Assembly (NCBI GenBank): GCA_934433135.1
Contig: CAKRZO010000003.1
Coordinates: forward strand, 113,511-177,510
Direction: 5' to 3'
Source: an uncultured Acetatifactor sp.
GTDB lineage: Bacteria; Bacillota; Clostridia; Lachnospirales; Lachnospiraceae
Length of the DNA stretch: 64,000 bases
This document shows, piece after piece, positions 1 through 64,000 of this stretch (positions are counted from its first letter, which is position 1; every line of letters starts with the position of its first letter). The notes under the pieces are model-generated. The model did not search any database, was not told the DNA's origin, and worked only from the letters and a program-made list of their open reading frames with translations. A program made the position numbers and the translations under genes.

Positions 1-423
1 TACTACCATTCCCGGAATGGTCCGCATTAATGCAATATCTTCATTACACTGATGGGTTGCACCGTCTTCTCCTACGGTAATTCCGGCATGGGTTGCGCCG
101 ATTTTTACATTCAGGTGCGGATATCCGATGGAATTCCGTACCTGTTCAAAAGCACGTCCTGCTGCGAACATCGCAAAAGAACTGACAAAAGGAATCTTTC
201 CTACCAAAGATAATCCTGCTGCAATTCCCATCATATTCGCTTCTGCAATTCCGCAGTCAATGTGTCTGTCGGGGTAAGCTTTTTTGAAGATGCCGGTTTT
301 GGTAGCTGCAGCAAGGTCTGCATCCAGAACCACCAGCTGGGGGAACTCCTCCGCCAGTTCTTTTAAACTGTTGCCGTAACTTTCTCTGGTCGCTATCTTT
401 TTCACAACTGTATTCTCTGCCAT
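1..423 (-). CDS. Transketolase, C-terminal subunit (partial, runs off window start)
   Basis: ATG at 423-421 overlaps the TAA of the upstream gene (TAATG). Translation MAENTVVKKIATR... matches the TktC N-terminus. The ORF continues to position 1. Confidence 0.85.
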   Translation of the reverse strand, partial: MAENTVVKKIATRESYGNSLKELAEEFPQLVVLDADLAAATKTGIFKKAYPDRHIDCGIAEANMMGIAAGLSLVGKIPFVSSFAMFAAGRAFEQVRNSIGYPHLNVKIGATHAGITVGEDGATHQCNEDIALMRTIPGMVV

Positions 424-1289
424 TATACCAGATCCTCCTTTGCCAGTTCTGCATCTATTTTTTCCAGATCCGCCATTGCAATGACAAATTCTTCGTCATT
501 TGGTGCCTTACCGTGCCAGTCTACCGAATTCTCCATAAAGGAAACTCCCTTTCCTTTCAGGCTGTGAAGAACGATACAGGTCGGCATTCCTTTGATCTGT
601 CTTGCCTCATGAAATGCCTCACGCAGTGCATCAAAATCATGTGCGTTAACATTGATTACATGAAAACGGAACGCTTCGAATTTCTGATCAATCGGGTCGG
701 GAGAGCATACCTGTTCCAGCGTTCCGTCAATCTGCAGATTATTATTGTCTACAATAACGCACAAATTATCCAGTTTGCGGTGGCCGGCAAACATAGCGGC
801 CTCCCAAACCTGGCCTTCTTCCAGTTCTCCGTCGCCAAGGAGCGTATACACACGGAAATCCTTCTGATCCATCTTTGCTCCCAGCGCCATGCCGACTGCC
901 GCGGAAATTCCCTGTCCCAGGGAACCGGAAGACATATCCACACCGGGAATATGAATACAGGGATGCCCCTGCAGATAGGAACCCAATTTTCTTAAGGTCA
1001 GCAAATCCTCTTTGGGGAAGTATCCTCTTTCAGCTAATGCCGCATAAAGACCCGGTGCGGTATGTCCTTTAGATAAGACGAAACGGTCTCTTCCTTCCAT
1101 ATCCGGATTCTTCGGATCAATATTCATTTCTTCAAAATAAAGATAAGTAAATACATCAGCTGCCGACAGGGATCCTCCCGGATGTCCTGCTTTTGCACTG
1201 TGGACTGATCTGATAATACCCTTGCGCACTTCATTCGCATGTTTGCGCAGTTCTAAATTCTTCATGTCTTCCTCCAATCCTGCTTTCAT
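423..1289 (-). CDS. Transketolase, N-terminal (TPP-binding) subunit
   Basis: 288-aa ORF with GHPGG...LGDGE...EG motifs typical of the transketolase TPP-binding half. A stronger RBS (GGAGGA) precedes the second Met at about 1265. Confidence 0.9.
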   Translation of the reverse strand: MKAGLEEDMKNLELRKHANEVRKGIIRSVHSAKAGHPGGSLSAADVFTYLYFEEMNIDPKNPDMEGRDRFVLSKGHTAPGLYAALAERGYFPKEDLLTLRKLGSYLQGHPCIHIPGVDMSSGSLGQGISAAVGMALGAKMDQKDFRVYTLLGDGELEEGQVWEAAMFAGHRKLDNLCVIVDNNNLQIDGTLEQVCSPDPIDQKFEAFRFHVINVNAHDFDALREAFHEARQIKGMPTCIVLHSLKGKGVSFMENSVDWHGKAPNDEEFVIAMADLEKIDAELAKEDLV

Positions 1290-1553
1290 ACAGTTTTTCC
1301 ATGATTTTTTCGTTATTATATTAACACAGTCGGCGCGTTTCGTCCATAGGCAGGGAGAAGTTATTTTTATGACCTTTCAAAACAGGTAACAGTTCAGACA
1401 CTCCATTCACACTGGCTTGAATAAGAAAAACCGATAATGTGCACTTGGGGTGTTCAAGCGGACATCATCCGTTTTCTTTATCCAAATATTTCGGCTGTTT
1501 TTTAAATATGTCAGAAATATCCTGTTATCAAGAATTTTCTCTCTACACTCTAC

Positions 1554-1796
1554 ATGTGCTATAAGGAATTAGACAAGCGCTTTTCTGTGATTCATGGCAG
1601 GAAAATTACAAAGACCGCAAGAATTGAGGCTACCGTTCTCAATAGCTTAGTACCGATTTCAAAAGCGGATATTTGCAGTATCTTGCCGGGTGTCAGTCCT
1701 TCAACTGTCGAAACCGTTTTAAGCAGGGTGGGGAAAGAAGAACAAATCAAGAAGATCGGGCAATCCAGATCAACACGATATGTTAAGGCAACTTAA
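1554..1796 (+). pseudogene. HTH-containing 3' remnant of a larger gene (Fic/DOC-type or similar regulator C-terminus)
   Basis: 80-aa ORF with no RBS. It resembles a C-terminal winged-helix tail (ISKADICSILPGVSPSTVETVLSRVGK). It sits 50 bp from MITE copy 1. Confidence 0.3.
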
Positions 1797-1845
1797 AAAT
1801 AACTGCCGGATATTCCGGCATAAAATTGTCCTGTAAAATATAAAA

Positions 1846-2048
1846 TGATATCAGGGTCAAAAGGTCAAAAAGCCGTTCGTGCTTGCACGATTAGGCTTTT
1901 GAACTTGGGACCCGTCAAACATGAGGAAGTAGCGATTTACGCAGTAAATCAGCGGATTCCGAATGTTTTAGAATTGCGGGAGCTGCTTTGCAGCGGAGCA
2001 ATTCGTGATATCAAATGATGGGCAAAATACCTTTTGACCCTCATATCA
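1846..2048 (+). mobile_element. MITE copy 1 (203 bp, 20-bp TIRs, 5-bp TSD TAAAA)
   Basis: TIRs are TGATATCAGGGTCAAAAGGT and ACCTTTTGACCCTCATATCA. Flanked by TAAAA at 1841-1845 and 2049-2053. No ORF inside. Internal nested hairpins. Confidence 0.8.
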
Positions 2049-2058
2049 TAAAATTACA

Positions 2059-2871
2059 TCATGAAAAATATAACGCATACTTTCTTTTTCTTTCTAATAC
2101 CACCGTTTTTACTCTGCTGAGAATATCGGAAGGATACCAGTCTTTTAACGTTGCAAATGTGTTCTCGATACCGGAATTGGGGTATCCAAGATGTAATCCG
2201 ATTCCATACAAGCTTTCCGCCGCGTCAACCTGTTCATCAAAAGAAATCGAAAATGGCTTTGCTTTTACAGAATTTATCAGTTTATAAATATCTTTCTCCA
2301 ACGGATAATCATTCAGGTCTGACAAAAGAGAAAGTCCGTTGTCAAAATACGGGCAAAATCTGTACGCTTTTGTGCTTTCCTCTCTGATGACTGCGATATT
2401 GTTGGTATGTCTGTCTTCATTGAGAAACAACGCATCCATTTCCAGCATGGCAGTCAGATACTTATCGAAATTTTCCAGACCCGTTACCGCTTCTGTAAAA
2501 TCTACGGTATACTTAACTCTTTCCGCGATATCCTTCATTTTGGACAATTGATCTGCAAGCCCCACGCCGAAATACGAACGGTGGAGCTTTTCCAGCGTAA
2601 TGACAGTCTCGTTATCTTTCTTAAAGTTCGTGCTTACACATCCATTTACAACTTCCTTATCCGTACGAATTTTTACCGGTTCATACCGGACATAGTTTGT
2701 TATATTTGACTTTTTCAGCAATTCTGAAACAATCACTTCCGAAAGGGCTTCATAGCCCATATAATCGGCTTTATACCACTCTTCATTGAAATACCACTTT
2801 AACTGGTCGCCCCTGGATGTATGATTCTGGTTGGAAACTCTCTGTATTCCGATGCTATTAAACGTTTTCAT
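2059..2871 (-). CDS. HipA-like Ser/Thr kinase core (HipT-like toxin)
   Basis: Gly-rich loop SIGIQRVS at the N-terminus. Catalytic motif LNEDRHTNN (D-x-H-x-x-N). Mg-binding FDNG. These match the HipA C-terminal kinase fold. 270 aa. Confidence 0.75.
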   Translation of the reverse strand: MKTFNSIGIQRVSNQNHTSRGDQLKWYFNEEWYKADYMGYEALSEVIVSELLKKSNITNYVRYEPVKIRTDKEVVNGCVSTNFKKDNETVITLEKLHRSYFGVGLADQLSKMKDIAERVKYTVDFTEAVTGLENFDKYLTAMLEMDALFLNEDRHTNNIAVIREESTKAYRFCPYFDNGLSLLSDLNDYPLEKDIYKLINSVKAKPFSISFDEQVDAAESLYGIGLHLGYPNSGIENTFATLKDWYPSDILSRVKTVVLERKRKYALYFS

Positions 2872-2877
2872 TGTCGA

Positions 2878-3489
2878 TTATTTCATCCCCTTTCCATTAT
2901 AATATCGGAACTCCATGTGCATATTATCGTCAACCATTCTTCCCTGTGTTTTTTCCACAATCTGCAGCGGATCGTAGGAATCCAGGTTTAATTCCTTTAA
3001 AATCTCTTTCATCCCGCATCTCGTTTTCGGGAAGCACCGATCCTCCAAAAAGATTTCAAAATCCTCCCACGTAGGATTTTCCTTCACGCCAAATGCCCTG
3101 TGAATCATGTCATCTGTCCGGTTTTCAATTTCAATAACCTGATCCAGAAAATTGATATAAATGATCGTACATATCTTGTTTCCGTACATATACCGGATCT
3201 GCATCGGGAACTGCCTGTCGCATGGTCTGTTTATGCTCCGTGCAATCACCTGTCTTGAAGTACCGTATTTTTCGGCAAGATGAGCCATGGTTTCTCCGTT
3301 CGCCAGCTGCTTCTTAATCGCTTCAATATCAAGATCAGACAGTCTTCTCTTTCTTCCGGCATTGCGGATATTTTTCGCATGGATGGACTGCGCTATTTTT
3401 TTCAGTTCCTCCACATCGTCCGTTTTAAATAATTCCTTACAAAGCAATCTGTAATCGGTAGCCATTTTCGTCCCCTCATTTGATATCAC
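2878..3489 (-). CDS. HTH (Hin/resolvase-like) fused to a HipA N-subdomain-1 (HipS-like); putative antitoxin/regulator
   Basis: HTH is LSDLDIEAIKKQLANGETMAHLAEKYGTSRQVIARSI. The C-terminal FLEDRCFPK...DPLQIVEKTQGRMVDD resembles the HipA N-terminal FFDNLLPD...DLLSEIGRD block. It is 7 bp upstream of the kinase gene. Confidence 0.6.
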   Translation of the reverse strand: MISNEGTKMATDYRLLCKELFKTDDVEELKKIAQSIHAKNIRNAGRKRRLSDLDIEAIKKQLANGETMAHLAEKYGTSRQVIARSINRPCDRQFPMQIRYMYGNKICTIIYINFLDQVIEIENRTDDMIHRAFGVKENPTWEDFEIFLEDRCFPKTRCGMKEILKELNLDSYDPLQIVEKTQGRMVDDNMHMEFRYYNGKGMK

Positions 3490-3715
3490 ATAATTAATTT
3501 AATTTCATCATACCAACCTTAAAACGAAAAGTCAAGAATCGCCGCATACCTTTTTTTGTCCACTCATATATTGAATTAACAGTTCAGGCATACATTCTTG
3601 TGGACAGATTTCATGCTGGCATAAAAATCTGTCTGCCTAAAAATGTCCATTGGGTATTTTATGTATGGAGTTTAGCGCCATGACATAAAGCAAAACGGCG
3701 CGTCAGAACTGTTAC

Positions 3716-5797
3716 ATGGAATCAAATTCATTAAGAGGTGTCCGTCCCATGCAATCTTCCAAGCAGTCTTTTCCGCACTTTCCCCATTCCGGATCCATCA
3801 GAGCCGTACTGGCTGCCGGACTGCTCTTTCTGGCTGCCATCCCCTGTATTTTATTTCTGACTTTTCAGGGAAATCGGCAAGCAAACCGGAAAGAACGAAA
3901 TTTTGACAAGACCTGCGAGGATCTGTTCCGGGAAGAAATGACCTCCAATACCCTGAATATGCATTATTCCCTGGCCTGTCCCGAAGCTTTCGGAATTCAG
4001 GATTATAGGGTGCTTCTTCCGGCATATCGGTCGGGCAACCGGAAGGGAACTCTCGTACAGACCGAGAATCTGCTGGCAAAATTCCGGAATTTTTCAGAAG
4101 ATTCCGAGAACTCCTTTTCCGAAAAAAAGTCCGCCCCTTCCGAAAAGCTTTCCTCCTCCCGGCAGGATGCTCTGGAATTATTTTTGGAATACATGGAGAA
4201 CTCGCTTTCTCTAAGCGCTTTTTCTTATCTGAATGACCCGCTCTCTCCTTCTTCCGGCATGCAGTCCCAGCTTCCCATCCTTTTGGCGGAATATACCTTC
4301 CGCACCCGCAGGGATGTGGAAGATTATCTGCATTTGCTGGAACAGACGGATACCTATTTCGAAGGACTGCTTTGTTTTGAACAGGAAAAAGCCCGCGCCG
4401 GCTGCCCTGTATCCGGGAAAAGCCTTGAAAAAGTCATAGAACAGTGTGATACGATTCTGACAAAGGAAGCCCTGGAAGAAGAAACCCATTTTCTGCAGAC
4501 GACTTTTCTGGAACGATTAAAAAAACTGGAAGAGGCAGGTGAAATTACCGCAGCGGATTTTCCGGCCTACCTTGCGCAGAACAACCGGCTTTTGAAAACC
4601 GTTCTGCTCCCTGCCTACGAAGCGCTCGGAGACGGTCTTCTTGTCTTAAAAGACGAGACAATTCTCCCAAAAGGTCTGGCTTCTTATCCGGGTGGCCGAA
4701 CCTACTATGAGCACCTGCTGTTCTCCTCTACCGGTTCCGCCCGTTCCATTTCCGAAATCCGTACCATGCTTACCGGCAAAATGCAGGATGAATACGTTGC
4801 TTTAAAAGAAATTTTGACCGACGCTCCCGCCCTTTTGCAGCTGGATTACGAAAAGGAACTGGAAAAAGAATTTCCCTTTACTTCTCCGGAAGAAATCCTG
4901 GCGGATCTGCAGCAAAGAATGGCTGCGGACTTTCCGGCACTTCCCGGAAGAAACACTTCTCCACCCGCCTTGGAAAGTGTTGCCTTGGGCGGTGTTGCAA
5001 AAGTTTCCGCAAATGCAGCCCCGGCTTCCGGCGAAAACGTCTCTTTCGCCGGCCGATTCCCGAAAGCAGCCGTAAAACCGGTTTCCCCAAGCCTGCAGGA
5101 TTTTACAGCGCCTGCCTTTTACTTAACGCCGCCTTTAGACGATACTTCGTCTAATGTGATTTATATTAATGAAAAAAAGACGCCCTCCCGGCTGGAGCTG
5201 TATACCACCCTTGCCCATGAGGGCTATCCCGGACATCTGTATCAGTCTGTCTATTATAACCTGAAGCAGAAATACATAGAAAATTTCGCCCCTTCCTGCC
5301 TTCTCCGGGAACTTTTATGGTACGGAGGCTATCAGGAGGGCTGGGCCTTGTACGTAGAAAACATTTCCTATGACTATGCTTCCGCTATCATGGAATCTAA
5401 GGAAAACTCTCTGCTTGCAGCGGCCATCCAATTGGAAAAGCACAACCGCTGCCTGCAATTGTGCCTTTATTCCCTTATGGATATTATGATTCATTATGAA
5501 AATGCCGACCTTGCTTCCATCGGCAGTCTGTTAAAAAATTTCGGCATTACCGGTGAGGCCGCCGCAGACCGCATTTATACTTATATTGCGGAAGAGCCCT
5601 GTAACTATCTGAAATACTACCTGGGATATCTGGAGATTCTGGAGTGTAAAGAAAAAGCGGAAGCGCTGTGGAAGGAAAATTATTCCGACCTTGCTTTTCA
5701 TACCTTTTTTCTGGAAACCGGCCCCTGCAGTTTTCCTTTTCTGCAAAAAAAGCTGGAAGAGACGCGCTATTCCTCTGCTCCCGCCTCTTCTAAGTAG
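3716..5797 (+). CDS. DUF885-like protein with N-terminal TM anchor (putative metallopeptidase-like)
   Basis: HEGYPGHLYQ motif resembles the DUF885 HExxPGHH signature. N-terminal hydrophobic segment. The probable start is ATG 3749, which has RBS AAGAGGTG. The 3' end overlaps the next gene convergently by 31 bp. Confidence 0.5.
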   Translation: MESNSLRGVRPMQSSKQSFPHFPHSGSIRAVLAAGLLFLAAIPCILFLTFQGNRQANRKERNFDKTCEDLFREEMTSNTLNMHYSLACPEAFGIQDYRVLLPAYRSGNRKGTLVQTENLLAKFRNFSEDSENSFSEKKSAPSEKLSSSRQDALELFLEYMENSLSLSAFSYLNDPLSPSSGMQSQLPILLAEYTFRTRRDVEDYLHLLEQTDTYFEGLLCFEQEKARAGCPVSGKSLEKVIEQCDTILTKEALEEETHFLQTTFLERLKKLEEAGEITAADFPAYLAQNNRLLKTVLLPAYEALGDGLLVLKDETILPKGLASYPGGRTYYEHLLFSSTGSARSISEIRTMLTGKMQDEYVALKEILTDAPALLQLDYEKELEKEFPFTSPEEILADLQQRMAADFPALPGRNTSPPALESVALGGVAKVSANAAPASGENVSFAGRFPKAAVKPVSPSLQDFTAPAFYLTPPLDDTSSNVIYINEKKTPSRLELYTTLAHEGYPGHLYQSVYYNLKQKYIENFAPSCLLRELLWYGGYQEGWALYVENISYDYASAIMESKENSLLAAAIQLEKHNRCLQLCLYSLMDIMIHYENADLASIGSLLKNFGITGEAAADRIYTYIAEEPCNYLKYYLGYLEILECKEKAEALWKENYSDLAFHTFFLETGPCSFPFLQKKLEETRYSSAPASSK

Positions 5798-6348
5798 TCC
5801 CGGTCCCACAAGAGAATTTTCAACTTCGTCGCCATGGAAACTGCCGGATCTGTAAAGTACTGATTGGTCATCACTACGCCGACCATACAGTCGTAATAAT
5901 CTCTTCCGGCATAAATTTCCTGCACCGCCTTGATTCCCACCGGCTGAGAATGGCATTTGCATTGAAAAGCATAGGAAACGCCATCCTTCCATGCCAGAAT
6001 ATCCACACCGTAATCTCCGCTTTCCCGGGTAACTTCTATCTCGGTAAAGCCAAGGCCTTCCAGCAGATCGGCGCAGTAATGCTCAAATTCCTGTCCATCG
6101 CATTCGTCCATGGTAAGAGGCCTGCGGTTCCTGCTTTTCCACAGAAGGATACCGCCCGCTACTGCCAAAAGCAGGAGAAGAAGCACTGCTGCCGTAAGAC
6201 CGATGATTTTCCAGTCAGGATTGCCGTTTTGATCTACGATACTCAAAGATTTCACAATACCTGACATGTTTACTGTATTTACTATATTTATCACATTTCC
6301 TGCATTGACCATATTTACTGTATTTGCTGTATTTGCTGTATTTGCCAT
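5767..6348 (-). CDS. Mrr-cat (PD-D/ExK restriction-endonuclease-like) domain protein with TM anchor and repetitive N-terminus
   Basis: GVDILAWKD...AFQCK matches the Mrr_cat catalytic motif. One TM helix. The N-terminus is a tri-peptide repeat (ANT/VNM) from 9-bp DNA repeats. The start is uncertain because no RBS precedes it. Confidence 0.55.
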   Translation of the reverse strand: MANTANTANTVNMVNAGNVINIVNTVNMSGIVKSLSIVDQNGNPDWKIIGLTAAVLLLLLLAVAGGILLWKSRNRRPLTMDECDGQEFEHYCADLLEGLGFTEIEVTRESGDYGVDILAWKDGVSYAFQCKCHSQPVGIKAVQEIYAGRDYYDCMVGVVMTNQYFTDPAVSMATKLKILLWDRDYLEEAGAEE

Positions 6349-6420
6349 ATCTGCTATATTTGGTACATTTGCCGTATTTGCTATGTTTACTATATTTATT
6401 GTAATTATTCTGTTTCCTGT
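6266..6420. repeat. Tandem 9-bp repeats (GTATTTGCT-like, about 17 units) spanning the 5' end and upstream of the Mrr-cat gene
   Basis: Visible periodicity of tatttgctgtatttgctgtatttgcc. It extends beyond the annotated start codon. Confidence 0.7.
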
Positions 6421-6637
6421 TTTATCCTGTTTGCTGCAACGAACACAGGGATCCTGTTTCCTGTAAGTATCCTTCCGATACCGGATTGTTCCGTGCCGGG
6501 CACTCCTGCAATCCCGGAGTACATTGTACAGGAAACAGGCTCCTATGTCAATTCGCAGTAAAGAAAAGACGGGATAAACTTATCAGGGCATTTGCATGTA
6601 CTCGCCCGGTAGTCTGCTTTAACCGCTTTTTTGTATA

Positions 6638-7201
6638 ATGAAGATCAAAAAGAGAAAGGACCCGATAATGTTAAACGCTCTAACCCATCTTTCCGACATT
6701 TTTATTCCGGTGATTATTTTCTATATCATCGGATACGGTCTGAATGCAAAAGTCAAAGTATACGAAACGTTTTTAAAGGGCGCTTCCAAAGGGTTGAAAA
6801 TAGTTATGGAAATTCTTCCTACTCTGATCGGATTGATGATTGCCGTGGGAATTCTGCGGGCATCCGGTTTTCTTACCTTTCTCGGTAATCTCTTAGCCCC
6901 GGCAACCGAAGCGATCGGCATTCCTTCCTGTCTCTTCCCGCTTTTAATTGTCAAGCTCTTCTCCTCTTCTGCCGCTACCGGTCTGGTTCTGGACATTTTC
7001 AAAAATTACGGTCCGGATTCCTATGCCGGGCTGATGACCTCTATCCTTATGAGTTGCACGGAAACTCTGTTCTACACCATGAGTGTCTACTTTCTGGCGG
7101 CGAAAGTCACCAAGACCCGTTATACGATCAAAGGCGCCCTGCTTTCCGTTCTGACCGGAACTATAGCCAGCATCTTCCTTACCGCCGCGATTCTTACCTG
7201 A
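6638..7201 (+). CDS. spmB: Spore maturation protein B (nucleoside-recognition/Gate domain)
   Basis: SpmB-like membrane protein. The better start is ATG 6668, with RBS AAAGAGAAAGGA. No spmA is adjacent. Confidence 0.7.
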   Translation: MKIKKRKDPIMLNALTHLSDIFIPVIIFYIIGYGLNAKVKVYETFLKGASKGLKIVMEILPTLIGLMIAVGILRASGFLTFLGNLLAPATEAIGIPSCLFPLLIVKLFSSSAATGLVLDIFKNYGPDSYAGLMTSILMSCTETLFYTMSVYFLAAKVTKTRYTIKGALLSVLTGTIASIFLTAAILT

Positions 7202-7250
7202 GGTTCTTCAGAAAAACGCTTTAATGTTTTTTATAGCATCCCTTCTTCCT

Positions 7251-8519
7251 CTACCGGATCAGGACAACTGCAACGTCATTTACATTGGTACCTGTCGCGC
7301 CCGTAAAGAGAAGGCCTCCTATCTTTTTCAGTGCATGATAGGTATCATTCCTTTTCAGGATTTCTTCATAGTCCAGATTGCATTCCCTTAATTGATTCAT
7401 AGTATCTCCGTCCACTATACCACCGGCTGCATCCGTCGGCCCATCCGTACCATCCGAACCGAAGGAAAAAAGAAGCGTATCTGACAAATCTGCTATCCCT
7501 GCAGCTCCACTAAAAGCCAGTTCCTGATTTCTGCCTCCCATACCATTTCCCGTAAGTGTGACAACCGTTTCTCCTCCTGCAATAAGTGCACAGGGTTTTA
7601 CAAAACCCATATTCTTTTCTTTGTGAATGTCACGTGCAATAGAAGCCAGAAATCTTCCTGCCTCTCTTGCCTCTCCATTCATGGATATGGTTAGAATATA
7701 GGGCTTATAACCCCGTTTTTCAGCATATTTTGCCACTGCCCGGCATAGTTCTTTAACACTTCCCGTAATTACAGTGCTTACATTAGAAAGGGATTTCACC
7801 GTTTCCTTCCTTAATGTTTCTTCCACCCGCTCTGAAAAATGTAACCCATATTTTTTCTTTATCTTCATAACATCAGCACATGTCGAAGAATCTGCGCAAG
7901 CAGGTCCCGAAGCAACCATTTCCAGATTATTATCAATAACATCCGAAAGCACAATCTGATAAATAGCCTTTCCGCCTGCCAAAGCAGCAAGTTTCCCTCC
8001 CTTCACTGCCGAAAGCCTTTTGCGGATCGTATTTATCTCCTGTATTCCGGCGCCGCAATCCAAAAGCTGTTTTGTTACTTCCTGAATCTCTTCCAAACTA
8101 AGACCCTTTTCCGGTTTCTCCAGCAACGCGGATCCTCCCCCCGAGATCAACATGAGAATCGTGTCCTTTTCTGTCGTTTCTTTTATCAAATTCATGACGC
8201 ACTCTGCACCATATATTGAATTTTGATCCGGAATCGGATGTCCTGCCTCTATCATCTGGAAACCCGGAATATCGCCCTTTATGTGATGATATTTTGTAAC
8301 AATAACTCCCTTTTTAATTTTTCCTTTCAATATCTGAGATGCTGCATAAGCCATCTGCCAACCGGCTTTTCCAAATGAAATTACGTAAAGATTTCCCTCA
8401 AATTTCATTCCTTCCAATGCTTTTTTCACTGCAATATCGGGAAGCACCTCTGTTATGGAATCACTCATAATTTTTTCTGCATCTTCTCGCATAGATAGAA
8501 GTTCTTTATACATCATCAT
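7251..8519 (-). CDS. Glycerate 2-kinase, MOFRL family
   Basis: 422 aa. ISGGGSALLE, AVKGGKLAAL and FSFGSDGTDGPTD motifs are typical of the MOFRL/TtuD/GckA family. Confidence 0.75.
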   Translation of the reverse strand: MMMYKELLSMREDAEKIMSDSITEVLPDIAVKKALEGMKFEGNLYVISFGKAGWQMAYAASQILKGKIKKGVIVTKYHHIKGDIPGFQMIEAGHPIPDQNSIYGAECVMNLIKETTEKDTILMLISGGGSALLEKPEKGLSLEEIQEVTKQLLDCGAGIQEINTIRKRLSAVKGGKLAALAGGKAIYQIVLSDVIDNNLEMVASGPACADSSTCADVMKIKKKYGLHFSERVEETLRKETVKSLSNVSTVITGSVKELCRAVAKYAEKRGYKPYILTISMNGEAREAGRFLASIARDIHKEKNMGFVKPCALIAGGETVVTLTGNGMGGRNQELAFSGAAGIADLSDTLLFSFGSDGTDGPTDAAGGIVDGDTMNQLRECNLDYEEILKRNDTYHALKKIGGLLFTGATGTNVNDVAVVLIR

Positions 8520-11217
8520 ACTCCTTCAATACCTGCTTCATGCCTGCGTTCAGACAATCCTGTCCTGTTTGCTGATACCTTAATACCACATCACCGCAAA
8601 TTCCGCTTTTCGTTACCATTGGAATTTTGGGTCGACTGGAGTGTCCTTTTGGTGTCTTTACCTCTCTTGCCAAAGTTGTTGCTACTTCAATTTTAATATT
8701 GTTTTTTCCTTCTTTCACCAGGTCAGTAATATCATACCGATAGACCGGTACTATCTGTATGCCTGCACTTATATCATTGACAAATAATTCGACGCCTTCT
8801 GCCGCATCGGTTATCTCCATGTACACATAACCGCTTTGGGGGATATAAATTTCCTTTTCATACCTGACGAATCCGGAAAATGTCGGCATTTCCGTCTCCA
8901 GAGAATCCGGCAGAAGCACTTCTTTCGGATCTCGAAAGTACGGATAGTCGATAGCTCTGCACAGACTTCGTTTCCATCCGCCGCTTATTTTTTCAGACTT
9001 CAGCTCCGTATAAGATTTTCTTTGAGGTTCGAATTCCGGCTCTGAATTGTCAAATACAATGATAAACGATTCGCTTGGATCCATTGCCGTTTTAATCACG
9101 GTTTCTTCATTCTCTGTACTGTATTCAACTGCACAGAGTTTATTCCGCCAGGCATCATATCGATAAATGTTTCCCCTTACCGGTACAGTTACCTCGCCTT
9201 CATATCGGACAGATCCCTCATTCACGAGATAGAATACATGGTTTTCATTAACATAATGCATGTATCGGATTCGATTGTTCTCAGGTGTAATATGTATCTC
9301 GCCGATCCCAAGTTCTTCCAATTTCTCTATCAAATCCGGGAGCCTGATAATTTTACATTGTTTCATTTCACCCGGAATATCTCTTCCTTGATTGCAAATT
9401 CCCTCCGGCAATCTGTTAATAAAAAAAACCGGGAAATGATTTCTTTCTAATTCCACAACCGCATCTGCAACCTCTGCCGTTATAAATTGCATTTCCGGAA
9501 TAATCAAAGTCCTGTATTTTTGCGTACCAATAATCAACTCGGCGCCTGTCTTCGTACGATATAATACTCGATCTGCAAAAACATCCGATGGAATGATATC
9601 ATATTCTATCTGCCTGTCAGCAAGAATGTGAGCCGGTTTTTGCACAAACATGCACCGGCCACACCATTCTGCCTCCCCATGATAAAGGAGTGCCACTTGT
9701 GACACATGATATCCTCCGGAGATCAATTCGCAGATTCGATTCATATACTGCATTAAATACCCAAAATGGCGATATTGCGGATTGTTCCCATGGGCATAAA
9801 AGTGTGGCGGGCAATCCGGATCCGGAAATTTTTTAGGTGAAAAGGCATGTGGCACAAATCTGTTTATTCCTCTGACCATAAAATGATCTGCCAGATACTT
9901 TTCCAGTCTGACTCCTTCCTCCCAGCCGTATGCGCCAAAAATTTCGCACATGGCGCGTCCCTTTTTAACAGGTTCGATGGCGGCAGCGGACGATGCCAGT
10001 TTTCCCAGAACATAATGATAAAATTCCCCATCTCTGTCTGTTCCCTCCGGATTATGGATATAAACATCCTCCATATACGGATACACCTGACCTCCGATAT
10101 CATCAATTCCGGCCATATCCTGTCCTGCAAGTCCTCTGAAATAATGTCCAAGACTATTTCCGGTTCTCGAATGCTGATTGTTATCCTCAATCAAATGACC
10201 AATATAAGCCACGCCGTGGTTCCTGCACCACTCTCCGATCTGCCAGGAAAAATCCTTTTTCACAAGTTCTGTTACCGCATTCATATAGTCATAGCGTACT
10301 CTTGCTTTTTCTATATCCGAAAACTCCTTTTCCCAAAGTAGCGGCAGATAACGTGCGAAATCAGCTCCCCACACTTTTTGCAGCCAACTCTCCAATTCCC
10401 TGCTCCATGGCAAATCATCCATTTCCTCTATGGTCTTCCCCATTTCATACAGATGAGAATTGCCTAATTCCGGCTCATCCGAAAAAAAACCTGCTATCGT
10501 TTTGCCGAAATCTTCCTTATAATGCAGAAAATGAGGCTCATACACAGCTTCTATCAATTTGTGACAGGATTCATAGTCCATCATATTCATGTAATTTCTA
10601 TGCGGACCTCTGTTTCTTGTTTTATGACAGACGCAAACCTTCCAGCCTCCTTTCGGAACCAGCCAACACAGTTGGTTTTCCTCCGGTTCAAGGGAAATAA
10701 TATCCTTTCGGTTTGTTCCGTCCTTTGGTACTGCAAAAAAGCCCAGCAACTGATCATCATCAAATTTGGCAAACGGTCCTATCTGTTTCATAAGCTCTAT
10801 CCTGCTTGGCTTAAAATCTGCAGCTTTTCTATACTTTTCTGTCTCAACACAAAAAAGGTCGCCCTCAAATACCTCTGCTATCTTTTCGCATGTAATACTT
10901 TGTCTGAGAAGCTCTGCCGGTTCGTTATTCAAGATACCATTGCAAAATCCGGTAGGGAAATGGCTGTCATCCAGAATCCACACCTGCATATCCCGTTTTC
11001 TGGCTTCATCTAGGATAACATCCATATCTTTCCACCAGCCAGGACCTGCGAAATCCGGATGCGGACGACTTTCAACACAAACAGCCCTGATATGGCTGTC
11101 ATAAATTGCTTTCATATACCGGCGTAATACTTCTTCAGGTTCTCCATGCTGCCAGAAAAAAGGGAAAATATAGTTTCCATTTTGTCCTATCAGATTTTTT
11201 CTAATTTTTGAATTCAC
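8506..11217 (-). CDS. Large cytoplasmic putative glycoside hydrolase (family undetermined)
   Basis: 903 aa with no signal peptide, inside the sugar operon between lacZ-like and glycerate kinase genes. TIM-barrel-like WILDDSHFPTGF block. Family not recognised by eye. Confidence 0.4.
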   Translation of the reverse strand: MNSKIRKNLIGQNGNYIFPFFWQHGEPEEVLRRYMKAIYDSHIRAVCVESRPHPDFAGPGWWKDMDVILDEARKRDMQVWILDDSHFPTGFCNGILNNEPAELLRQSITCEKIAEVFEGDLFCVETEKYRKAADFKPSRIELMKQIGPFAKFDDDQLLGFFAVPKDGTNRKDIISLEPEENQLCWLVPKGGWKVCVCHKTRNRGPHRNYMNMMDYESCHKLIEAVYEPHFLHYKEDFGKTIAGFFSDEPELGNSHLYEMGKTIEEMDDLPWSRELESWLQKVWGADFARYLPLLWEKEFSDIEKARVRYDYMNAVTELVKKDFSWQIGEWCRNHGVAYIGHLIEDNNQHSRTGNSLGHYFRGLAGQDMAGIDDIGGQVYPYMEDVYIHNPEGTDRDGEFYHYVLGKLASSAAAIEPVKKGRAMCEIFGAYGWEEGVRLEKYLADHFMVRGINRFVPHAFSPKKFPDPDCPPHFYAHGNNPQYRHFGYLMQYMNRICELISGGYHVSQVALLYHGEAEWCGRCMFVQKPAHILADRQIEYDIIPSDVFADRVLYRTKTGAELIIGTQKYRTLIIPEMQFITAEVADAVVELERNHFPVFFINRLPEGICNQGRDIPGEMKQCKIIRLPDLIEKLEELGIGEIHITPENNRIRYMHYVNENHVFYLVNEGSVRYEGEVTVPVRGNIYRYDAWRNKLCAVEYSTENEETVIKTAMDPSESFIIVFDNSEPEFEPQRKSYTELKSEKISGGWKRSLCRAIDYPYFRDPKEVLLPDSLETEMPTFSGFVRYEKEIYIPQSGYVYMEITDAAEGVELFVNDISAGIQIVPVYRYDITDLVKEGKNNIKIEVATTLAREVKTPKGHSSRPKIPMVTKSGICGDVVLRYQQTGQDCLNAGMKQVLKEYDDV

Positions 11218-11233
11218 TTTTTTTCCTCGTCAT

Positions 11234-14329
<3,096 letters not shown>

Positions 14330-15208
14330 CTATCCTTTCACGCCGCCGATTGTAATTCCTTTTACGATATATTTCTGCGTAAATGGATATATAATTACAA
14401 TGGGCAAAATTCCCATAACTGCACATGCCATTCTGACTCCATTCGTAGGTATCGTTGTCCCTGCTAACTCGGCAGTACTCATTTCAGATGTAGCCTGTGC
14501 GGCTCGCAGCATACTGTTCAAAAGAACCTGCACGCTGTATTTTTCGGTTTCGGTTATGTAGTACAAGCCATTCTGCCAGTCATTCCAATATCCGATACCC
14601 ACTAACAGACCTACGGTAACCAGAATCGGCTTTGCCAAAGGCATGACTATTTTCAGCAGGATCCTGAATTCGCTGGCACCATCAATTCTGGCAGATTCAA
14701 TGATAGATTCCGGAATACTTGTACTGAAATAGGTTCTCATCATCATAATGTAAAAAGCTCTTGCCAACAAATTCGGCAGAATATATGCAGCATATGTATT
14801 TTTGATGGAAAATACCGTTGTCCACATTATGTAAGTTGGAATTAATCCGCCATTAAACAGCATCGTAAAAAACACCACAAACGAGATTATATTTTTTCCG
14901 GGCATTCCGGCTCTGGACAGTGGATAAGCCAACGAGATCGTCAGTATTAACCCCAACGTTGTCCCCAAGGCAGTAACACCAATGGAAACGGCATACGACT
15001 TAAATATATTATAACTGCCTGACATCAGATACTTATAAGCATCTAGGCTATAACCACTCGGTATAAAAGTATATCCCTCTCGCACAATAGAAGCCTCTGA
15101 AGAAAAAGAGGCCACAACCATAAGAGCAAACGGCATAAGACAAATTATCAGAAGCAAAAACATAATGACATATATAAAGGCCTGATAGAAATCGATTTTC
15201 TTTGACAT
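14330..15208 (-). CDS. Carbohydrate ABC transporter permease (MalG/LplC-like)
   Basis: Six-TM permease carrying the EAA-like motif ARIDGASEFRILLKIVMPLAKP. Confidence 0.85.
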   Translation of the reverse strand: MSKKIDFYQAFIYVIMFLLLIICLMPFALMVVASFSSEASIVREGYTFIPSGYSLDAYKYLMSGSYNIFKSYAVSIGVTALGTTLGLILTISLAYPLSRAGMPGKNIISFVVFFTMLFNGGLIPTYIMWTTVFSIKNTYAAYILPNLLARAFYIMMMRTYFSTSIPESIIESARIDGASEFRILLKIVMPLAKPILVTVGLLVGIGYWNDWQNGLYYITETEKYSVQVLLNSMLRAAQATSEMSTAELAGTTIPTNGVRMACAVMGILPIVIIYPFTQKYIVKGITIGGVKG

Positions 15209-15220
15209 CTTTTCCCTCCC

Positions 15221-16162
15221 TTAAAAAAGTGCTTCGTCACGGCTGATTTTGCGAACAATTCCATTTGCAGCCAGCACCAGAAGAAATCCCAGAACAGACT
15301 GAACAAAACATGCTGCGGAAGACATACCCATATTAGCATTATTAAGCAATCCGCGATAAATATAAGTGTCAATCGTCTGCGTTACATCAATTAGTGAACC
15401 GCTGTTCATCGGTACCTGATAGAACAGTCCGAAATCCGAATAAAATATGCGCCCTATATTCATTAAGATCAGCGTAATAATCGTTGGTTTTAGCTCCGGC
15501 AAAGTTATGTGTATTATTTTAGTCCAATGATTTGCACCGTCCATAGATGCCGCCTCATAATAAGTCGGATCAATGCCGGCAATCGTCGCATAATATATAA
15601 TAGCGCTGTATCCAAAGTTTTTCCATAAATATACAAATACAAGAATAAATGGCCAATATTTCGGTGTAGCATACCATGAAATCGCATTTTTCCCTAAAAG
15701 CTTTAAAATAGAATTGTTAATAAATCCTGTCGATGTCGCTAAAAAGGCGTATGCCAGATACGCAATTACAATAATCGAAATCAGATGCGGAACCAGGAAA
15801 ACAGTCTGAAATGTCTTTTTCACTTTATTTGTCCTGATATCATTAAGCAAAATAGCTACAGAAGATGAAAGGACTGTTGAAAGTATAATAAATACTATAT
15901 TATAAAGCAGCGTGTTCTTTATTACGCCAGCCATATCCGTATTCAAAAAGAATTTAAAATTATCCCAGCCAACCCATGCGCTTTTCCATATTCCTTTCGC
16001 AAAGCTGTACTTTTTGAAAGCAATCACCAGACCCGCCATGGGAATATAATTATTGATTATCAGGTAAATAATTCCCGGAATCATCATGGCATAAAAAGGC
16101 AAATATGTAATCAGACGTTTTTTCAGCGTCTTTTTGGTACTTACAGCAATTGATTTTCTCAT
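15221..16162 (-). CDS. Carbohydrate ABC transporter permease (MalF/LplB-like)
   Basis: Six-TM permease with EAASMDGANHW. Confidence 0.85.
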   Translation of the reverse strand: MRKSIAVSTKKTLKKRLITYLPFYAMMIPGIIYLIINNYIPMAGLVIAFKKYSFAKGIWKSAWVGWDNFKFFLNTDMAGVIKNTLLYNIVFIILSTVLSSSVAILLNDIRTNKVKKTFQTVFLVPHLISIIVIAYLAYAFLATSTGFINNSILKLLGKNAISWYATPKYWPFILVFVYLWKNFGYSAIIYYATIAGIDPTYYEAASMDGANHWTKIIHITLPELKPTIITLILMNIGRIFYSDFGLFYQVPMNSGSLIDVTQTIDTYIYRGLLNNANMGMSSAACFVQSVLGFLLVLAANGIVRKISRDEALF

Positions 16163-16260
16163 ACTTTTTTCTCCGAACTATTGTATAACCAGCATGGTTG
16201 CTATCTCAAAAAGGATTACCTTATATTTCTACAAAATAATCCTTTTTGATAGTTTGTTAA

Positions 16261-17808
16261 TTACTTCTTATTTGCGTACCATTCGTCAAACTGTCTCTGT
16301 TTTTCTGCTATGATATCATCGATGCCTGCGTCCTTTAATTCCTTTATAAATTGAGGCAGATATTCCTCCGGATCAAGCGCACCTCCCTGCAATCCCTTTG
16401 CATATTTTGCATCTACATTTGAAACCGCAGCAACCTGTGTGGAAACACTGCTGCTGTCAAACATGAAACCTTTCCCGATGGTCGGCGTAGCGGTTTTGTT
16501 TCCTTCAAGTACTAATTCATTAATATTTCCTTCCGCCTTCGTCGTAATGGCAATGTATCCATTCGGTCCGTTCCAGTTCAAACGTTCATACCCGGTATTA
16601 GGAAGCAATACTGCATAACCTTCATCATCCAGTTCGTAGTTTACTCCTTCAACCCCCTGCGTAATTAACGTGGATGCCTCCCTGTCAGAGAACAGCCACT
16701 CAAAAATCTCCATGGCACGTTCTGGATTTTTACAGGTATATGGCATTGACCATCCATGATTATTTACAATAGCTGACGTTGAGTAAAACGGTGTGACAGC
16801 ACTCTGATACAGTCTGCATGTCCAGCCCTGTGACGCTTCACTTGCAAGCCGTTCTTCTTCCGATGCATTGGCTATATCAATATTGTTATTGGAAAAACAT
16901 GCGTACGAATCACCGTTTTGAATTAATGCATTAACGGTGTTGCTACTTGTCTCGTAATCAGGATCAATCCATCCGTTTTCATACCAATGGTGCATTCTTT
17001 CACAAAATTCCTTATAAGCCTGCGTCTCATGAAGATCCACTACCTTGGTATCCTCCATCGGATTTTCTAACACACCGGACAAATAAGTGGAATCCCCGAG
17101 ATTGTCCACATAATATTTATAGTTGATCTTTCCTGTGTTTGTACAAAACGGATATTTATCCGGATGTGCTTTTTTCAGAGCGTCAAGAATCGGCTCTACA
17201 TCATCAAGAGACTTTATGTTTCTTACCTCATCCTTCAGTCCTAATTCATCTATTATATCTGCATTAAAAAACACGGAAGTACTGAACGCTTTATTTTTTA
17301 CTGCGGGAATTCCGACAAGTGCGCCTCCCACACGGCAACAATCCAAATCCTCCGCCGTCGTATAATCCCATATAGGACTATCCTCAGAGATATAATCATC
17401 CAGCGCTAAAATCTGGTCGGAACCATACATCATCGGCAGGGTCATTCCGCTTGCACCAAACTGAATCCAGTCCAGTTCTTCTCCCCCCGCCAACGCAAGG
17501 CTTAAATAATTTGGATAATCTGCCTTGCTCACAACCTTAAGCTCAATTCTTGTATTAAATTTTTCCAATGACAATTTTGTCAGTGCCTCAGAGATCTGTT
17601 TTACCGCCTCATCAGTAGGCTGCGTACCTCTGTAATATGCCAGACGAACCGTTACCTCTTCTCTGTTTTCCTTAACGGACTCTGTTGTTGCTTCTACTTT
17701 TGTATCGCTGCTTTGTTCCCTGTCAACTTCTGTTTTTTTACAACCGGACAGCAGAAAAGCCAACGCCAAAAATGTTGCCAATAATACTGAAATACTTCTC
17801 TTTTTCAT
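16261..17808 (-). CDS. Extracellular solute-binding lipoprotein (LplA-like, family 1 SBP)
   Basis: Signal peptide with lipobox LLSGC. 515 aa. Confidence 0.8.
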   Translation of the reverse strand: MKKRSISVLLATFLALAFLLSGCKKTEVDREQSSDTKVEATTESVKENREEVTVRLAYYRGTQPTDEAVKQISEALTKLSLEKFNTRIELKVVSKADYPNYLSLALAGGEELDWIQFGASGMTLPMMYGSDQILALDDYISEDSPIWDYTTAEDLDCCRVGGALVGIPAVKNKAFSTSVFFNADIIDELGLKDEVRNIKSLDDVEPILDALKKAHPDKYPFCTNTGKINYKYYVDNLGDSTYLSGVLENPMEDTKVVDLHETQAYKEFCERMHHWYENGWIDPDYETSSNTVNALIQNGDSYACFSNNNIDIANASEEERLASEASQGWTCRLYQSAVTPFYSTSAIVNNHGWSMPYTCKNPERAMEIFEWLFSDREASTLITQGVEGVNYELDDEGYAVLLPNTGYERLNWNGPNGYIAITTKAEGNINELVLEGNKTATPTIGKGFMFDSSSVSTQVAAVSNVDAKYAKGLQGGALDPEEYLPQFIKELKDAGIDDIIAEKQRQFDEWYANKK

Positions 17809-17889
17809 TGATAATATCCTCCTTGATTTAATATTCCCGTTACATTTAATAATGTATTTATGGTCTATAATATAGTTGCAAAAATTGAT

Positions 17890-19218
17890 TTAACGTACAA
17901 GGCACGGCCTTTTTGCATCAAACTTCCAATCTTTTATCAGATACTGCATGCCTATGGAATCATCTCTTGCTCCCAGACAATGTTCTATGTAGAGCTTGTT
18001 TGCTTTGTGAATCTGTTCCATATCCACATCAATACCCAGTCCCGGTTTGTCCGTTATTGCAATACAACCGTCAATAATCTGTGGCGGAGCGACAGTAAGC
18101 CTTTCTATCCCTTCCTGCCAGATCCAATGCGTATCAATTGCATTTATCGCACCTGGGACTGCGGCAGCTGTATGTGCGCACATCGCCAATGATATATCAA
18201 AATGGTTATTCGAGTGAGATCCCCACGTCATACCGAAGTCTGAACACATCTGACCTACCCTTACAGAGCCTGACATTGTCCAGAAATGCGGGTCTGCCAG
18301 CGGAATATCCACGGACTGAAGTGCAATTGAATGGCTTAACTGTCTGAAGTCCGTTGCGACCATATTCGTAGCCGTCGGTAATCCAGTTGCACGCCTGAAC
18401 TCAGCTAATACTTCCCGTCCGGAAAATCCACCCTCCGCTCCGCATGGATCCTCGCAATAAGTTAATATTCCATGCATATCTCCGCATAACTCAATCGCCT
18501 CCGCAAGAGACCATCCTCCGTTAGGATCCAGTGTAATTCTCGCTTCAGGAAATGCTTCCTTCAGCGCTTTTACCGCCTTTATCTCTTCTTTTCCTTCCAG
18601 AACACCTCCCTTTAGTTTAAAATCCTCAAATCCATATCTTTCTTTCGCTGCTTTCCCCAATGCGACAATACTCTCAGGAGTAAGTGCTTCTTCATGACGT
18701 ATACGATACCAGTCACATACATTTCCCGGATCGGAATAGTATGGCAAATCGGTTTTTTCCCGATCTCCAATATAAAATAAGTAGCCTAAAACTTTCACCT
18801 TATCACGTTGCATCCCTTCTCCCAAAAGAGAGGCCACCGGCACATTCAAATGCTTGCCCAGCAAATCTAAAAGTGATGCCTCTATTGCCGTCTGCACATG
18901 AACGCCGGTTCTCAGATCAAAAGTCTGACTCCCACGTTCATCCTTTTCTCCTTTGCTTTCCAGGTGTTTTTTTACGGATAACAATGTATTTTTATATTCT
19001 CCGATAGAAGTACCGATCACCAAATCTCTGCACTCCAATAACGCATTTGTAATTTTACTGCCTCCCGGAACTTCTCCCACTCCCTGAATTCCGTTGGTGT
19101 CAGTAAGTATTACAACATTTCTTGTAAAGTAGGGTGCGTGAGCTCCGCTTAAATTCAGCAGCATACTGTCTCTTCCCGCCACCGGATATACTTCCATTTC
19201 AGCTACTTCAGGTATCAT
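17890..19218 (-). CDS. gudD: Glucarate dehydratase (enolase superfamily)
   Basis: End-to-end similarity to E. coli GudD. Examples: [47 protein letters not shown], and the C-terminus KRPCLVR. Confidence 0.9.
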
Positions 19219-19271
19219 TCTGACATCTCTCCTTTTTTAACTTTTTTAACTCTTTCATTCTCCGCTGATTG

Positions 19272-20171
19272 CTATAGCAAACCTGCAGTCTGCATCTCTC
19301 CTCTTATTCGTGCAAGCGAAGTGCCTTCCGGGGTAGGTAAGCTGGGGCGATAAGGCAGACCAATGTCTCTTCCCCTTAAATTTGCCATATCCTTGGTTGC
19401 TACCGGAAAGCTGGCTAAATCCATAGCCAGTCTTACCGGATTCAGTTTGAACTGTGCTTCCAGAGCTCCTGACAAATCTCCTCTCATATATTTGTCATAT
19501 ATAGCCACTATCAGCTCCGGCATGAAGTTGGCTGCAGTACATATTCCGCCTACTGCACCATGACACATAGATGCGTACAACAACGTATCTTTCCCGCCAA
19601 AAACGCGGAAACCCAGGTGTCGCGTCCGCCGTATGAATTCCGCTGTCTGCGTGATGTCGCCGCTGGTATCCTTCATACCTACGATATTATCCACTTCCGT
19701 AGCTAGGCGCTCCACCAATTCAGCTGAGAGAGTATAATTAACTCTTCCCGGATTATTATACAATAGCATAGGTGTCCCCGGCACTGATGCGGCGATTATT
19801 TTAAAGTGTTCAAACAATTCTTCTTCCGTCGGTTTGAGGAACATCGGTTGAAGAACAGAAATTCCTGCTGCCCCGCACGCGACCCCCATGCGGGCTAACC
19901 TGCAGCATTTTTTTGTGCTGATCCCGCCAATTCCCATATATACCGGTACTCTTCCCGCTGTCTGGTCTATAATAATTCTGAGTCCACGCTCCATCTCTTC
20001 TTCTTCAATGGCATAGAATTCACCATTGCTTCCAAAAGCCAATATTCCAAGTACTCCGCCGCAGATCACGTAATCTACCTGATCTCTTAACTTCGCTTCA
20101 TCAATTTGTTCGCTTTCATCTATCGGTGTCAATATCGGAACAACAACACCCCTTATAAAATCGGTCTTCAT
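19272..20171 (-). CDS. DapA/NAL-family class I aldolase-dehydratase (probable 5-dehydro-4-deoxyglucarate aldolase or dehydratase)
   Basis: 299 aa with a dihydrodipicolinate-synthase-family fold (GSNGEF...KDTSGD). It sits between gudD and garR. Confidence 0.7.
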   Translation of the reverse strand: MKTDFIRGVVVPILTPIDESEQIDEAKLRDQVDYVICGGVLGILAFGSNGEFYAIEEEEMERGLRIIIDQTAGRVPVYMGIGGISTKKCCRLARMGVACGAAGISVLQPMFLKPTEEELFEHFKIIAASVPGTPMLLYNNPGRVNYTLSAELVERLATEVDNIVGMKDTSGDITQTAEFIRRTRHLGFRVFGGKDTLLYASMCHGAVGGICTAANFMPELIVAIYDKYMRGDLSGALEAQFKLNPVRLAMDLASFPVATKDMANLRGRDIGLPYRPSLPTPEGTSLARIRGEMQTAGLL

Positions 20172-20195
20172 ATCCGTTATCCCTTCCCCTGCAAA

Positions 20196-21080
20196 TTATG
20201 ATTCAACCGTTACATTTGCAATTTTTTCATAGTATTTTACGATGCTTGAATGATCTTCCTTCTTGCATCCGTCTGCCCCTAAGCCCTGCATAATTTCCAT
20301 AAGCTGCGCAGTTAACGGAAGCGGAGAGTTTATTGCATGTCCTGCATTTAAAGCATTATTCAAATCTTTCATATGCAATTCTATGCGAAATCCCGGATTA
20401 AAATTTCGAGCCAAAATCATCGGTACCTTAGCATCCATAACAGTGGAACCGGCAAGTCCGCCACGTATTGCCTGATATATAAGTTTGGGATCTGCTCCTG
20501 CTTTTTTGGCAAACGTTAATGCCTCCGATACAGCTGCAATGTTTACGGCAACAATAATCTGATTTGCTAATTTAGCAATATTTCCTGCTCCCAATTCACC
20601 GACATGCACAACTGAGCCAGCCATAACCATAAGCATATCATAATACTTATCGAACAGCTCTTTTTTTCCGCCGACCATAACCGACAGGGTTCCGTCAATT
20701 GCCTTGGGTTCTCCTCCCGATACCGGAGCGTCCAACATCTCAATTCCTTTCTTTTCCAGCTCTGCACCAATGGCTTTGCTTTCTGTCGGATCAATGGAAC
20801 TCATATCAATCAAAACCATTCCCGGCCGCGCACTCCGGAGAATTCCGTTCTCGCCCAGAGTAACTTCTCTCACTTGTGGAGAGTTCGGCACCATTGTAAT
20901 GATTACATCACAATGTTCTGCAACTTCAGAACCATTTTCTGCAGATATTGCTCCACAAGCAACTACTTCATCCACCGCTTCCTTATGCAAGTCGCAAACT
21001 ATCAGCTCATATCCTGCTTTAATTAAATTTTTGCTCATTGGCTTACCCATAATACCCAATCCAATGAAACCAACCTTCAT
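20196..21080 (-). CDS. garR: 2-hydroxy-3-oxopropionate (tartronate semialdehyde) reductase
   Basis: NAD-binding GFIGLGIMG motif. 3-hydroxyisobutyrate-dehydrogenase family. 294 aa. Confidence 0.85.
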   Translation of the reverse strand: MKVGFIGLGIMGKPMSKNLIKAGYELIVCDLHKEAVDEVVACGAISAENGSEVAEHCDVIITMVPNSPQVREVTLGENGILRSARPGMVLIDMSSIDPTESKAIGAELEKKGIEMLDAPVSGGEPKAIDGTLSVMVGGKKELFDKYYDMLMVMAGSVVHVGELGAGNIAKLANQIIVAVNIAAVSEALTFAKKAGADPKLIYQAIRGGLAGSTVMDAKVPMILARNFNPGFRIELHMKDLNNALNAGHAINSPLPLTAQLMEIMQGLGADGCKKEDHSSIVKYYEKIANVTVES

Positions 21081-21265
21081 TTCCTTATCCTCTCTTTCCG
21101 TTTAGATTTGATAATCGAATTATAATATAGGATATAGGAAGTTTCTATTGATTTATTTGCCAAAAAAGCAAAAAATTACTATTCACATGTTCTATTCTTT
21201 CATTTTATGAAATGTTTTAATTTCAAACATTTCAGATTTATATCATTTTTTCAGATTTATGTGCT

Positions 21266-23170
21266 CTATTCGTCTTTAAATGGAAATTGAATCCCGTATT
21301 TCTTCATATGCCTCCAAAGTGTTGCTTTGCTTATTCCTAATGCTTCTGCTGTCCGCTCCCTGTTTCCGGCATGTTTTTCCAATGTCTGTTTCAATCTGAC
21401 CGCTTCCGGAGAGATATATTGTTTTTTTTCCGACTTATAAAAAGATGATACTGTATACATTTCATCAATCAAACGCGTTACGGCGATTTCATCTATCGTT
21501 CTTCTGTTAGCTGTCAGTATCAGCCGTTCGCAGAAATTCTGCAACTGTATCAGATTCCCCTCCCATGAATAATCCAACAGTATTTTCTCTGCCCCGGATG
21601 TCAGGACATGATAGTGAGAATAGTTATTGCAAAATTCCTTCATGTATTTTCCGAGTAAATCTTTTAAATCTTCCCTGCGCTCTCTCAGAGGCGGAACAGA
21701 CACTGTCAAACCTTGCAAAATATAACTTAAATCCTCATAAATTTGTCCTGACTCCACCCCTTTTTCCAAATTTTCCGGTGCAGAAGCTATTATTCTGACA
21801 TCTATTGGTACTGTTTGCATTCTTCCGTTTCTTCTGACCTTATATTGAATCAGTTCCGCCAATTCACACTGGCATCCATAACTCAATTTTTGAACATTCT
21901 CAAGAAAAACCGTTCCTCCATCAAGATTTGCAAGTACCCCCTTATCCTCAAACAAAGTCTCTCTTTGTTTATCTGTCGATATACTGCCACAGTTTATTTG
22001 AAGATAGGGAAGATTATTCCGCGGGCTGTTGTGAAAAATGCCCTGCGCAATAAGTCTCTTTTCCGTACCGACTTCTCCGAGGATTAACACCGGTTGGTCT
22101 GACTGAGCATATAACATTGCTTCCTTTATACACTTCTTCATTTGCTTTGAAATCTGACATATGTCAGAAAAATCACCCCACACGACGTTTCGATTGTCCT
22201 GGTCTGATGCAGAATATTCCCGACGCTGCTGTATTCTTTTAATTTTATGGCAGGACAGAATCGCACCGCATACCATTCCTTCAATTTGTACCGGTGCAAG
22301 AATTGCATAAAGCGTTGTCTGCCCCGCTTTCGTAAAAAATGAATAGGTATCTTCTCCTTTCTTGAAGATACGGTCCATTTGTTCTCTATCCATATCCTCA
22401 AAAACATCTGTTATTTTTTTTCCGACCAGCTCCTGCTTGTTACAATTCAGAATTTCTTCAATCATTAAATTTGAAGCGGTAATTGTTCCGCAGGAATCCA
22501 TTTTAACAATACCGTTAAACGAATAATCCAATAAAGTTTCCATTTGAGCAGCATTTCTTTTTTCAATATTCATCGCATAGTTTAATTGCTCTGCTGCTTT
22601 AAAGGACGATCTGAGAGAGTCTTCCGTGATTGATAAAAATAACGATGGTATCCCTGCGTTAGCTGCAGCATTCACCGCCGTGTCTCCGCCTATTATTAAA
22701 TCGACGTTATCTTTAACCGCCAGACAGGCAACCTCCCTCAGTTCATCGCCGTCAGCCGAAAAATATGTCCGCAATTCTATATTATATATCGTATCAAAAT
22801 ACGACATATCACAAAACATATTTTTAAAACCCACAATTCCTATGACAGGGCTTTCTTTTTGAACAATTTGTTTTGCTTTTATTATAAGCAATGCCATTTC
22901 CTGGGCTGTCATGACGATTTCAATTACGGGCACATTTGTATATTTCTTAATTAAAGAAGCCTGCAGACCTCTTGCTATGATCATTTCAGCACCGCCTGCA
23001 ATAGCTATTCTCGCCTCTTCCACCACATGTTCAGTTGATACTATTTTTATCTCATCAATAGGGTATTTTTTTTCCTGTAATATATTATGAGCCTGATGAA
23101 GCATTTCCTCTCTGGATACCATTAGAACTATCTTTGCCATTTTTCCGCTCCGTTTCCTGTAATCGTACAT
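21266..23170 (-). CDS. Sigma-54-dependent transcriptional activator (PrpR_N + PAS + AAA+ + Fis HTH)
   Basis: GEVGTEKRLIAQGIFH Walker A. GTVFLENVQKLS. C-terminal HTH AEALGISKATLWRHMKKYGI. N-terminal PrpR-like domain. Confidence 0.85.
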   Translation of the reverse strand: MYDYRKRSGKMAKIVLMVSREEMLHQAHNILQEKKYPIDEIKIVSTEHVVEEARIAIAGGAEMIIARGLQASLIKKYTNVPVIEIVMTAQEMALLIIKAKQIVQKESPVIGIVGFKNMFCDMSYFDTIYNIELRTYFSADGDELREVACLAVKDNVDLIIGGDTAVNAAANAGIPSLFLSITEDSLRSSFKAAEQLNYAMNIEKRNAAQMETLLDYSFNGIVKMDSCGTITASNLMIEEILNCNKQELVGKKITDVFEDMDREQMDRIFKKGEDTYSFFTKAGQTTLYAILAPVQIEGMVCGAILSCHKIKRIQQRREYSASDQDNRNVVWGDFSDICQISKQMKKCIKEAMLYAQSDQPVLILGEVGTEKRLIAQGIFHNSPRNNLPYLQINCGSISTDKQRETLFEDKGVLANLDGGTVFLENVQKLSYGCQCELAELIQYKVRRNGRMQTVPIDVRIIASAPENLEKGVESGQIYEDLSYILQGLTVSVPPLRERREDLKDLLGKYMKEFCNNYSHYHVLTSGAEKILLDYSWEGNLIQLQNFCERLILTANRRTIDEIAVTRLIDEMYTVSSFYKSEKKQYISPEAVRLKQTLEKHAGNRERTAEALGISKATLWRHMKKYGIQFPFKDE

Positions 23171-23317
23171 GGAATAATGTATTCCAAACCCTGTGTAACA
23201 CTACCTTACTTCTTATCGCTTCCTCTATTCTATCTTCTGTCTCCCCAAAAAGTCAATAGCATACCGGTTTCTCAATAAAGATTTCAGATAAAGGGGCACT
23301 GTACACATGCAATGTCA

Positions 23318-23520
23318 TGATATCAGGGTCAAAAGGTCGAAAAGCCGTTCGTGCTTGCACGATGAGGCTTTTGACCTTGGGACCCGTCAAACATGAGGAA
23401 GTAGCGATTTACGCAGTAAATCAGCGGATTCCGAATGTTTTAGAATTGCGGGAGCTGCTTTGCAGCGGAGCAATTCGTGATATCAAATGAGGGGCAAAAT
23501 ACCTTTTGACCCTCATATCA
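23318..23520 (+). mobile_element. MITE copy 2 (203 bp, about 98% identical to copy 1, TSD TGTCA)
   Basis: Same TIRs as copy 1. Flanking TGTCA at 23313-23317 and 23521-23525. Confidence 0.8.
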
Positions 23521-23656
23521 TGTCATTTAGTTAAGGGTTAAACCCAAATCTTTCAAAAAAATGGAATCCTGTTTATCTCTGCCACAAACAACCTGCACCA
23601 CCTCCTCAAAATGGGTATAAAAATACCACCGGTCTGTTGACTGGTGGTGTCTACTC

Positions 23657-23812
23657 CTCAACTATCTCAAATTGTTCTGGTGGATAGAGATAATCATCGC
23701 CTGAATCATCAATCACGCGATACCATCCCTTTTCAACTGACATGACTTCATACACCTTATCGTGTGTTAATACTAAAAAATCAGTTTTCCCTTTCCATTT
23801 AGCTTTCATTTT
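23657..23812 (-). CDS. Small hypothetical protein (52 aa, MKAKWKGKTDFLVLTHDKVYEV...)
   Basis: Not in the ORF track because it is under 60 aa. Strong RBS GAGAGGTGAG 6 nt upstream of the ATG. Confidence 0.35.
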
Positions 23813-23839
23813 CTCACCTCTCAAGTTCAAACCAGATCT

Positions 23840-24088
23840 TCACTCCACTTCTTCCTGACGTTTTTCCCGTGCTAAATATTCTTCGGCTACTCTTTTTGCA
23901 TCTCCGACATCAATATCCGTGCCATTTACATTTTTACAAACCTGCTCCCATTCAGGCTTCTGCTTAAACCTCTCCGGAACCGCCTCTTTTTTTATAATTC
24001 CGTCAGCTGCATCTGCGTTCTCCACACAGTCAATATTTTCAATTTTTTTATCCACTAATGGACACATAACAAAATCAGAATCATCCAC
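23840..24088 (-). CDS. Small acidic hypothetical protein with CxxxxC..C motifs
   Basis: 82-aa ORF with a GTG/ATG start ambiguity. Confidence 0.35.
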   Translation of the reverse strand: MDDSDFVMCPLVDKKIENIDCVENADAADGIIKKEAVPERFKQKPEWEQVCKNVNGTDIDVGDAKRVAEEYLAREKRQEEVE

Positions 24089-24243
24089 GTTTCAATATCT
24101 CCATTGCTTTTGCTGCATCGTCATACTGTTCATTCCTGAATGCAGTCTTTTTGCATTTTGTATTATTGTCCACAAATACTGTGCCTGCAGTTAATGCTGA
24201 GGATGCCGTCTGCCCTACACCCAACGGCATTTTTTCTAAATAC

Positions 24244-24282
24244 GGCATGATCCGGATAGCGGTTTGCCATCCGGATCATGCC
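24244..24282. promoter_or_regulatory. Perfect 14-bp inverted repeat (GGCATGATCCGGAT-N11-ATCCGGATCATGCC)
   Basis: Lies immediately downstream of the lipoprotein-1 gene. Could be a stem-loop terminator or a protein-binding palindrome. No canonical U-tract. Confidence 0.4.
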
Positions 24283-24312
24283 AGGAAAAAATCAACCTAC
24301 ATCTCATGCTTT

Positions 24313-25320
24313 TCAGAAACGGCTAAAAATCTGCGTGCTGACAGTAGAAACTCCGTCTGTGTCTTTGAGACGCACCTGGAATAGCAGAGTATCTTCATCC
24401 AGTACCGTGACGTAGAATTCCTCTTCCATATAGTTTTGGTATACCGGTTCCGCGCCGGACAAACGGAGGCACCATGCTTCGTTGCCGCAACCCGCATAAA
24501 CAGGTGTTTCCTGATAGTCTGCTGTCATTGCCCGAGCCTCCCTGAAATAACCGGGATGCCACTCATCGTAGAAATCTACGCCGTTCGGTTCCTCATCATC
24601 CCATGAACTGTGAAATGTCAACGTACGGTTGATTTCCATTTCACCAGCTGTGAATTTCCAGACCTCCGACTCCCCTTCTGTAACAGTCTCGCCGGAAACC
24701 ATGTGCCATTGACCAAGCAGATCCGCCATGCAGTATTCCCCACCCCTGGCCGGCATAGGCTGCTGCTCCAGCCAGAACCGGTCACCAAAGAGTTCCAGCC
24801 TCAGCTGGCCATTCTCCATATAACCTTGTGCAAAAACCGCATCTTCGTTTGTTCTGCTATCCTCCGTACTCAGAAAAAAGCCACCACTGCCATCCGGATA
24901 CCAGAAGCAGTCCGGAGTAATCCCAAGCAGAAGATGGTATGGACCGATATAGTCAAATGTTTGAGGCTTCCACTCCCGATATCGGGCTGCACCATCTTCC
25001 AGCAAATATAATTCAATGGTCCAATCTTCCTCGGGCAATGTTCCTTCCAGTATCTGACCTTCTCTGTTTATAGTGTACCTGTTTGCTTGCCAGCAAGTAT
25101 TCGTCCACGGATCTTCACTTTCTTTCTGTTCCGAAGTGCTTTCGGGCAAGGCATCCGAATAAGTGCTGCTTCCTTCATTGACAGGCTGTAGCGCTCCGGA
25201 TGAGCCGTTCTCATTCCCTTTTTTCCCACACGATGCCAGTGCCAGCGGCAACAGCAGACAAAGCAACGCTGCCACAAATTTACTTCTTCTCATGTCTGTC
25301 CTCCTCGTCTTTTTATCCAC
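24313..25320 (-). CDS. Lipoprotein, unknown function (paralog 1 of 3)
   Basis: Signal peptide with lipobox LASCG. The probable start is the internal Met (MRRSKFVAALL). Confidence 0.55.
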   Translation of the reverse strand: MDKKTRRTDMRRSKFVAALLCLLLPLALASCGKKGNENGSSGALQPVNEGSSTYSDALPESTSEQKESEDPWTNTCWQANRYTINREGQILEGTLPEEDWTIELYLLEDGAARYREWKPQTFDYIGPYHLLLGITPDCFWYPDGSGGFFLSTEDSRTNEDAVFAQGYMENGQLRLELFGDRFWLEQQPMPARGGEYCMADLLGQWHMVSGETVTEGESEVWKFTAGEMEINRTLTFHSSWDDEEPNGVDFYDEWHPGYFREARAMTADYQETPVYAGCGNEAWCLRLSGAEPVYQNYMEEEFYVTVLDEDTLLFQVRLKDTDGVSTVSTQIFSRF

Positions 25321-25386
25321 GTTCAGTCTTCCGTTTCCGTCATAAAAGATTTTCCGTAACAGCGAATAATCGTTGTTGTATCTTCA

Positions 25387-26529
25387 TTATTCCATACCTG
25401 TGTTGTCTCTGCGCCGGTCTTCTCCTTCAAACACAGTGGTGCATCCTCTATATCCATCAATAAAAGGATCCCCCTCAACATGGGTCAATCTAAGTACGGA
25501 TGTGCCAGGCTCGTCTCTCCGCTCCCAGCTCCAAACACCACATATCTCATCATGAAGTTCTCCCGAACCATATTGCCCCCACAGATTGTTATCCTCAATA
25601 CCCTCTATAAGATACAACCGGAAAACCAGGCATTCTGACCCGAACTGAGCCACCAGGTCGTCCGGCCTGCTCCAGGTGCCTTCATACAAAGCAATCGGCT
25701 CACTGCCACCGCGGTCATAACTGTAAGTAAGATTTCCCCCTCGCTGGATATTCAGGTTCAGAGAGATACAGGCTCCTAATTCTGCAGGAACCAGGCCGGA
25801 CCATATACCAACAAAGTCAGGATCATGATACATGCTAAAATCAAAAATTTCAGGCGAAACTGACAGTGAGCCATCGTAGAGTGACAAAGATGGCTGGTAA
25901 CTCAGTTTTTCCCCATTGCTGTCCATAATTTCTACATCCAGACTGGGCATGATATCGCTGAGATTGCCCAAAAGGAGGACAGGCTCCCCACATTCGCTGC
26001 GATAAAGTACTTGGCTGCTTTCACCACGAAACTCGTTGTTCTCGTTGATATCCCATGTATTGACCGCTATGGAAGCCCGGGGATCTGTAGGAACGATGCA
26101 ATAGACCTCATATCCACCCTCTGGATGGGTAATCCACCGCTCAGGTGGTATTTCCATAATAAATGGGTATGCATCCAGATATTGCTCTGCCTCCTTTGAT
26201 GCCAGAAAGCCCGCAATATCTTCTCCGGGCTCCAAGGCGACGCCTAAAAAAGCTACGGAACAGATACAGCTGTCTGCCTGTGCCCCGTCACGAAGCTCAT
26301 TCAATACTTTCCCGCCCTCGGCTGAAAGCCGGGGGGGTTGTTTCTTACTATCATCGGCGCCGGATATGTCGCTATTCTCTGTGGATGTATCAAAGTTCTC
26401 TTTACTGGTCATTTTTTCGTTCCGACTCTCTGAAGGCAGCGGGAATCCGTTTCCCAACCGCTCCTGCTCCCTGCCGCAGGCGCTAAGGAGCAAAGTGAGT
26501 AAAAAAGCAAGCATCAATCGGTATTTCAT
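25387..26529 (-). CDS. Lipoprotein, unknown function (paralog 2 of 3)
   Basis: Lipobox LSACG. Shares the block YCIVPTDPRASIAV with paralog 3 (YCVVPRDDRTSLSV). Confidence 0.6.
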   Translation of the reverse strand: MKYRLMLAFLLTLLLSACGREQERLGNGFPLPSESRNEKMTSKENFDTSTENSDISGADDSKKQPPRLSAEGGKVLNELRDGAQADSCICSVAFLGVALEPGEDIAGFLASKEAEQYLDAYPFIMEIPPERWITHPEGGYEVYCIVPTDPRASIAVNTWDINENNEFRGESSQVLYRSECGEPVLLLGNLSDIMPSLDVEIMDSNGEKLSYQPSLSLYDGSLSVSPEIFDFSMYHDPDFVGIWSGLVPAELGACISLNLNIQRGGNLTYSYDRGGSEPIALYEGTWSRPDDLVAQFGSECLVFRLYLIEGIEDNNLWGQYGSGELHDEICGVWSWERRDEPGTSVLRLTHVEGDPFIDGYRGCTTVFEGEDRRRDNTGME

Positions 26530-26553
26530 GTTATTGTTCCTTTCCGGATCTAT

Positions 26554-27762
26554 TTATCCATAGGAGCGGGTCATCTCCGTAGAGCTCACGCCATCATCAA
26601 AGAAAGGCGGACACATATTGTTATCTCTGTCCCGCTGGATATGCAGGTACTCCCCTGACGGATCGATCAGGACAGGAAAGATGCCGCTGGCATCGCTGGG
26701 AGAATTCCCTACTCCCGTGGAGACAATCAGCTGCAGACAGTCATCCACCATCCGCCAAATGCCGGAATAGATCAGTTGATATTCCTGCCCATCCTCGAAC
26801 TGGCAATACAGTTCGGCAATGCCTGCATAGTCCGGATCACATTCTCCGCCAAGCAAATTCAAAGACCATCCGTTGCACACCCAACAGGTATCCTTCAGTA
26901 CTTCCTCTGTGGGCGGTACCCACCAGCCATCATCTGTTGGCTCCCAGCCATCCGGATCGCCCCAATAATCCATACCCGTGAAATCTCCATAAATAGTAAA
27001 GTCCAGAACCAGGGGTTCATAGTCCTCGCCTGTAGGAATGATCATATAACCTCCATCCCCCTCGCTCCACACCGGATACCATTTCACCAGGCCACCTGCG
27101 CCACCGCTGTCGCTGGCAATGATCTCTATATCCGGCTCATCGTAAAATTCCTCATAATCTACAAATATCAGCACCGGCTGGGCACTTGCTTTCCGGTAAA
27201 GGACTTTATCCGATTCAGGCCAGACTCCGTTGCCTGTGGATTTCCACGTGACATGACTCACTGAGAGAGAAGTTCTGTCATCTCTGGGCACGACGCAATA
27301 AAGATCCCCATAGCCGGAACCCAGAATGTACTCGGACGGGATCGTTTGGATAAAGGGCATCTCCTCAGCCAATCCGGGCGAGTTGTTCCACAACCATTCT
27401 GTCAGAGAAGTGGTATCATCCGCCTCCCGATAGCCAAGGTATGCTGCAGCCATCACTGCCTGCGGAGCGTATTCCACCATATATTCTCGCAACCGGGTCA
27501 ATGCCTCCTGCTCCTTTTCTTCCTCCGGTGCGGCAGGCATAGTCTTATCCGGCTGACCTCCGCCGTCGGTCGATTCTCTTTTGCCGCTACTGTCATCGAT
27601 CGTCATAGATGCTGCGCCGCTGCCGGTGTCACCCTGCGGCTCACTGCCGCAGGCAGCGAAGCTCAGCAGGAACAGAAACGCCAGAAGAGCGGGTGCAATC
27701 CGCATTATCATTCTCCTCATGAATTTGTTCCTCCTTAAAATTTCCCGCCACAGGCCGGACAC
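26554..27762 (-). CDS. Lipoprotein, unknown function (paralog 3 of 3)
   Basis: Lipobox FAACG. The start is probably the internal MRRMIMRIA. Confidence 0.6.
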   Translation of the reverse strand: MSGLWREILRRNKFMRRMIMRIAPALLAFLFLLSFAACGSEPQGDTGSGAASMTIDDSSGKRESTDGGGQPDKTMPAAPEEEKEQEALTRLREYMVEYAPQAVMAAAYLGYREADDTTSLTEWLWNNSPGLAEEMPFIQTIPSEYILGSGYGDLYCVVPRDDRTSLSVSHVTWKSTGNGVWPESDKVLYRKASAQPVLIFVDYEEFYDEPDIEIIASDSGGAGGLVKWYPVWSEGDGGYMIIPTGEDYEPLVLDFTIYGDFTGMDYWGDPDGWEPTDDGWWVPPTEEVLKDTCWVCNGWSLNLLGGECDPDYAGIAELYCQFEDGQEYQLIYSGIWRMVDDCLQLIVSTGVGNSPSDASGIFPVLIDPSGEYLHIQRDRDNNMCPPFFDDGVSSTEMTRSYG

Positions 27763-27824
27763 TGGTAATTTGTTGTTGCCTGTAAAGGGATGGCATTTTT
27801 ATCTCCCTTACCGTTTTATTTTCT

Positions 27825-28367
27825 TCAGATCAGCTTAGAGCCGCAGTATTGGCAAGAGGTAGCCCATCCGGGGCGCACGACATTCTTCCCGCCGCAATGT
27901 GGACAAACAATCGTTTTGTATTGCTCTTTTTGGGTATCTTTGTTAAAGGCTGTCAGCATGATACGTTTGTTAGGTGTATCAAGACTGACGTTCTTTAAGT
28001 ATCCTTTTTGGATCATATTACGTACCTTGCGTTCCACATTTCTTCCGCCAATGACTCCGGAGAGCTGTTCAAAGGAAATCTCCGGCTCAGGGCTGGCGAA
28101 AAAACATTCCGCCAGCCGGTTTGCGAACCGGCTGGCGCACTGGCGACGGATCGGTCCAAGCGTGCCCTTCCAGATACACAGGATACCCATTGAAAGCATG
28201 AACAGCTCCGCCAACACACTGCCCACGTCAAACTCCAGATCCACCTCGAAAACGGATGACGCAATGATCACACCTAAAAGTACGAATGCCGCCATACGAA
28301 TCAGTTCCCCTGCCCTATAGCCCAGTCGAACTTTTTCAGTCAGGTAAAGTTCCATATTAATCTCCAT
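27825..28367 (-). CDS. Membrane protein with two TM helices and a C-terminal zinc ribbon
   Basis: CPHCGG...CQYCG. The probable start is Met5, which has RBS GGAGA. Confidence 0.5.
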   Translation of the reverse strand: MEINMELYLTEKVRLGYRAGELIRMAAFVLLGVIIASSVFEVDLEFDVGSVLAELFMLSMGILCIWKGTLGPIRRQCASRFANRLAECFFASPEPEISFEQLSGVIGGRNVERKVRNMIQKGYLKNVSLDTPNKRIMLTAFNKDTQKEQYKTIVCPHCGGKNVVRPGWATSCQYCGSKLI

Positions 28368-28397
28368 TCTGCAGACGCTTTAACATCGGAAGAATCG

Positions 28398-28464
28398 CGC
28401 GTCAAATTTCAGATTAGACGCTGCGATAAAGGCTGCTTTGTGACGCCTGCGGCACAAATAGCCG
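28398..28464 (+). repeat. Conserved intergenic module, copy 1 (palindrome GTCAAATTTCAGATTAGAC + CTGCTTTGTGACGCCTGCGGCACAAATAGCC)
   Basis: Related copies occur at 34681-34738 and 40485-40545. Confidence 0.6.
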
Positions 28465-28607
28465 TATAAATTTCGATCAGAACCTCAGTGAGCGTCAGAA
28501 GAAGTGTCAAATTCTTGCTTCATCTTTTCACTTTCATACTCCTTCGTTTTGTATATTATGCTCTGTACATTGAAAGCGCTGCTTTAGGATCTGCTCCTGC
28601 GACTGCT

Positions 28608-29366
28608 TCATTCCTTACCTGTTCCCGCCCCCCGCCGGAGCAATGCATCCCGGATCTCCAGCCCCATTGCCTCATACCGCCGGTACTCCACGCCGGCTCG
28701 TAGTTCTTCTTCGTTGGAGACAGGGGTACCACCTCTCGCACTACCCATAATTGCTTTGGCAGCCCTTCCGGATCGGGTACTGCCACGCAGCGGACGCATG
28801 GCCTCCACTTCATCCGGCATAGTCTTCGTATCGTTGCCTGCAGAGGAATCGTTCAACTTAAAGCGGATTTCGTTAAAGAATGGATTGCTGACATTGATCA
28901 CGATACAGAAGTCATAGGAACAGGTGTACTGCCGGGAATTAAAGCCATGCCGTTTGCCTCCCGCGTCTTTCTCCTCAATCTCGATTTCGCTTTCGTTGAT
29001 ATCCAGCTTGCATCCGGTTACATCTGAAAGAGCCAGCACATCCGGATTAGCTTCCATCAGATTTCTGGTTGCAGTCACCATAAACAACCCTGCGTCCTCA
29101 TCCAACAGCACCTTAGTGTCCTCACCCAGGATACGGGTAATATGAAAAGCGGCAACCCTTATCTTATTGGCTTCCCGGTAAGCCAGCTGCTCTTTGATTT
29201 CTTCCACGGTGGTTTGCCTCCGGTTACTAAACCATGGGGAGAGTTTTGCCTCACAATCTTTGCAGTAATTTTTGCCTCCCGGCTTTCGATTGTCCAACCA
29301 CTCGATCTCGCTGCCGCAGATAGCGCATCCCTTTTTCTCAAAGCGTTTTCCAAACAGTGCCATCAT
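28608..29366 (-). CDS. Zinc-ribbon protein (N-terminal CxxC...CxxC), unknown function
   Basis: 252 aa. CAICGSEI...CKDCEAKL. Confidence 0.5.
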   Translation of the reverse strand: MMALFGKRFEKKGCAICGSEIEWLDNRKPGGKNYCKDCEAKLSPWFSNRRQTTVEEIKEQLAYREANKIRVAAFHITRILGEDTKVLLDEDAGLFMVTATRNLMEANPDVLALSDVTGCKLDINESEIEIEEKDAGGKRHGFNSRQYTCSYDFCIVINVSNPFFNEIRFKLNDSSAGNDTKTMPDEVEAMRPLRGSTRSGRAAKAIMGSARGGTPVSNEEELRAGVEYRRYEAMGLEIRDALLRRGAGTGKE

Positions 29367-29524
29367 GATTTATCTCCTCGCTCCTTATTTCTTGTGCCGA
29401 TGACCTCCCGCATCGGATATACTGACCCTGCTGCCCTCATACCGGAAGCACTGACATGCCCCACCGTTCCCATTCGTTGAGCGGCGTGGTTGCGCCTTCT
29501 GACGGGTATTCCGGAATCCTGCCT

Positions 29525-29805
29525 TTATTTGCACTTTGCTGTGAGCATTGTCCCGCACTGAGGACAAAAGTTTACGTTGTCAGGAAGCACGGTTTCACAT
29601 ACCGGACAGCGACGGTGCAGATTAAGGTAAAACTGGTAAAGTGTTTCTCGAGGAAGTTGGCTGCCGCATTCTCCACAGGTTCGCTTCGCTGCAGGGGCTG
29701 TCGCGCCGCAATTGGCGCAAACTTTGATCTGCTTCATAGCTTCCGGTCCGAATCCATATTGTTTCATGCTTTCCGTACGGATCTTCTCAATTTGCTGTCT
29801 TGTCA
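29525..29805 (-). CDS. Double zinc-ribbon protein (93 aa, MTRQQIEKIR...)
   Basis: Two CxxC-x-CxxC pairs. RBS GGAGGAGAGGG. The ATG overlaps the stop of the upstream gene (ATGA). The 199-aa ORF in the track is an artefactual N-terminal extension. Confidence 0.5.
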
Positions 29806-29807
29806 TT

Positions 29808-30176
29808 TCATAATCCCTCTCCTCCGTATTGAAGTCGTTTGCCGCAACGAGGACAAAATATCCCCACGGAGGTGATCTCTTTGCCGCAATGGGAGCAGTA
29901 ACGAGGAAATCTTTCCCACGGCGCACATTCCACGCATTCTGCCACATCAGCATTATACATGGCATTCGATACCCATTTGCCGCACTTGTGGCATCGGTTA
30001 AAATATTTCCTTGCGTCCTTCCAGGCGGTTTCCAGTCCCTTCTCCTGTGTTTCTGCCCGGACTGACCCGGTCGTATGCAACAAAGCACCTGTGATGTCAC
30101 AAAAGAAGCTGTACCGATTCCCACCTGAATCAGCGATTACTCTATAGTGTGCTGTTTTATGAGCAAGCACCATCAA
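29808..30176 (-). CDS. Zinc-ribbon protein (122 aa)
   Basis: CHKCGKW...CVECAP and CSHCGKE...CPRCGK. Confidence 0.5.
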   Translation of the reverse strand: MMVLAHKTAHYRVIADSGGNRYSFFCDITGALLHTTGSVRAETQEKGLETAWKDARKYFNRCHKCGKWVSNAMYNADVAECVECAPWERFPRYCSHCGKEITSVGIFCPRCGKRLQYGGEGL

Positions 30177-30193
30177 ACCCTTCCTTTCTTTTT

Positions 30194-30229
30194 TGACTCT
30201 CGATTAAGTCTTGATTGTATGGTATAATA
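30194..30229 (+). promoter_or_regulatory. Putative sigma-A promoter with extended -10 (TGgTATAAT at 30221-30229); TTGACT lies upstream at non-canonical spacing
   Basis: Sequence motif only. It would give a structured leader of about 290 nt ahead of the sensor operon. Confidence 0.3.
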
Positions 30230-30240
30230 GAAACCGCGAG

Positions 30241-30276
30241 GAGGCAAAGAGAAATTTGCGCAGGTGATTTTTCACA
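30241..30276 (+). repeat. Partial (5' half) copy of the 110-bp hairpin element
   Basis: cgcgaggaggcaaagagaaatttgcgcaggtgatttttcac versus 59641-59685 (cgcgaggcggcgatgagaaattcgcgcaggcgatttttcat). Confidence 0.6.
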
Positions 30277-30431
30277 TTACCTCCCTCGGTATTACCTGTA
30301 CCCGTATTTTAAGCAGTTTCTGCGCTTTTGTCCCCACCCCAAACCCTTAAAAGGGTAGGAATAAAGCGAAAAAATCTGATTCTCCTGCCACCCTAAACCG
30401 AAAACAGACAGGAAGCGCAAAAAAATCAGGT

Positions 30432-32159
30432 TTGGTTCAAAGCCAGGATCGGAAATACTGCAAATTAGGATACAAGGGAAGATCCTGTGACGAGAATCTA
30501 TATTTTGCGAGGAGGAGCCCATGCATGGTTAAGCAGAGTCAAAAAACAGGAATATTGGTAGCTGTGCTGGTCATCTGTGCTGTCCTGGCTCGCATTTCAG
30601 GAAAATTTGATGTTCTTCCCACACCGTTTGGCCTGGTTCGCGCGATGATTTATATCGGTCTGTATATTGGCTGGGGACTCTCCGTCAGCCATCGCATTTT
30701 ACCAATAAGAGTGCGCTGCTATATGATCGGTATTTCATTACTGACCGTTTTCTGGTTTGTTATACAGTCAGTAAAATATTTTTTTGTGGCTGATCCTGCT
30801 CTGATCCGGAATCTATGGTATTGGTACTATTGTCCTATGCTGTTCATACCCCTTTTTTCCGTGTTTGTTTCCCTGTCTCTGGGTAAGCCGGAAAACTTCC
30901 ATTTACCGAAATGGTCAAGGCTGTTATATCTTCCCACCCTGCTACTTCTGCTGTTGGTGCTGACAAATGATTTCCACCAGCTCGTTTTTTTCTTTCCGGC
31001 AGGAGTGGTTTGGAGCGATACACATAAGGTCTATGCGTACGGATATTATTTTGTTATCGGATGGGAAATTACCTGTGCACTGACCGCATTTGTGATTATG
31101 CTCATCAAATGCCGTGTGACACAGAGAAAAAAATACCTGCCGGCGCTTCTGCTGTCCTGCTCCATCATATACGCATTTATCTACGCCAGCGGAGCCAGGT
31201 GGATGCAGGTGATAGGAGGAGATATTACCGCAGTGCAATGCCTGCTGTTTACCGCAATGCTGGAAAGCTGCATCCGGTGCGGATTGATCCAGGCCAATAC
31301 CGGCTATGTCGAGTTATTTGAAGCAGGAACCTTCCGTGCCCAGATTGCCGATAATGACCATAAAGTTCGTTATGCCTCTGCAGAGGCATCAGTGCTTTCT
31401 GAACAAACTATGTGTGCAGCAGAGGAAGGCTCTTTCCATCTTGACAAACATACCTTGCTGAAAAGTTACCCCATCCAGGGCGGTCATGTGTATTGGCAGG
31501 AAGATATCACCGACTTCTCCGTCCTGCTTGATAAGCTGGAGGAAAACAGAGCGAAAATTGCTGAGCACAATCATCTGGAACAGGAGAATTATCGAATCAG
31601 GCTGAAAATTCATACCCTACGGGAACAGAATCGCCTCTATGATCTCCTGCAGGAAGAAACCGCCCATCAGATCAATTTGCTGAACAACCTGTTTTTCCGA
31701 TATAATGAAGAAGAAAATCCGGAAAAGCGCCATAACCTGCTTGCCAGAATTACTGTAATTGGCACTTACATAAAGCGCAGAGGCAATCTGCTCTTTATCC
31801 GTGAAAAAAGTGAAACCACCGATTCCGGAGAACTGGCTTTATGCATGGAAGAATCCTTTGCAAATTTGAAGTTAATGGGCGTAGAATGTGAGGCTAATAT
31901 TCCGAAAGGCTGCAAAATCTTTACCCGGGATGCGATTTTAGTCTATGACTTTTTTGAAAAAATAATTGAGACTGCCATAGCTGATTTGCGCTTTGTTTGG
32001 TTGAAAGCGCGTATTCTTACCGATTCGATCATCCTCCGTATGGAGGTGGAGTGCGAAAGCTCTCTTGTAGATCTTCAGGATATTTGTGAAAGCTGCTCCT
32101 TTGAGGATGGCGTATGGCGCCTTATCCTCCGCATCGGGAAGGCAGGTGAACCACTGTGA
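30432..32159 (+). CDS. Polytopic membrane sensor protein with degenerate HisKA_3/HATPase-like C-terminus (putative pseudo-kinase or co-sensor)
   Basis: About 7 TM segments, then an H-box-like block YRIRLKIHTLREQ but no clear N/G boxes. The likely start is ATG 30521/30525 after RBS GAGGAGG. The 3' end overlaps the HK start (GTGA). Confidence 0.55.
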   Translation: MVQSQDRKYCKLGYKGRSCDENLYFARRSPCMVKQSQKTGILVAVLVICAVLARISGKFDVLPTPFGLVRAMIYIGLYIGWGLSVSHRILPIRVRCYMIGISLLTVFWFVIQSVKYFFVADPALIRNLWYWYYCPMLFIPLFSVFVSLSLGKPENFHLPKWSRLLYLPTLLLLLLVLTNDFHQLVFFFPAGVVWSDTHKVYAYGYYFVIGWEITCALTAFVIMLIKCRVTQRKKYLPALLLSCSIIYAFIYASGARWMQVIGGDITAVQCLLFTAMLESCIRCGLIQANTGYVELFEAGTFRAQIADNDHKVRYASAEASVLSEQTMCAAEEGSFHLDKHTLLKSYPIQGGHVYWQEDITDFSVLLDKLEENRAKIAEHNHLEQENYRIRLKIHTLREQNRLYDLLQEETAHQINLLNNLFFRYNEEENPEKRHNLLARITVIGTYIKRRGNLLFIREKSETTDSGELALCMEESFANLKLMGVECEANIPKGCKIFTRDAILVYDFFEKIIETAIADLRFVWLKARILTDSIILRMEVECESSLVDLQDICESCSFEDGVWRLILRIGKAGEPL

Positions 32160-33448
32160 CAACATTTTATCTATCCTCCGAAACGGAACAGTCCGTATGG
32201 ATGGTCTGCCTGTTCTTTTCCCTGATCCTGGATGTGTTTCTTTTCCTTGCGTCTTCCGACCGAGGTGAGAGCAGATGGTGGAGGCTTCTGGATACCGGAA
32301 CCTTTATCGCTATTCTGATTCTGCTGTGCATTGCCGGGGATGCCTTTGGTAAAAAGGTCGATGGCCTTCCCATAAATTCTTTGCTGCCGTTCCCGATGTG
32401 GCTGCTGTGGTGCATCACAGGTATGACAGGCGCTCTGCTCCTGTGCCAGACTGCTGACTTGATCTACCGGGAGAAGCGAACACTCAGCCGCAATTCTGTG
32501 AAGAAGGCAATTGATATGCTGCCCGTAGCGATCTGCTATTTCACCCCGTCAGGTACGCTCAAGCTGTGCAATCTGCAAATGCACCGCCTGTTCCGTATGC
32601 TGGCGCAAAGGGATCTCCAGCACTTCGATGAATTGCAGCAGGCACTTACGGAGTGCGACAGGAAAAGCAATGTTGTAAGGCTTCCCGATGTAGTGCAGAC
32701 CTATCTGTTTCCCGATGGTAAGTCCTGGCGCTACTCTCAAGCAGAGATAACGGTTCCGGATGGCACTGTTTACATAGAGGTACTCTTCTCAGATATAACC
32801 GAGCTTTATGAAAAAGAGCGGATGCTCAGGGAACAGACCGAAAAGCTCCAAAAATTCTCCCGTGACCTGAAGGTTCTTTCGGATAATGTACTGACATTGA
32901 CAAAGGAAACGGAAATCCTGTCGGCCAAAACCAAACTGCATGACCGGATGGGGGCGGGCATCCTTGCCATGCGGCTGATTTTGCAGCAAGAGCAGATATC
33001 TCAGGAAGCCGCAGACAGCCTTCTATTGTTTCAAAAAGCGATCAGATCCCTTAAAAATGACAACGCAGACTCCCGGGAGTGTGATGCGTTTGCAGATTTT
33101 TTGCAGGATGCCGATACTATCGGCGTAAAGATAGAATTGACTGGTGAATTGCCAAAGCAGGGGGAAATATATCACATATTTGTGAACGCCATGCGGGAAT
33201 GTCTGACCAACAGCGTCCGCCATGCGGACGCAACGACCCTTTCCGTCATTGTTAAACACAACAGTGCCCACACTTCCATGTGTATCACAAATAATGGAGT
33301 CCCCCCTGCAAATATCGTTGTTCCGAGGGGTGGTTTGCTCAACCTTCACCGCCATGTTACAAGCTTAGGAGGTACGATGGAAATACAGTGGTCACCGGCT
33401 TTTGCGCTGATGATTGTCATTCCCGCAGAAAAGGAGGAGACAGAATGA
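32156..33448 (+). CDS. Sensor histidine kinase, HisKA_3 (NarX/DegS-like) family
   Basis: TM segments, then the H-box KLHDRMGAGIL, then HATPase_c (NAMRECLTNSVRHADAT...GGLLNLHRHV..LGG). GTG start. Confidence 0.8.
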   Translation: MTTFYLSSETEQSVWMVCLFFSLILDVFLFLASSDRGESRWWRLLDTGTFIAILILLCIAGDAFGKKVDGLPINSLLPFPMWLLWCITGMTGALLLCQTADLIYREKRTLSRNSVKKAIDMLPVAICYFTPSGTLKLCNLQMHRLFRMLAQRDLQHFDELQQALTECDRKSNVVRLPDVVQTYLFPDGKSWRYSQAEITVPDGTVYIEVLFSDITELYEKERMLREQTEKLQKFSRDLKVLSDNVLTLTKETEILSAKTKLHDRMGAGILAMRLILQQEQISQEAADSLLLFQKAIRSLKNDNADSRECDAFADFLQDADTIGVKIELTGELPKQGEIYHIFVNAMRECLTNSVRHADATTLSVIVKHNSAHTSMCITNNGVPPANIVVPRGGLLNLHRHVTSLGGTMEIQWSPAFALMIVIPAEKEETE

Positions 33449-34095
33449 AACAGGTGTTAATTGTAGAGGATCAGCGGATGCCCCGCCAATATATGGAGAG
33501 AATGATCTCCGACAGTGAAAACTATGCCCTTGCAGCCAGTATAAGCAGTGCGGCTCTTGCGCTTGCCTGCTGCAAACGGCAGATGATTGATCTGATCCTG
33601 ATGGATGTATGTACTGCCGGAAACAAGGACGGCATCGAAGCTGCCGCCGAAATCAAAGCGTTGTTCCCAAACATAAAAATCATCGTTGTCACATCAATAG
33701 TCGAGGCAGGTTTCCTGGAAAGAGCCATAGCCGCGAAGGTTGATAGCTTCTGGTACAAAGATTTAAGCCCCGAATCCCTGATTGATGTCATCAAACGCAC
33801 GATGGCGGGAGAACGTCTCTTCCCGCATGAAACACCACAAGTGAAAATAGGTCATGCCAACAGTACGGATTTGACCGCAAAAGAAATCCAGGTACTGCGC
33901 CTTGTATGTGATGGTCTGGAATACAGCGAAATTGCCCAAGCCCTTTTGATCACAGAGAGAACCGTGAAATATCATGTTTCCAATATCCTGCAAAAAACAG
34001 GCTATGCCAACAAGACCCGTCTTGCCATAGCAGTTACAGGCAAGAAATTTATTATTCCGAGCCTTCCGGAGGAGCAGGGCTTTGGCATAACCTGA
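33445..34095 (+). CDS. Response regulator, NarL/FixJ family (REC + LuxR HTH)
   Basis: MKQVLIVEDQ...LILMDV... plus LuxR-type HTH (LTAKEIQVLRLVCDGLEYSEIAQALLITERTVKYHVSNIL). RBS GGAGGAGA. Confidence 0.85.
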   Translation: MKQVLIVEDQRMPRQYMERMISDSENYALAASISSAALALACCKRQMIDLILMDVCTAGNKDGIEAAAEIKALFPNIKIIVVTSIVEAGFLERAIAAKVDSFWYKDLSPESLIDVIKRTMAGERLFPHETPQVKIGHANSTDLTAKEIQVLRLVCDGLEYSEIAQALLITERTVKYHVSNILQKTGYANKTRLAIAVTGKKFIIPSLPEEQGFGIT

Positions 34096-34239
34096 TAACA
34101 GAGCAGGCAGCTTATTTTCCGGTTTCAGGAAAGCCTGAAAAATTTTTGAAAAACTGTACTCATGGACAGTGTGGAGTATTGGCGTCTTTGTTATACTGGT
34201 ATCATCAAAAGATTATAATGAGTTACAGGAGGTCGCCTT

Positions 34240-34623
34240 ATGCGAAGAATCGTTATTGATATGCAGAGCGCCCTGTTTGCGGATGCAGTGGCCGAAGCTC
34301 TGCGCAACTTTGATTCTGATCTGGAACCGATCCTGAGCGAAAGCCCGGACAAAACTCTGTCGCTATGTGATACTGTGCTTGCTAATGTCCTGATCATGGA
34401 AGTCACCATATATACGTCCAGGACACTGGAGGAACGACTGAAAATCCGAAACGCCCTGAAAAGAGCTCATCCGGATTGCAAAATCGTGCTGATAGTGGAT
34501 GAAAACACAGAGAAAAAACTGGCGGACAAAGTACGGCAGGCCAAGAAGGACGGTCTGGTGGATAATTTTATTTACGGCTCTATTTCTTCCAGCTATCTCT
34601 CTGCTGTCATTGATGCACTTTAG
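34240..34623 (+). CDS. Stand-alone receiver-like domain with Glu at the phospho-acceptor position (pseudo-receiver)
   Basis: 127 aa. The REC-like beta-alpha pattern has VLIMEV where canonical receivers have LxxD. Confidence 0.45.
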   Translation: MRRIVIDMQSALFADAVAEALRNFDSDLEPILSESPDKTLSLCDTVLANVLIMEVTIYTSRTLEERLKIRNALKRAHPDCKIVLIVDENTEKKLADKVRQAKKDGLVDNFIYGSISSSYLSAVIDAL

Positions 34624-34668
34624 AAAAGAGACTGATGAAGTTCAGGCGAAGCATAAGAGGAGACCGAA

Positions 34669-36111
34669 ATGAAAAAAGTATTAAATTTATTTCTCGCTGA
34701 TCGGCGACTGCTTTGTGTCGCCTGCGGCGCAAATAGCCATGTGAAAAAACGGCATATTAATGCATTGCATTTTAATGCTTTTTTTTGCGCTATTATACTT
34801 CTATTGATCATAACAGGTTGCGGGAATAGAGCCGGAAAGGATCCCATCACACTGACTATGTGGCACGTCTATGGCAGTCAGACTGAATCGCCGCTTAATG
34901 TGATGATCAATGAGTTTAACCAAACGAAGGGAAAAGAACGTGGCATTGTTGTTTCCGTTGTTTCCGTCACAAATTCCACTGCTATTGACGATGTGCTGAT
35001 TGCCTCTGCCCATAACGAGCCGGGGGCGGTTCCCATGCCGGATCTGTTCACGGCCTATCCACGAGTAGCGGAAGAAATCGGCCTTGACAGACTTTTAGAT
35101 TGGGGCGAATATCTTTCAGAGGAGGAACGCTCCGCCTATGTGGATGAATTTCTGGCAGAAGGCGTCCTGGATGGACGTTTGGTTATGTTGCCTGTCGCCA
35201 AGTCAACAGAGTTGCTGTTCCTGAACAAAACGATATTTGATCGTTTTTCCGCTGACACAGGAGCATCGGAGGAAGATCTTCTCCATTTTGATACCCTTTT
35301 CGATTTGTGTTGCCGATATTATGATTGGTCAGACGGTGCGGAGATGTTTCAAATCAATGACTTCTATCATTACTTCCTGGTCAACATAGCCGGGCTGGGC
35401 GGGCAGTTCGTCCGGGACGGGAAGTTGGATTGCAACAGTAAGGAATTTGAGCAAGTCTGTCTGCCAATGGCTCGTGCGGCAATCCACGGGGGGCTCTGTA
35501 CCGGGGACGGCTATGCTTCTGACCGCTGGAAAACAGCAGAAGTTATCAGCAATATCGGTTCCACGGCAGGAATGTTGTATCTGCGGGACTATGTGACCTA
35601 TCGGGACAATACCACAGAGGAAATTGAAACAGCCGTATATCCTTATCCTGTCTTTTCCGGTGCCGCACCGGTAGTCATACAACGGGGAACCGGATTGTTT
35701 GCCATGAAAAGTGATGATGAGCGAAAGAATGAGGCTGCCGCAGTTTTCGGGAAATGGATCACGGAGGATGAACACAACCTGGACTTTGTGATCGCTTCCG
35801 GATACCTGCCGGTTACGGAAAATACCTTTTCCACACTGTTCTCTGATATGAGCATTGTTGAGAATGAAAAGTTCCGGACCCTTTATGGCGCAGTGAATCA
35901 AATGTATAACCACTACACTTTTTATCCTTTGCCACTGTATGACTCTTCCGGAGAAATACAGTCCGGATTTGAGGAGACCGTAAAGAATGTATTATCCATT
36001 GCCCACCGGGATTATATCAGCCGCATAGAACACGGGGATGACCCGGAAACAGCTATGTCGGAACTCCTTGATTCTTCGCTTTCGGAAATTCGGGACGCCG
36101 TAGAGCGGTGA
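34669..36111 (+). CDS. Extracellular solute-binding lipoprotein (family 1 SBP) with no cognate permeases nearby; probable signalling SBP
   Basis: A classic lipoprotein signal (MKKRHINALHFNAFFCAIILLLIITGC) begins at GTG 34741. The ATG at 34669 has a strong RBS, but the added N-terminus overlaps the conserved intergenic module. Confidence 0.7.
   Translation: MKKVLNLFLADRRLLCVACGANSHVKKRHINALHFNAFFCAIILLLIITGCGNRAGKDPITLTMWHVYGSQTESPLNVMINEFNQTKGKERGIVVSVVSVTNSTAIDDVLIASAHNEPGAVPMPDLFTAYPRVAEEIGLDRLLDWGEYLSEEERSAYVDEFLAEGVLDGRLVMLPVAKSTELLFLNKTIFDRFSADTGASEEDLLHFDTLFDLCCRYYDWSDGAEMFQINDFYHYFLVNIAGLGGQFVRDGKLDCNSKEFEQVCLPMARAAIHGGLCTGDGYASDRWKTAEVISNIGSTAGMLYLRDYVTYRDNTTEEIETAVYPYPVFSGAAPVVIQRGTGLFAMKSDDERKNEAAAVFGKWITEDEHNLDFVIASGYLPVTENTFSTLFSDMSIVENEKFRTLYGAVNQMYNHYTFYPLPLYDSSGEIQSGFEETVKNVLSIAHRDYISRIEHGDDPETAMSELLDSSLSEIRDAVER
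34681..34738 (+). repeat. Conserved intergenic module, copy 2
   Basis: ttaaatttatttctcgctgatcggcgaCTGCTTTGTGTCGCCTGCGGCGCAAATAGCC. Confidence 0.55.
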
Positions 36112-36129
36112 CACAAGAGAGGGAAAACC

Positions 36130-37872
36130 ATGATATTACGCCTGAAAGAAATCAAGTCCTCACTGGAGGCGGCTCAAACGCAGGGTGTTTCCATGCGCCG
36201 CCGCCTGATGATTTACCTTTTTACCATAATGCTTTTTTTCGCGCTCCTGATCGCTATGCTGCTGCTTCTTTTCGGTGCGATCGACCCCATTGGATATGAG
36301 ATTGAACGGGCTTTGGATAATCAACTGGAGAATTCTGCAAATACCATAGAACGTCAGAGTAATGATCAGGCGGCCTACGCACTTGCCTTTTCCCAACAGA
36401 TAACAGCAGCGGTCAAGGATGAACTTGCAGATGCCGGAATTACCTTCGACCAGCTTCGTAATACTTCTGATGCATTGGAATCCATGCAAGACAAGCTCTT
36501 TGAGATTGTCAATAACAACATGCTGCTTACACCTTGCAGCGGCGCATTTTGCTTTTTGAACACAACTGTCAACGATACGCTGCCTGACAAAAGCTATAGC
36601 GGGCTGTATCTGAAGTTTGCGAATCTTTATGCAGAGAACACAATACATAATAATGTTTGCCTTTTTCGCGGATTTTCCACTGTTGCGCGAGAAAAGAACA
36701 TGAATCTCCATAGCACATGGCAATTGGAAACACAAGAGGGAGTATTTCCGGAAATTGACCGACTGATGTCCTGCCAAAGTGGGAATCTTTCCGAATCCTA
36801 CTTACTTACATCCGTCTATAAACTGCCTGATACCTGGGAAAGAGTTCGTTTTCTCTGTATACCCATTCTGGATTCTCATGGAATCACAATCGGCGTGTGC
36901 GGCTTTGAGATCAGTAGTCTGTATTTTTCACTTTCTTATAAAACACTGGGAAGCGGACAGGCGCATATTTTCTGTGCCTTGCTGACAGAAGAAAAAGATC
37001 ATTATACGGGGCAGATTGCCGGAAATCAATCCGGCTATTTCCCTCTGGCTGAAAATACTTTTTCTCTTGAGAACAAGGCAGCCCTGACTACCTTCCGTAG
37101 CGGAGATACTGAATTTATCGGTAAAATCCGGGAACTGAAAATAGGAACGACTGACCATACAGTTGCTGTTATGCTCCCCGCTGCGGAATATCAGGCGCTT
37201 GTGCAGACGGTGCGGCTCAAAATTGCCGTATTCTTATTTATCGCATCTTTTGCCATATTAGTCTCTGTTTTTTGGGGCAGTAAAAAATATGTTGTACCTA
37301 TATTGAAAGACCTGGAGCGAATCAAAACTGACACAGATCGGACGCAGGGCGGATCTCACGTCCTGGAAATTGAAGATCTCTTTTCTTTCCTTGCGGAACA
37401 GGATCGGAAACATGAAGCAACTTTATCCGCTTTGAATCAAGAAAGGCTGAAGGCTCAAGGCAGACAGGAACAGCTGCAAAACGAGCTGGAACAGACTAAT
37501 AGTGATCTTGGATCCGCGCAGGCAGAAATTGCCCGGCTTGCCTATTCCAGAAAACAGGAGATCGATCCCTATGACTTTCAATATTTTCTGGAGGGAATCA
37601 GCCAGCTTACTCCGGCAGAAAGAAAAGTTTTTGATCTGTATCTTGAAGGAAAAAACACAAAAGAAATTATTACAATTTTAGGAATTACAGAAAACACATT
37701 AAAGTTTCACAACAAAAATATCTACAACAAGTTGGGCGTTTCATCCCGAAAGCAACTCCTTCGTTATGCCGCTTTAATGAAACACGCAGAAGGAACATGT
37801 TCCGCAATAACGGAGCAGGTGGAGATGCCCAAAAGAGGTAATTTGCTTTGCAGACAAAAGAAATTAAAATAA
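36130..37872 (+). CDS. Membrane-anchored one-component regulator: TM - extracytoplasmic sensor domain - TM - coiled coil - LuxR-type HTH
   Basis: Two TM helices flank a domain of about 330 aa. C-terminal LTPAERKVFDLYLEGKNTKEIITILGITENTLKFHNKNIYNKLGV. Confidence 0.7.
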   Translation: MILRLKEIKSSLEAAQTQGVSMRRRLMIYLFTIMLFFALLIAMLLLLFGAIDPIGYEIERALDNQLENSANTIERQSNDQAAYALAFSQQITAAVKDELADAGITFDQLRNTSDALESMQDKLFEIVNNNMLLTPCSGAFCFLNTTVNDTLPDKSYSGLYLKFANLYAENTIHNNVCLFRGFSTVAREKNMNLHSTWQLETQEGVFPEIDRLMSCQSGNLSESYLLTSVYKLPDTWERVRFLCIPILDSHGITIGVCGFEISSLYFSLSYKTLGSGQAHIFCALLTEEKDHYTGQIAGNQSGYFPLAENTFSLENKAALTTFRSGDTEFIGKIRELKIGTTDHTVAVMLPAAEYQALVQTVRLKIAVFLFIASFAILVSVFWGSKKYVVPILKDLERIKTDTDRTQGGSHVLEIEDLFSFLAEQDRKHEATLSALNQERLKAQGRQEQLQNELEQTNSDLGSAQAEIARLAYSRKQEIDPYDFQYFLEGISQLTPAERKVFDLYLEGKNTKEIITILGITENTLKFHNKNIYNKLGVSSRKQLLRYAALMKHAEGTCSAITEQVEMPKRGNLLCRQKKLK

Positions 37873-37882
37873 GGAATACAAA

Positions 37883-38654
37883 AATGAAATTTCCGGAAGG
37901 AAACGTTCATAATAATTCTCAAAATAATTCATATAATCATTTACAAAATAACTTTCGCAAAGGCTTGGCGGACGGAATTCCCATTGCACTTGGGTATGTC
38001 TCGGTTTCTTTTGCATTCGGTATGGAAGCGGTCTCAGGAGGGCTTCCTGTCTGGGCCGCCGTTCTGATTTCCATGACCAATCTTACCAGTGCCGGGCAGT
38101 TCGCCGGGCTTACACTGATTTTAAGCAGCGCATCCTTCCTGGAAATGGCTCTTACCCAGTTTATTATCAACCTGCGTTATTCCCTGATGTCTATCTCTCT
38201 GTCCCAAAAGCTGCACAAAGGTGTTACTCTGCCGGACAGACTTCTGATCGCTTTCGGCAATACGGATGAAATCTTTGCAGTTGCCAGTGGCCAGGATGCA
38301 GAAGTCGGAAGAAAGTACTTATATGGTCTGATCTGTATGCCTTATGTCGGCTGGGCTGCCGGCACCTTCTTCGGCGCTGCTGCTTCTGCCCTTTTGCCGG
38401 AAATCATCCGCTCCGCTTTGGGAATCGCCATTTACGGTATGTTCCTTGCCATTATCATACCCCCGGCCAGGAAAAGCCGGACGATTCTTGCCGTAATACT
38501 GACCGCAGCCGGTTTAAGCTGCCTGTTTACCTATACTCCCGGCCTTAAGAATGTATCTTCCGGCTTTGTGATCATTATTTGTGCCATTGTTGCCGCAGCA
38601 TTGGGCGCTGTTATGCGTCCGGTAGAACCGGATTCCACCGAACCTGACGCATAG
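37883..38654 (+). CDS. azlC: AzlC-family branched-chain amino acid transporter subunit
   Basis: AzlC fold (GIPIALGYVSVSFAFG...). Start ATG 37883. Confidence 0.75.
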
Positions 38655-38835
38655 GAGTAGCAGAAAATGGCATGCTGTCTACAACATACTGCCGACAACT
38701 CTTCCTGCAAGGCGTCCCTTTTCCGTTGGCATAGGGGCGGCCGGGAATGACAGACTGCCGAAAAAGTCAAAATTCGTAAGGTTTCCGGCTGGGGTAAAAC
38801 GGTAAGAAGATTTTTTCAAAATGAGGAGAACGAAC

Positions 38836-39135
38836 ATGAAAAGCTTACTTTCTTATATTGCCGTCATGGCTTTGGTTACTTATCTGGTGCGCATGGTTCC
38901 TCTGGTTCTTTTCCGTAAAAAAGTGGAAAACCGTTTCCTTCGCTCCTTCCTGTACTACATTCCCTATGCAGTACTTTCCGCCATGACCTTTCCGGCGATT
39001 TTCTCCTCCACAGCCGATTTTAAATCCGCTTTGGCAGGCACCTTAGTCGCCCTGATTCTGGCCTTTTTTGAAAAAGGGCTGCTTCCTGTGGCGCTCAGTG
39101 CCTGCGGTGCGGCATTGCTCGTGACATTCCTGTAA
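38836..39135 (+). CDS. azlD: AzlD-family branched-chain amino acid transport protein
   Basis: 100-aa hydrophobic protein. RBS GAGGAGAA before ATG 38836. Confidence 0.7.
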   Translation: MKSLLSYIAVMALVTYLVRMVPLVLFRKKVENRFLRSFLYYIPYAVLSAMTFPAIFSSTADFKSALAGTLVALILAFFEKGLLPVALSACGAALLVTFL

Positions 39136-39156
39136 TATTTTCACAATAATTCTTTT

Positions 39157-40440
39157 TTACAGAAACAGCACTTCCCAGTCTTCCGGCGGATTGCCCAGAT
39201 CCGGCACATCCATGGCAACACCGCCTCTTAAAGCAGACTCGTGTGCCACAAGACCCGGAATGTTAAAGCGTGCGGCTGTCCAGATGTTGGTAGGCGACAG
39301 TTTTCCGGTCTCATAAGCCCGGCAGAAATCATCAATCATATACTTGTGCGTTCCGTTGTGTCCGTTGCGCACCACTTTATAAGACTCCGGCAGTCTGTCC
39401 ATGGACTGAATCGGTGCAGCGCCGTAAATTCCTTCTTCCCCTTCCGGTATTTCAAAAAGATCATCCCCGCCAGCCAAAGCCTGAATCGTTGTAGCATAAT
39501 CTTTTTCCAGCATACGTGTTACAATGGCCGGCTGCAGTTCTTCCGTTACATCTTTCATAATTACTTTACCATACCGACCCTCAGCCTTATCCCAGGTTGC
39601 CAGATGATGCTTTGCTACGGAAAATTCATATCCGCCGTCCGTTCCGTAGAACTGGGAAATATAAGTCTCCGGCGCCCTCCAACCTACACAGCGGTTCTCA
39701 CTGATTCTGGCAATGCCGCCGTTGGAAAGTTCCAGAAGCATGGCTGTATTTCCAAAGGGATTGTCATAATTATTGACACCGTTTTCCCCGAAAATATCCG
39801 TCCGGATGGTATCCCGGTAACCAAGCGCCATAACCCTTTTTGCATATACACCCGGCATGGTACTTAAAATACAGGACGTAGAATGAGTCGGATAGAACAT
39901 GGGCGGAATCCCCGCAAAACGCTTCCAGTCTTCACCTCCGGAACTGCGGAAGCTCTGCTCCATATTCCGGATATCATGATTGTACTGCGCTTCTCCGTAA
40001 ACAAACTTCCCGAAAGTCCCCCTGGCAAATTCCCGGCGGCAGAATAGAACAGGAGCACGATAATACCCCGTTTCTCCCATGGAATAGGTCAGTCTTGTTT
40101 TTCTTACCAGCTCTTCGATCTCCTGAATCTCATCAATGCTGACAGCGCAGGGAACCGCACTGTAAACATGTTTTCCGGCCTTCAATGCCCGGATTACCAA
40201 CGGGCCGTGGCTGAACCGCTGTGTAAAAACAGCCACGGCATTGATTTTATCGCTTGCAAGCGCCTCTTCAAAACTGTCAATGATTTTCACATCAAAGCGC
40301 TTTGCATACTCCTCTGCCCGTTCTTTACGGATGTCGCAGACATAAACCTCTTCTACCACCGGATGCAGCTTAAACAACGGTACAAAAAACTGGCTGAACC
40401 TTCCGCAACCGATGATGGCAACTTTCATCTTTTCTTTCAT
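39157..40440 (-). CDS. Gfo/Idh/MocA-family NAD(P)-dependent oxidoreductase
   Basis: N-terminal Rossmann motif KVAIIGCGRFSQ. 427 aa. Confidence 0.8.
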   Translation of the reverse strand: MKEKMKVAIIGCGRFSQFFVPLFKLHPVVEEVYVCDIRKERAEEYAKRFDVKIIDSFEEALASDKINAVAVFTQRFSHGPLVIRALKAGKHVYSAVPCAVSIDEIQEIEELVRKTRLTYSMGETGYYRAPVLFCRREFARGTFGKFVYGEAQYNHDIRNMEQSFRSSGGEDWKRFAGIPPMFYPTHSTSCILSTMPGVYAKRVMALGYRDTIRTDIFGENGVNNYDNPFGNTAMLLELSNGGIARISENRCVGWRAPETYISQFYGTDGGYEFSVAKHHLATWDKAEGRYGKVIMKDVTEELQPAIVTRMLEKDYATTIQALAGGDDLFEIPEGEEGIYGAAPIQSMDRLPESYKVVRNGHNGTHKYMIDDFCRAYETGKLSPTNIWTAARFNIPGLVAHESALRGGVAMDVPDLGNPPEDWEVLFL

Positions 40441-40484
40441 GATAATCCTCCCTCCTGCAGATGCCTTTCCGGCAAAAAAGGTAC

Positions 40485-40545
40485 GTCAAATTTCGGATTT
40501 GACACAGTGATCCCGGCTTCTTTGCAGCATCTGCGGTACAAAATG
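40485..40545 (+). repeat. Conserved intergenic module, copy 3 (GTCAAATTTCGGATTTGAC + CTTTGCAGCATCTGCGGTACAAAATG)
   Basis: Perfect 7-bp inverted repeat. The second half is more diverged. Confidence 0.5.
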
Positions 40546-41542
40546 TTATGTAACATCTTCTTTTTTCCGGAAAATCCAGCTCTTCTCGTGCATGCCGGTT
40601 TCAAACTGGGAAATGCTTAAGCTCCAGTCTTCTTTTTCCCGGAACTTTCTGACAAAGGTTTTGCCCAGCAATCCTTTTTCCTCCAAATGGATATAGCAGG
40701 CTCTGTCACAGGCTCTTCCGCAGATGGATGTGCGGTAAAAATGTTTCGCAGGCGGATAAAAATACGTGTGATCCAGGATTTCCTTTGCCTCTTCTTTATC
40801 AAAAGAGGCCGTTCCGTTGATGATCTCCATCCGATCTGCAAAACCATCATAGGCTTCCGGCGGCATAAAGGGATTCTTACTGCCGTTTGCTCCGTTATAA
40901 TAGACGGCGCATCTCCAGCAATCCGTTTTTCCTTTCGCATCAATGGCATGTCCCGGGCAGGCCTTCATACATTCCCGGCATCCGTCACAGAGGTTTTTCC
41001 TGGCAAGGGGTGTCTCTTCCAGAACCGCATCCGTCAAAATAAAGCAATAGCGGATGAAAGGACCGTAATCCTTATTTAACAGGGTATGAATAAAGCTCTC
41101 CTCCCCCAGACCGCAGGCTACGGCACACTTCAAAAAATCAATCTGGTTCTCGGCCTTTACCCCTCGATAAATATCCGTATAATCCACTTCCGGATTGGTG
41201 GAGTCCGTCTGTGTCATAATCAACTGATTACGTCTCTGCGGAATGGCTTCATACCCTTCCTCTTCCACCAGATTACTTACATTAATCAGTGCAAGCGGCA
41301 TAACCGTCTCTTCCAGATTTTCCACACCCATCGTCGTATACTGATAATAAGTGGTGCCTTCTTCCACACCCCTATAGATTCCCCGAAGAATGCGGAAACC
41401 CAGTCCGATAACGGTTTTCGTTCCCGGGTAAATTTTAAAAACCGGATCTTCGGGAAGAAATCTGGCCGCCGATGCAAATCCCACCACATCCGCATCATAA
41501 CGCAGGGCGCATTCCATGATTCTGTCTCTTAAATCGCTCACA
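40546..41542 (-). CDS. QueG/reductive-dehalogenase-superfamily Fe-S protein, paralog 1 (epoxyqueuosine-reductase-like)
   Basis: AVACGLGE, then CDGCRECMKACPGHAI (Cx2Cx2Cx3CP), then a second Cys cluster. The GTG start overlaps the paralog-2 stop (GTGA). The ORF-track TTG start reads through the RBS AAAGGAGGCGGGGG. Confidence 0.6.
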
Positions 41543-42440
41543 GTACCCCCGCCTCCTTTAAATGATGATAGCAAACTGTTTCACAGCGTTTTCCGCACAG
41601 GCACGGCACATAACCGAAATGTGTGGCCGGCAGGAATTTTAACTCCGGATAAATCTCCCGTGCGCTCTCCCGGTCAAAATGCTTTTCCCCGTTTAAAATC
41701 GCTTCCCGATCCGGACAATCCTTTAAGAAATCCTCCTTCATAAAAGGATTAGACTTATGGGCTCCTCTGTAATAGACGCTGCACTGCCAGCTGTCCACAC
41801 CCTGTTCGCTAATGGCAGCTCCCGGACAGGCGTCCCTGCATTTTCCGCACCTGTCGCACAACTCTTTTTCAAACGGCTTATCGTGGGCAAGCGGCATATC
41901 CGTAATGATAAAAACGTACCGCAGATACGGGCCGTACCTGGGCGCGATGACTTTTCCGTGCATGCCGATGCTTCCGAGCCCGCAGACAACCGCCGCCTTA
42001 TTGTAATCGATGATCACATCCGGTACCGGCTTATCCGGCGCTACCGGACTGGCAAATTCCAGTTCGTAGATTCTGGATACTTCCGGATTGGTGGATTTAT
42101 CTCCCTGAATACGAAATCCCGGAATGCTTCGCTGCAGACAGGCATCGTATCCTTCATTTTCAATCAAGGCACCCATTTTCAAGAGGAAAATTTCCGCGAA
42201 ACTCTCGTCTATGTATTTTACGCCGAGATTAACATAGTTGTAATACTGTGTCTGATCCTCCATGGCATGGTACAGTCCCTTCGGCACCTTGATCCCGAAA
42301 CCGATAATGCTTTTCGCACCCGGCAGAATGGAAAAGGGATTTCTCTGGGGATCTTCTTTCCTTAAAAGCTCCACGTCGCCGATTCCGCAGACTGCTGCCC
42401 CAAGTTCCCTTGCTTTTTGTTTGATTGTTTCTGCTTTCAT
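41538..42440 (-). CDS. QueG/RdhA-superfamily Fe-S protein, paralog 2
   Basis: AAVVCGLGS...CDRCGKCRDACPGAAI. 300 aa. Confidence 0.6.
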   Translation of the reverse strand: MKAETIKQKARELGAAVCGIGDVELLRKEDPQRNPFSILPGAKSIIGFGIKVPKGLYHAMEDQTQYYNYVNLGVKYIDESFAEIFLLKMGALIENEGYDACLQRSIPGFRIQGDKSTNPEVSRIYELEFASPVAPDKPVPDVIIDYNKAAVVCGLGSIGMHGKVIAPRYGPYLRYVFIITDMPLAHDKPFEKELCDRCGKCRDACPGAAISEQGVDSWQCSVYYRGAHKSNPFMKEDFLKDCPDREAILNGEKHFDRESAREIYPELKFLPATHFGYVPCLCGKRCETVCYHHLKEAGVL

Positions 42441-42516
42441 CTATGCTCCTGTTCCTTATTTCTCTTCGTCAAAACCAAATTGACCCCAATGTCTGAACCC
42501 TGCTTACGAGGGCTGT

Positions 42517-43599
42517 CTAACGATCCATCTTCCAGGCTTTCTTCTCATGGCGAAGCGGTTCTTGAAACCGTCCTTCCATGCAGCCGCCCTTTTTCTCCAA
42601 CATACTGACGCAGGCACGGATGCATCCGCCGCATTTGGCCATATTGTAGCCGACCCAGCTGGGAAAATATTTTTCCAGCGCGGTATAGACTTTCATGACT
42701 TCTTTTTCATTGGCCTGATCCGTCACACCTTCCAGAAGGTCTAACATTCCGTTTTCATTTTTATCAAAGACTTCTTTGGGAACAAAAGGATTGTAGTATC
42801 TTCCGCCATGAGTGTAAAAGGCATAGCAGCGCCACATATCAATGTCTCCCCATTCACAGATCTTTCCCGCCAGATTGACGCGAATGGTCTTGCCGGAATG
42901 GATGGCCGGGATACAGGAACCGGGGCATTCTCTGACACAGGCTCCGCAGCGGCGGCAAAGAGGCTTTCCGCTGTACATTTCGTCATATTCCAGTTCGGCA
43001 TCGGTAAAAATAAAGGCTACTCTCTGGAGAGGCCCGAATTCCGGTGTCAGGAGCATTTTACTCCAGCCGATTTCTCCCAGGCCGCAGGCCACCGCCGCCA
43101 GACGGAACTGAAACTGCAAATCCGGCGGAACCTTATCCGGGCTGACTTCTCTGGTATACTGCACGCTTCTGTGGTGCGCGGTTTTCCCTTTCGCATGCTT
43201 GCTGACTTCAATCTGTTCTTCCGGCGACAGGGTATTTCCCGGACTTCCGTCCATATCGGATACCGCGCCTCTGGCACCGGTGTTCCGGTACACCACTGCC
43301 TCATACCCGGCATCTTCAATCACTTTTCCCACATGGTACAATACAGCCGGCGCGTAAATTTCGTTGATGCCGCCGTAAGCCATGGACGGATACTGATAAA
43401 ACTGGGTTCCCTCTTCAATTCCTCTTTGCACTCCTCTGGGAATGCGGAATGCAAAACCGATGACACTCTTTGCATGCGGAAACAGATATCTGGGATCCAT
43501 TTCCGGCGGCGCCCCCTCAAAACGGGACATGGGTCCGATGCCGCATTTATCCGCTCCTGCCTCGTATGCCGCCTGCTTGATCCTTTCACTTGTAAGCAT
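42517..43599 (-). CDS. QueG/RdhA-superfamily Fe-S protein, paralog 3
   Basis: AAVACGLGE...CRRCGACVRECPGSCI. 360 aa. The N-terminus resembles the QueG N-domain. Confidence 0.6.
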   Translation of the reverse strand: MLTSERIKQAAYEAGADKCGIGPMSRFEGAPPEMDPRYLFPHAKSVIGFAFRIPRGVQRGIEEGTQFYQYPSMAYGGINEIYAPAVLYHVGKVIEDAGYEAVVYRNTGARGAVSDMDGSPGNTLSPEEQIEVSKHAKGKTAHHRSVQYTREVSPDKVPPDLQFQFRLAAVACGLGEIGWSKMLLTPEFGPLQRVAFIFTDAELEYDEMYSGKPLCRRCGACVRECPGSCIPAIHSGKTIRVNLAGKICEWGDIDMWRCYAFYTHGGRYYNPFVPKEVFDKNENGMLDLLEGVTDQANEKEVMKVYTALEKYFPSWVGYNMAKCGGCIRACVSMLEKKGGCMEGRFQEPLRHEKKAWKMDR

Positions 43600-43616
43600 T
43601 TTTTCTCCTTCCTGCC

Positions 43617-43672
43617 TGCTTTCCTCTTGCTGCTTTCCTCTTGCTGCTTTCCTCTTGCTGCTTTCCTCTTGC
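43617..43672. repeat. Perfect 14-bp tandem repeat x4 (TGCTTTCCTCTTGC; coding-strand GCAAGAGGAAAGCA)
   Basis: Ends 17 nt upstream of the paralog-3 start codon. Each unit carries a Shine-Dalgarno-like AAGAGGAAAG. Confidence 0.85.
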
Positions 43673-43731
43673 TTCTTTCTTCCTTTTTCCTGTCCGTTGT
43701 CTTCTCTTATTCCTGTTAAGACATGCCGTTT

Positions 43732-44748
43732 TTACGTATCTTCCCGACCTGTACCGTAGATGCTTTCTATGTTCATAAACGCATTTTCCCAGTTTGTATA
43801 GCTTAATTTATCATTCGAAAGCTCACGCTCGATTTTGCGGTTTTCCAAAAGATACGGATAAAACAGCCCTGTATGATTGGGTTCCAGCAGATCCAGCGTA
43901 CTTCCGCTGTAGCTGTGATCCTTCAGGTAAGCTTTTAAGATTTTTACCGGGCAGGAGCTGACTCTGGTCGCCAGCTTCATCGCCGGAAACAGACCCTCAT
44001 ACAGAGAAATATCCTCCGGGCGGATAAAGTTCGTCCGCTCCAGCAAAGCTCGCGCATTCCCTTCTTTTTTCAGATAGGTTCTGCAGATTCCTTCGAAAGC
44101 ATAGCCGTTATCCATAGACGCAATCTCGCTTTCATGCGCCACCAGATTATCATGGAACACATGGGCGGAACAATGATTCAGGCAGCCGCTGTTGGCCAGT
44201 GCATACAACATTTTTCCGTTTTCGTCGCACCACTTCTTCAGTTCCTTTATTTTACCGAAATCACGATTATACTCTCTCTTTAAATAGAAGCTGTCAAAGC
44301 AGTCCTTCACATAGTCCATTCCTTCTACGGTTCCGATAGACATATTGACAGAAGCTCTGACATCCAGCTCTTTAAAATTATCCTTGATAAACCGGGCAAT
44401 TAAAAGCGAGGTTGTCGTGATGCTCTGAAGACCGATCTTGTTTTCCAGATAATCCACAGTCTCTCCCACCTTATCAAAAAAGACTCTGGACTGGCTGTCC
44501 CTCCCGTAGCACATGGCATTAAAAAGGAGGTTGAACCGAATCCCTTGCGCAGAAAGTCTGACCAGATCTTCCTCCTGCCTGGCAAGAGCCTCCCAGGGCG
44601 TCATGTCCGTGCGATTCTGCTGCCTGTTGCGCCCGTTGGCAAAATCTCCCCAGGCAAAATAGACTTCATGAATCTGATCTTTCCATGTAAGGATCGTCTC
44701 CAAAAGATCCGACGACTGCCTTAACTGATATCCTACTGAGTATTTCAT
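43732..44748 (-). CDS. U32-family (RlhA/TrhP/UbiU-like) protein, putative Fe-S O2-independent hydroxylase homolog
   Basis: Blockwise resemblance to the peptidase-U32 core (EVYFAWGDFANGR versus ADAVYIGLKDDTNAR; LYALANSGCLNHCS versus FAFGSLCIMSEGRC). Assignment is tentative. Confidence 0.4.
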   Translation of the reverse strand: MKYSVGYQLRQSSDLLETILTWKDQIHEVYFAWGDFANGRNRQQNRTDMTPWEALARQEEDLVRLSAQGIRFNLLFNAMCYGRDSQSRVFFDKVGETVDYLENKIGLQSITTTSLLIARFIKDNFKELDVRASVNMSIGTVEGMDYVKDCFDSFYLKREYNRDFGKIKELKKWCDENGKMLYALANSGCLNHCSAHVFHDNLVAHESEIASMDNGYAFEGICRTYLKKEGNARALLERTNFIRPEDISLYEGLFPAMKLATRVSSCPVKILKAYLKDHSYSGSTLDLLEPNHTGLFYPYLLENRKIERELSNDKLSYTNWENAFMNIESIYGTGREDT

Positions 44749-44936
44749 GACGGTTCCCTCCTGCTCCTTTATCCGTTAAATCAGGATAAGCTTATGACTA
44801 TATCAATATTAAGCTGTTATCAAACGGTTATGGCTTGATTATATAAGAAATCCATGCTAAAATGTACGAAATACCAAAGGATTCATATAAGAAAACAAAG
44901 AATTTTAAAGAAAGAAGCAAAGGAAATCCATAGAAA

Positions 44937-45785
44937 ATGAAACTTTCCGATTTAAATCCGCATATCCGCTATGCGGCTACCCATTATAATTTTCTCCGTA
45001 AACCTTTTGACAGCATCTGCTATGACTGCCGTTTTTTTTATGTAAAAGAAGGAAACGGTACGGTTACCGCTGATGGTGAGACCTATTCTTTTTCCGAAAA
45101 CTGTGCGATTTTTTTCCCGCCCGGCACCAGATATCACTTCGATCCGGACAAAGTCTGCCGCAGTCTGGTTATGCAGGTCTTTAATTTTGATCTGATTAAC
45201 GATTATTCTTATTTGGAAAACTCTCTCGGAACAGTGAGTGAAGCTTCTTTTGAAAAAGAAAAACTGATTGCTTACGAAATGCCGGAAGAGTTAAACCGGA
45301 TTCTGTTCAAAAAAACGGCTTCCCTCCAGGAACTTCTGGATTCCTGTGCCCGGGAATTTCTGCTGCAGAACGATTTTTTCAGGGAGACTTCTTCTGCTTT
45401 GTTAAAACTTGCCCTGCTTGCTTTTCTTCAGGCAGGAACCGCAGAGGCGGAATCCGACAAAATTAAGCCTGTGCTGGAATATATCCATACTCATTATCAG
45501 GATCCGGATTTGAATAACGCTTCCATTGCGCAGTATTTTAGCTACCATCCCTATTATTTGAGCAAGCTGGTGAAGCAATACACCGGCCGGACACTTCATC
45601 AGTACCTGACCGACTGCCGCCTCCGTGCAGCCAAAGAAAACCTGATTACCACGAATGATTCCATCCATACCATTTCGTGGAAAACAGGTTTCCGTTCTGC
45701 TGCTTATTTTGTCAAAACCTTTAAGGAACACACCGGTACGACGCCCGCCGCCTACAAAAAGGAACACATACCGTTCCTGTTCTAA
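44937..45785 (+). CDS. AraC-family transcriptional regulator (cupin-like N-domain + AraC HTH), divergent from the U32/QueG-like operon
   Basis: C-terminal HTH_AraC (IHTISWKTGFRSAAYFVKTFKEHTGTTPAAYKK). Confidence 0.85.
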   Translation: MKLSDLNPHIRYAATHYNFLRKPFDSICYDCRFFYVKEGNGTVTADGETYSFSENCAIFFPPGTRYHFDPDKVCRSLVMQVFNFDLINDYSYLENSLGTVSEASFEKEKLIAYEMPEELNRILFKKTASLQELLDSCAREFLLQNDFFRETSSALLKLALLAFLQAGTAEAESDKIKPVLEYIHTHYQDPDLNNASIAQYFSYHPYYLSKLVKQYTGRTLHQYLTDCRLRAAKENLITTNDSIHTISWKTGFRSAAYFVKTFKEHTGTTPAAYKKEHIPFLF

Positions 45786-45794
45786 CTTCTATTT

Positions 45795-45977
45795 TTACTT
45801 TTCATAACGAACATCGTCTACGAGTGCCTGGACATCGTCTTCACTGTAAATTCCCATCTCATCAGCAGCTCCTGCAAAGGCAGCCTGCGCTTTACGTATT
45901 GCTCTGGCGGAAGCATTGCTTATAACAATCTCGCCATCCTGTTTTTGGGAAAATAAAATTTTGCCATCTAAATTCAT
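45795..45977 (-). CDS. Small hypothetical protein (60 aa)
   Basis: ORF only. Confidence 0.25.
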   Translation of the reverse strand: MNLDGKILFSQKQDGEIVISNASARAIRKAQAAFAGAADEMGIYSEDDVQALVDDVRYEK

Positions 45978-46016
45978 TAAATTATTCTCCTTTTTTCTTG
46001 AGTTCTAAAGTCTCCT

Positions 46017-46742
46017 TTATCGGTCTTTACTTTTGCAGTAAAGAATTGCTATGACAGAGCTGAAAAGCGTCGCCGCCAGAGACGGTGCTATGATGGAAGC
46101 AGGGTTGGCGCTGCCGTACTTGCTACGATAGGCAATCATATTGACAGGAATCAGTTGCAGAGAAGAAATGTTTAAAATCAGGAATGTACACATCTCGTTG
46201 CTTGCTGCCCGCACCTGCTTTGCGGTCTTCCATCCTTTTCTCCGTGTTTTTGGGGTGTCGTATGCATTCACCTTCTGCTGTTCCTCTTCGGAGTCCTGCG
46301 CTTTTTCAACTGTTTGCGAGGCAGATGCATTTGTCTCTTCCCCCTGATCCTGGTACTGGGGATTTCCCCGTTCCCGTTCCAACTGCGCCAGTGCCTCCAT
46401 AGCCTTCAGCCCGGCAGGCGTACAGGCCCAGCCGAGTCCCAGTACATTGGCCACAAGGTTCGTTGCAATATATTCTCTTGCCGGATGTTCTTTGGGAATC
46501 CGCGGAAAAAGGAAATTCAGAAAAGGTCCGATCCCTTTCGTCATGCGTAAAATCAGTCCCGACTCCTGTCCGATCTCCATCAGCCCCATCCAAAAAGCCA
46601 TAACGCCGGCCATGGTAATACATAAAGAAACCGCTTCTCCCGCGCTGTCAATTGCAGCGCTTGTGATTGCACTCATATTTCCCGTAAAAACACCGTAAAC
46701 AATCCCTACCAGGATCATAAAAGCCCACAGATAATTCAGCAT
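46017..46742 (-). CDS. spmA: Spore maturation protein A (nucleoside-recognition domain) with a hydrophilic insertion of about 70 aa
   Basis: SpmA-like TM regions interrupted by the acidic segment ERERGNPQYQDQGEETNAS... Confidence 0.65.
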   Translation of the reverse strand: MLNYLWAFMILVGIVYGVFTGNMSAITSAAIDSAGEAVSLCITMAGVMAFWMGLMEIGQESGLILRMTKGIGPFLNFLFPRIPKEHPAREYIATNLVANVLGLGWACTPAGLKAMEALAQLERERGNPQYQDQGEETNASASQTVEKAQDSEEEQQKVNAYDTPKTRRKGWKTAKQVRAASNEMCTFLILNISSLQLIPVNMIAYRSKYGSANPASIIAPSLAATLFSSVIAILYCKSKDR

Positions 46743-46937
46743 TCCGAAGCCATGCCTTCCCGCTGATTTTCTCTTGTTGACATTTTATGCAACCTGAAAT
46801 ATTCCTATTCCCACTTTCCCTTTTCGGATTTCTTATCCCTTGCCTTTTACACTGCAATTTGCTTCTGAGTGAAAACGAATTTCTCCTATGGCAAAAAAGA
46901 AATTTCCTTCGCGGCAAAGTTGCCCGAAAAAAGAGAA

Positions 46938-47594
46938 TTACGGTACAATGTTTATGCTTTCCGCACTTTTCGAAAAGTCTTCCACCCAATCCCCGGTCAT
47001 ATCCGTATACGTGAAGGTATAAAGGTGATCGGCCCGGATACCTACAATCAGCTGCCGAATTTCATTATTTCCCAGATCGGCGGAAAAGGAATATCGATAA
47101 GCCGGATATCCGGATATCTCTGTGATTTCAAACAAAGTATCCGTAATTTTTACCTGGGTATGAAAAGAGGCCGTGTAGGTTTCTTCCAATGCCTGATGCA
47201 GATCGCTCTGGGTCAGAGAGGAAATCTCCGTGCTGTCGGCAGACGACAGTTCCTGAACATTCATGCTCACACTGGAACCGTCTTCTGCTTCGTAAAAGCA
47301 GATAAACCCTTCCGCATCCCGGCTCTCAAAATCCTTCGGAAGACAGAATTCATATCCGCCTGCGGAACGGATATCATCGGAAGTGCCCGCTGCGGAAGAA
47401 CGGATATCCTCCGAAACAACAGAGGAAGGGCGAATATCTTCTCCTGAAACCACACCAGAAGATGCGATGCTGCCGGAATCACTGGAAAGCTGACCGGAGC
47501 AGCCGGTAAGAAGAAGCATCAGTAAGCAAGGCAAAAAAAGGTTACAAACAGTAAAATGCTTTTTCCTCAAAGACCTGATTTTATCCATTTTCAC
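46938..47594 (-). CDS. Lipoprotein with EDIRxS repeats, unknown function
   Basis: Lipobox LLTGCSG. Confidence 0.5.
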   Translation of the reverse strand: MKMDKIRSLRKKHFTVCNLFLPCLLMLLLTGCSGQLSSDSGSIASSGVVSGEDIRPSSVVSEDIRSSAAGTSDDIRSAGGYEFCLPKDFESRDAEGFICFYEAEDGSSVSMNVQELSSADSTEISSLTQSDLHQALEETYTASFHTQVKITDTLFEITEISGYPAYRYSFSADLGNNEIRQLIVGIRADHLYTFTYTDMTGDWVEDFSKSAESINIVP

Positions 47595-48783
47595 TCCTTC
47601 CTCCGTCTATCTTCAGAATTTCCTCTTTCAGAACGTTTCTGTCCTGATCGGTAAAGCGAACCGTAATTTCCTTTTCCGAAAACGTAAGCGCTGTTCCGAT
47701 AAAACCTCTGGTAAGATCCGAATTTGCAGTCGGTTCGGCTCCCACAATGACCGGACAGGGCTGACCTTTATGGTCCCGCGAACTCCCCGGCAGATCGACT
47801 CTGCAGAAATGTTCATGTCCGCAAAGCATAACCTCCGGATGGACATTTTCCCGCAAAAGCCGTGACCATTCTTCATAAATGGCAATATCCGTATCAAAGG
47901 GCTCTTCCGGCGTAAAGGTAAAGGGAACATGGCAGACAATGATCCGGTGCCGTACATCCGGCGCCTCATATTCCGCCTTAGCATGCAGAATCAGTTCTTT
48001 CAGATAAGCCGTCTGCTTTTTACGGAAAGCTGTACAGGCAACCGTTCCGCCGTATTCCGGATGCGTGTCATCTTTATCTTCACCGCAGTCCAAAACAAGC
48101 CCCCAGATGGAACCTAACCGGAATGTATAGAAAGAAAGACCTGCACGGGTCGGCGTATACTCCGCAAAATTTTCAGCATAAAAGCCCCGCATATCATGAT
48201 TACCCCTGGAAAATACCACCGGTTTTTCGCCGTGAGTAATCCTGGAGGCAATTTTATAAATATCCAGAAAATTCTCGATTTCACCGCTGTGATTGGGAAT
48301 ATCTCCGTTCAGAATCAGGAAATCCAACCGATCCCCCCAGTAGGAACCTGCGGCGATAGCCGGTTCCGGGAAGTTGTGTACATCCGCAATATGATAGGCA
48401 TGGATACAAGTATCGTTTTCACCGGAAGCGGCATTGTCCCTGTCTTTTTCCGGATAAAATTTTACCGGGCAAAAAAAATACTCTTTTTCCACAGGCTCAT
48501 TAAGCTCCGGAAAGTAAGGCTTCCTGTCCACGACTTTCTGGTACACAACGGTATATTTTCCGGCACCGTCCAACTGTTCCATGGGAACGGTTACGCGGTG
48601 CATGCGGGTGGAAGAACGAAGAATCCCATTGGAATCATCGTAATAATTTTCACCGGCAACCCGCACCCACATAATGCCATCCTGTGATACCGGAACCATA
48701 ATCTGATAATTTCTCTCCACCGCAAATACTGCGGGATCTGTCAGCATAAAGTTTTCCATAACGTTCAATCCTCCTACGTTCAA
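47581..48783 (-). CDS. Calcineurin-like metallophosphoesterase
   Basis: GDIPNHSG, GNHD and GHEH motifs. Confidence 0.75.
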   Translation of the reverse strand: MNVGGLNVMENFMLTDPAVFAVERNYQIMVPVSQDGIMWVRVAGENYYDDSNGILRSSTRMHRVTVPMEQLDGAGKYTVVYQKVVDRKPYFPELNEPVEKEYFFCPVKFYPEKDRDNAASGENDTCIHAYHIADVHNFPEPAIAAGSYWGDRLDFLILNGDIPNHSGEIENFLDIYKIASRITHGEKPVVFSRGNHDMRGFYAENFAEYTPTRAGLSFYTFRLGSIWGLVLDCGEDKDDTHPEYGGTVACTAFRKKQTAYLKELILHAKAEYEAPDVRHRIIVCHVPFTFTPEEPFDTDIAIYEEWSRLLRENVHPEVMLCGHEHFCRVDLPGSSRDHKGQPCPVIVGAEPTANSDLTRGFIGTALTFSEKEITVRFTDQDRNVLKEEILKIDGGRSENG

Positions 48784-48854
48784 CGGATATACTGGATATA
48801 TTTTATATCAGCACGAGATAAAAAGCAAGGAGCGGTATTAAACTAATCTTTCAG

Positions 48855-49292
48855 CTAATCTTTCAGGCAGCCAATCGGTACAACTTTCACTCCGCTCTCC
48901 GTTGTATAGGCCATAGGCGCATTCGCACAAATTATAATCAGTGCAGACGGCTCTCTGTATACAGCGCATGGGGGAGCCTCACTTTTTAAAGCCTCTTGGT
49001 TATATTTCCGAATGACTTCCCGGAATTTTAAAAGCGATTTCTCTGCCTCCGGGATTTTATTTGCTCCGGTTTTTATTTCTATTAAAGCATAACGCCCATC
49101 TTCCAGCTGATACACGGCATCTGCCTCTAAACCTGTGTTGTCCGTGTAATGTAAAAGCCTTGCATTATGATTTTCAGCATATACCAGTAAATCCCCTAAA
49201 ACCATATTTTCGAAAACATGACCGAATAAATCCAAATCATTGTTGAAATATTCCGGATTATCATCACAGGCCTTGCGAATCGTTCCCCACAT
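48855..49292 (-). pseudogene. 3' fragment of an AAA+/DUF4143 ATPase gene (N-terminal ATPase domain missing)
   Basis: Only the DUF4143-like C-terminal domain is present. Short tandem repeats lie upstream where the ATPase domain should be. Confidence 0.5.
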
Positions 49293-49345
49293 TTTTACCG
49301 CATCCTGCCATTCATCAAACAGAATCGGTTTCTGATGTTAGTATA

Positions 49346-49456
49346 GCATTTATTAAGCCATTTATTAAGCCATTTATTAAGCCATTTATTCAAGTCATTT
49401 TATGTTTTTCTAGTATTTTATTTTATGTTTTTCGGCTGTTTCATTTTATGTTTTTC
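49346..49456. repeat. Short tandem repeats: 12-bp GCCATTTATTAA x~4, then (C)ATTTTATGTTTTTC x3
   Basis: On the minus strand the 12-mer reads ATGGCTTAATAA (Met-Ala-stop-stop) three times. The last 14-mer unit provides the stop codon of the O-antigen-ligase-like gene. Confidence 0.7.
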
Positions 49457-51273
49457 GAGTGCAGCAAATTCTCCCCCAGTCCCAGTATCACAAACATGGC
49501 GGATCCGTTGAGAATCTGCTGGAAGCTGACCATATTATGTACCAGATAGACAAGTATTGCGGCGGCACAGGCAGCGGTATAAAGGAGCTCTTCTCTTCGT
49601 AAAAAACCTTTCATCCAGCGGATGATGGCGCTGATCTGGGCTCCCGCAAAACCCAGGAAACCAAGCAGACCGGTCTGTACAAGAAGGGTAATCCATTCAT
49701 TGTGCGCATTGGTCAGTCTCACATTTTTTTCTTTAGGCCAGACAGAATAAACCAGATCCTGCAGCTTCTGCGAGGCATCCTGTGCAATGTATTCTCCCAT
49801 ACTATCCGAACCTACTCCGAATAATTTTCGGAAAAAGCCCTGTTCCGCAAAAGCCTGTAGCCCGGCCATCCAGGTAACTCCTCTCCGGCTTCCCCATTCT
49901 TTGGAGAATGTAAAAACCGGATACTTTGACAAAAAGCCGATACTGCCGGGATCTTTGGTGTTTTTTACAATCAGCAGGACAAAAAACATTGCGGCCAAAA
50001 ACAGCCCCAATGCCAGGATGCGGCAAACACCTCGAAGGAAACGAAGCGGATAATATGCCTTTTTCTTCCATACGATCAACAGGATCTGCAGAATCAGAAC
50101 CGGCAGCAACAAAAAGAAAGGAAGATAACTGAATGTGAAAAGATTCACCGCCGCCTCTTCATACGTAAATCTCCCCGGCAGACAGGTTCTTAAGAGGAAA
50201 GTAAACAGACAGGCGGCCAAAAAGTCCCCTGCAATACCGCACAGCGCCTGCATTCGTTCAGGTTTGCGCACCGCAATGAAAAGCAGCAAAATCCCGCCTG
50301 CAGCCAGCGCAAGATAAGCACTGCTGCTGCCGTTGGTGACAAGCGCCGCAAAGGCAAGGAACAGATACAGATGCCACATCCACAGCTTCCGACTACTTTT
50401 GGAACCCCTCCTATCCTTGCTGTTGTCATTCTCTTCTCTGTGCTCCGAAACAGGAGTATCCATTCCCACCACATAGAAGGCTGCGGCAAAAATCGGCAGA
50501 ATCATATAGCCGCAGTACCAGTTAATATTGCCGATAAAGGAAATAAACTGAGGATTCCCCGCTGTTTTCATGGGAACGGGATACCAGCCAAAGCGATTGC
50601 AGTACCCCAGGAAAAAAAGAAGACTCGTTACCGGCAAAAAAAGAGACACCATACCTCCCTTCCACCGAAAGCATCGGGAAATCAGGAAATAACTTCCCAC
50701 AAAAACCATCTGGGTATACCATCCCAGCCCCCATCTGCTGCTGCCCATCCACGCGGTATCGGGATAAGCGGAAAAAAGCGCAGAAACCGTCACGGCAAAA
50801 GCGTAGAGTAGCACAAAACAATCCGTTACGGAAAACCGCCTGCTGATCTTTATCCGGAAGCTTTCCTCCTTCTGCCCACGTCCGCGCAGTTTAAGCCGGG
50901 AAAATCCGCAGGCAGCGGCCCGAACCAAAACCGCCGGAATCAGGAAGCACAAAAAGATTCCGGTTGCCTGCATAAAAAAGCGTACCTTGTCCGAACCGAT
51001 CTTCTGGTAATCCAGGCGGTTGTACAAGGGAAGCGCCGCAATGACAAAAACCAGATAAAGGTCCGTTAAATACTCCAGGATCTTTCCGGAAATCTTTCTC
51101 ATCGCCGACTCCTTCCGCCCCTGTATCTGATCCCGGATTCTTTCCTGCATTTGATTCTGTATCGGATTTCGTATTTGCCCCTGCGCTTCCTCCTGCACTT
51201 GTTCCTGCATTCTATCCTGCGCCTGATTCTGTATTTTATCCTGCCTTCTTTCTTCCTGCGTTGTATCCATCAT
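49441..51273 (-). CDS. O-antigen ligase/polymerase-like (Wzy_C family) polytopic membrane protein
   Basis: More than 10 TM segments. The real start is probably Met58 (ATG 51102, RBS GGAAGGAG). The upstream Gln-rich 57 codons derive from degenerate 15-bp repeats and are probably non-coding. Confidence 0.6.
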   Translation of the reverse strand: MMDTTQEERRQDKIQNQAQDRMQEQVQEEAQGQIRNPIQNQMQERIRDQIQGRKESAMRKISGKILEYLTDLYLVFVIAALPLYNRLDYQKIGSDKVRFFMQATGIFLCFLIPAVLVRAAACGFSRLKLRGRGQKEESFRIKISRRFSVTDCFVLLYAFAVTVSALFSAYPDTAWMGSSRWGLGWYTQMVFVGSYFLISRCFRWKGGMVSLFLPVTSLLFFLGYCNRFGWYPVPMKTAGNPQFISFIGNINWYCGYMILPIFAAAFYVVGMDTPVSEHREENDNSKDRRGSKSSRKLWMWHLYLFLAFAALVTNGSSSAYLALAAGGILLLFIAVRKPERMQALCGIAGDFLAACLFTFLLRTCLPGRFTYEEAAVNLFTFSYLPFFLLLPVLILQILLIVWKKKAYYPLRFLRGVCRILALGLFLAAMFFVLLIVKNTKDPGSIGFLSKYPVFTFSKEWGSRRGVTWMAGLQAFAEQGFFRKLFGVGSDSMGEYIAQDASQKLQDLVYSVWPKEKNVRLTNAHNEWITLLVQTGLLGFLGFAGAQISAIIRWMKGFLRREELLYTAACAAAILVYLVHNMVSFQQILNGSAMFVILGLGENLLHSKNIK

Positions 51274-51334
51274 GTATTTAATTCTCCGTTCTACTGACCT
51301 TTTGACGTCAGCAGGCTATGATGAACTTCTTCAT

Positions 51335-51368
51335 GTTTGACCTTTTGACCCAGGTATCAGGTTATGTA
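51335..51368. mobile_element. Solo-end fragment of the MITE family (TTTGACCTTTTGACCCAGGTATCAGG)
   Basis: Matches the reverse complement of the MITE 5' TIR (GACCTTTTGACCCTGATATCA). A further partial GACCTTTTGAC lies at about 51295. Confidence 0.45.
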
Positions 51369-51454
51369 ATGATGCCGGAGGCAGAATTTGTACTGCCTCT
51401 GGCACCATCAGTATAACGCATACAACTCAGAAAGACAAGAACAACCGTGTACCT

Positions 51455-51751
51455 TTACAGAGTTCCCGAGGTAAAGAGGTTCTTCACATGTTCTACCTCT
51501 TCTTCGGTTGCTTTGCTTGCCGGTACATAATAGGATTTTTCTCTTGCAATGGTATACAGTTCTTCCTGGGACTGCTCGCAGGCATTGCGAAGCTGCTTCA
51601 GGCACTGCTTCAATTCCTTATTTTCCGTCTGCGGAATCATTTCTGCGTAACGAACCAATTCTCCGTTGATTCCGGCCAGCGTATCCGCTACCATGGTTTT
51701 TTCATTCATCTGCTTTTTCCCTCCGATTCGTGATATTTTTATTTCTTCCAT
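51455..51751 (-). CDS. Spore coat protein, CotF-like
   Basis: Coat_F-like helical protein. The likely start is the internal MNEKTMVADTLAG. Confidence 0.45.
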   Translation of the reverse strand: MEEIKISRIGGKKQMNEKTMVADTLAGINGELVRYAEMIPQTENKELKQCLKQLRNACEQSQEELYTIAREKSYYVPASKATEEEVEHVKNLFTSGTL

Positions 51752-51843
51752 TCATACCTTTTTCTTTGTAATTTGTATTTTGATCAGCTCTTCCGTCTGC
51801 TTTTCGCTTTCCTCTTTCCGTTTGTCTCCGTTTTTTTACAGGT

Positions 51844-52029
51844 CTATCGTAAGAAGTCCATTAGCTGCTGCTTGTTCTGCATAGCCGACTTTGCACCTTT
51901 TTCAAAAAACTGCTTTACTTTGGTATCGGTCGCTTCGCTTGCATACTGCTGCAGCTTACAGTGCGTGGTATCAAATCCGCCGATCAAATGACGCAGATTC
52001 TGCAGATCCAATTCTGAAATATTACTCAT
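51844..52029 (-). CDS. Small CotF-like spore coat protein
   Basis: 61 aa, adjacent to the CotF-like gene. Confidence 0.35.
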   Translation of the reverse strand: MSNISELDLQNLRHLIGGFDTTHCKLQQYASEATDTKVKQFFEKGAKSAMQNKQQLMDFLR

Positions 52030-52067
52030 CGTATCACCATTCCTTTCTTAACATGAATTCTTACTTC

Positions 52068-52176
52068 TGAGCGGCTTTGCCGCGAAGAGACGAAGAGAAA
52101 TTCGCGCAGGCAATTTCTCTTTCTTCTGCCGTCAAAGCAATTTGTTTTCGCTCAGAAACAAATTGCGATTTTTCAC
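52068..52176 (+). repeat. 110-bp three-hairpin intergenic element, copy A
   Basis: Three hairpins: GCGGCtttGCCGC; GAGAAATTcgcgcaggcAATTTCTC; GCAATTTGTTTtcgctcagAAACAAATTGC. Confidence 0.65.
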
Positions 52177-52310
52177 ACTGTTGCCTGACTTATTATCTGC
52201 CAAAGCTTCCGGAATATACTTTTTGCGATTTCTTTTTTGCTATTTTCTTTTTTTCATAAAAGTGGTAAGATAGGTATGAATCATTTATACCAAAAAAGGA
52301 GGCACTAAAA

Positions 52311-54107
52311 ATGGCAAAAGAATTACCAAAGCGAAGTGAAGTTGCCGTAGAATTCACCTGGAATCTGGCGGATATGTATCCGGATGTTGCCGCATGGGAA
52401 GCGGAACTTACCCGCATTCAGGAGCTGGCCGCCGTTTTAGAGAAAATGGAAGGCAAAGTGGGAGAAAGTCCCGCATCCTTATTAAAAACACTGGAAAGTA
52501 TGGCAGCTATGAACCAAAAGCTGGATCTGGCTTTTAACTATGCTACCCGTTTAAGCGATGAGGATACCAAAAATACCAAACACCAGGCTATGGTTCAGAA
52601 GATCTTCGGTCTCTATTCCGATGTTTCCAGCCGTCTGGCTTTCTTTGAGCCGGAAGTCCTGGCTATGGATCCGGAAACTTTGGAAGATTTCTATGCAAAA
52701 GAGCCGGCACTTTCCTTATACCGCAAACAGATCGAAGAAATCGTACGTCTTAAGGCTCACTGCCTGAGTACGGAAATGGAAAAAATGCTGGCCATGACCG
52801 CTGAAATTTCCAAAAATCCCAGCAACATTTACTCGATTTTCTCCAACTCCGATATGCAGTTCCCGGAAGTGGAAGATGAAAACGGGGAAATGGTGAGAAT
52901 TACCCATGGCAGATTTGTTCCGCTGGAAGAGTCCGCTGACCGCCGTGTCAGAAAAGAAACTTTCGAAAAGCTCTATCATACCTACCAACAGTACCAGAAT
53001 ACTCTGGCAGCCGTTTACAGCGGGCAGGTAAAACAGCTGATTTTCCATGCGAAAGCAAGAAAATACAACTCTACCCTGGAAGCAGCCGTAGACCGCAACA
53101 ACGTTTCTCCCAAGGTGTACGAGAATCTGGTTGCCACCATTAATGCCAACCTGGATAAGATGCATCATTATGTGCGTCTGCGCAAAAAATATCTGGGCGT
53201 AGAAGAATTGCACATGTATGATATTTATACTCCCATGCTTCCGGACTTTGCAAAGGAAATCAGCTTTGAAGAAGCAAAAGAGACCGTTTTGAAGGCTCTG
53301 GCTCCTTTGGGTGAAGACTATGTAAAAGTGGTAAAGGAAGGCTTTGACAACCGTTGGATCGATGTTTATGAAAATGAAGGCAAGAGAAGCGGCGCCTATT
53401 CCGCAGGTTCTTTCGGCACACATCCTTATGTGCTCTTAAACTACAACGGTTCCCTGGACAATATGTTTACTTTAGCCCATGAGATGGGACATGCCATGCA
53501 TTCTTATCTCTCCAATTCCACCCAGCCTTATATTTATTCCGATTACAAGATTTTCGTTGCAGAAGTGGCTTCCACCTGTAATGAAGTTCTTTTGATGGAA
53601 TATCTGCTGAAAAATACCACCGACCCCAATGAGCGTGCTTATTTGTTAAATCATTATCTGGACAGCTTCAAGGGTACGGTTTATCGTCAGACGATGTTTG
53701 CGGAATATGAAATGAAGACCAACCAGATGGCGGAAGCAGGCGAGAGCCTGACTGCAGATGTGCTGAATCAGATTTATCATGAACTGAACTGCAAATATTA
53801 CGGACCGGATATGGTATCCGACACCGAAATTGCGGTAGAATGGGCAAGAATCCCTCATTTCTACTACAATTTCTACGTATATCAATACGCAACCGGATTT
53901 TCCAGCGCTGTCACCATTGCCCGTAACATCTTAAAGAACGGGGCTCCTGCTGTAGAAGCTTATAAGAAATTCTTATCCGGCGGCTGTTCTCTGCCCCCTG
54001 TAGAACTCTTAAAGATCGCAGGCGTGGATCTGGAGACTCCCGCTCCTATTCAGGATGCTTTAAATGTCTTCGGTGAAATTCTGGACGAAATGGAACAGCT
54101 CGGCTAA
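52311..54107 (+). CDS. pepF: Oligoendopeptidase F (M3B)
   Basis: HEMGHAMH zinc motif. 598 aa. RBS AAAGGAGG. Confidence 0.9.
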   Translation: MAKELPKRSEVAVEFTWNLADMYPDVAAWEAELTRIQELAAVLEKMEGKVGESPASLLKTLESMAAMNQKLDLAFNYATRLSDEDTKNTKHQAMVQKIFGLYSDVSSRLAFFEPEVLAMDPETLEDFYAKEPALSLYRKQIEEIVRLKAHCLSTEMEKMLAMTAEISKNPSNIYSIFSNSDMQFPEVEDENGEMVRITHGRFVPLEESADRRVRKETFEKLYHTYQQYQNTLAAVYSGQVKQLIFHAKARKYNSTLEAAVDRNNVSPKVYENLVATINANLDKMHHYVRLRKKYLGVEELHMYDIYTPMLPDFAKEISFEEAKETVLKALAPLGEDYVKVVKEGFDNRWIDVYENEGKRSGAYSAGSFGTHPYVLLNYNGSLDNMFTLAHEMGHAMHSYLSNSTQPYIYSDYKIFVAEVASTCNEVLLMEYLLKNTTDPNERAYLLNHYLDSFKGTVYRQTMFAEYEMKTNQMAEAGESLTADVLNQIYHELNCKYYGPDMVSDTEIAVEWARIPHFYYNFYVYQYATGFSSAVTIARNILKNGAPAVEAYKKFLSGGCSLPPVELLKIAGVDLETPAPIQDALNVFGEILDEMEQLG

Positions 54108-54150
54108 TCATTATAAAGGCCGCCCTGTTACAGGGCGGCCCGGCCGGCGA

Positions 54151-54822
54151 TTATTGATGCTGACCCGTAATGGAGAAAATTGCCCATTGAGCGATATTGA
54201 CCGCATGATCGGCAATCCGTTCAAAATATTTCGCGATCATCAAAAGATCAATGGTGTATTCTCCATCTGCGGGATTGACCGCAACGATTTCAATCAACTG
54301 CTTCTTCATCTGATTAAAGAAATCATCTACAATGTCATCGTCCTGAACAACCTTCTGCGCCAAAGTGATTTCTTTTTTCACATATGCATCGATACTCTGC
54401 TTTACCATCTGAATGGCTGCTTTTGCCATTTCACATAACGTATTGCGGTTCTTTACCGTTAGATCTTCTTCAGATTTGTTTTTTAAAGAATCAGTTCCCA
54501 TAAAATTAAAAATTTCCGCAATATCCTCCGCCTGATCACCGATTCTCTCCATATCGGTAATCATCTTTAAGACAGCCGAAATCTGCCTTAAATCTCTTGC
54601 CACAGGCTGCTGCTGAAGCAAAAGCTTTAAACATAAAGACTCGATCCCCCTCTCCTTCTGGTCGATTTCCGAAGAGATCGGCGCCACTTTTTGGGCAAGT
54701 TCCTTATCGGCTTTGGTCAACGCTCCCACTACCAGTTCAATTGCCAGCTCGCACAGTTCCCCCATCTGGGTCAGTTCCTGATTTAAAAGTGCAAGCTGTT
54801 CGTCAAAATGACTTCTCATCAT
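54151..54822 (-). CDS. phoU: Phosphate transport system regulator PhoU
   Basis: Two PhoU repeats. 223 aa. Confidence 0.85.
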
Positions 54823-55466
54823 CCAAACCTCCCTGTAATATAGTCTTCTGTTTTCTGATTTGCCGGCTGTGAAAAGATCTGCTCCGTATCTCCGTATTCG
54901 ATTAAATCTCCCAGAAGGAAAAATGCGGTTTTGTCTGAAATCCGAACTGCCTGCTGCATGTTGTGGGTAACAATGACAATCGTATATTTTTTCTTTAATT
55001 CCAGCAAAAGCTCTTCAATCCTGGAAGTGGAGATCGGATCCAACGCACTGGTCGGTTCATCCATCAATAAAACATCGGGCTCTACGGCAAGTGCCCGCGC
55101 AATACAAAGTCTTTGCTGCTGCCCTCCGGAAAGTCCCAGGGCATTCTTCTTAAGCCGGTCTTTTACTTCCTCCCAAATTGCCGCACCTTTTAAAGACTGC
55201 TCCACAATTTCATCCAGCTTGCCCTTATTCCGGATGCCGTGCGTCCTCGGGCCATAAGCAATATTGTCATAGATGTTCATCGGAAACGGATTGGGCTTCT
55301 GGAATACCATTCCGATCTGACGGCGCAGTTCACTGATATCTATACCCGGCTCAAAAATATCCTGTCCCCGATAGCATACTTTTCCTATAATTTTTACATC
55401 TTGATGCAGCCTGTAATGACACCATCCACGCACCCCGGCATAACCACGGTCCGGATGACTCTCCAT
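54819..55466 (-). pseudogene. pstB: pstB, 5'-truncated (Walker A region absent)
   Basis: Homology to PstB begins at DVKIIGK...[12 protein letters not shown]. The ABC signature LSGGQQQRL and Walker B are present, but there is no GPSGCGKS P-loop. Confidence 0.6.
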
Positions 55467-55506
55467 TTCCCTGCTCCCAGTCCGAAGGCTCCTTCCCGGA
55501 TATTTC

Positions 55507-56022
55507 TTAATTGGCTGCTACTGCGCCTGCTTTTGAAATAATGTCTGCTGCTTCGGGAGAGGTAACGTAATCGAAGAATGCCTGTGCAGTCTTGGAAAGC
55601 TCCGTTCCTTCTTTGGTTACCAGTACGAAAGGACGCTGAATCTTGTAAGTGCCATCCTTTACCGTATCTTCAGAGGGAACAATTCCGTCTACGGATACTG
55701 CTTTGACACTGTCCTTTACAGAAGCCAGGGAAGCATATCCGATGGCATCCGGATTCTGTCCCACTGTCGTAATAACGTCACCGGTAGAGGTCAGTTCCTG
55801 ACGATACTTGCAGGCATCTTTGGTATCTGTAATGGATTCAAATCCGTCTCTGGTTCCGCTTCCGGCTTCCCGTCCGATCAGAACAATCTCTGCATCCTGC
55901 CCGCCGACTTCTTTCCAATTGGTGATTTCTCCCGTATAAATTTTTGTAATTTCTTCTATGGTCAGATTTTCTACCGGATTCTCAGGATTTACAATAATTG
56001 CAATACCATCGTATGCAAGCAC
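55507..56022 (-). pseudogene. pstS: pstS, internally deleted (C-terminal ~60% only)
   Basis: Matches PstS from about residue 110 (KIYTGEITNWKEVGG). An 11-codon signal-peptide stub MRKIMKKKQTD* lies just upstream in a different frame. Confidence 0.6.
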
Positions 56023-56170
56023 GGTTTCCTTTAATCCGTTTGCTTTTTCTTCATTATCTTTCTCATGATAATCTCCTCTTTTCTCTTTCCTTTTCTACTT
56101 GGTACGATTATCATGATACTGATTTTTTGTAAAATGCAAAAGCCTGCTGCGGTAAAATCTATGTAAAACT

Positions 56171-56428
56171 TTAGTTCTGCTTTCTGACGACTGCATATTC
56201 ATCGTCCAGTCTGTAATACGGGCACTCCCGCTGGGTTCCGGATAGAAAACGATACATTTCATCTTCATCCAGATTCACCAGACAGCAATAACATTCATAC
56301 TCTTCGTCATAAATATAATTGACGCACAACTCACAATTCGATACTGCCATGCCTCTTCCCATGCCTTTCCGAAATCCATGTTTCTTCTCTGCACATTTCC
56401 GCCGCAAAGTTAATCTATCTGAAAACAT
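56171..56428 (-). CDS. Small Cys-rich hypothetical protein
   Basis: CELC...CYCC...C motifs. 85-aa ORF, start uncertain. Confidence 0.3.
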   Translation of the reverse strand: MFSDRLTLRRKCAEKKHGFRKGMGRGMAVSNCELCVNYIYDEEYECYCCLVNLDEDEMYRFLSGTQRECPYYRLDDEYAVVRKQN

Positions 56429-56461
56429 CCTTACCTCTTTGTGTGCAAACGAAAAACAACT

Positions 56462-57343
56462 CTACTCTCCGCAGAGCGCCTGATAGATCTCTCTTTTTCC
56501 TACTCCGCGGTCCTTTGCCACGGCTTTCATGGCTTCCTTGCGTTCCATTCCCTGCTCTTCATAATAAGCCATGTGTTCTTCTATCGTCATGGTCTCCCAG
56601 GAGGCAATTTTTTCTTTCTTTTTCTCTGCAAAGCTCTTACCTTCCACTACCAGCACATATTCTCCCCTGGGTTCCCGTTCCCGAAACACTTCCAAAACCT
56701 GATCCAGAGTAGTGGGCAGAACCTCCTCGAACTTTTTCGTCAGTTCCCTGCATAAGGTAATCTTACGATTGCCGAGAGCCTCCCTTAATTCTTCCAATGT
56801 CCTTACCAAATGATGGGGCGCTTCATACAAAATCATGGTTCTGGTCTCCTGTGCAAGTTCTTCCAGGATCTGTTTTTTCTCTTTCTTTTCCGCAGGGAGG
56901 AATCCTTCAAAGCAAAATCGTCTGGTATTTAAACCGGACAACGTCAGGGCCGTAATACAGGCAGCGGCACCCGGAAGGGACGTCACACACACCCCGTTTT
57001 CCTGACACATCCGCACCAACACTTCTCCCGGATCGGAAATAGCCGGGGTTCCGGCATCCGTAATCAGGGCAATATTTTGCCCGTCCAGCATCTGCTGTAC
57101 CAGCTGTTTTGCTTTTTCCACTTTATTGTACTCATGATAACTGGTCATCGGCGTATGAATCTCAAAGTGATTCAGCAGCTTGATGCTGTTTCTGGTATCT
57201 TCCGCGGCAATCACATCCACCTGCTGCAAAGTCTCCACGACCCGCGGCGACATATCGCCTAAATTTCCGATGGGAGTTGCACATAAATAAAGTTTTCCTG
57301 CCATATTTTTACCGTATCCCTTCTCTTCGGTCCTGATTCCCAA
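56462..57343 (-). CDS. rsmI: 16S rRNA (cytidine1402-2'-O)-methyltransferase
   Basis: LYLCATPIGNLGD, tetrapyrrole-methylase fold. Start at the internal Met. Confidence 0.85.
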   Translation of the reverse strand: MGIRTEEKGYGKNMAGKLYLCATPIGNLGDMSPRVVETLQQVDVIAAEDTRNSIKLLNHFEIHTPMTSYHEYNKVEKAKQLVQQMLDGQNIALITDAGTPAISDPGEVLVRMCQENGVCVTSLPGAAACITALTLSGLNTRRFCFEGFLPAEKKEKKQILEELAQETRTMILYEAPHHLVRTLEELREALGNRKITLCRELTKKFEEVLPTTLDQVLEVFREREPRGEYVLVVEGKSFAEKKKEKIASWETMTIEEHMAYYEEQGMERKEAMKAVAKDRGVGKREIYQALCGE

Positions 57344-57400
57344 GCCTTTTTATAACCAAAGAGAAATCATCCGTGCAAATTTCTCTTCGATCCCGCTTCC

Positions 57401-58279
57401 TTAATATCCGTAAATGGTATAGATTTCCGGCATATAGACACCGGGTTTTTGATATACAATCAGCGGCTTTTCCACTGTCATTCTGGGTCTGCCTCCCCGT
57501 ACTGCCTCTAAAAGCACCATATTAGGCTCTTTGTCTACATAGGGATAAACTAACTGCATCCTCTTCGGCTCCAGTTTATAACGGTTCAGTGTTATCATAA
57601 TTTCCGCCAGCCGGAACGGTCTGTGTACCAGATAAAAATGCCCGCCCGGTTTTAAAAGCAGCGCTGCCCGGCTGATCACGTCCTCCAGCGTACATAATAT
57701 CTCGTGTCTGGCTATAGCTTTGGGCGCCTCGGGATTCACCAGTCCATGCTGCCCTATCATATACGGCGGGTTACAGGTTACTACATCAAAGGAAGCAGGC
57801 TTAAAAATGCTGCCCGCTTCCCTGATATCGCCTGTTACAATATCGATTTTATCCGTCAGTCCGTTTAATGCCACGCTTCTGCGTGCCATATCCGCACTTT
57901 CTTCCTGAATTTCCAGTCCTGTCAGATGTTCCGCCTTCGTCTTGGCTTCCATCAGAATCGGGATAATGCCCGTTCCGGTTCCCAAGTCCAGCACCCGGTC
58001 TTTGCTTTTTGCAGACGCAAAGCCGGACAAAAGCACCGCATCCATGCCGAAGCAGAATTTTTCCGGATTCTGAATAATCTTATAGCCGTTCCTCTGAAGT
58101 TCGTCCAGTCTCTCCTTTTCTTTCAGAACGATTGTCATAACGTCTGGGCTTCCCCTTTCTGCTTCCTTCTTTATTCTCCGCAGAGCCATTTCTTTCCTGA
58201 CCGCTCCGCCCCGGGCGGATGCCATCCTGTCGGCTGTCATTGGAACGATTCTGCCGATTGTCATCCTGACGATCTTCAC
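57401..58279 (-). CDS. tRNA (adenine-N6)-methyltransferase-like (TrmN6/YfiC family)
   Basis: DLGTGTG SAM motif and NPPY. The real start is likely internal (M31 or M48). Confidence 0.7.
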   Translation of the reverse strand: MKIVRMTIGRIVPMTADRMASARGGAVRKEMALRRIKKEAERGSPDVMTIVLKEKERLDELQRNGYKIIQNPEKFCFGMDAVLLSGFASAKSKDRVLDLGTGTGIIPILMEAKTKAEHLTGLEIQEESADMARRSVALNGLTDKIDIVTGDIREAGSIFKPASFDVVTCNPPYMIGQHGLVNPEAPKAIARHEILCTLEDVISRAALLLKPGGHFYLVHRPFRLAEIMITLNRYKLEPKRMQLVYPYVDKEPNMVLLEAVRGGRPRMTVEKPLIVYQKPGVYMPEIYTIYGY

Positions 58280-59612
58280 TCAAACGTTCCTTCCCGTTTC
58301 GGCGTTTTTCACCGGACATGCGTCTGCTTTGCCCGGAACGTTCAATGCCGTTTGCACGCTCGGTATTGCTCCGGCGTCCGCTTCCGTTCTGTCGTTCCTC
58401 CCCGTTGGCATGATCTTTTCCGAAGCGGCGATTTGAACGGTTTGCTCCAAATGAACGGTTTTCACCGGTGATACGATCTTCACTGTTGGCATGTCCCTCG
58501 CCATTGGTACGATTTTCACCATTCGTACGATTTTCACTATTGGTACGACCTTCACCGCCGAATCGTCCTGTCCTTTTCGATCTGCCTTCTGCCTGGGCGG
58601 AGAGGCGGCGGTTCTGTCGGTCGGGTATTCTACGGCTTTCAGACTGCTCGTCTATGGAAAAGATACCGGTCTCCTTTCCGTCCTTTTCCGCCATCTCAGC
58701 AATCTCAATCTTCTCCTGTTTTTCCAACAGTTCCAGTTCTTCCAACTCTTCCGAAGACATCTCTTCTTCCGAGGTGTTCGACCGGTCTTTCTTAGCGTAA
58801 TGTTTTTTAAATTTAAGCCTGTCTGTCTCGTATTCCCGGATTTCCTTCTCATCGTCCACTTCCACCAGTACTTTTACCAGCTGACGGAGTACATTGACGC
58901 TCTGAACCTCACCTTTTAATCCGTCATCCATTGTCACGATGTCTCCTACACCGGGAAGTCTGCGATTTAAGTCTTCATAGGTTTCTTCTTCATGCTTCAG
59001 GCAACACATAAGTCTTCCGCACACACCGCTGATCTTGGCAGGATTCAGAGAAAGATTTTGTTCCTTTGCCATTTTAATGGAAACCGGAATAAATTCCGAT
59101 AAATAGCTGTGGCAACACAGCACTCTTCCGCAGATACCGATGCCGCCCATTGTTTTGGTTTCATCTCTGACACCAATCTGTCTTAGTTCGATTCTGGTAC
59201 GGAATACGCTCGCCAGATCCTTTACCAGTTCCCGGAAGTCGATACGCCCATCCGCCGTAAAATAGAACAGTACTTTATTGTTATCAAAGGTATATTCCGC
59301 ATCGATCAGTTTCATTTCCAGGCCATGTTTGCGGATTTTCTCCTGGCAGATAACAAACGCATCTTTTTCTTTCTGCTTATTGGCAGCTTCCTGCTCTTCA
59401 TCCCTCTGGTTTGCAATCCGCAGAACCGGTTTTAACGGAGAAATCACCTTGTCTTCTTCTACTTCCTTTAACTCTCCTACTACGGTTCCGAATTCAATTC
59501 CTCTGGCGGTCTCCACAATCACGTGGTCGCCTTTGTGTATCGGTAATCCTGCCGGATCAAAAAAATAAATCTTTCCTGCAGTTCTGAATCTTACTCCTGC
59601 TACTGTTATCAT
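58080..59612 (-). CDS. yaaT: PSP1/RicT (YaaT) protein with a long C-terminal R/N/G/E-rich low-complexity tail
   Basis: PSP1 domain (CGRVLCC...CGRLMCC). The tail contains 18-bp tandem DNA repeats and overlaps the next gene by about 60-200 bp. Confidence 0.75.
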   Translation of the reverse strand: MITVAGVRFRTAGKIYFFDPAGLPIHKGDHVIVETARGIEFGTVVGELKEVEEDKVISPLKPVLRIANQRDEEQEAANKQKEKDAFVICQEKIRKHGLEMKLIDAEYTFDNNKVLFYFTADGRIDFRELVKDLASVFRTRIELRQIGVRDETKTMGGIGICGRVLCCHSYLSEFIPVSIKMAKEQNLSLNPAKISGVCGRLMCCLKHEEETYEDLNRRLPGVGDIVTMDDGLKGEVQSVNVLRQLVKVLVEVDDEKEIREYETDRLKFKKHYAKKDRSNTSEEEMSSEELEELELLEKQEKIEIAEMAEKDGKETGIFSIDEQSESRRIPDRQNRRLSAQAEGRSKRTGRFGGEGRTNSENRTNGENRTNGEGHANSEDRITGENRSFGANRSNRRFGKDHANGEERQNGSGRRSNTERANGIERSGQSRRMSGEKRRNGKERLSEDRQDDNRQNRSNDSRQDGIRPGRSGQERNGSAENKEGSRKGKPRRYDNRSERKGETGRTSEERL

Positions 59613-59629
59613 CTATTAACCTCATTTCC

Positions 59630-59723
59630 GAGCGATTTCATCGCGAGGCGGCGATGAGAAATTCGCGCAGGCGATTTTTCATCTGCCATAAAAGCAATTT
59701 GTTTTCGCTCAGGAACAAATTGC
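59630..59723 (+). repeat. 110-bp three-hairpin intergenic element, copy B
   Basis: The first stem is GCGATttcATCGC here versus GCGGC/GCCGC in copy A, which is a compensatory change. Confidence 0.65.
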
Positions 59724-59845
59724 TATAAGAAAAATCAGCGTTTCAACGTGATTTTTCTTATTGGCCTCCATATTTCATACAATGCACTTCCCCAGTATAC
59801 CACAATCCTTTTTTTCACACAAGTTCCGCTGCGGATTCCTTCCTT

Positions 59846-60838
59846 TTAGCCATCTTCTTTCATGGTAAGCAGTAAAAGTTCCATGGTCAGTTCCAGATTC
59901 ACATTGGCATTCAGGCGATTTTTGGCCTGCTCCAGTGCATGGATAACTCTTTCGATTCCTTCATAGCTGGTTCGGTCGGCAACTTTTTGCAAAGAAGAGA
60001 TCTCTTCCCGGAAAATAACATGGCTCATATCTTTTGTGGCTTTAAATAAGAGGACGTCCCGGTACCAGATCATCATAATATCCAGATAATCATTGATATC
60101 CAGCTTATATTCCGTGATCTTCTTTATGGCAGCAATCATTTCATATAATTCCATTTCCTGAATGTATTTTAACAGGGAAAGGACTTCTGTTTTTACTTTT
60201 TCAAAATCTTCGCTGGCTGCCAGCGCCTTGGCTTTCCCGATATTCCCCCGGGCAAAAGCCGTACATACCTCCGCTTTGTAATCGGGTACTTTGAGCTGTT
60301 CCATTAAATATTTTTTTACCTGTTGATCCGCCACAGGCTTCGTATTAAGAACCACACATCTGCTTAAGATGGTGGGCAGAAGCGCTTCCAGGTTGGATGT
60401 CAGGAGAAGAATGACTCCGTAGGCCGGCGGTTCTTCCAGTGTTTTCAAAAGTGCATTCTGCGCCTGGGCATTCATTTTCTCCGCTTCATTCACAATATAG
60501 ATTTTGTATTCGCTGCTGTACGGTTTTATGGCAATGTCCGCATTGATCTGCGTACGGATGTCATCCACACTGATGGTATTGGGCTTTTCATGGGTTACGT
60601 AAATAATATCCGGGTGATTCCCGGACAGCGCCTGCAGACAGGAATGGCAGACCTGGCAAGGATCCACTTCTTTTTTTTCACACTGCAGGCTCATGGCAAA
60701 AATCCGCGCAATGAATTCCTTTCCGGAGGATTTTTCTCCGTTCAGGATGTATGCGTGGGAAACCTTCCTGCTTCTTACCGCATTCCGTAAATGTTCTTTT
60801 AATTGTTCCTGCCCTATAATATCCTGATATCCTGCCAT
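59846..60838 (-). CDS. holB: DNA polymerase III subunit delta'
   Basis: AAA+ clamp-loader fold. Conserved synteny with yaaT. Confidence 0.8.
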   Translation of the reverse strand: MAGYQDIIGQEQLKEHLRNAVRSRKVSHAYILNGEKSSGKEFIARIFAMSLQCEKKEVDPCQVCHSCLQALSGNHPDIIYVTHEKPNTISVDDIRTQINADIAIKPYSSEYKIYIVNEAEKMNAQAQNALLKTLEEPPAYGVILLLTSNLEALLPTILSRCVVLNTKPVADQQVKKYLMEQLKVPDYKAEVCTAFARGNIGKAKALAASEDFEKVKTEVLSLLKYIQEMELYEMIAAIKKITEYKLDINDYLDIMMIWYRDVLLFKATKDMSHVIFREEISSLQKVADRTSYEGIERVIHALEQAKNRLNANVNLELTMELLLLTMKEDG

Positions 60839-60945
60839 TTTCGTCTCCTGTTTTGTTTTTGCTGCTGTTCTTTGTTTTCCGTCCTAGGTTTCCGTTCAGC
60901 GTTTTCCCGTTCTTCGTTTCCGATCCGTATGTTTCGGTCGTTTTT

Positions 60946-61563
60946 TCAGGCAATTGTTTCCGATTCGATCCGGTCTGCTTTACACGTCTGTATATAGTCT
61001 TCTATCCCCCGCAGGCAGTTTTCCAGATCTTCATTCACAAAGGTTCTGTCTATTCCGGCCTGTCGGATTTTTTCTGCACAAAAATCCTGCTCATCCGCCA
61101 AAAACCTTCTGCACATCTCCGCATATCCGGGCTTTTCCTGGCTGCGTTCTCTGTCAAGGGCACGTTGAAGCCGTATGCCGTCATCCAGTTCCACTAGAAT
61201 CGGTTTCAGCCTGTCCGCCCCGAAATAACGCTTCATTTTTTCATAGCCTTCCAGCGTACCGATTAACAGGTAGTCCTGTCTTGCCAAGTCGATCTGTCCG
61301 TCGTCCACCGTAAAATACCGCCACAGTCCCCAGACCGTATGGTAAGCTCGATCCTCTGCTATTTTTCCCGCAGCTTGCAGCTTTCGAAAGCCTTCCTCAT
61401 CCGTAAAAAAGTATTCCACTCCGTTGGTTTCCCCGGTTCGTATAGGACGGGTGGTGTATGGGATAATGGTCTTTAACCCGTACTTATTTTTTTTTAATAA
61501 TTCCTTAAACAGAGTGTCTTTTCCGCAGGCACTTTTTCCACACAAATAAAATATTTGTCCCAT
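60946..61563 (-). CDS. Guanylate-kinase-like P-loop kinase
   Basis: P-loop GKSACGKDT and YTTRPIRTGETNGVEYFF, which is the GMP-kinase signature. Confidence 0.6.
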   Translation of the reverse strand: MGQIFYLCGKSACGKDTLFKELLKKNKYGLKTIIPYTTRPIRTGETNGVEYFFTDEEGFRKLQAAGKIAEDRAYHTVWGLWRYFTVDDGQIDLARQDYLLIGTLEGYEKMKRYFGADRLKPILVELDDGIRLQRALDRERSQEKPGYAEMCRRFLADEQDFCAEKIRQAGIDRTFVNEDLENCLRGIEDYIQTCKADRIESETIA

Positions 61564-61566
61564 TTT

Positions 61567-63000
61567 TTACACTGTTCCTTCCTGCAGGTAATAGCACACT
61601 ACCGGGAATAAGGTCGTTACGACATCATAAATTTCCCGTGCCTTGGCCGTCGGCAGATTAATGCAGCCGTGAGATCCATTGGTCAGATAGATCTCTCCTC
61701 CGAAAGACCGTCTCCAGGAAGCATCATGCATGCCGATATTTCCGTTAAACGGCATCCAATATTTTACCTTGCTCTCATAATCCGCTCCCCGAAGAACGGC
61801 ATCCTTCGTTTTATACGTCAGACCGAACACTCCGGCAGGCGTCACATAGCCTTTGCTCATATTTCCGGACACGAAATCCGACTCCAGTACGATTTCGCCG
61901 TCTTTATATAGATACAGATGCTGTGCCGTCAGGTTAATTTCCACATAGGAGCTGCCGATATCATCCGCTCCCTTGCAATAACCTTTTGCCGCATAGATCG
62001 GCTCTCTGTTTTCTTTGGCTCCGCTTTGAATTAATGCAACCAGCGCTTCCGTTTCCTTTTTGCGGTCGGTTTTCCAGCCGTAAGCTCCGCTGGGAAGCGT
62101 CAGAACCTCGCCGCCTGTGGTTGTAAACTTTCTCTTCTTACCATAGGTATCATGCGCCTTTGCCTGCCCGGCAACGAATTCAGCCGCTGCCTCTTCCTGC
62201 AGTGTCACGTTTTTTCCGTCATCGATAATCCATTGATGAATCAGATCCCCGTCTACGATTACTTCCGAGCCGTTCCAGTCAATCACAATCCGGCTGCCGA
62301 CAAGCCTGTTCAGTTCCTCCAGATGTTTGTTTAACTGCGTATCTTCAGACGTGATTTTGGCTCGGATATAGCAGTCTGCCTCTTCCAGGTTGACACTGTC
62401 CGCACCGGTTTCAATTCCCGCAGATACGGCTTTTTGTACCTTTTCCCGGTCAAGCAGGCTTCCTTTTTCTTCCGGTATGATCCGGTAAGCTTTTTCCGTC
62501 TCCAGGTAATCGCTGATATAAGCATCTTCCGGGGCTTTCATCTGTTCCGGATCCAAAATATCCCAGCTATCCAAAGCGGTATGCATTTTCTCTTTGTCAA
62601 ATGTGATGTCATAAGAGGCCCGGTAATCGTCCTGCCTGCGGTATGCCAAAATCCATTCCAGTGAATTCTGGTTTGCAAGAAGTTTTTCCGTTTCTTTTTG
62701 AATATCCACGCTGCGTCCCACATCCTGTGCATGCAGAATGCCTTCCTGTATGCCGTCCTGCCCGGTCACGGTAAGCGACCAGTCATTAGCCTGTTCTTCC
62801 AGTATCTTTACCGCTTCCTCCAGTGTATAGAAGCTGCAGTCTGTTCTGTTGATCCGGGTATTGGGTAAAAAATGACTGCGGAAGTAGTAAGCGATTGCAA
62901 AATATGCTGCCCCTGCCACAATCAGCAGAATTCCTATGACCAAGGCTGCAATGCAGCCTGCGGACATCCCCCCGGATGTTTTCCTTTTTTCTTTTTTCAT
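61567..63000 (-). CDS. L,D-transpeptidase (YkuD domain) with N-terminal TM anchor
   Basis: Catalytic HGCINLP near the C-terminus. 477 aa. Confidence 0.8.
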   Translation of the reverse strand: MKKEKRKTSGGMSAGCIAALVIGILLIVAGAAYFAIAYYFRSHFLPNTRINRTDCSFYTLEEAVKILEEQANDWSLTVTGQDGIQEGILHAQDVGRSVDIQKETEKLLANQNSLEWILAYRRQDDYRASYDITFDKEKMHTALDSWDILDPEQMKAPEDAYISDYLETEKAYRIIPEEKGSLLDREKVQKAVSAGIETGADSVNLEEADCYIRAKITSEDTQLNKHLEELNRLVGSRIVIDWNGSEVIVDGDLIHQWIIDDGKNVTLQEEAAAEFVAGQAKAHDTYGKKRKFTTTGGEVLTLPSGAYGWKTDRKKETEALVALIQSGAKENREPIYAAKGYCKGADDIGSSYVEINLTAQHLYLYKDGEIVLESDFVSGNMSKGYVTPAGVFGLTYKTKDAVLRGADYESKVKYWMPFNGNIGMHDASWRRSFGGEIYLTNGSHGCINLPTAKAREIYDVVTTLFPVVCYYLQEGTV

Positions 63001-63045
63001 AATAATTATATACTCTCCCTATGTTTGACAGGTCCGGCTCCTGGC

Positions 63046-63217
63046 TGTGATGCCAGGCGGATTGCTCCGCGCTCTGCGCTCCCGCAATCCTACAAACATT
63101 CGGATTCCGCTGATTTGCTTTGCAAATCGCTCCATCCTCATGTTTGGGCGGGTCTCAAACTCATAAGCCTCCTCATGCAAGCATGATCGGCTTATGGAGC
63201 TTTCGACCCTGGCATCA
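63046..63217 (-). mobile_element. Diverged MITE-family copy 3 (about 172 bp) in the 5' leader of the L,D-transpeptidase gene
   Basis: Colinear with the 203-bp MITE. Five hairpins are preserved by compensatory substitutions. Its TIRs are GTGATGCCAGGG and CCCTGGCATCAC. It overlaps the ansA stop codon. Confidence 0.6.
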
Positions 63218-64000
63218 CATGATGTCGTAATTAATGCGGCTGTAGAAGAGAGCCTGAATTTCGGGGAAGCTTAAGTCTTTTTGCGCCAGAATCCACATCA
63301 TCTTGGTAAATACGGCTTCAAAATTCATATCATAAGCTTCCAGATAAGGGAATCTGCCTTTCAGCTGGCGGCCTACTTCGTAGGTGGTTAAGCTGCTGCC
63401 CTCATAGATTACCTGTGTGGTCATGACGACTACTTTAGAGCCTGCCGGGTATTTTTTCATCTGTGCATCCAGATCGGAAAAAAGACTATCCGGAATGCCA
63501 CCCACACCGAAGCTCTCTATCACAATACAATCATATTCCCGAAACAGCGTTTCCAAAACAGCAGGGCGGATTCCCGGCGTCAGTTTCAGAGCAAACACCC
63601 GGGGACTCATTTCATGATAAAAATGTAATGGTCCCGTCCTTTCCTCTCCGGGGATATAGCGTAAGATCTTTCCATGCTGCATAACCGCCAGATTCGGAAA
63701 GTTGATACTGGAAAAAGCATGGTAACTGAAGCTCATAATTTTCTTGGCTCTGGTTCCGGCCAGCACTTTTCCGTCAAAAATAAGGCAGACTCCTACAGAA
63801 TGGGGATCCGCCGCATAACAGATGCTGTCATACAGATTCCTTTTGGCATCTGTAATTTCCACCTGTATGGGCTGCTGCGAACCGGTTAAGATAATCGGCT
63901 TGTCCGGATTCTGAATCAGATAAGAAAGCGCCGCTGCGGTATAGGCCATGGTATCCGTTCCGTGGCAGATGACGAATCCGTCGTATTTTTCATAATTTTC
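63215..64000 (-). CDS. ansA: L-asparaginase, type I (partial; continues past window end)
   Basis: The reading frame is open through ...ICHGTDTMAYTAAALS, the asparaginase active-site region. The ORF-track start at Met is artefactual. Confidence 0.75.
   Translation of the reverse strand, partial: ENYEKYDGFVICHGTDTMAYTAAALSYLIQNPDKPIILTGSQQPIQVEITDAKRNLYDSICYAADPHSVGVCLIFDGKVLAGTRAKKIMSFSYHAFSSINFPNLAVMQHGKILRYIPGEERTGPLHFYHEMSPRVFALKLTPGIRPAVLETLFREYDCIVIESFGVGGIPDSLFSDLDAQMKKYPAGSKVVVMTTQVIYEGSSLTTYEVGRQLKGRFPYLEAYDMNFEAVFTKMMWILAQKDLSFPEIQALFYSRINYDIM

Follow-up and report, generated by a model that had tools for sequence, protein, structure and literature searches.

A 203-bp repeat of Lachnospiraceae with terminal inverted repeats and target-site duplications has the Clostridiales-1 RNA as its body

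Results

The locus

The DNA analyzed here, referred to as the window, is a stretch of 64,000 nucleotides of contig CAKRZO010000003.1 (assembly GCA_934433135.1) from an uncultured Acetatifactor sp. It contains two complete copies of a 203-bp repeat, a third copy of the RNA that forms the body of the repeat, and a decayed fragment (Table 1). Copy 1 is located between the stop codon of a gene coding for a 270-aa protein and a terminator-like hairpin, with its RNA antisense to the gene, and for this reason it looks like a passive insertion, judging from its position and orientation. Copy 2 is located upstream of a sigma-54 activator gene. The third RNA copy is flanked by an asparaginase-like ORF and an L,D-transpeptidase ORF, all three being on the same strand.

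The ORF adjoining copy 1 (2059-2871, minus strand, 270 aa) belongs to no Pfam family, and the ORF beside it (2878-3489, minus strand, 203 aa) gave only a weak match to a resolvase-type HTH. Both are found with identical sequence in many gut metagenomes, and a gene for an Mrr-like restriction endonuclease adjoins them. The window also holds a second small repeat family, a hairpin present at four sites (Table 1), with a longer similarity between 52060-52169 and 59621-59726. Its members lie mostly just upstream of same-strand ORFs (30432-32159 and 52311-54107, plus strand; 56462-57343, minus strand). A permissive Rfam scan of this family gave snR83 as the sole match, at chance level (14.5 bits against a gathering threshold of 75, E 0.55); the hairpin may be an operator or leader element that these loci have in common.

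Table 1. Features of the 203-bp repeat and of related or accompanying repeats in the window
Feature	Position	Strand	Evidence or remark
MITE copy 1, complete, 203 bp	1846-2048	+	Read from the sequence; repeat comparison
Clostridiales-1 RNA, copy 1	1846-2013	+	cmscan, 125.1 bits, E 3.7e-28
Left target-site duplication, copy 1, TAAAA	1841-1845	.	Direct reading
Right target-site duplication, copy 1, TAAAA	2049-2053	.	Direct reading
Left TIR of copy 1, TGATATCAGGGTCAAAAGGT, also 5' strand of RNA stems P1 and P2	1846-1865	+	Pattern search, cmscan
3' extension of copy 1, 35 nt beyond the Rfam model, imperfect hairpin and right TIR	2014-2048	+	
Imperfect hairpin arms in the copy 1 extension	2015-2027 and 2032-2044	+	
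Right TIR of copy 1, ACCTTTTGACCCTCATATCA	2029-2048	+	
MITE copy 2, 203 bp	23318-23520	+	RNA part 23318-23485
Clostridiales-1 RNA, copy 2	23318-23485	+	cmscan, 128.9 bits
Left target-site duplication, copy 2, TGTCA	23313-23317	.	Direct reading
Right target-site duplication, copy 2, TGTCA	23521-23525	.	Direct reading
Decayed element fragment, without right end	51297-51359	-	Left-TIR-like TGATACCTGGGTCAAAAGGTC joined to P3-like AAACATGAAGAAGT
TIR-like match heading the decayed fragment	51340-51359	-	Pattern search, repeat finder
Clostridiales-1 RNA, third copy	63048-63217	-	cmscan, 137.4 bits
Inverted match of the element interior, 87%, inside the third RNA copy	63094-63146	-	Repeat finder
Second repeat family, hairpin GAGAAATT-N8-9-AATTTCTC	30247-30273, 52091-52122, 59652-59680	+	
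Second repeat family, same hairpin	57358-57389	-	

Anatomy of the 203-bp repeat

In a preliminary description of this DNA the two 203-bp copies had been read as a MITE, about 98% identical between copies, with 20-bp terminal inverted repeats (TIRs), a separate 5-bp direct repeat around each copy and no coding capacity. This reading was supported throughout by our analysis, but it was incomplete: it had missed that the body is Clostridiales-1 RNA, that the left TIR overlaps stems P1 and P2, and that the window holds a third RNA copy and a decayed fragment. The copies differ at 4 of the 203 positions, and in both of them the TIRs are complementary at 19 of 20 positions. With up to three mismatches allowed, we counted 5 occurrences of the terminal 20-mer in the window; 100 shuffles gave an expectation of 0.00. 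Beyond the flanking 5-mers the sequences around copies 1 and 2 are unrelated, contradicting a segmental duplication, in which the copies would always share their flanks. The sole ORF in the 203 bp, of 57 aa and running across each copy, is regarded as non-coding because it lies inside a covarying RNA structure. The element is thus short (less than about 500 bp) and has no transposase gene, as is typical of a MITE. The parent IS had been placed outside the window. Indeed, a search of the 64 kb gave no further pair of TIRs and no other IS bounded by such ends, and the ORFs that flank the copies had no transposase domain.

The body of the repeat is the Clostridiales-1 RNA

The whole window was scanned against Rfam with cmscan at gathering thresholds (48 bits for RF01699, Clostridiales-1). 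Exactly three matches were obtained, all to RF01699 and all full-length (model positions 1-166 of 166). Bases 1-168 of the element correspond to this RNA, with four stems, and since the match starts at base 1 the left TIR also provides the 5' strand of both P1 and P2. Clostridiales-1 was described as a large four-stem motif, very common in human-gut DNA and found in several Clostridiales, with significant covariation, probably not cis-regulatory and with a function not known (Weinberg et al. 2010, PMC2864571). Mobility, inverted termini and target duplications are not mentioned in that original description (PMC2864571), and no account linking Clostridiales-1 to mobility was found in the literature searched.

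RNAalifold applied to 60 diverse copies revealed double compensatory changes in 19 of the 31 predicted pairs; one pair, for example, was GC in 25 copies, CG in 16, AU in 11 and UA in 8, and was broken in none. The nucleotides of the internal loops, UGAG/GAAG...CGGA/CGAA and GCGGGAG/CGGAGC, were invariant across the same 60 copies. Stem P1, which was missed by MAFFT/RNAalifold, can be seen both in the alignments made by cmscan and in the paired sequences of the ends. When the full 203 nt were folded, the termini paired with each other at the expense of P1 and P2 (-83 kcal/mol, z -7.3), so that the right end could, according to this prediction, also influence RNA folding if all 203 nt are transcribed. 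No promoter-like site was found upstream of copies 1 or 2, and neither a promoter nor an intrinsic terminator was identified for the element.

The third RNA copy is divergent; neither a right TIR nor a target-site duplication could be recognised in it, and it differs from copies 1 and 2 in a compensatory way (e.g. GAUUUACGCAGUAAAUC versus GAUUUGCAAAGCAAAUC). Like many "bare" relatives, which have no 3' extension, it is located just upstream of a same-strand gene; such copies may be resident genes of ancestral origin or insertions that have become immobile. Two further observations concern the RNA family at large. Tandem head-to-tail arrays of Clostridiales-1 without MITE ends, made of units of approximately 146-170 nt or with a partial second unit, were seen in five loci, one of them from Anaerosporobacter faecicola; this organisation is unlike that of the dispersed copies. 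In addition, a divergent MITE sub-family, seen in nine loci and missed by the RNA-core pattern used in the genome scan described below, differs from the Rfam consensus in P3/P4 in a compensatory way (e.g. ACACCGAG...CGAGGUGU in place of AACAUGAG...CGAAUGUU).

Empty site, spread and target-site duplications

The exact 270-aa protein encoded beside copy 1 was found on 18 public gut-metagenome contigs. The copy 1 site was empty in five of these related contigs, which read GATGTAA-TTTTA-TATTTTACAGG with a single TTTTA, and filled in three alleles, that of the window and two others, where the 203 bp have TTTTA on both sides. This precise empty site, together with the different flanks of the two copies, agrees with the earlier proposal that they inserted independently. 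The copy 2 site was filled in one other contig, and several other contigs of that locus end at or inside the element; such assembly breaks are typical of a dispersed repeat.

The spread of the element was determined by scanning one genome per species with a pattern for the RNA core and metagenomes with a pattern for the right end. The RNA-core pattern matched at least 117 genome loci; among the matches listed almost all were in Lachnospiraceae, several loci occurring in single genomes (many, for example, in Muricomes intestini DSM 29489 and MGYG-HGUT-00092). The right-end pattern matched at least 120 metagenome loci. Many of these relatives share the architecture of the window copies and have flanking repeats of their own, such as TAGCG, TAACC, TAGTA and TAATA.

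Target-site duplications were then counted for 82 distinct elements with both ends, taken from other genomes and metagenomes, using six controls in which the right flank was displaced. At the canonical boundary 37 of the 82 elements were flanked by an exact direct repeat of 5 bp, compared with 0-3 of 82 in the displaced controls, so target-site duplication is general in these relatives; about half of these MITE-like elements have no exact 5-bp repeat, some showing 6-bp repeats or boundaries shifted by 1 nt and some being decayed. Elements of at least 130 bp had the exact duplication in 32 of 58 cases. The duplicated sites were 89% A+T, with T at position 1 in 33 of 37 and A at position 5 in 35 of 37. 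TIRs, a target duplication of fixed length and a presence/absence polymorphism with a precise empty site, the hallmarks of a MITE, were all observed.

Viral contigs were also searched. The RNA-core pattern had no match in them, and a scan with the right TIR returned only one ordinary MITE copy (L120); the matches in the phage collection were unannotated faecal contigs. The first 46 nt or so of the element (the left TIR and the start of P2) were seen on two IMG/VR contigs (L001, 8292-8337; L002, 13585-13630), where three genes for large serine recombinases stand in tandem and the match abuts the start of the third, before diverging into unrelated sequence. We considered whether these matches mark an attachment site or one end of a larger, autonomous element. 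Both contigs stop after a further 0.1-1.1 kb, with no right end or transposase and no Pfam match in the adjacent ORFs; the match is probably a truncated copy, or else it may mark a recombination junction.

Deletion derivatives and mini-elements

Shorter elements of 38-113 bp, bounded by the same ends and many of them with duplications of their own, were found in other loci. Some retain only the P2 hairpin (62-113 bp; e.g. in locus L254, with a TAGCA duplication), and the smallest, of 38-47 bp in seven loci, consist of the two inverted termini alone, an unusually small mobile unit. The right-end module, positions 2014-2048 in copy 1, thus exists elsewhere on its own as mobile mini-elements of 38 bp. 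Since derivatives down to 38 bp carry duplications, insertion does not depend on the RNA in cis, and the RNA is cargo. A match on the Agathobacter rectalis plasmid NZ_CP143948 (L138, 8001-8036), located after a tet-like gene, was examined as a possible autonomous element and proved to be a mini-element.

The empty site, the assembly breaks at copy 2, the spread of the element with its duplications and the deletion derivatives are four independent lines of sequence evidence that the element is mobile.

An IS1182-like insertion sequence with matching ends

In the fetched loci we looked for inverted repeats of the form TGA...TCA that are separated by 0.7-4 kb and have the same 5 bp on either side. 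This search revealed a candidate parent IS of 1902 bp in locus L224 (1652-3553), with TTTTA on both sides, ends TGATGTGAGGGTCGAAAC... and ...CCTTTTGACCCCAACATCA, and subterminal inverted repeats. Thus the IS with matching ends that had been sought outside the window has a candidate, with the same duplication. Its single ORF codes for a protein of 546 aa with DUF772, DDE_Tnp_1 and DDE_Tnp_1_6 domains. One DDE transposase ORF with DUF772 at the N-terminus and DDE_Tnp_1_6 at the C-terminus, with inverted repeats around it, is the layout of the IS1182 family, whose size range includes approximately 1.9 kb. The best NCBIfam model for the transposase was also that of the IS1182 family (NF033551, positions 29-487 of 488), but the score of 140.2 bits is below the curated NCBI cutoff of 270, and the family label is therefore approximate ("IS1182-like"). 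A cluster look-up gave no protein name for the transposase, and a tblastn search of the plasmid collection with it gave no match.

Homologues of the transposase numbered 2798 at E <= 1e-20 and were mostly on contigs of approximately 1.9 kb, as expected for a multi-copy IS that assembles by itself. Further IS copies (L259-L285), which come from three sub-lineages (83%, 79% and 64% identity), are 1893-1934 bp long, and the transposases have 533-546 aa. In all the copies examined a GGGTCAAAAG motif faces inward at either end, at a distance of exactly 8 nt from it. Exact 5-bp duplications (TATCA, TAGTA, TATAA, TAAAA) follow the T...A pattern of the MITE, and three copies have duplications of 6-7 bp; many copies on short metagenome contigs had no visible duplication, which we assume reflects chimeric flanks of a multi-copy repeat.

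The consensus of the left end of the IS (IRL), TGAT(G/A)TTGGGGTCAAAAGGT, resembles the left TIR of the MITE. The right end of L031- and L009-type MITEs has 19-21 nt identical to IRL, and the right end of the window element agrees with the right end (IRR) of the L263-type IS at 16 of 17 positions. The similarity between MITE and IS is restricted to the termini; thus the MITE is not an internal deletion of the IS, and consists of IS-type ends around an unrelated RNA. IS1182-like elements, found outside the window, which itself encodes no transposase of this family, have both the termini and the duplication expected of an autonomous partner. From the terminal sequences we infer that this family probably moves the MITE.

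Other candidate partners were rejected. A pair of ends in locus L254 (4125-5985) encloses galE-like and ilvN-like genes. Solo ends in 16 loci were checked as the ends of a transposon with a transposase, which was found at L224 only; the possibility that L224 was an IS inserted into a mini-MITE was discarded when the search constrained by the target duplication showed a complete IS. An IS30 transposase on the contig of L120 is not a candidate, because IS30 target duplications are of 2-3 bp and thus differ in length. No other transposase-bearing element with these ends was found in approximately 2 Mb of fetched loci.

Discussion

The results are best explained if the 203-bp repeat is a MITE that is moved in trans by a DDE transposase, most likely an IS1182-like one, and that carries a complete Clostridiales-1 RNA as cargo, an interpretation to which we give a probability of about 0.85. 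On this view the element belongs to a MITE family whose body is an already catalogued RNA and for which a candidate parent IS is available. The proposed course of events is as follows. Since the MITE does not move itself, the DDE transposase of the Lachnospiraceae IS of approximately 1.9 kb would be supplied in trans; the IS termini, TGAT(G/A)TTGGGGTCAAAAGG... and ...TTTTGACCCTNNNATCA, match those of the MITE, and the transposase would recognise the ends containing GGGTCAAAAGG and excise or copy the element. Insertion would take place at AT-rich sites with the consensus T-W-N-T-A, where repair of a staggered cut of 5 nt (occasionally 6 nt), a distance suggested by the duplications, would produce the flanking direct repeat. 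The left TIR doubles as the 5' strand of P1 and P2, and the right TIR resides in the 35-nt hairpin module 3' of the RNA. In an RNA lineage with 5' UGAUNNCAGGGUCAAAAGGUC this sequence alone resembles an IS end, and the gain of a 38-bp right-end module may have been what made the unit mobilisable.

Several features of the element would also suit ordinary Clostridiales-1 sRNA genes that were duplicated segmentally or recombined, the 3' inverted repeat being a terminator or a riboswitch-like expression platform. The body is a bona fide structured RNA, the 3' extension forms a hairpin that in a 203-nt transcript can displace P1/P2 by pairing with the first 20 nt, and the many relatives without the extension stand before same-strand genes as copy 3 does. 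However, as a full account this is refuted by the empty site, that is, by a precise presence/absence polymorphism with a duplicated 5-mer, and it does not agree with target-site duplications at dozens of independent sites, with the dispersal, again with duplications, of a hairpin module without any RNA, or with the presence of the same terminal sequences around a transposase gene. Nor is there a U-tract after the hairpin, since the sequence found there is simply that of the target. We therefore regard this explanation as very improbable; the form of it that survives is an added role, in which the right-end hairpin could also act on the transcript. It is equally hard to credit that the four-stem fold is a feature of single-stranded DNA that joins the ends during transposition, Clostridiales-1 having been mis-filed as an RNA gene. 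P1 does pair the extreme left end with sequence beside the right-end module, juxtaposing the termini, and covariation alone cannot separate RNA from single-stranded DNA. On the other hand, the 38-113-bp derivatives without P3 and P4 still transposed, many strongly covarying relatives have no transposon ends at all, and between the ends of the parent IS there is no comparable fold. The substrate of DDE transposases of this superfamily is double-stranded DNA, and the invariant purine-rich internal loops appear to resemble RNA tertiary or protein-binding modules.

The identity of the transposase leaves more room for doubt. TG...CA ends with duplications of about 5 bp are common to several IS families and so are not specific to one, the proposed partnership presupposes IS and MITE in one genome, and their similarity is limited to about 20 nt per end; the MITE might thus be moved by another transposase (e.g. 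of the IS3, IS21, IS481 or Tn7/Mu type), the IS1182-like ends being convergent or acquired from the MITE. We consider this unlikely in view of the 19-21 consecutive identical terminal nucleotides, the GGGTCAAAAGG motif facing inward at both ends of every IS copy examined, the same duplication length and T...A target consensus in IS and MITE, and the failure of the 2 Mb of fetched loci to yield a second transposase-bearing element with these ends.

If the repeat is accepted as a MITE moved in trans, the conservation of its cargo requires comment. Compensatory substitutions have maintained the fold in different lineages, indicating that the RNA is under selection now or was formerly so in master copies, and from this we infer that Clostridiales-1 is functional at the RNA level. 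A bolder and tentative suggestion, which may well prove wrong, is that Clostridiales-1 is a functional RNA spreading in Lachnospiraceae as the cargo of an IS1182-derived MITE, with the fold selected for the benefit of element or host. Were this the case, the RNA might bind protein through its invariant purine-rich internal loops or modulate the partner transposase, the bare copies beside genes would be immobilised, domesticated insertions, and a complex non-coding RNA gene would have spread by cut-and-paste transposition and not by vertical descent.

Rfam has listed Clostridiales-1, an RNA abundant in gut bacteria, since 2010. That a large part of the family is a transposon explains its copy number and scattered positions, and it cautions that not every copy should be taken for an sRNA gene that is expressed. 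Insertions beside regulators, such as copy 2 by the sigma-54 activator gene, may alter expression. The element interrupts the assembly of metagenomes and its presence varies from strain to strain, so that it can be used as a strain marker. The questions raised are whether the RNA affects transposition, which copies are transcribed and what the invariant loops bind.

Comparison with known systems

The copies in the window share with the Clostridiales-1 motif the full covariance model, the four stems, the covariation and the host range of gut Clostridiales/Lachnospiraceae. They differ from it as published in that a large sub-lineage has the 35-nt right-end module and behaves like a transposon. 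The candidate parent resembles the IS1182 family in its single-ORF domain set and best NCBIfam match, and departs from it in a score below the curated cutoff. Full-text literature searches did not find a Lachnospiraceae MITE matching this element.

In function the element is closest to bcr1 of the Bacillus cereus group, a repeat of approximately 155 bp with 5-bp direct repeats that is variable between related strains (Okstad 2004; Klevan 2007; summarised in PMC3184786). According to PMC3184786, bcr1 is transcribed and has a cruciform-like RNA structure kept by compensatory changes, and no partner transposase is named there. Both are thus short Firmicutes elements with 5-bp repeats, variable presence and compensatory changes. 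No sequence relationship between them was seen, however. The element of the window is set apart by its clear 20-nt TIRs, by the existence of a candidate parent IS, and by an RNA that is more complex, with a four-way junction and invariant internal loops.

Correia/NEMIS elements of Neisseria, RUP of pneumococcus and ERIC are likewise small, intergenic and multi-copy, with TIRs and target duplications; they are moved in trans and can fold as RNA when co-transcribed (PMC3184786). The Lachnospiraceae element is like them in size, TIRs, target duplications and number of copies. Those elements, however, fold mainly as one long hairpin formed by the TIRs, whereas the interior of the present one is an independently conserved multi-stem RNA that is also found without transposon ends.

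Follow-up and report, generated by a model that had tools for sequence, protein, structure and literature searches.

A conserved gene module joining a U32-like protein to three RDH/QueG-superfamily paralogs in gut and rumen Clostridia, a candidate for a new anaerobic enzyme

The window, that is, the whole stretch of 64,000 nucleotides of DNA analysed here (from an uncultured Acetatifactor sp.), contains six ORFs at the coordinates that an earlier reading, made from the sequence alone, had assigned to a candidate novel operon and its regulator. Five of them form an operon on the minus strand (39157-44748), in which the gene of a U32-like protein (U32L) comes first, followed by those of three paralogs (ParA, ParB and ParC) and, in the last position, by that of a Gfo/Idh/MocA dehydrogenase. 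The features of the locus are the following:

44937..45785, plus strand: regulator of the AraC family whose N-terminal domain is a cupin sensor, divergent from the operon
44749..44936, unstranded: divergent intergenic control region of 188 nt, with a GGAGG Shine-Dalgarno before the U32-like gene, as read from the sequence
43732..44748, minus strand: U32L, 338 aa, a distant U32-family TIM-barrel protein with five invariant Cys
42517..43599, minus strand: ParA, 360 aa, paralog of the RDH/QueG superfamily that has eight cluster Cys plus two inserts specific to it
41538..42440, minus strand: ParB, 300 aa, RDH/QueG-superfamily paralog with eight cluster Cys, the best RDH sequence match of the three
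40546..41541, minus strand: ParC, 331 aa, RDH/QueG-superfamily paralog whose GTG start overlaps the ParB stop
39157..40440, minus strand: Gfo/Idh/MocA NAD(P)-dependent dehydrogenase, 427 aa (PF01408), a frequent but non-obligatory partner of the core

The translational coupling of ParB and ParC, already noticed in the sequence-only reading, is confirmed by the overlap of the ParB TGA with the ParC GTG (GTGA), with a GGAGG upstream. Due to both elements, ParC is assigned 331 aa from the GTG start at 41541, a position that is the same in the ortholog P0243; a 342-aa ORF starting at TTG was rejected. The regulator, encoded on the opposite strand to the operon, is indeed of the AraC type (76 bits for HTH_18, PF12833; 50 for HTH_AraC; 28.6 for Cupin_2; 21.7 for AraC_binding), and a divergent AraC gene lies no more than 700 nt away in 63 of 71 related loci. 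An Rfam search for riboswitches in the 188-nt intergenic region returned none, and there is no transporter gene within the window's operon.

The assignment of the last gene to the Gfo/Idh/MocA oxidoreductases proved solid, its PF01408 Rossmann domain scoring 75 bits against a cut-off of 24. Among its 43 PDB relatives the nearest is the C-glycoside 3-dehydrogenase DgpA (E = 5e-18), and other sugar/cyclitol dehydrogenases are also among the closest. DgpA also occurs in gut Clostridia, where it activates a glycoside by turning a hydroxyl into a ketone; an unusual bond cleavage then follows. Nonetheless, beyond the shared Rossmann domain the 427-aa protein of the operon diverges from DgpA in its C-terminal half, its partners are Fe-S proteins instead of the sugar-isomerase-like lyase DgpB/C, and it is optional in the module, since 29 of the 52 loci with enough flank have an ortholog and the other 23 do not.

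As proposed from the sequence alone, the operon carries three tandem full-length QueG-like paralogs with a CGLG-type motif and two Cys groups, which is supported by alignment and by motifs found in the same order in all three (A-V-(A/V)-C-G-L-G, then CxxCxxCxxxCP and then the second Cys group). Their pairwise identity is 30-39% (33-34% to ParA in full-length alignment, 31-39% for tblastn pairs), and orthologs retain the eight cluster Cys in 73-75 of 75 cases for ParA, 70 of 70 for ParB and 67 of 67 for ParC. The features of the RDH/QueG superfamily are present, namely a corrinoid-binding-type alpha/beta domain and a ferredoxin domain with eight Cys (two [4Fe-4S]), and the homology spans the whole chain; a profile search of the PDB retrieved the sequences of PceA, QueG and NpRdhA at E values from 1e-14 to 4e-9. 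A match of ParB to PceA was also obtained at E = 6e-10. The RDH model TIGR02486 gives partial matches of 36.4, 63.4 and 29.3 bits to ParA, ParB and ParC, respectively, against a cut-off of 160, and the QueG model TIGR00276 gives 28.3, 48.2 and 33.0 bits against a cut-off of 200, with matches confined to model positions of about 136-211.

The three genes are not simple duplicates of queG. In QueG, the ferredoxin domain is followed by a HEAT-like tRNA-binding domain some 130 residues long (PMC5175355), whose absence here is deduced from the fact that the paralogs end 10-50 residues past the last Cys motif (30 in ParA, 10 in ParB and about 50 in ParC). Other differences from QueG (TIGR00276; PDB 5d08, 5d6s) are an RDH-type Arg at the G-x-x-x-(R/Y) position, occupied by Tyr in QueG; a Cys instead of the Ala of the AGxG motif; the existence of three distinct co-conserved paralogs where QueG is a monomer; and an operon setting of inducible catabolism. 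With respect to RdhA (PceA, 4uqu, 8q4h; NpRdhA, 4ras, 6zxu; TIGR02486), the paralogs are shorter (300-360 versus 440-700 aa), are not fused to an NAD(P)H reductase module, and appear to be hetero-oligomeric; they are paired with a U32-like protein and lie in a carbohydrate context. Their N-termini (MLTSERIKQ in ParA, MKAETIKQK in ParB and VSDLRDRIM in ParC) show neither the RR motif nor the hydrophobic region of a TAT signal, and no gene for an RdhB-like small membrane protein (the RdhB anchor) was found in the operon here or in those of three related loci (L004, L005 and L007).

Regarding the presumed active site, all 39 sequences compared from the three paralog families have Arg at the position of ParA R193, aligned with R305 of PceA, a residue reported to be catalytic in that enzyme (Bommer et al., 2014); this position corresponds to that of the active-site residue following the G-P motif (Arg305 in PceA, Lys488 in NpRdhA). 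The Ala of the AGLG motif in RDH and QueG is replaced by an invariant Cys throughout the three paralogs, a substitution that could signal a different cofactor chemistry. A P-D dipeptide is conserved in ParA and ParB about 12 residues upstream of CGLG, and the HMM alignments start just downstream of the region of Asp134 and His106 of QueG, which are catalytic and located above the corrin. To our knowledge, the RDH/QueG fold has no diagnostic sequence motif for B12 (base-off corrinoid) binding, and it is the fold alone that suggests cobalamin dependence for the paralogs. No cobalamin genes or riboswitch were found near the locus, and AF2 models the loops of ParA where the active site is expected (65-78 and 107-151) with low confidence.

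The homology of U32L to the U32 family, also claimed in that first reading, does not reach the Pfam cut-off directly, but can be recovered through distant family members. Peptidase_U32 (PF01136) scores 11.8 bits on the U32L of the window (E = 0.14; gathering cut-off, 22.4) and matches weakly 10 of 26 members of its family (best E = 0.021), whereas distant relatives reached by the U32L-family profile at E of about 1e-31 pass the threshold (P0434, 38.1 bits; P0436, 37.7; P0431, 25.3). The U32-type TIM-barrel fold was also found in U32L. All 85 sequences compared share five Cys (C80...C174-X14-C189-X3-C193...X28-C222), of which only C189, C193 and C222 are invariant in the distant relatives, C80 being nearly so; due to this invariance, U32L probably binds a [4Fe-4S] cluster. 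The Cys of UbiV follow the pattern CXnCX12CX3C and the general U32 motif is CX6CX15CX3/4C (PMC6747719). Unlike UbiU/UbiV, TrhP and RlhA (PF01136; structure 5d88), U32L lacks the CX6C pair, the U32 C-terminal domains and an SCP2 or RNA-binding partner, and it has instead RDH-like partners, which is unprecedented for U32 enzymes.

The core formed by U32L, ParA, ParB and ParC is syntenic, with the A-B-C order of the paralogs fixed and all three adjoining the U32-like gene, in 60 of the 64 related loci with enough flank. The genes are hence co-conserved, far beyond chance, and the operon is real, with strong conservation among the anaerobic Clostridia of gut and rumen, to which belong all 60 syntenic loci and all 80 loci inspected (mostly uncultured). 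At least 546 matching stretches exist in species-representative genomes, the U32-like protein came up in the search as about 4100 clusters at 90% identity, and the module is present in MAGs from rumen, omasum and hindgut, although every copy is annotated as “hypothetical protein” or “ferredoxin”. Conservation is unequal, with a mean identity of 85.6% for ParA versus 57.5% for U32L, the least conserved member of the core, and saturated synonymous sites. In a divergent variant locus, gene order and regulators are changed and all four core proteins are kept, ParB and ParC being fused in a protein of 630 aa (P0241). No locus with an intact single paralog was seen; one locus, L070, contains a ParA/ParC deletion chimera that has lost one cluster Cys. 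With 30-39% identity between paralogs, the three groups have been maintained since an ancient duplication. Their variable same-strand neighbours across loci are mainly sugar enzymes, the Gfo dehydrogenase included, and comprise GH3, GH20, GH38, GH78, DUF5696, DUF4874/4832, a small cupin and EamA and YgjV transporters.

An anaerobic redox function, as first proposed, is consistent with Fe-S proteins of the RDH/QueG superfamily accompanied by a U32 relative. With a confidence that stays somewhat short of even, we read the locus as encoding a four-protein hetero-oligomeric Fe-S reductase, probably containing a corrinoid, for a carbohydrate- or cyclitol-derived compound, within a substrate-induced catabolic operon of strictly anaerobic gut Clostridia. 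Induction by the substrate would be exerted through the AraC/cupin regulator. U32L would contribute a U32-type TIM barrel carrying one Cys-ligated [4Fe-4S] cluster, and ParA, ParB and ParC, each with two [4Fe-4S] clusters and a corrinoid-binding-type domain, would form an obligate hetero-oligomer, as suggested by the fixed A-B-C order, the GTGA overlap, the ParB-ParC fusion and the ortholog groups kept since the ancient duplication. Low-potential electrons, probably from ferredoxin, would enter the Fe-S chain, and the catalytic site would most likely lie in ParA, at the interface with the U32-like subunit, ParA being the candidate catalytic core because of its high identity in spite of saturated synonymous sites. 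The reaction would be an O2-independent two-electron cleavage, reductive at a C-O bond (deoxygenation) or, less likely, at a C-X bond, of a polyhydroxylated small molecule derived from a carbohydrate or a cyclitol; where present, the Gfo/Idh/MocA protein may oxidise a hydroxyl to a ketone, activating the substrate, or process the product. This small-molecule/carbohydrate role is based on the AraC/cupin regulator, the DgpA-like Gfo and the glycoside hydrolase and transporter neighbours. It counts against a reductase that the characterised U32 enzymes are hydroxylases and not reductase partners (PMC10990095, PMC11574389). Against the corrinoid in this reading stand the lack of nearby cobalamin genes or riboswitch and the Cys for Ala, and against the reading as a whole the patchy Gfo, the lack of a transporter in the operon and the low-confidence ParA loops.

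U32L could instead be the catalyst, working like UbiU/UbiV, TrhP and RlhA as an O2-independent hydroxylase with an organic oxygen donor (e.g., prephenate), while the paralogs, their corrinoid chemistry lost, would serve as a six-cluster conduit for the two released electrons. Every characterised U32 Fe-S enzyme is a hydroxylase (PMC6747719, PMC10990095, PMC11574389), the known ones have no identified electron acceptor, and U32L has a UbiV-like Cys arrangement and many invariant polar residues. We nevertheless deem it unlikely, given that the constraint is highest in ParA and lowest in U32L, that the paralogs retain the RDH-type Arg and a complete corrinoid-type domain at the N-terminus in addition to the ferredoxin module, and that a plain ferredoxin would be enough as a wire. 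Genomes of organohalide respirers commonly carry several rdhA paralogs, which counts in favour of ParA, ParB and ParC being independent monomeric reductases that act on related but different substrates and form no complex. The known enzymes of the superfamily are also monomers or homodimers (QueG being a monomer, PMC5175355). However, the conserved order in 60/64 loci, the overlap and fusion of ParB and ParC, the strongly unequal conservation, and the finding of a chimera missing a cluster Cys and of no intact single paralog make such independence improbable.

The sequence-only reading named a nucleoside or RNA first among the possible substrates. A system that modifies or salvages RNA or nucleosides, related to queuosine or to the hydroxylation of pyrimidines, draws on the RNA substrates of QueG, TrhP and RlhA, and a macromolecular substrate that is itself conserved could account for the extreme conservation of ParA. 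Such a system is now quite improbable: the paralogs lack the HEAT-like tRNA-binding domain (PMC5175355) and reach 28-48 bits against 200 with the QueG model, regulation by AraC/cupin is inducible, and the patchy, gut-Clostridia-only distribution is atypical of housekeeping RNA modification. The glycoside hydrolases and sugar dehydrogenases in the neighbourhood point to small-molecule catabolism and not to RNA modification. Even less probable is a non-respiratory (catabolic) reductive dehalogenase for dietary or natural organohalides, for which speak the best sequence and fold matches, of the PceA type, and the invariant Arg aligned with Arg305 of PceA. The RDH model scores of 29-63 bits against 160 and the absence of a TAT signal, an RdhB gene and an NpRdhA-like NAD(P)H reductase module argue otherwise, and the carbohydrate context together with the very wide rumen and gut prevalence favours a common dietary substrate over organohalides.

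The operon has no name in any database and is a promising place to look for a new anaerobic enzyme; neither Pfam, NCBIfam nor the literature yielded a family model or a paper describing the gene set, in agreement with the earlier statement that no characterised pathway matches it. It joins two superfamilies of unusual O2-independent chemistry, the corrinoid/Fe-S reductases and the U32 Fe-S hydroxylases, a combination of which we know of no description. A bolder and rather doubtful proposal is that the reductase suggested above, U32L-ParABC, represents a new class of hetero-oligomeric metalloenzymes, in which the U32 barrel would bind and activate a polyol of the cyclohexane or pyranose type, and the ferredoxin-driven reductive dehydroxylation of this polyol would fall to an RDH-like heterotrimer bearing a corrinoid and as many as six [4Fe-4S]. 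If true, such an architecture would have no precedent in the RDH superfamily, and U32L-ParABC would be the missing enzyme of a major unexplained transformation in the herbivore and human gut, speculative examples being the anaerobic deoxygenation/aromatisation of quinate, shikimate and other cyclitol acids from plants toward benzoate and hippurate, or the deoxygenation of keto-sugars released from glycosides. Known U32 enzymes use prephenate, a cyclohexadienol, and such substrates would be consistent with this use and with the rumen, omasum and hindgut MAG distribution. Since one subunit, ParA, is as conserved as translation factors are, the reaction is probably highly constrained and important. 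In a module so abundant in gut and rumen Clostridia, identifying the substrate would reveal a new reaction in gut and rumen carbon metabolism and widen the scope of both superfamilies.

The open reading frames of the candidate operon were all found in the window where the sequence-only reading had placed them:

44937-45785, divergent from the operon: AraC regulator
43732-44748, minus strand: U32L, the putative distant U32 relative, 338 aa
42517-43599, minus strand: ParA, the first of the three Fe-S paralogs, 360 aa
41538-42440, minus strand: ParB, the second paralog, 300 aa
40546-41541, minus strand: ParC, the third paralog, 331 aa from a GTG start (342 aa if read as a TTG ORF)
39157-40440, minus strand: Gfo, the Gfo/Idh/MocA oxidoreductase that closes the operon, 427 aa

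The ParB/ParC junction reads GGAGGCGGGGGTACTGTGAGC, so that the GTG of ParC is overlapped by the TGA of ParB (GTGA), with a GGAGG nine bases upstream of the GTG. Since the ParC ortholog P0243 also starts at the matching position, ParC is taken as a 331-aa protein translationally coupled to ParB, as had been proposed. None of the plus-strand genes upstream (30432-39135) is conserved beside the module (U32L, ParA, ParB and ParC) in other genomes; they encode a 7TM-type sensor-like protein, a LuxR-type response regulator and a second LuxR-family protein, a solute-binding protein and an AzlC/AzlD pair.

Aligned over their full length to ParA, the other paralogs show 33-34% identity (30-39% among the three), and all of them present the same order of motifs, i.e., A-V-(A/V)-C-G-L-G, then CxxCxxCxxxCP and then a second group of cysteines. 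The eight Cys residues for two [4Fe-4S] clusters (C215, C218, C221, C225, C258, C323, C326 and C330 in ParA) are essentially invariant in the 67-75 orthologs of each paralog. Pfam recognizes only Fer4 motifs in them, and the NCBIfam models match partially and far under their cut-offs, both for reductive dehalogenases (RDHs; 36, 63 and 29 bits for ParA, ParB and ParC vs 160) and for the epoxyqueuosine reductase QueG (28, 48 and 33 bits vs 200). A profile of the three families nevertheless retrieved from the PDB the RDH PceA (1e-14, 5e-13), QueG (4e-12, 7e-10) and the RDH NpRdhA (4e-9), together with weak collinear matches at the N-terminal G-A-D-x-V-G motif; with a profile of ParB alone, the PDB alignment still lacked the N-terminal active-site region. 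At the fold level, then, the paralogs do belong to the RDH/QueG superfamily. Their distinctive residues are an Arg (R193 in ParA) aligned with Arg305 of PceA, invariant across the three families where QueG has a Tyr, and the Cys of the A-V-(A/V)-C-G-L-G motif (C172 in ParA, C153 in ParB and C143 in the 331-aa ParC), also invariant in all three where both RDHs and QueG have the Ala of A-G-L-G. A further Cys, in the N-terminal G-A-D-x-C-G, is invariant in ParA and ParB, and its counterpart in RDHs is Val. These extra cysteines could be metal or redox ligands.

Could the paralogs be ordinary queG duplicates, the case that the sequence-only reading had set against itself? Their chains stop 10-50 residues past the last Cys, and the HEAT-like tRNA-binding domain of QueG (PMC5175355) is missing, so they are not QueG; this, their low mutual identity and their scores rule the duplicates out. 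Unlike respiratory RdhA proteins, they have neither a TAT signal nor an rdhB anchor gene, which in turn rules out a respiratory rdhA/rdhB pair.

The similarity of U32L to the U32 family was only indirectly upheld. The family model PF01136 matches U32L below its 22.4-bit threshold (11.8 bits, E = 0.14) and weakly in 10 of 26 family members (best E 0.021), and phmmer gave no PDB match to U32L even at E = 10. However, a profile search among 1.84 billion representatives found 1318 relatives, and three distant full-length ones (E about 1e-31 to the profile) do pass the PF01136 gathering threshold: P0434 (38.1 bits), P0436 (37.7) and P0431 (25.3). Furthermore, five cysteines (C80, C174, C189, C193 and C222) are shared by all 85 sequences compared, with a CX14CX3C spacing and a far-upstream Cys that recall the CXnCX12CX3C of UbiV and the general U32 motif CX6CX15CX3/4C (PMC6747719). 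These sequence features support U32L as a distant U32 relative. Other invariant residues of U32L include R40, N77, R131, D152, R158, H196, H199, D200, R243, K258 and R262. In the predicted model it is the loop bearing C189 and C193 that has low confidence, as would be expected of an empty cluster site. Several distant relatives (P0289, P0322, P0417, P0434, P0426 and L089 1991-3016) carry a C-terminal CX3CX2CX2C, possibly for an extra Fe-S cluster, which is absent from the window U32L and its close orthologs.

The module matches at least 546 stretches of species-representative genomes, and the best 80 of these loci come without exception from gut or rumen Clostridia, nearly all of them MAGs (Oscillospiraceae, Acutalibacteraceae, Faecousia, Lachnospiraceae, Christensenellaceae and several Candidatus genera). 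According to tblastn and ORF clustering of related loci, the order U32L-ParA-ParB-ParC is kept in 60 of the 64 loci whose downstream flank measures 4.5 kb or more, a co-conservation whose absence the sequence-only reading had named as a refutation. A divergent AraC gene is present in 63 of 71 loci and a Gfo ortholog in 29 of 52. The four exceptions to the core order are three loci with a solitary U32L and one (L070) in which a single gene (8942-9973) resembles ParA in its N-terminal half and ParC in its C-terminal half. This chimera has lost the third Cys of CxxCxxCxxxC and was apparently left behind when the three-gene array recombined or suffered a deletion. A divergent variant (L088 5109-8461; L089 102-3016) has the order ParA, ParB::ParC fusion (P0241, 630 aa), U32L, with IclR and DeoR regulators instead of AraC, an SDR instead of Gfo and a neighbouring fused E1/transketolase-like protein; metagenome scans for P0241 and for the distant U32L relative P0434 gave no match. 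The core outlasts rearrangement and a change of regulator, one lineage has ParB and ParC as a fusion, and in the window the two are translationally coupled; on these three grounds we argue for a single enzyme made up of all four proteins.

The constraint is distributed very unevenly over the four proteins. Among 66 loci, mean pairwise identity is 85.6% for ParA, 67.2% for ParB, 66.9% for ParC and 57.5% for U32L, whereas at four-fold degenerate third positions identity is near random (0.29-0.35) in all four genes, and therefore a recent horizontal transfer is excluded as the cause of the high identity of ParA. Clusters at 90% identity reach 695 members for ParA vs 9-14 for adjacent genes. That the identity of ParA holds across family-level divergences is an exceptional constraint for an inducible accessory enzyme. 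Its specific inserts (about 106-123 and 232-248) are highly conserved yet of low model confidence, which would fit interface or active-site loops, and we take ParA as the putative catalytic and structural centre.

The flanks vary from genome to genome, and the module is thus self-contained. The closest solved relatives of Gfo are C-glycoside 3-dehydrogenases (DgpA, 5e-18) and other sugar, cyclitol and dihydrodiol dehydrogenases. Like Gfo and the cupin described next, the other recurrent or co-oriented neighbours (DUF5696, DUF4874/4832, GH3, GH20, GH38, GH78, GH31, DUF5054, a beta-lactamase-family protein, a PGA_cap protein, and EamA and YgjV transporters) are carbohydrate- or small-molecule-related. 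A cupin of about 121 aa, with weak Cupin_2, WbuC and ureidoglycolate-lyase matches, is found in 30 loci between ParA and ParB or after Gfo (e.g., L038 10050-10415; L007 17834-18199), and tblastn detected none in the window. Five loci contain a 331-aa radical-SAM/SPASM gene (L050, L053, L063 and L085, in the U32L-ParA gap, and L082), often alongside a YgjV-family membrane protein; its best family is TIGR04317, "tungsten cofactor oxidoreductase radical SAM maturase" (248 bits vs a cut-off of 380), which hints at cofactor or protein maturation. The beta-lactamase-family gene (about 491-494 aa, after ParC) occurs in only eight loci (among them L005, L006, L007, L011, L025, L030 and L077) and aligns over its full length to the NCBIfam "3-succinylated cholic acid synthase" (187 bits vs a cut-off of 800), which suggests that some versions of the pathway include acyl transfer or an esterase reaction. 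The bile-acid substrate that this match brings to mind is unlikely, given that gene count and the many loci from rumen, omasum and reticulum MAGs. No PADLOC match pointed to an anti-phage defence system. An Rfam scan of the window found no cobalamin or preQ1 riboswitch; it did find three full-length copies of Clostridiales-1 sRNA (RF01699; 125-137 bits) at 1846-2013 (+), 23318-23485 (+) and 63048-63217 (-), suggesting that the chromosome is that of a Clostridiales bacterium and carries a repeated RNA element at dispersed sites.

QueG reduces the C-O bond of an epoxide and RdhA a C-X bond. By analogy with them, we propose that reduced ferredoxin would pass electrons to the [4Fe-4S] clusters of ParABC, up to six in series, and through them to an active site in ParA with a corrinoid or an Fe-S centre, where ParA and the Fe-S TIM barrel U32L might reductively cleave a C-O bond of the substrate, previously activated by Gfo (or the SDR) through oxidation of a hydroxyl to a ketone. 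The neighbour genes and the AraC/cupin regulator, with no riboswitch and no B12 or RNA-related gene near the module, favour an enzyme of inducible catabolism, acting on a polyhydroxylated compound from the diet, rather than RNA modification. The nucleoside or RNA substrate of the sequence-only reading is disfavoured on the same grounds, and a module that modifies RNA, for all the QueG kinship, seems to us very improbable. Even less credence is due to a catabolic dehalogenase. That ParA, ParB and ParC are independent reductases is improbable in view of the ParB::ParC fusion and the coupling. U32 enzymes are given in a 2024 review of gut Fe-S enzymes only as quinone and RNA hydroxylases (PMC11574389), and U32L might likewise be a prephenate-type hydroxylase with ParABC as a mere electron sink, a reading we consider unlikely.

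The sequence-only reading matched no characterised pathway to these genes, and this holds: the databases call all copies "hypothetical protein" or "ferredoxin", Pfam and NCBIfam have no family for any of the four core proteins, and literature searches brought up no description of the gene set. The superfamilies of the parts are known; what is new is that RDH-like proteins are put together as a putative hetero-oligomer and that they have a U32 relative as their partner.

Follow-up and report, generated by a model that had tools for sequence, protein, structure and literature searches.

At positions 63046-63217, the minus strand of the window (the whole 64-kb stretch of DNA analysed here) carries an element which resembles two 203-bp repeats located elsewhere in the window and which differs from them by nucleotide changes that appear to be paired across stems. 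This raises the question of whether the element is simply a MITE, i.e. a non-autonomous miniature transposon, or whether its folded structure is under selection, and in the latter case whether selection acts on an RNA or on single-stranded DNA during transposition. A first reading made from the sequence without database searches (sequence-only reading) had described the family as a conserved multi-hairpin structure and had named two candidates, a mobile structured non-coding RNA and hairpins needed for the transposition mechanism.

Identity and architecture of the element

The colinearity with the 203-bp repeats that had been claimed for the element is confirmed by BLAST against the window and by pairwise alignment. 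The minus strand of 63058-63217 aligns to positions 1846-2005 and 23318-23477 at 80-81% identity, and the complete unit on the minus strand of 63046-63219 (copy 3) is colinear (about 80% identity) with nucleotides 1-168 of the 203-bp repeats (copies 1 and 2), the last 35 nt of which, i.e. a tail hairpin and the right inverted repeat, are missing in copy 3. A scan of the whole window with Rfam 15, a comparison already proposed in the sequence-only reading, gave exactly three matches, all of them to RF01699 (Clostridiales-1 RNA) and all full length (model positions 1-166 of 166), with scores far above the gathering threshold of 48 bits and an E-value of 1.9e-31 for copy 3. A degenerate fourth fragment below the Rfam threshold was recognized by a left-end search and by reading of the sequence, and the 64-kb window holds three full copies and this fragment:

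1846-2048, plus strand: copy 1, a 203-bp long-form MITE with the RF01699 core at 1846-2013 (125.1 bits) and the tail hairpin and right inverted repeat at 2014-2048
23318-23520, plus strand: copy 2, a 203-bp long-form MITE with the RF01699 core at 23318-23485 (128.9 bits) and the tail at 23486-23520
51296-51359, minus strand: degenerate fourth fragment, in which the left end TGATACCTGGGTCAAAAGGTC is fused to the start of P3 and P2 is deleted
63046-63219, minus strand: copy 3, a tail-less Clostridiales-1 unit including an extended closing stem (RF01699 match at 63048-63217, 137.4 bits; MFE fold)

The flagged element is a member of the Clostridiales-1 RNA family, a known orphan motif whose structure was published in 2010, and does not represent a new RNA class. 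Clostridiales-1 was described as a four-stem motif with significant covariation which is common in the human gut, and was judged to be probably an RNA, although not a cis-regulatory one and not a riboswitch (Weinberg et al. 2010, Genome Biol 11:R31, PMC2864571); in Rfam, RF01699 is typed as 'Gene; sRNA'. The copies in the window share with the published motif the four-stem architecture, the GCUUGC loop, the GGA-type internal loops, a distribution in Clostridiales and the human gut, and gene neighbours that are not fixed, and no structural difference between them was found. The family fold is a four-way junction of about 170 nt composed of a closing stem (P1) and three hairpins (P2, P3, P4), each with conserved purine-rich internal loops. 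In copy 3, whose RNA has an MFE of -90.2 kcal/mol (z = -8.9), folding alone yields exactly the Rfam four-way junction, and the MFE fold of copy 2 (-92.9 kcal/mol) corresponds to this junction plus the tail hairpin; in the long form, the tail hairpin is one of two alternatives of similar energy, the other being a long-range end-to-end pairing. Copy 3 (minus strand of 63046-63219) runs from TGTGATGCCAGG to CCTGGCATCACA, which together form the closing stem, and is built up as follows:

63210-63219, minus strand: 5' strand of P1, inside the 12-nt inverted repeat TGTGATGCCAGG at 63208-63219 (self inverted match and fold)
63150-63209, minus strand: P2, a long hairpin with the apical loop GCUUGC (Rfam alignment and fold; pairs 19/58, 24/54 and 34/43 compensatory relative to copies 1 and 2)
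63093-63146, minus strand: P3, a hairpin with GA/GA and GGA/GGA internal loops (Rfam alignment and fold; pairs 84/113 and 95/101 compensatory)
63059-63090, minus strand: P4, a hairpin with a GGGA/GGA internal loop (Rfam alignment and fold; pair 129/160 compensatory, apical stem rebuilt)
63046-63055, minus strand: 3' strand of P1 (self inverted match and fold)

The description as five independent helices closed by the pairing of the terminal inverted repeats therefore has to be modified: the segments do covary and P1 does close the structure, but they belong to three hairpins, which together with P1 form one four-way junction. Diverged copies with a wholly different P1 (TGAAAGT..., AAAGCCC..., ATAAGCT...) still pass the Rfam threshold with 90-128 bits.

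Covariation and strand specificity

When the changes among the three window copies were mapped on the Rfam structure, all five paired changes listed in the sequence-only reading proved to be real, except that one loop had been mistyped; a literal search for GATTTACgcagGTAAATC is empty because the real loop is gca, without the extra g. From copies 1 and 2 to copy 3, CGTGC/GCACG becomes CATGC/GCATG (columns 34/43, GC to AU), AAAAGCC/GGCTTTT becomes ATAAGCC/GGCTTAT (columns 24/54, AU to UA), GAATTGC/GCAATTC becomes GGATTGC/GCAATCC (columns 129/160, AU to GC), and GATTTAC-gca-GTAAATC becomes GATTTGC-aaa-GCAAATC (columns 95/101, AU to GC), while GCTGC-ttt-GCAGC is rebuilt as the shorter hairpin GCGC-aga-GCGC. 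Four further pairs that were absent from this list have changed on both sides: two are in the closing stem (5/168, 6/167), and the others are 19/58 and 84/113. Among the window copies alone, eight pairs are altered on both sides and still pair, compared with 0-2 in controls in which the partners were slid by 1-3 columns.

A covariance model built from the window copies was used to find and align about 100 full copies. In this alignment (100 copies), 92.3% of the cells are paired (32-40% in the slid controls), 54 of 60 pairs are altered on both sides, with up to four pair types per position, and the covariation score is 0.54 (0.04-0.07 in the controls). Because such an alignment is fitted to the structure, the count was repeated in a structure-blind manner: the 46 closest copies were aligned with plain MAFFT, and pairing was then scored against the fold of copy 3. 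Here, 91.8% of the cells are paired (controls 30-41%), 49 of 62 pairs are altered on both sides, and the covariation score is 0.30 (controls 0.03-0.075). The four-way junction is maintained by compensatory substitution in many lineages and not just in two, and the structural selection that had been proposed from three copies thus concerns the curated structure of RF01699.

Double substitutions that look compensatory are known to arise by template switching in DNA palindromes. Since the element is rich in inverted repeats, the paired changes could in principle be of mechanical origin, generated by template switching in quasi-palindromes or by arm-to-arm gene conversion in the absence of any structural selection. 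We consider this very improbable: template switching perfects palindromes, whereas in this family the GA/GA, GGA/GGA and GGGA/GGA internal loops, the bulges and the apical loops have survived deep divergence, up to four pair types occur at one position across lineages, and the two strands differ strongly in the stability of their folds.

This asymmetry was determined by folding both strands. In 92 of 95 copies the sense RNA is more stable than the antisense RNA, the mean difference being 9.8 kcal/mol (copy 3: -90.2 versus -77.1 kcal/mol); as the 95 copies are phylogenetically related, this count and the shuffle controls overstate the independence of the observations. The asymmetry stems from the conserved GA/GA, GGA/GGA and GGGA/GGA internal loops, the GCUUGC loop and some G-U pairs, and these features are retained across the deepest splits of the family. 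G-U pairs outnumber A-C mismatches by 116 to 77, an excess (about 1.5- to 2-fold) that is small for a functional RNA; the comparison of folding energies is by far the clearer strand test. According to these predictions the fold is strand-specific, and it is this asymmetry, together with the Rfam classification, that suggests an RNA-level status of the element.

Mobility of the long form

Many copies of the family bear a tail hairpin of about 35 nt, the 3' half of which is an inverted repeat of the 5' end of the element, e.g. TGATATCAGGGTCAAAAGGT / ACCTTTTGACCCTCATATCA. Copies 1 and 2, which differ from each other at four positions over 203 bp, have terminal inverted repeats that match at 19 of 21 positions (copy 1: ATGATATCAGGGTCAAAAGGT / ACCTTTTGACCCTCATATCAT, 95% complementary), and both are flanked by direct duplications of 5 bp:

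1841-1845, no strand: left target-site duplication TAAAA of copy 1 (flank reading and empty site)
2049-2053, no strand: right target-site duplication TAAAA of copy 1 (flank reading and empty site)
23313-23317, no strand: left target-site duplication TGTCA of copy 2 (flank reading)
23521-23525, no strand: right target-site duplication TGTCA of copy 2 (flank reading)

Sister contigs of the same species were obtained by looking up the gene adjacent to copy 1 in public assemblies. Five of these loci (L120, L121, L122, L125, L126), with flanks 99% identical to the window, have the exact empty site with a single TAAAA (...AAAATATAAAATTACATC... / ...ATATAAAATTAC... / CCTGTAAAATATAAAATTACATC), two (L123, L129) contain copy 1, and one (L124) stops within the first bases of the element. 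Metagenome contigs break inside the element.

A generic search for inverted repeats (at least 10 bp, at most one mismatch) with target duplications was too stringent for this family, and all elements bounded by the end motif were collected instead, including those from 120 further metagenome loci, which resulted in 68 distinct elements. The end motif of the chassis with TG...CA termini is TGATRYNRGKGTCAAAAGG; that of a second chassis, described below, is GTAACWGTTCAG. An exact flank repeat of at least 5 bp is present in 40 of the 68 elements (5 bp in 32 cases, 6 bp in seven and 8 bp in one), as against 3.3% in controls with mismatched flanks. The duplications follow the consensus T-W-W-W-A; T is the first base in all 32 cases and A the fifth in 30 of them. 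Since the bases beside TGAT...ATCA are almost always A and T, the sequences are equally compatible with a 5-bp duplication T-N-N-N-A and TGAT...ATCA ends and with a 3-bp duplication and ATGAT...ATCAT ends. The sizes of the bounded elements cluster at 180-220 bp, and 15 mini-elements of 38-130 bp have retained both ends and have lost the core partly or wholly; those lacking the core entirely still bear duplications.

The TG...CA ends, the 19/21 inverted repeats, the 5-bp duplication and the polymorphism between strains identify the 203-bp form as a genuine MITE, of which copies 1 and 2 are recently transposed representatives that carry the folded core. Possible borders of a composite transposon or island were also considered for these two copies, which are direct repeats 21.5 kb apart; this was rejected, since the two copies have separate duplications and copy 2 is present without copy 1 in sample ERZ4568013. 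TG...CA termini combined with short duplications are a signature of DDE transposases of the retroviral-integrase-like type, and the TG...CA class includes the IS3/IS2, Mu, Tn7 and Tn402-like enzymes. A transposase of this class would move the long form in trans. A partner transposase with matching ends was not found in about 240 loci (about 1.7 Mb) searched with the left-end 21-mer (up to 3 mismatches), two scans of viral contigs, a right-end scan of metagenomes and a search for inverted pairs 0.5-6 kb apart. Besides MITEs and deletion derivatives, this search yielded only locus L252, which was rejected as a partner insertion sequence (false positive).

For copy 3, the designation as MITE does not hold in the same sense. 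It has no target duplication and no 35-nt tail, and its inverted repeat consists of the 12-bp P1 stem only. The locus is occupied in all strains sampled, in each of which the asparaginase gene ends on the TGA of the element and YkuD follows; the intergenic region contains, depending on the strain, one, two or three partly repeated units in tandem, the first of which has a differing P2 in some strains. Because of the missing tail and duplication, the occupied site in every strain and the variable number of tandem units, copy 3 is regarded as a long-established element whose units are gained and lost in tandem, and not as a recent insertion. Similar properties are found in the family at large, where the diverged 'short' copies without tail mostly have neither inverted repeats nor duplications (1 of 68), and some of them occur in tandem arrays.

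A second, unrelated MITE carries the same core. At three loci (L059, L061, L074), an RF01699 core scoring 118-128 bits lies inside a unit of about 295 bp with the ends GTAACTGTTCAG ... CTGAATAGTTAC and flanking duplications of 7-8 bp (TTATTTT, TACACTAT and TCATATTC, respectively), and the same ends also bound many short elements without core. As one core occurs in two chassis with differing ends and duplication lengths, the junction would be cargo and not part of the transposition machinery.

This bears directly on the second candidate of the sequence-only reading, namely that the hairpins are required as single-stranded DNA for transposition, in the manner of IS200/IS605 elements or integron attC sites, and that the covariation reflects selection for transposability. 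Such a mechanism would be compatible with the strand-specific fold, with a closing stem that joins both ends, and with a sequence that varies while its structure is kept, as in attC sites; moreover, some diverged copies are directly preceded by TTTAC and followed by ...GTTTAC, reminiscent of the TTAC target of IS608. We nevertheless regard it as improbable: the two chassis differ in ends and in duplication length (5 bp versus 7-8 bp), mini-elements without core still duplicate their target, inverted repeats and target duplications are hallmarks of DDE transposases and not of HUH single-strand transposons, and no TnpA, TnpB or integrase gene is associated with the 119 loci listed (see below). 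The TTTAC flanks are not exact repeats, and the diverged 'TGAAAG' subfamily to which they belong was rejected as an IS200/IS605-like element for this reason and for the lack of tnpA and tnpB. Hairpins serving transposition are thus the less likely of the two candidates, and the mobile structured non-coding RNA is the better supported one.

Genomic context, function and related systems

A pattern scan with one genome per species gave at least 119 loci, and well over 100 copies in addition to those of the window were found in other genomes and in metagenomes. The genuine copies come almost entirely from genomes of Lachnospiraceae and from gut metagenomes; among the matches listed, nearly all genuine loci belong to Lachnospiraceae, including Blautia, Agathobacter, Roseburia, Muricomes, Acetatifactor, Butyrivibrio, Lachnoanaerobaculum and Hungatella. 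The density in the window suggests that many copies are present per genome. In collections of phages and plasmids the element is rare, with one genuine copy among 17 pattern matches in IMG/VR; an origin from phages or plasmids was rejected, as there are only unannotated gut-virome fragments, one core-less mini-element on a plasmid of Agathobacter rectalis and the one IMG/VR copy. The genes next to the element are diverse at the 119 loci listed, with no protein family being enriched, and clustering of the 709 ORFs from these loci gave only large generic paralogue families and no associated protein or transposase. The median distance to the neighbouring gene is about 80 nt, and copies often abut stop codons or are located in leaders. 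Orientation is weakly biased towards sense: 33 copies are flanked on both sides by genes of the element strand and 18 on both sides by genes of the other strand (about 1.8 to 1), and the downstream gene shares the strand of the element in 52 cases and lies opposite to it in 32.

The position of copy 3 agrees with the earlier description. The TGA stop codon of the asparaginase gene ansA (63217-63215; ORF end at 63215, asparaginase assigned by Pfam in sister strains) is formed by the opening three bases of the element, and the start of the L,D-transpeptidase gene (YkuD) follows 46-80 nt 3' of copy 3 on the same strand; the element had been described as lying in its 5' leader. From this arrangement, copy 3 could be a dedicated cis-regulatory leader, i.e. 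a riboswitch or attenuator, of the L,D-transpeptidase gene. This idea is close to refuted by the unrelated genes and both orientations found next to other members of the family, by copies 1 and 2, which are antisense to both of their neighbouring genes, and by the strain-dependent number of tandem copies at the locus of copy 3 itself. Furthermore, a consensus scan predicted no terminator-like or anti-terminator element following copy 3 on its own strand; the sole terminator-like site was placed within the downstream gene, on the other strand.

The Clostridiales-1 RNA might alternatively be a free-standing small RNA gene which has its own promoter, acts in trans on distant targets or by protein binding, and is mobilized by MITEs only incidentally. 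The Rfam type and the assessment by Weinberg et al. (2010; PMC2864571) as a probable RNA that is not cis-regulatory point in this direction, as do the strand-specific fold, the tolerance of both orientations relative to the neighbouring genes, and the conserved purine-rich internal loops and GCUUGC loop, which resemble contact sites for proteins or RNA. Against it stands the fact that in the type-A MITE the 5' end of the RNA coincides with the transposon end, so that a promoter cannot travel along. In the region of copy 3, a consensus scan predicted no promoter-like site, and the lack of a terminator-like site after the element applies here as well. Three full copies and one fragment per 64 kb would also be an unusual density for such an RNA, and copies often adjoin stop codons or occupy leaders. 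On balance, a trans-acting small RNA gene appears rather unlikely.

The RF01699 four-way junction is probably selected as an RNA and in part mobile as the cargo of a MITE; in this explanation, which as a whole we consider quite probable, the MITE would be moved in trans, and the RNA would be expressed by read-through and would act in cis. As type-A elements offer no space for a promoter of their own upstream of P1, the RNA would be produced by read-through from adjacent genes; it may then act in cis on the host transcript as a module for processing, stability or protein binding, as has been proposed for bcr1, ERIC, BOX and Correia elements. It counts against this explanation that, with read-through and an orientation ratio of only about 1.8 to 1, many copies would be transcribed in antisense direction. 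In a broader form, Clostridiales-1 would be a structured RNA module that two or more unrelated miniature transposons spread as cargo in Lachnospiraceae, one of them with TG...CA ends and 5-bp T-W-W-W-A duplications and the other with GTAACTGTTCAG ends and 7-8-bp duplications; this generalization we put forward tentatively, with slightly more doubt than confidence. If it is true, strand-specific structural selection implies an activity at the RNA level that benefits the element or the host.

In published accounts, the motif is treated as an orphan small RNA candidate. The searchable literature on Clostridiales-1 and RF01699 contains no paper that assigns a function or a link to transposons, nor does it mention inverted repeats, target duplications, the 35-nt tail hairpin, insertion polymorphism or tandem copy-number variation for this motif, and a full-text search for MITEs in Lachnospiraceae was likewise empty; the link between motif and transposon appears to be undescribed there, and the evidence for mobility new to that extent. 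With respect to annotation, the three loci of the window should be designated RF01699, copies 1 and 2 additionally as MITE insertions. The motif is among the commonest orphan structured RNAs of human-gut Lachnospiraceae, and its mobility offers handles on a functional question that is 15 years old, since an exact empty site, defined ends and target, and two chassis make it experimentally tractable. An element that breaks metagenome assemblies and varies in tandem copy number is also relevant for analyses at the strain level.

Several known systems resemble the mobile form in part. The palindrome-associated elements of IS200/IS605 transposons and the omega or right-end RNAs are likewise structured, strand-specific, multi-copy non-coding units tied to mobile DNA; they lack, however, inverted repeats and duplications, go back to elements encoding TnpA or TnpB, and integrate 3' of a fixed tetra- or pentanucleotide, whereas the Clostridiales-1 MITE possesses duplications and inverted repeats and has no TnpA/TnpB genes nearby. 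ERIC/IRU, Correia/NEMIS, BOX and RUP elements are, like the Clostridiales-1 element, small, non-coding, intergenic, present in many copies and able to fold as RNA, and are thought to act by read-through (Delihas 2011, PMC3184786, and general knowledge), but most of them are single long hairpins or modular boxes, in contrast to a four-way junction with conserved non-canonical loops and far deeper covariation. The bcr1 repeat of the Bacillus cereus group is about 155 bp long, has 5-bp direct repeats and a strain-variable location, is transcribed, and shows compensatory changes (Okstad 2004; Klevan 2007; both via Delihas 2011, PMC3184786). It is unrelated to the Clostridiales-1 element in sequence, fold and host family, and its transcription is established, while the Clostridiales-1 element is known here from DNA sequence and has its core in a second chassis as well. 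The two share the character of interspersed Firmicutes repeats of about 155-200 bp with 5-bp direct repeats, strain-variable sites and a multi-stem RNA fold with compensation, and bcr1 is the closest counterpart of the mobile Clostridiales-1 element.

Tandem units and contig ends at the element

At the copy 3 locus, between the asparaginase and YkuD genes, the tail-less Clostridiales-1 RNA (Rfam RF01699) occurs as a single unit in the window and in L135 (L-numbers designate loci from other genomes or metagenomes), and as two or three tandem units, partly truncated, in some sister strains, where the P2 hairpin of the first unit differs in sequence. This is variable-number tandem-repeat behaviour of a structured element. 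Near-perfect tandem duplications of the unit were also found in other Lachnospiraceae; they comprise 1.8-2.5 copies, and the repeat period is 150-178 nt.

L130, 2699-3097: sister-strain asparaginase-YkuD intergenic region
L131, 2733-3097: the same region
L136, 2494-2969: the same region
L049, 1-377: tandem duplication, other Lachnospiraceae
L070, 7257-7613: tandem duplication, other Lachnospiraceae
L053, 3206-3527: tandem duplication, other Lachnospiraceae

Several assemblies terminate within the element (metagenome contigs of the window's species, L123, L124, L129, and L141-L143), and the 21.6-kb contig k141_155134 spans exactly copy 1 to copy 2. Contig ends inside the element are consistent with a high-copy repeat that fragments assemblies.

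Incomplete and diverged copies

Matching flank repeats are missing in about 40% of the otherwise intact long-form TGAT...ATCA elements (e.g., L019, L101, L113, and L183), which still retain the flanking A and T. The mismatch could result from flank-swapping recombination between copies or from adjacent or nested insertions; in L101, for instance, two elements stand in immediate succession.

Window, 51296-51359, minus strand: degenerate fourth element fragment with intact left end TGATACCTGGGTCAAAAGGTC
L098, 3996-4156: copy of a diverged subfamily with a 'TGAAAG' P1 stem, also present in L036, L050, L066, L069, and L111

The window fragment, which scores below the Rfam threshold, is intergenic and lies upstream of an ORF starting near position 51273; its P2 is deleted, so that the left end is fused directly to the start of P3. 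The 'TGAAAG' copies share a 3' module in which CATGGAAGTTTAY comes after a small GC hairpin, and TTTAC is often located 2-3 nt upstream of P1. Neither inverted repeats nor an exact duplication are present in these six loci.

A separate family of short elements

An abundant, separate family of short elements (56-200 bp) carries GTAACWGTTCAG inverted repeats at both ends and is at times reduced to the 28-bp palindrome GTAACTGTTCAGAACCATGAACAGTTAC. In L059, L061, and L074, its ends enclose the Clostridiales-1 core, with duplications of 7-8 bp.

L020, 2989-3133: GTAACWGTTCAG-bounded element
L090, 6754-6897: likewise
L099, 3604-3805: likewise
L118, 5781-5841: likewise
L049, 5705-5760: likewise
L074, 1781-1888 and 2094-2223: likewise
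Window, 1386-1397: lone end of this family

Association with other genes and leaders

L148 (Agathobacter rectalis plasmid NZ_CP143948.1), 3977-4036: core-less mini-element of about 57 bp
L106, 4941-5098, minus strand: Clostridiales-1 copy
L106, 5129-5383, minus strand: T-box leader (RF00230, 99.9 bits)

The mini-element retains a left-end remnant and the intact tail hairpin. Its start overlaps the final codons of a TetM/TetW-family tetracycline-resistance gene, and the rest of it extends beyond the gene end at position 3992. In L106, the Clostridiales-1 copy follows the T-box 30 nt downstream and is therefore situated within a regulated 5' leader.
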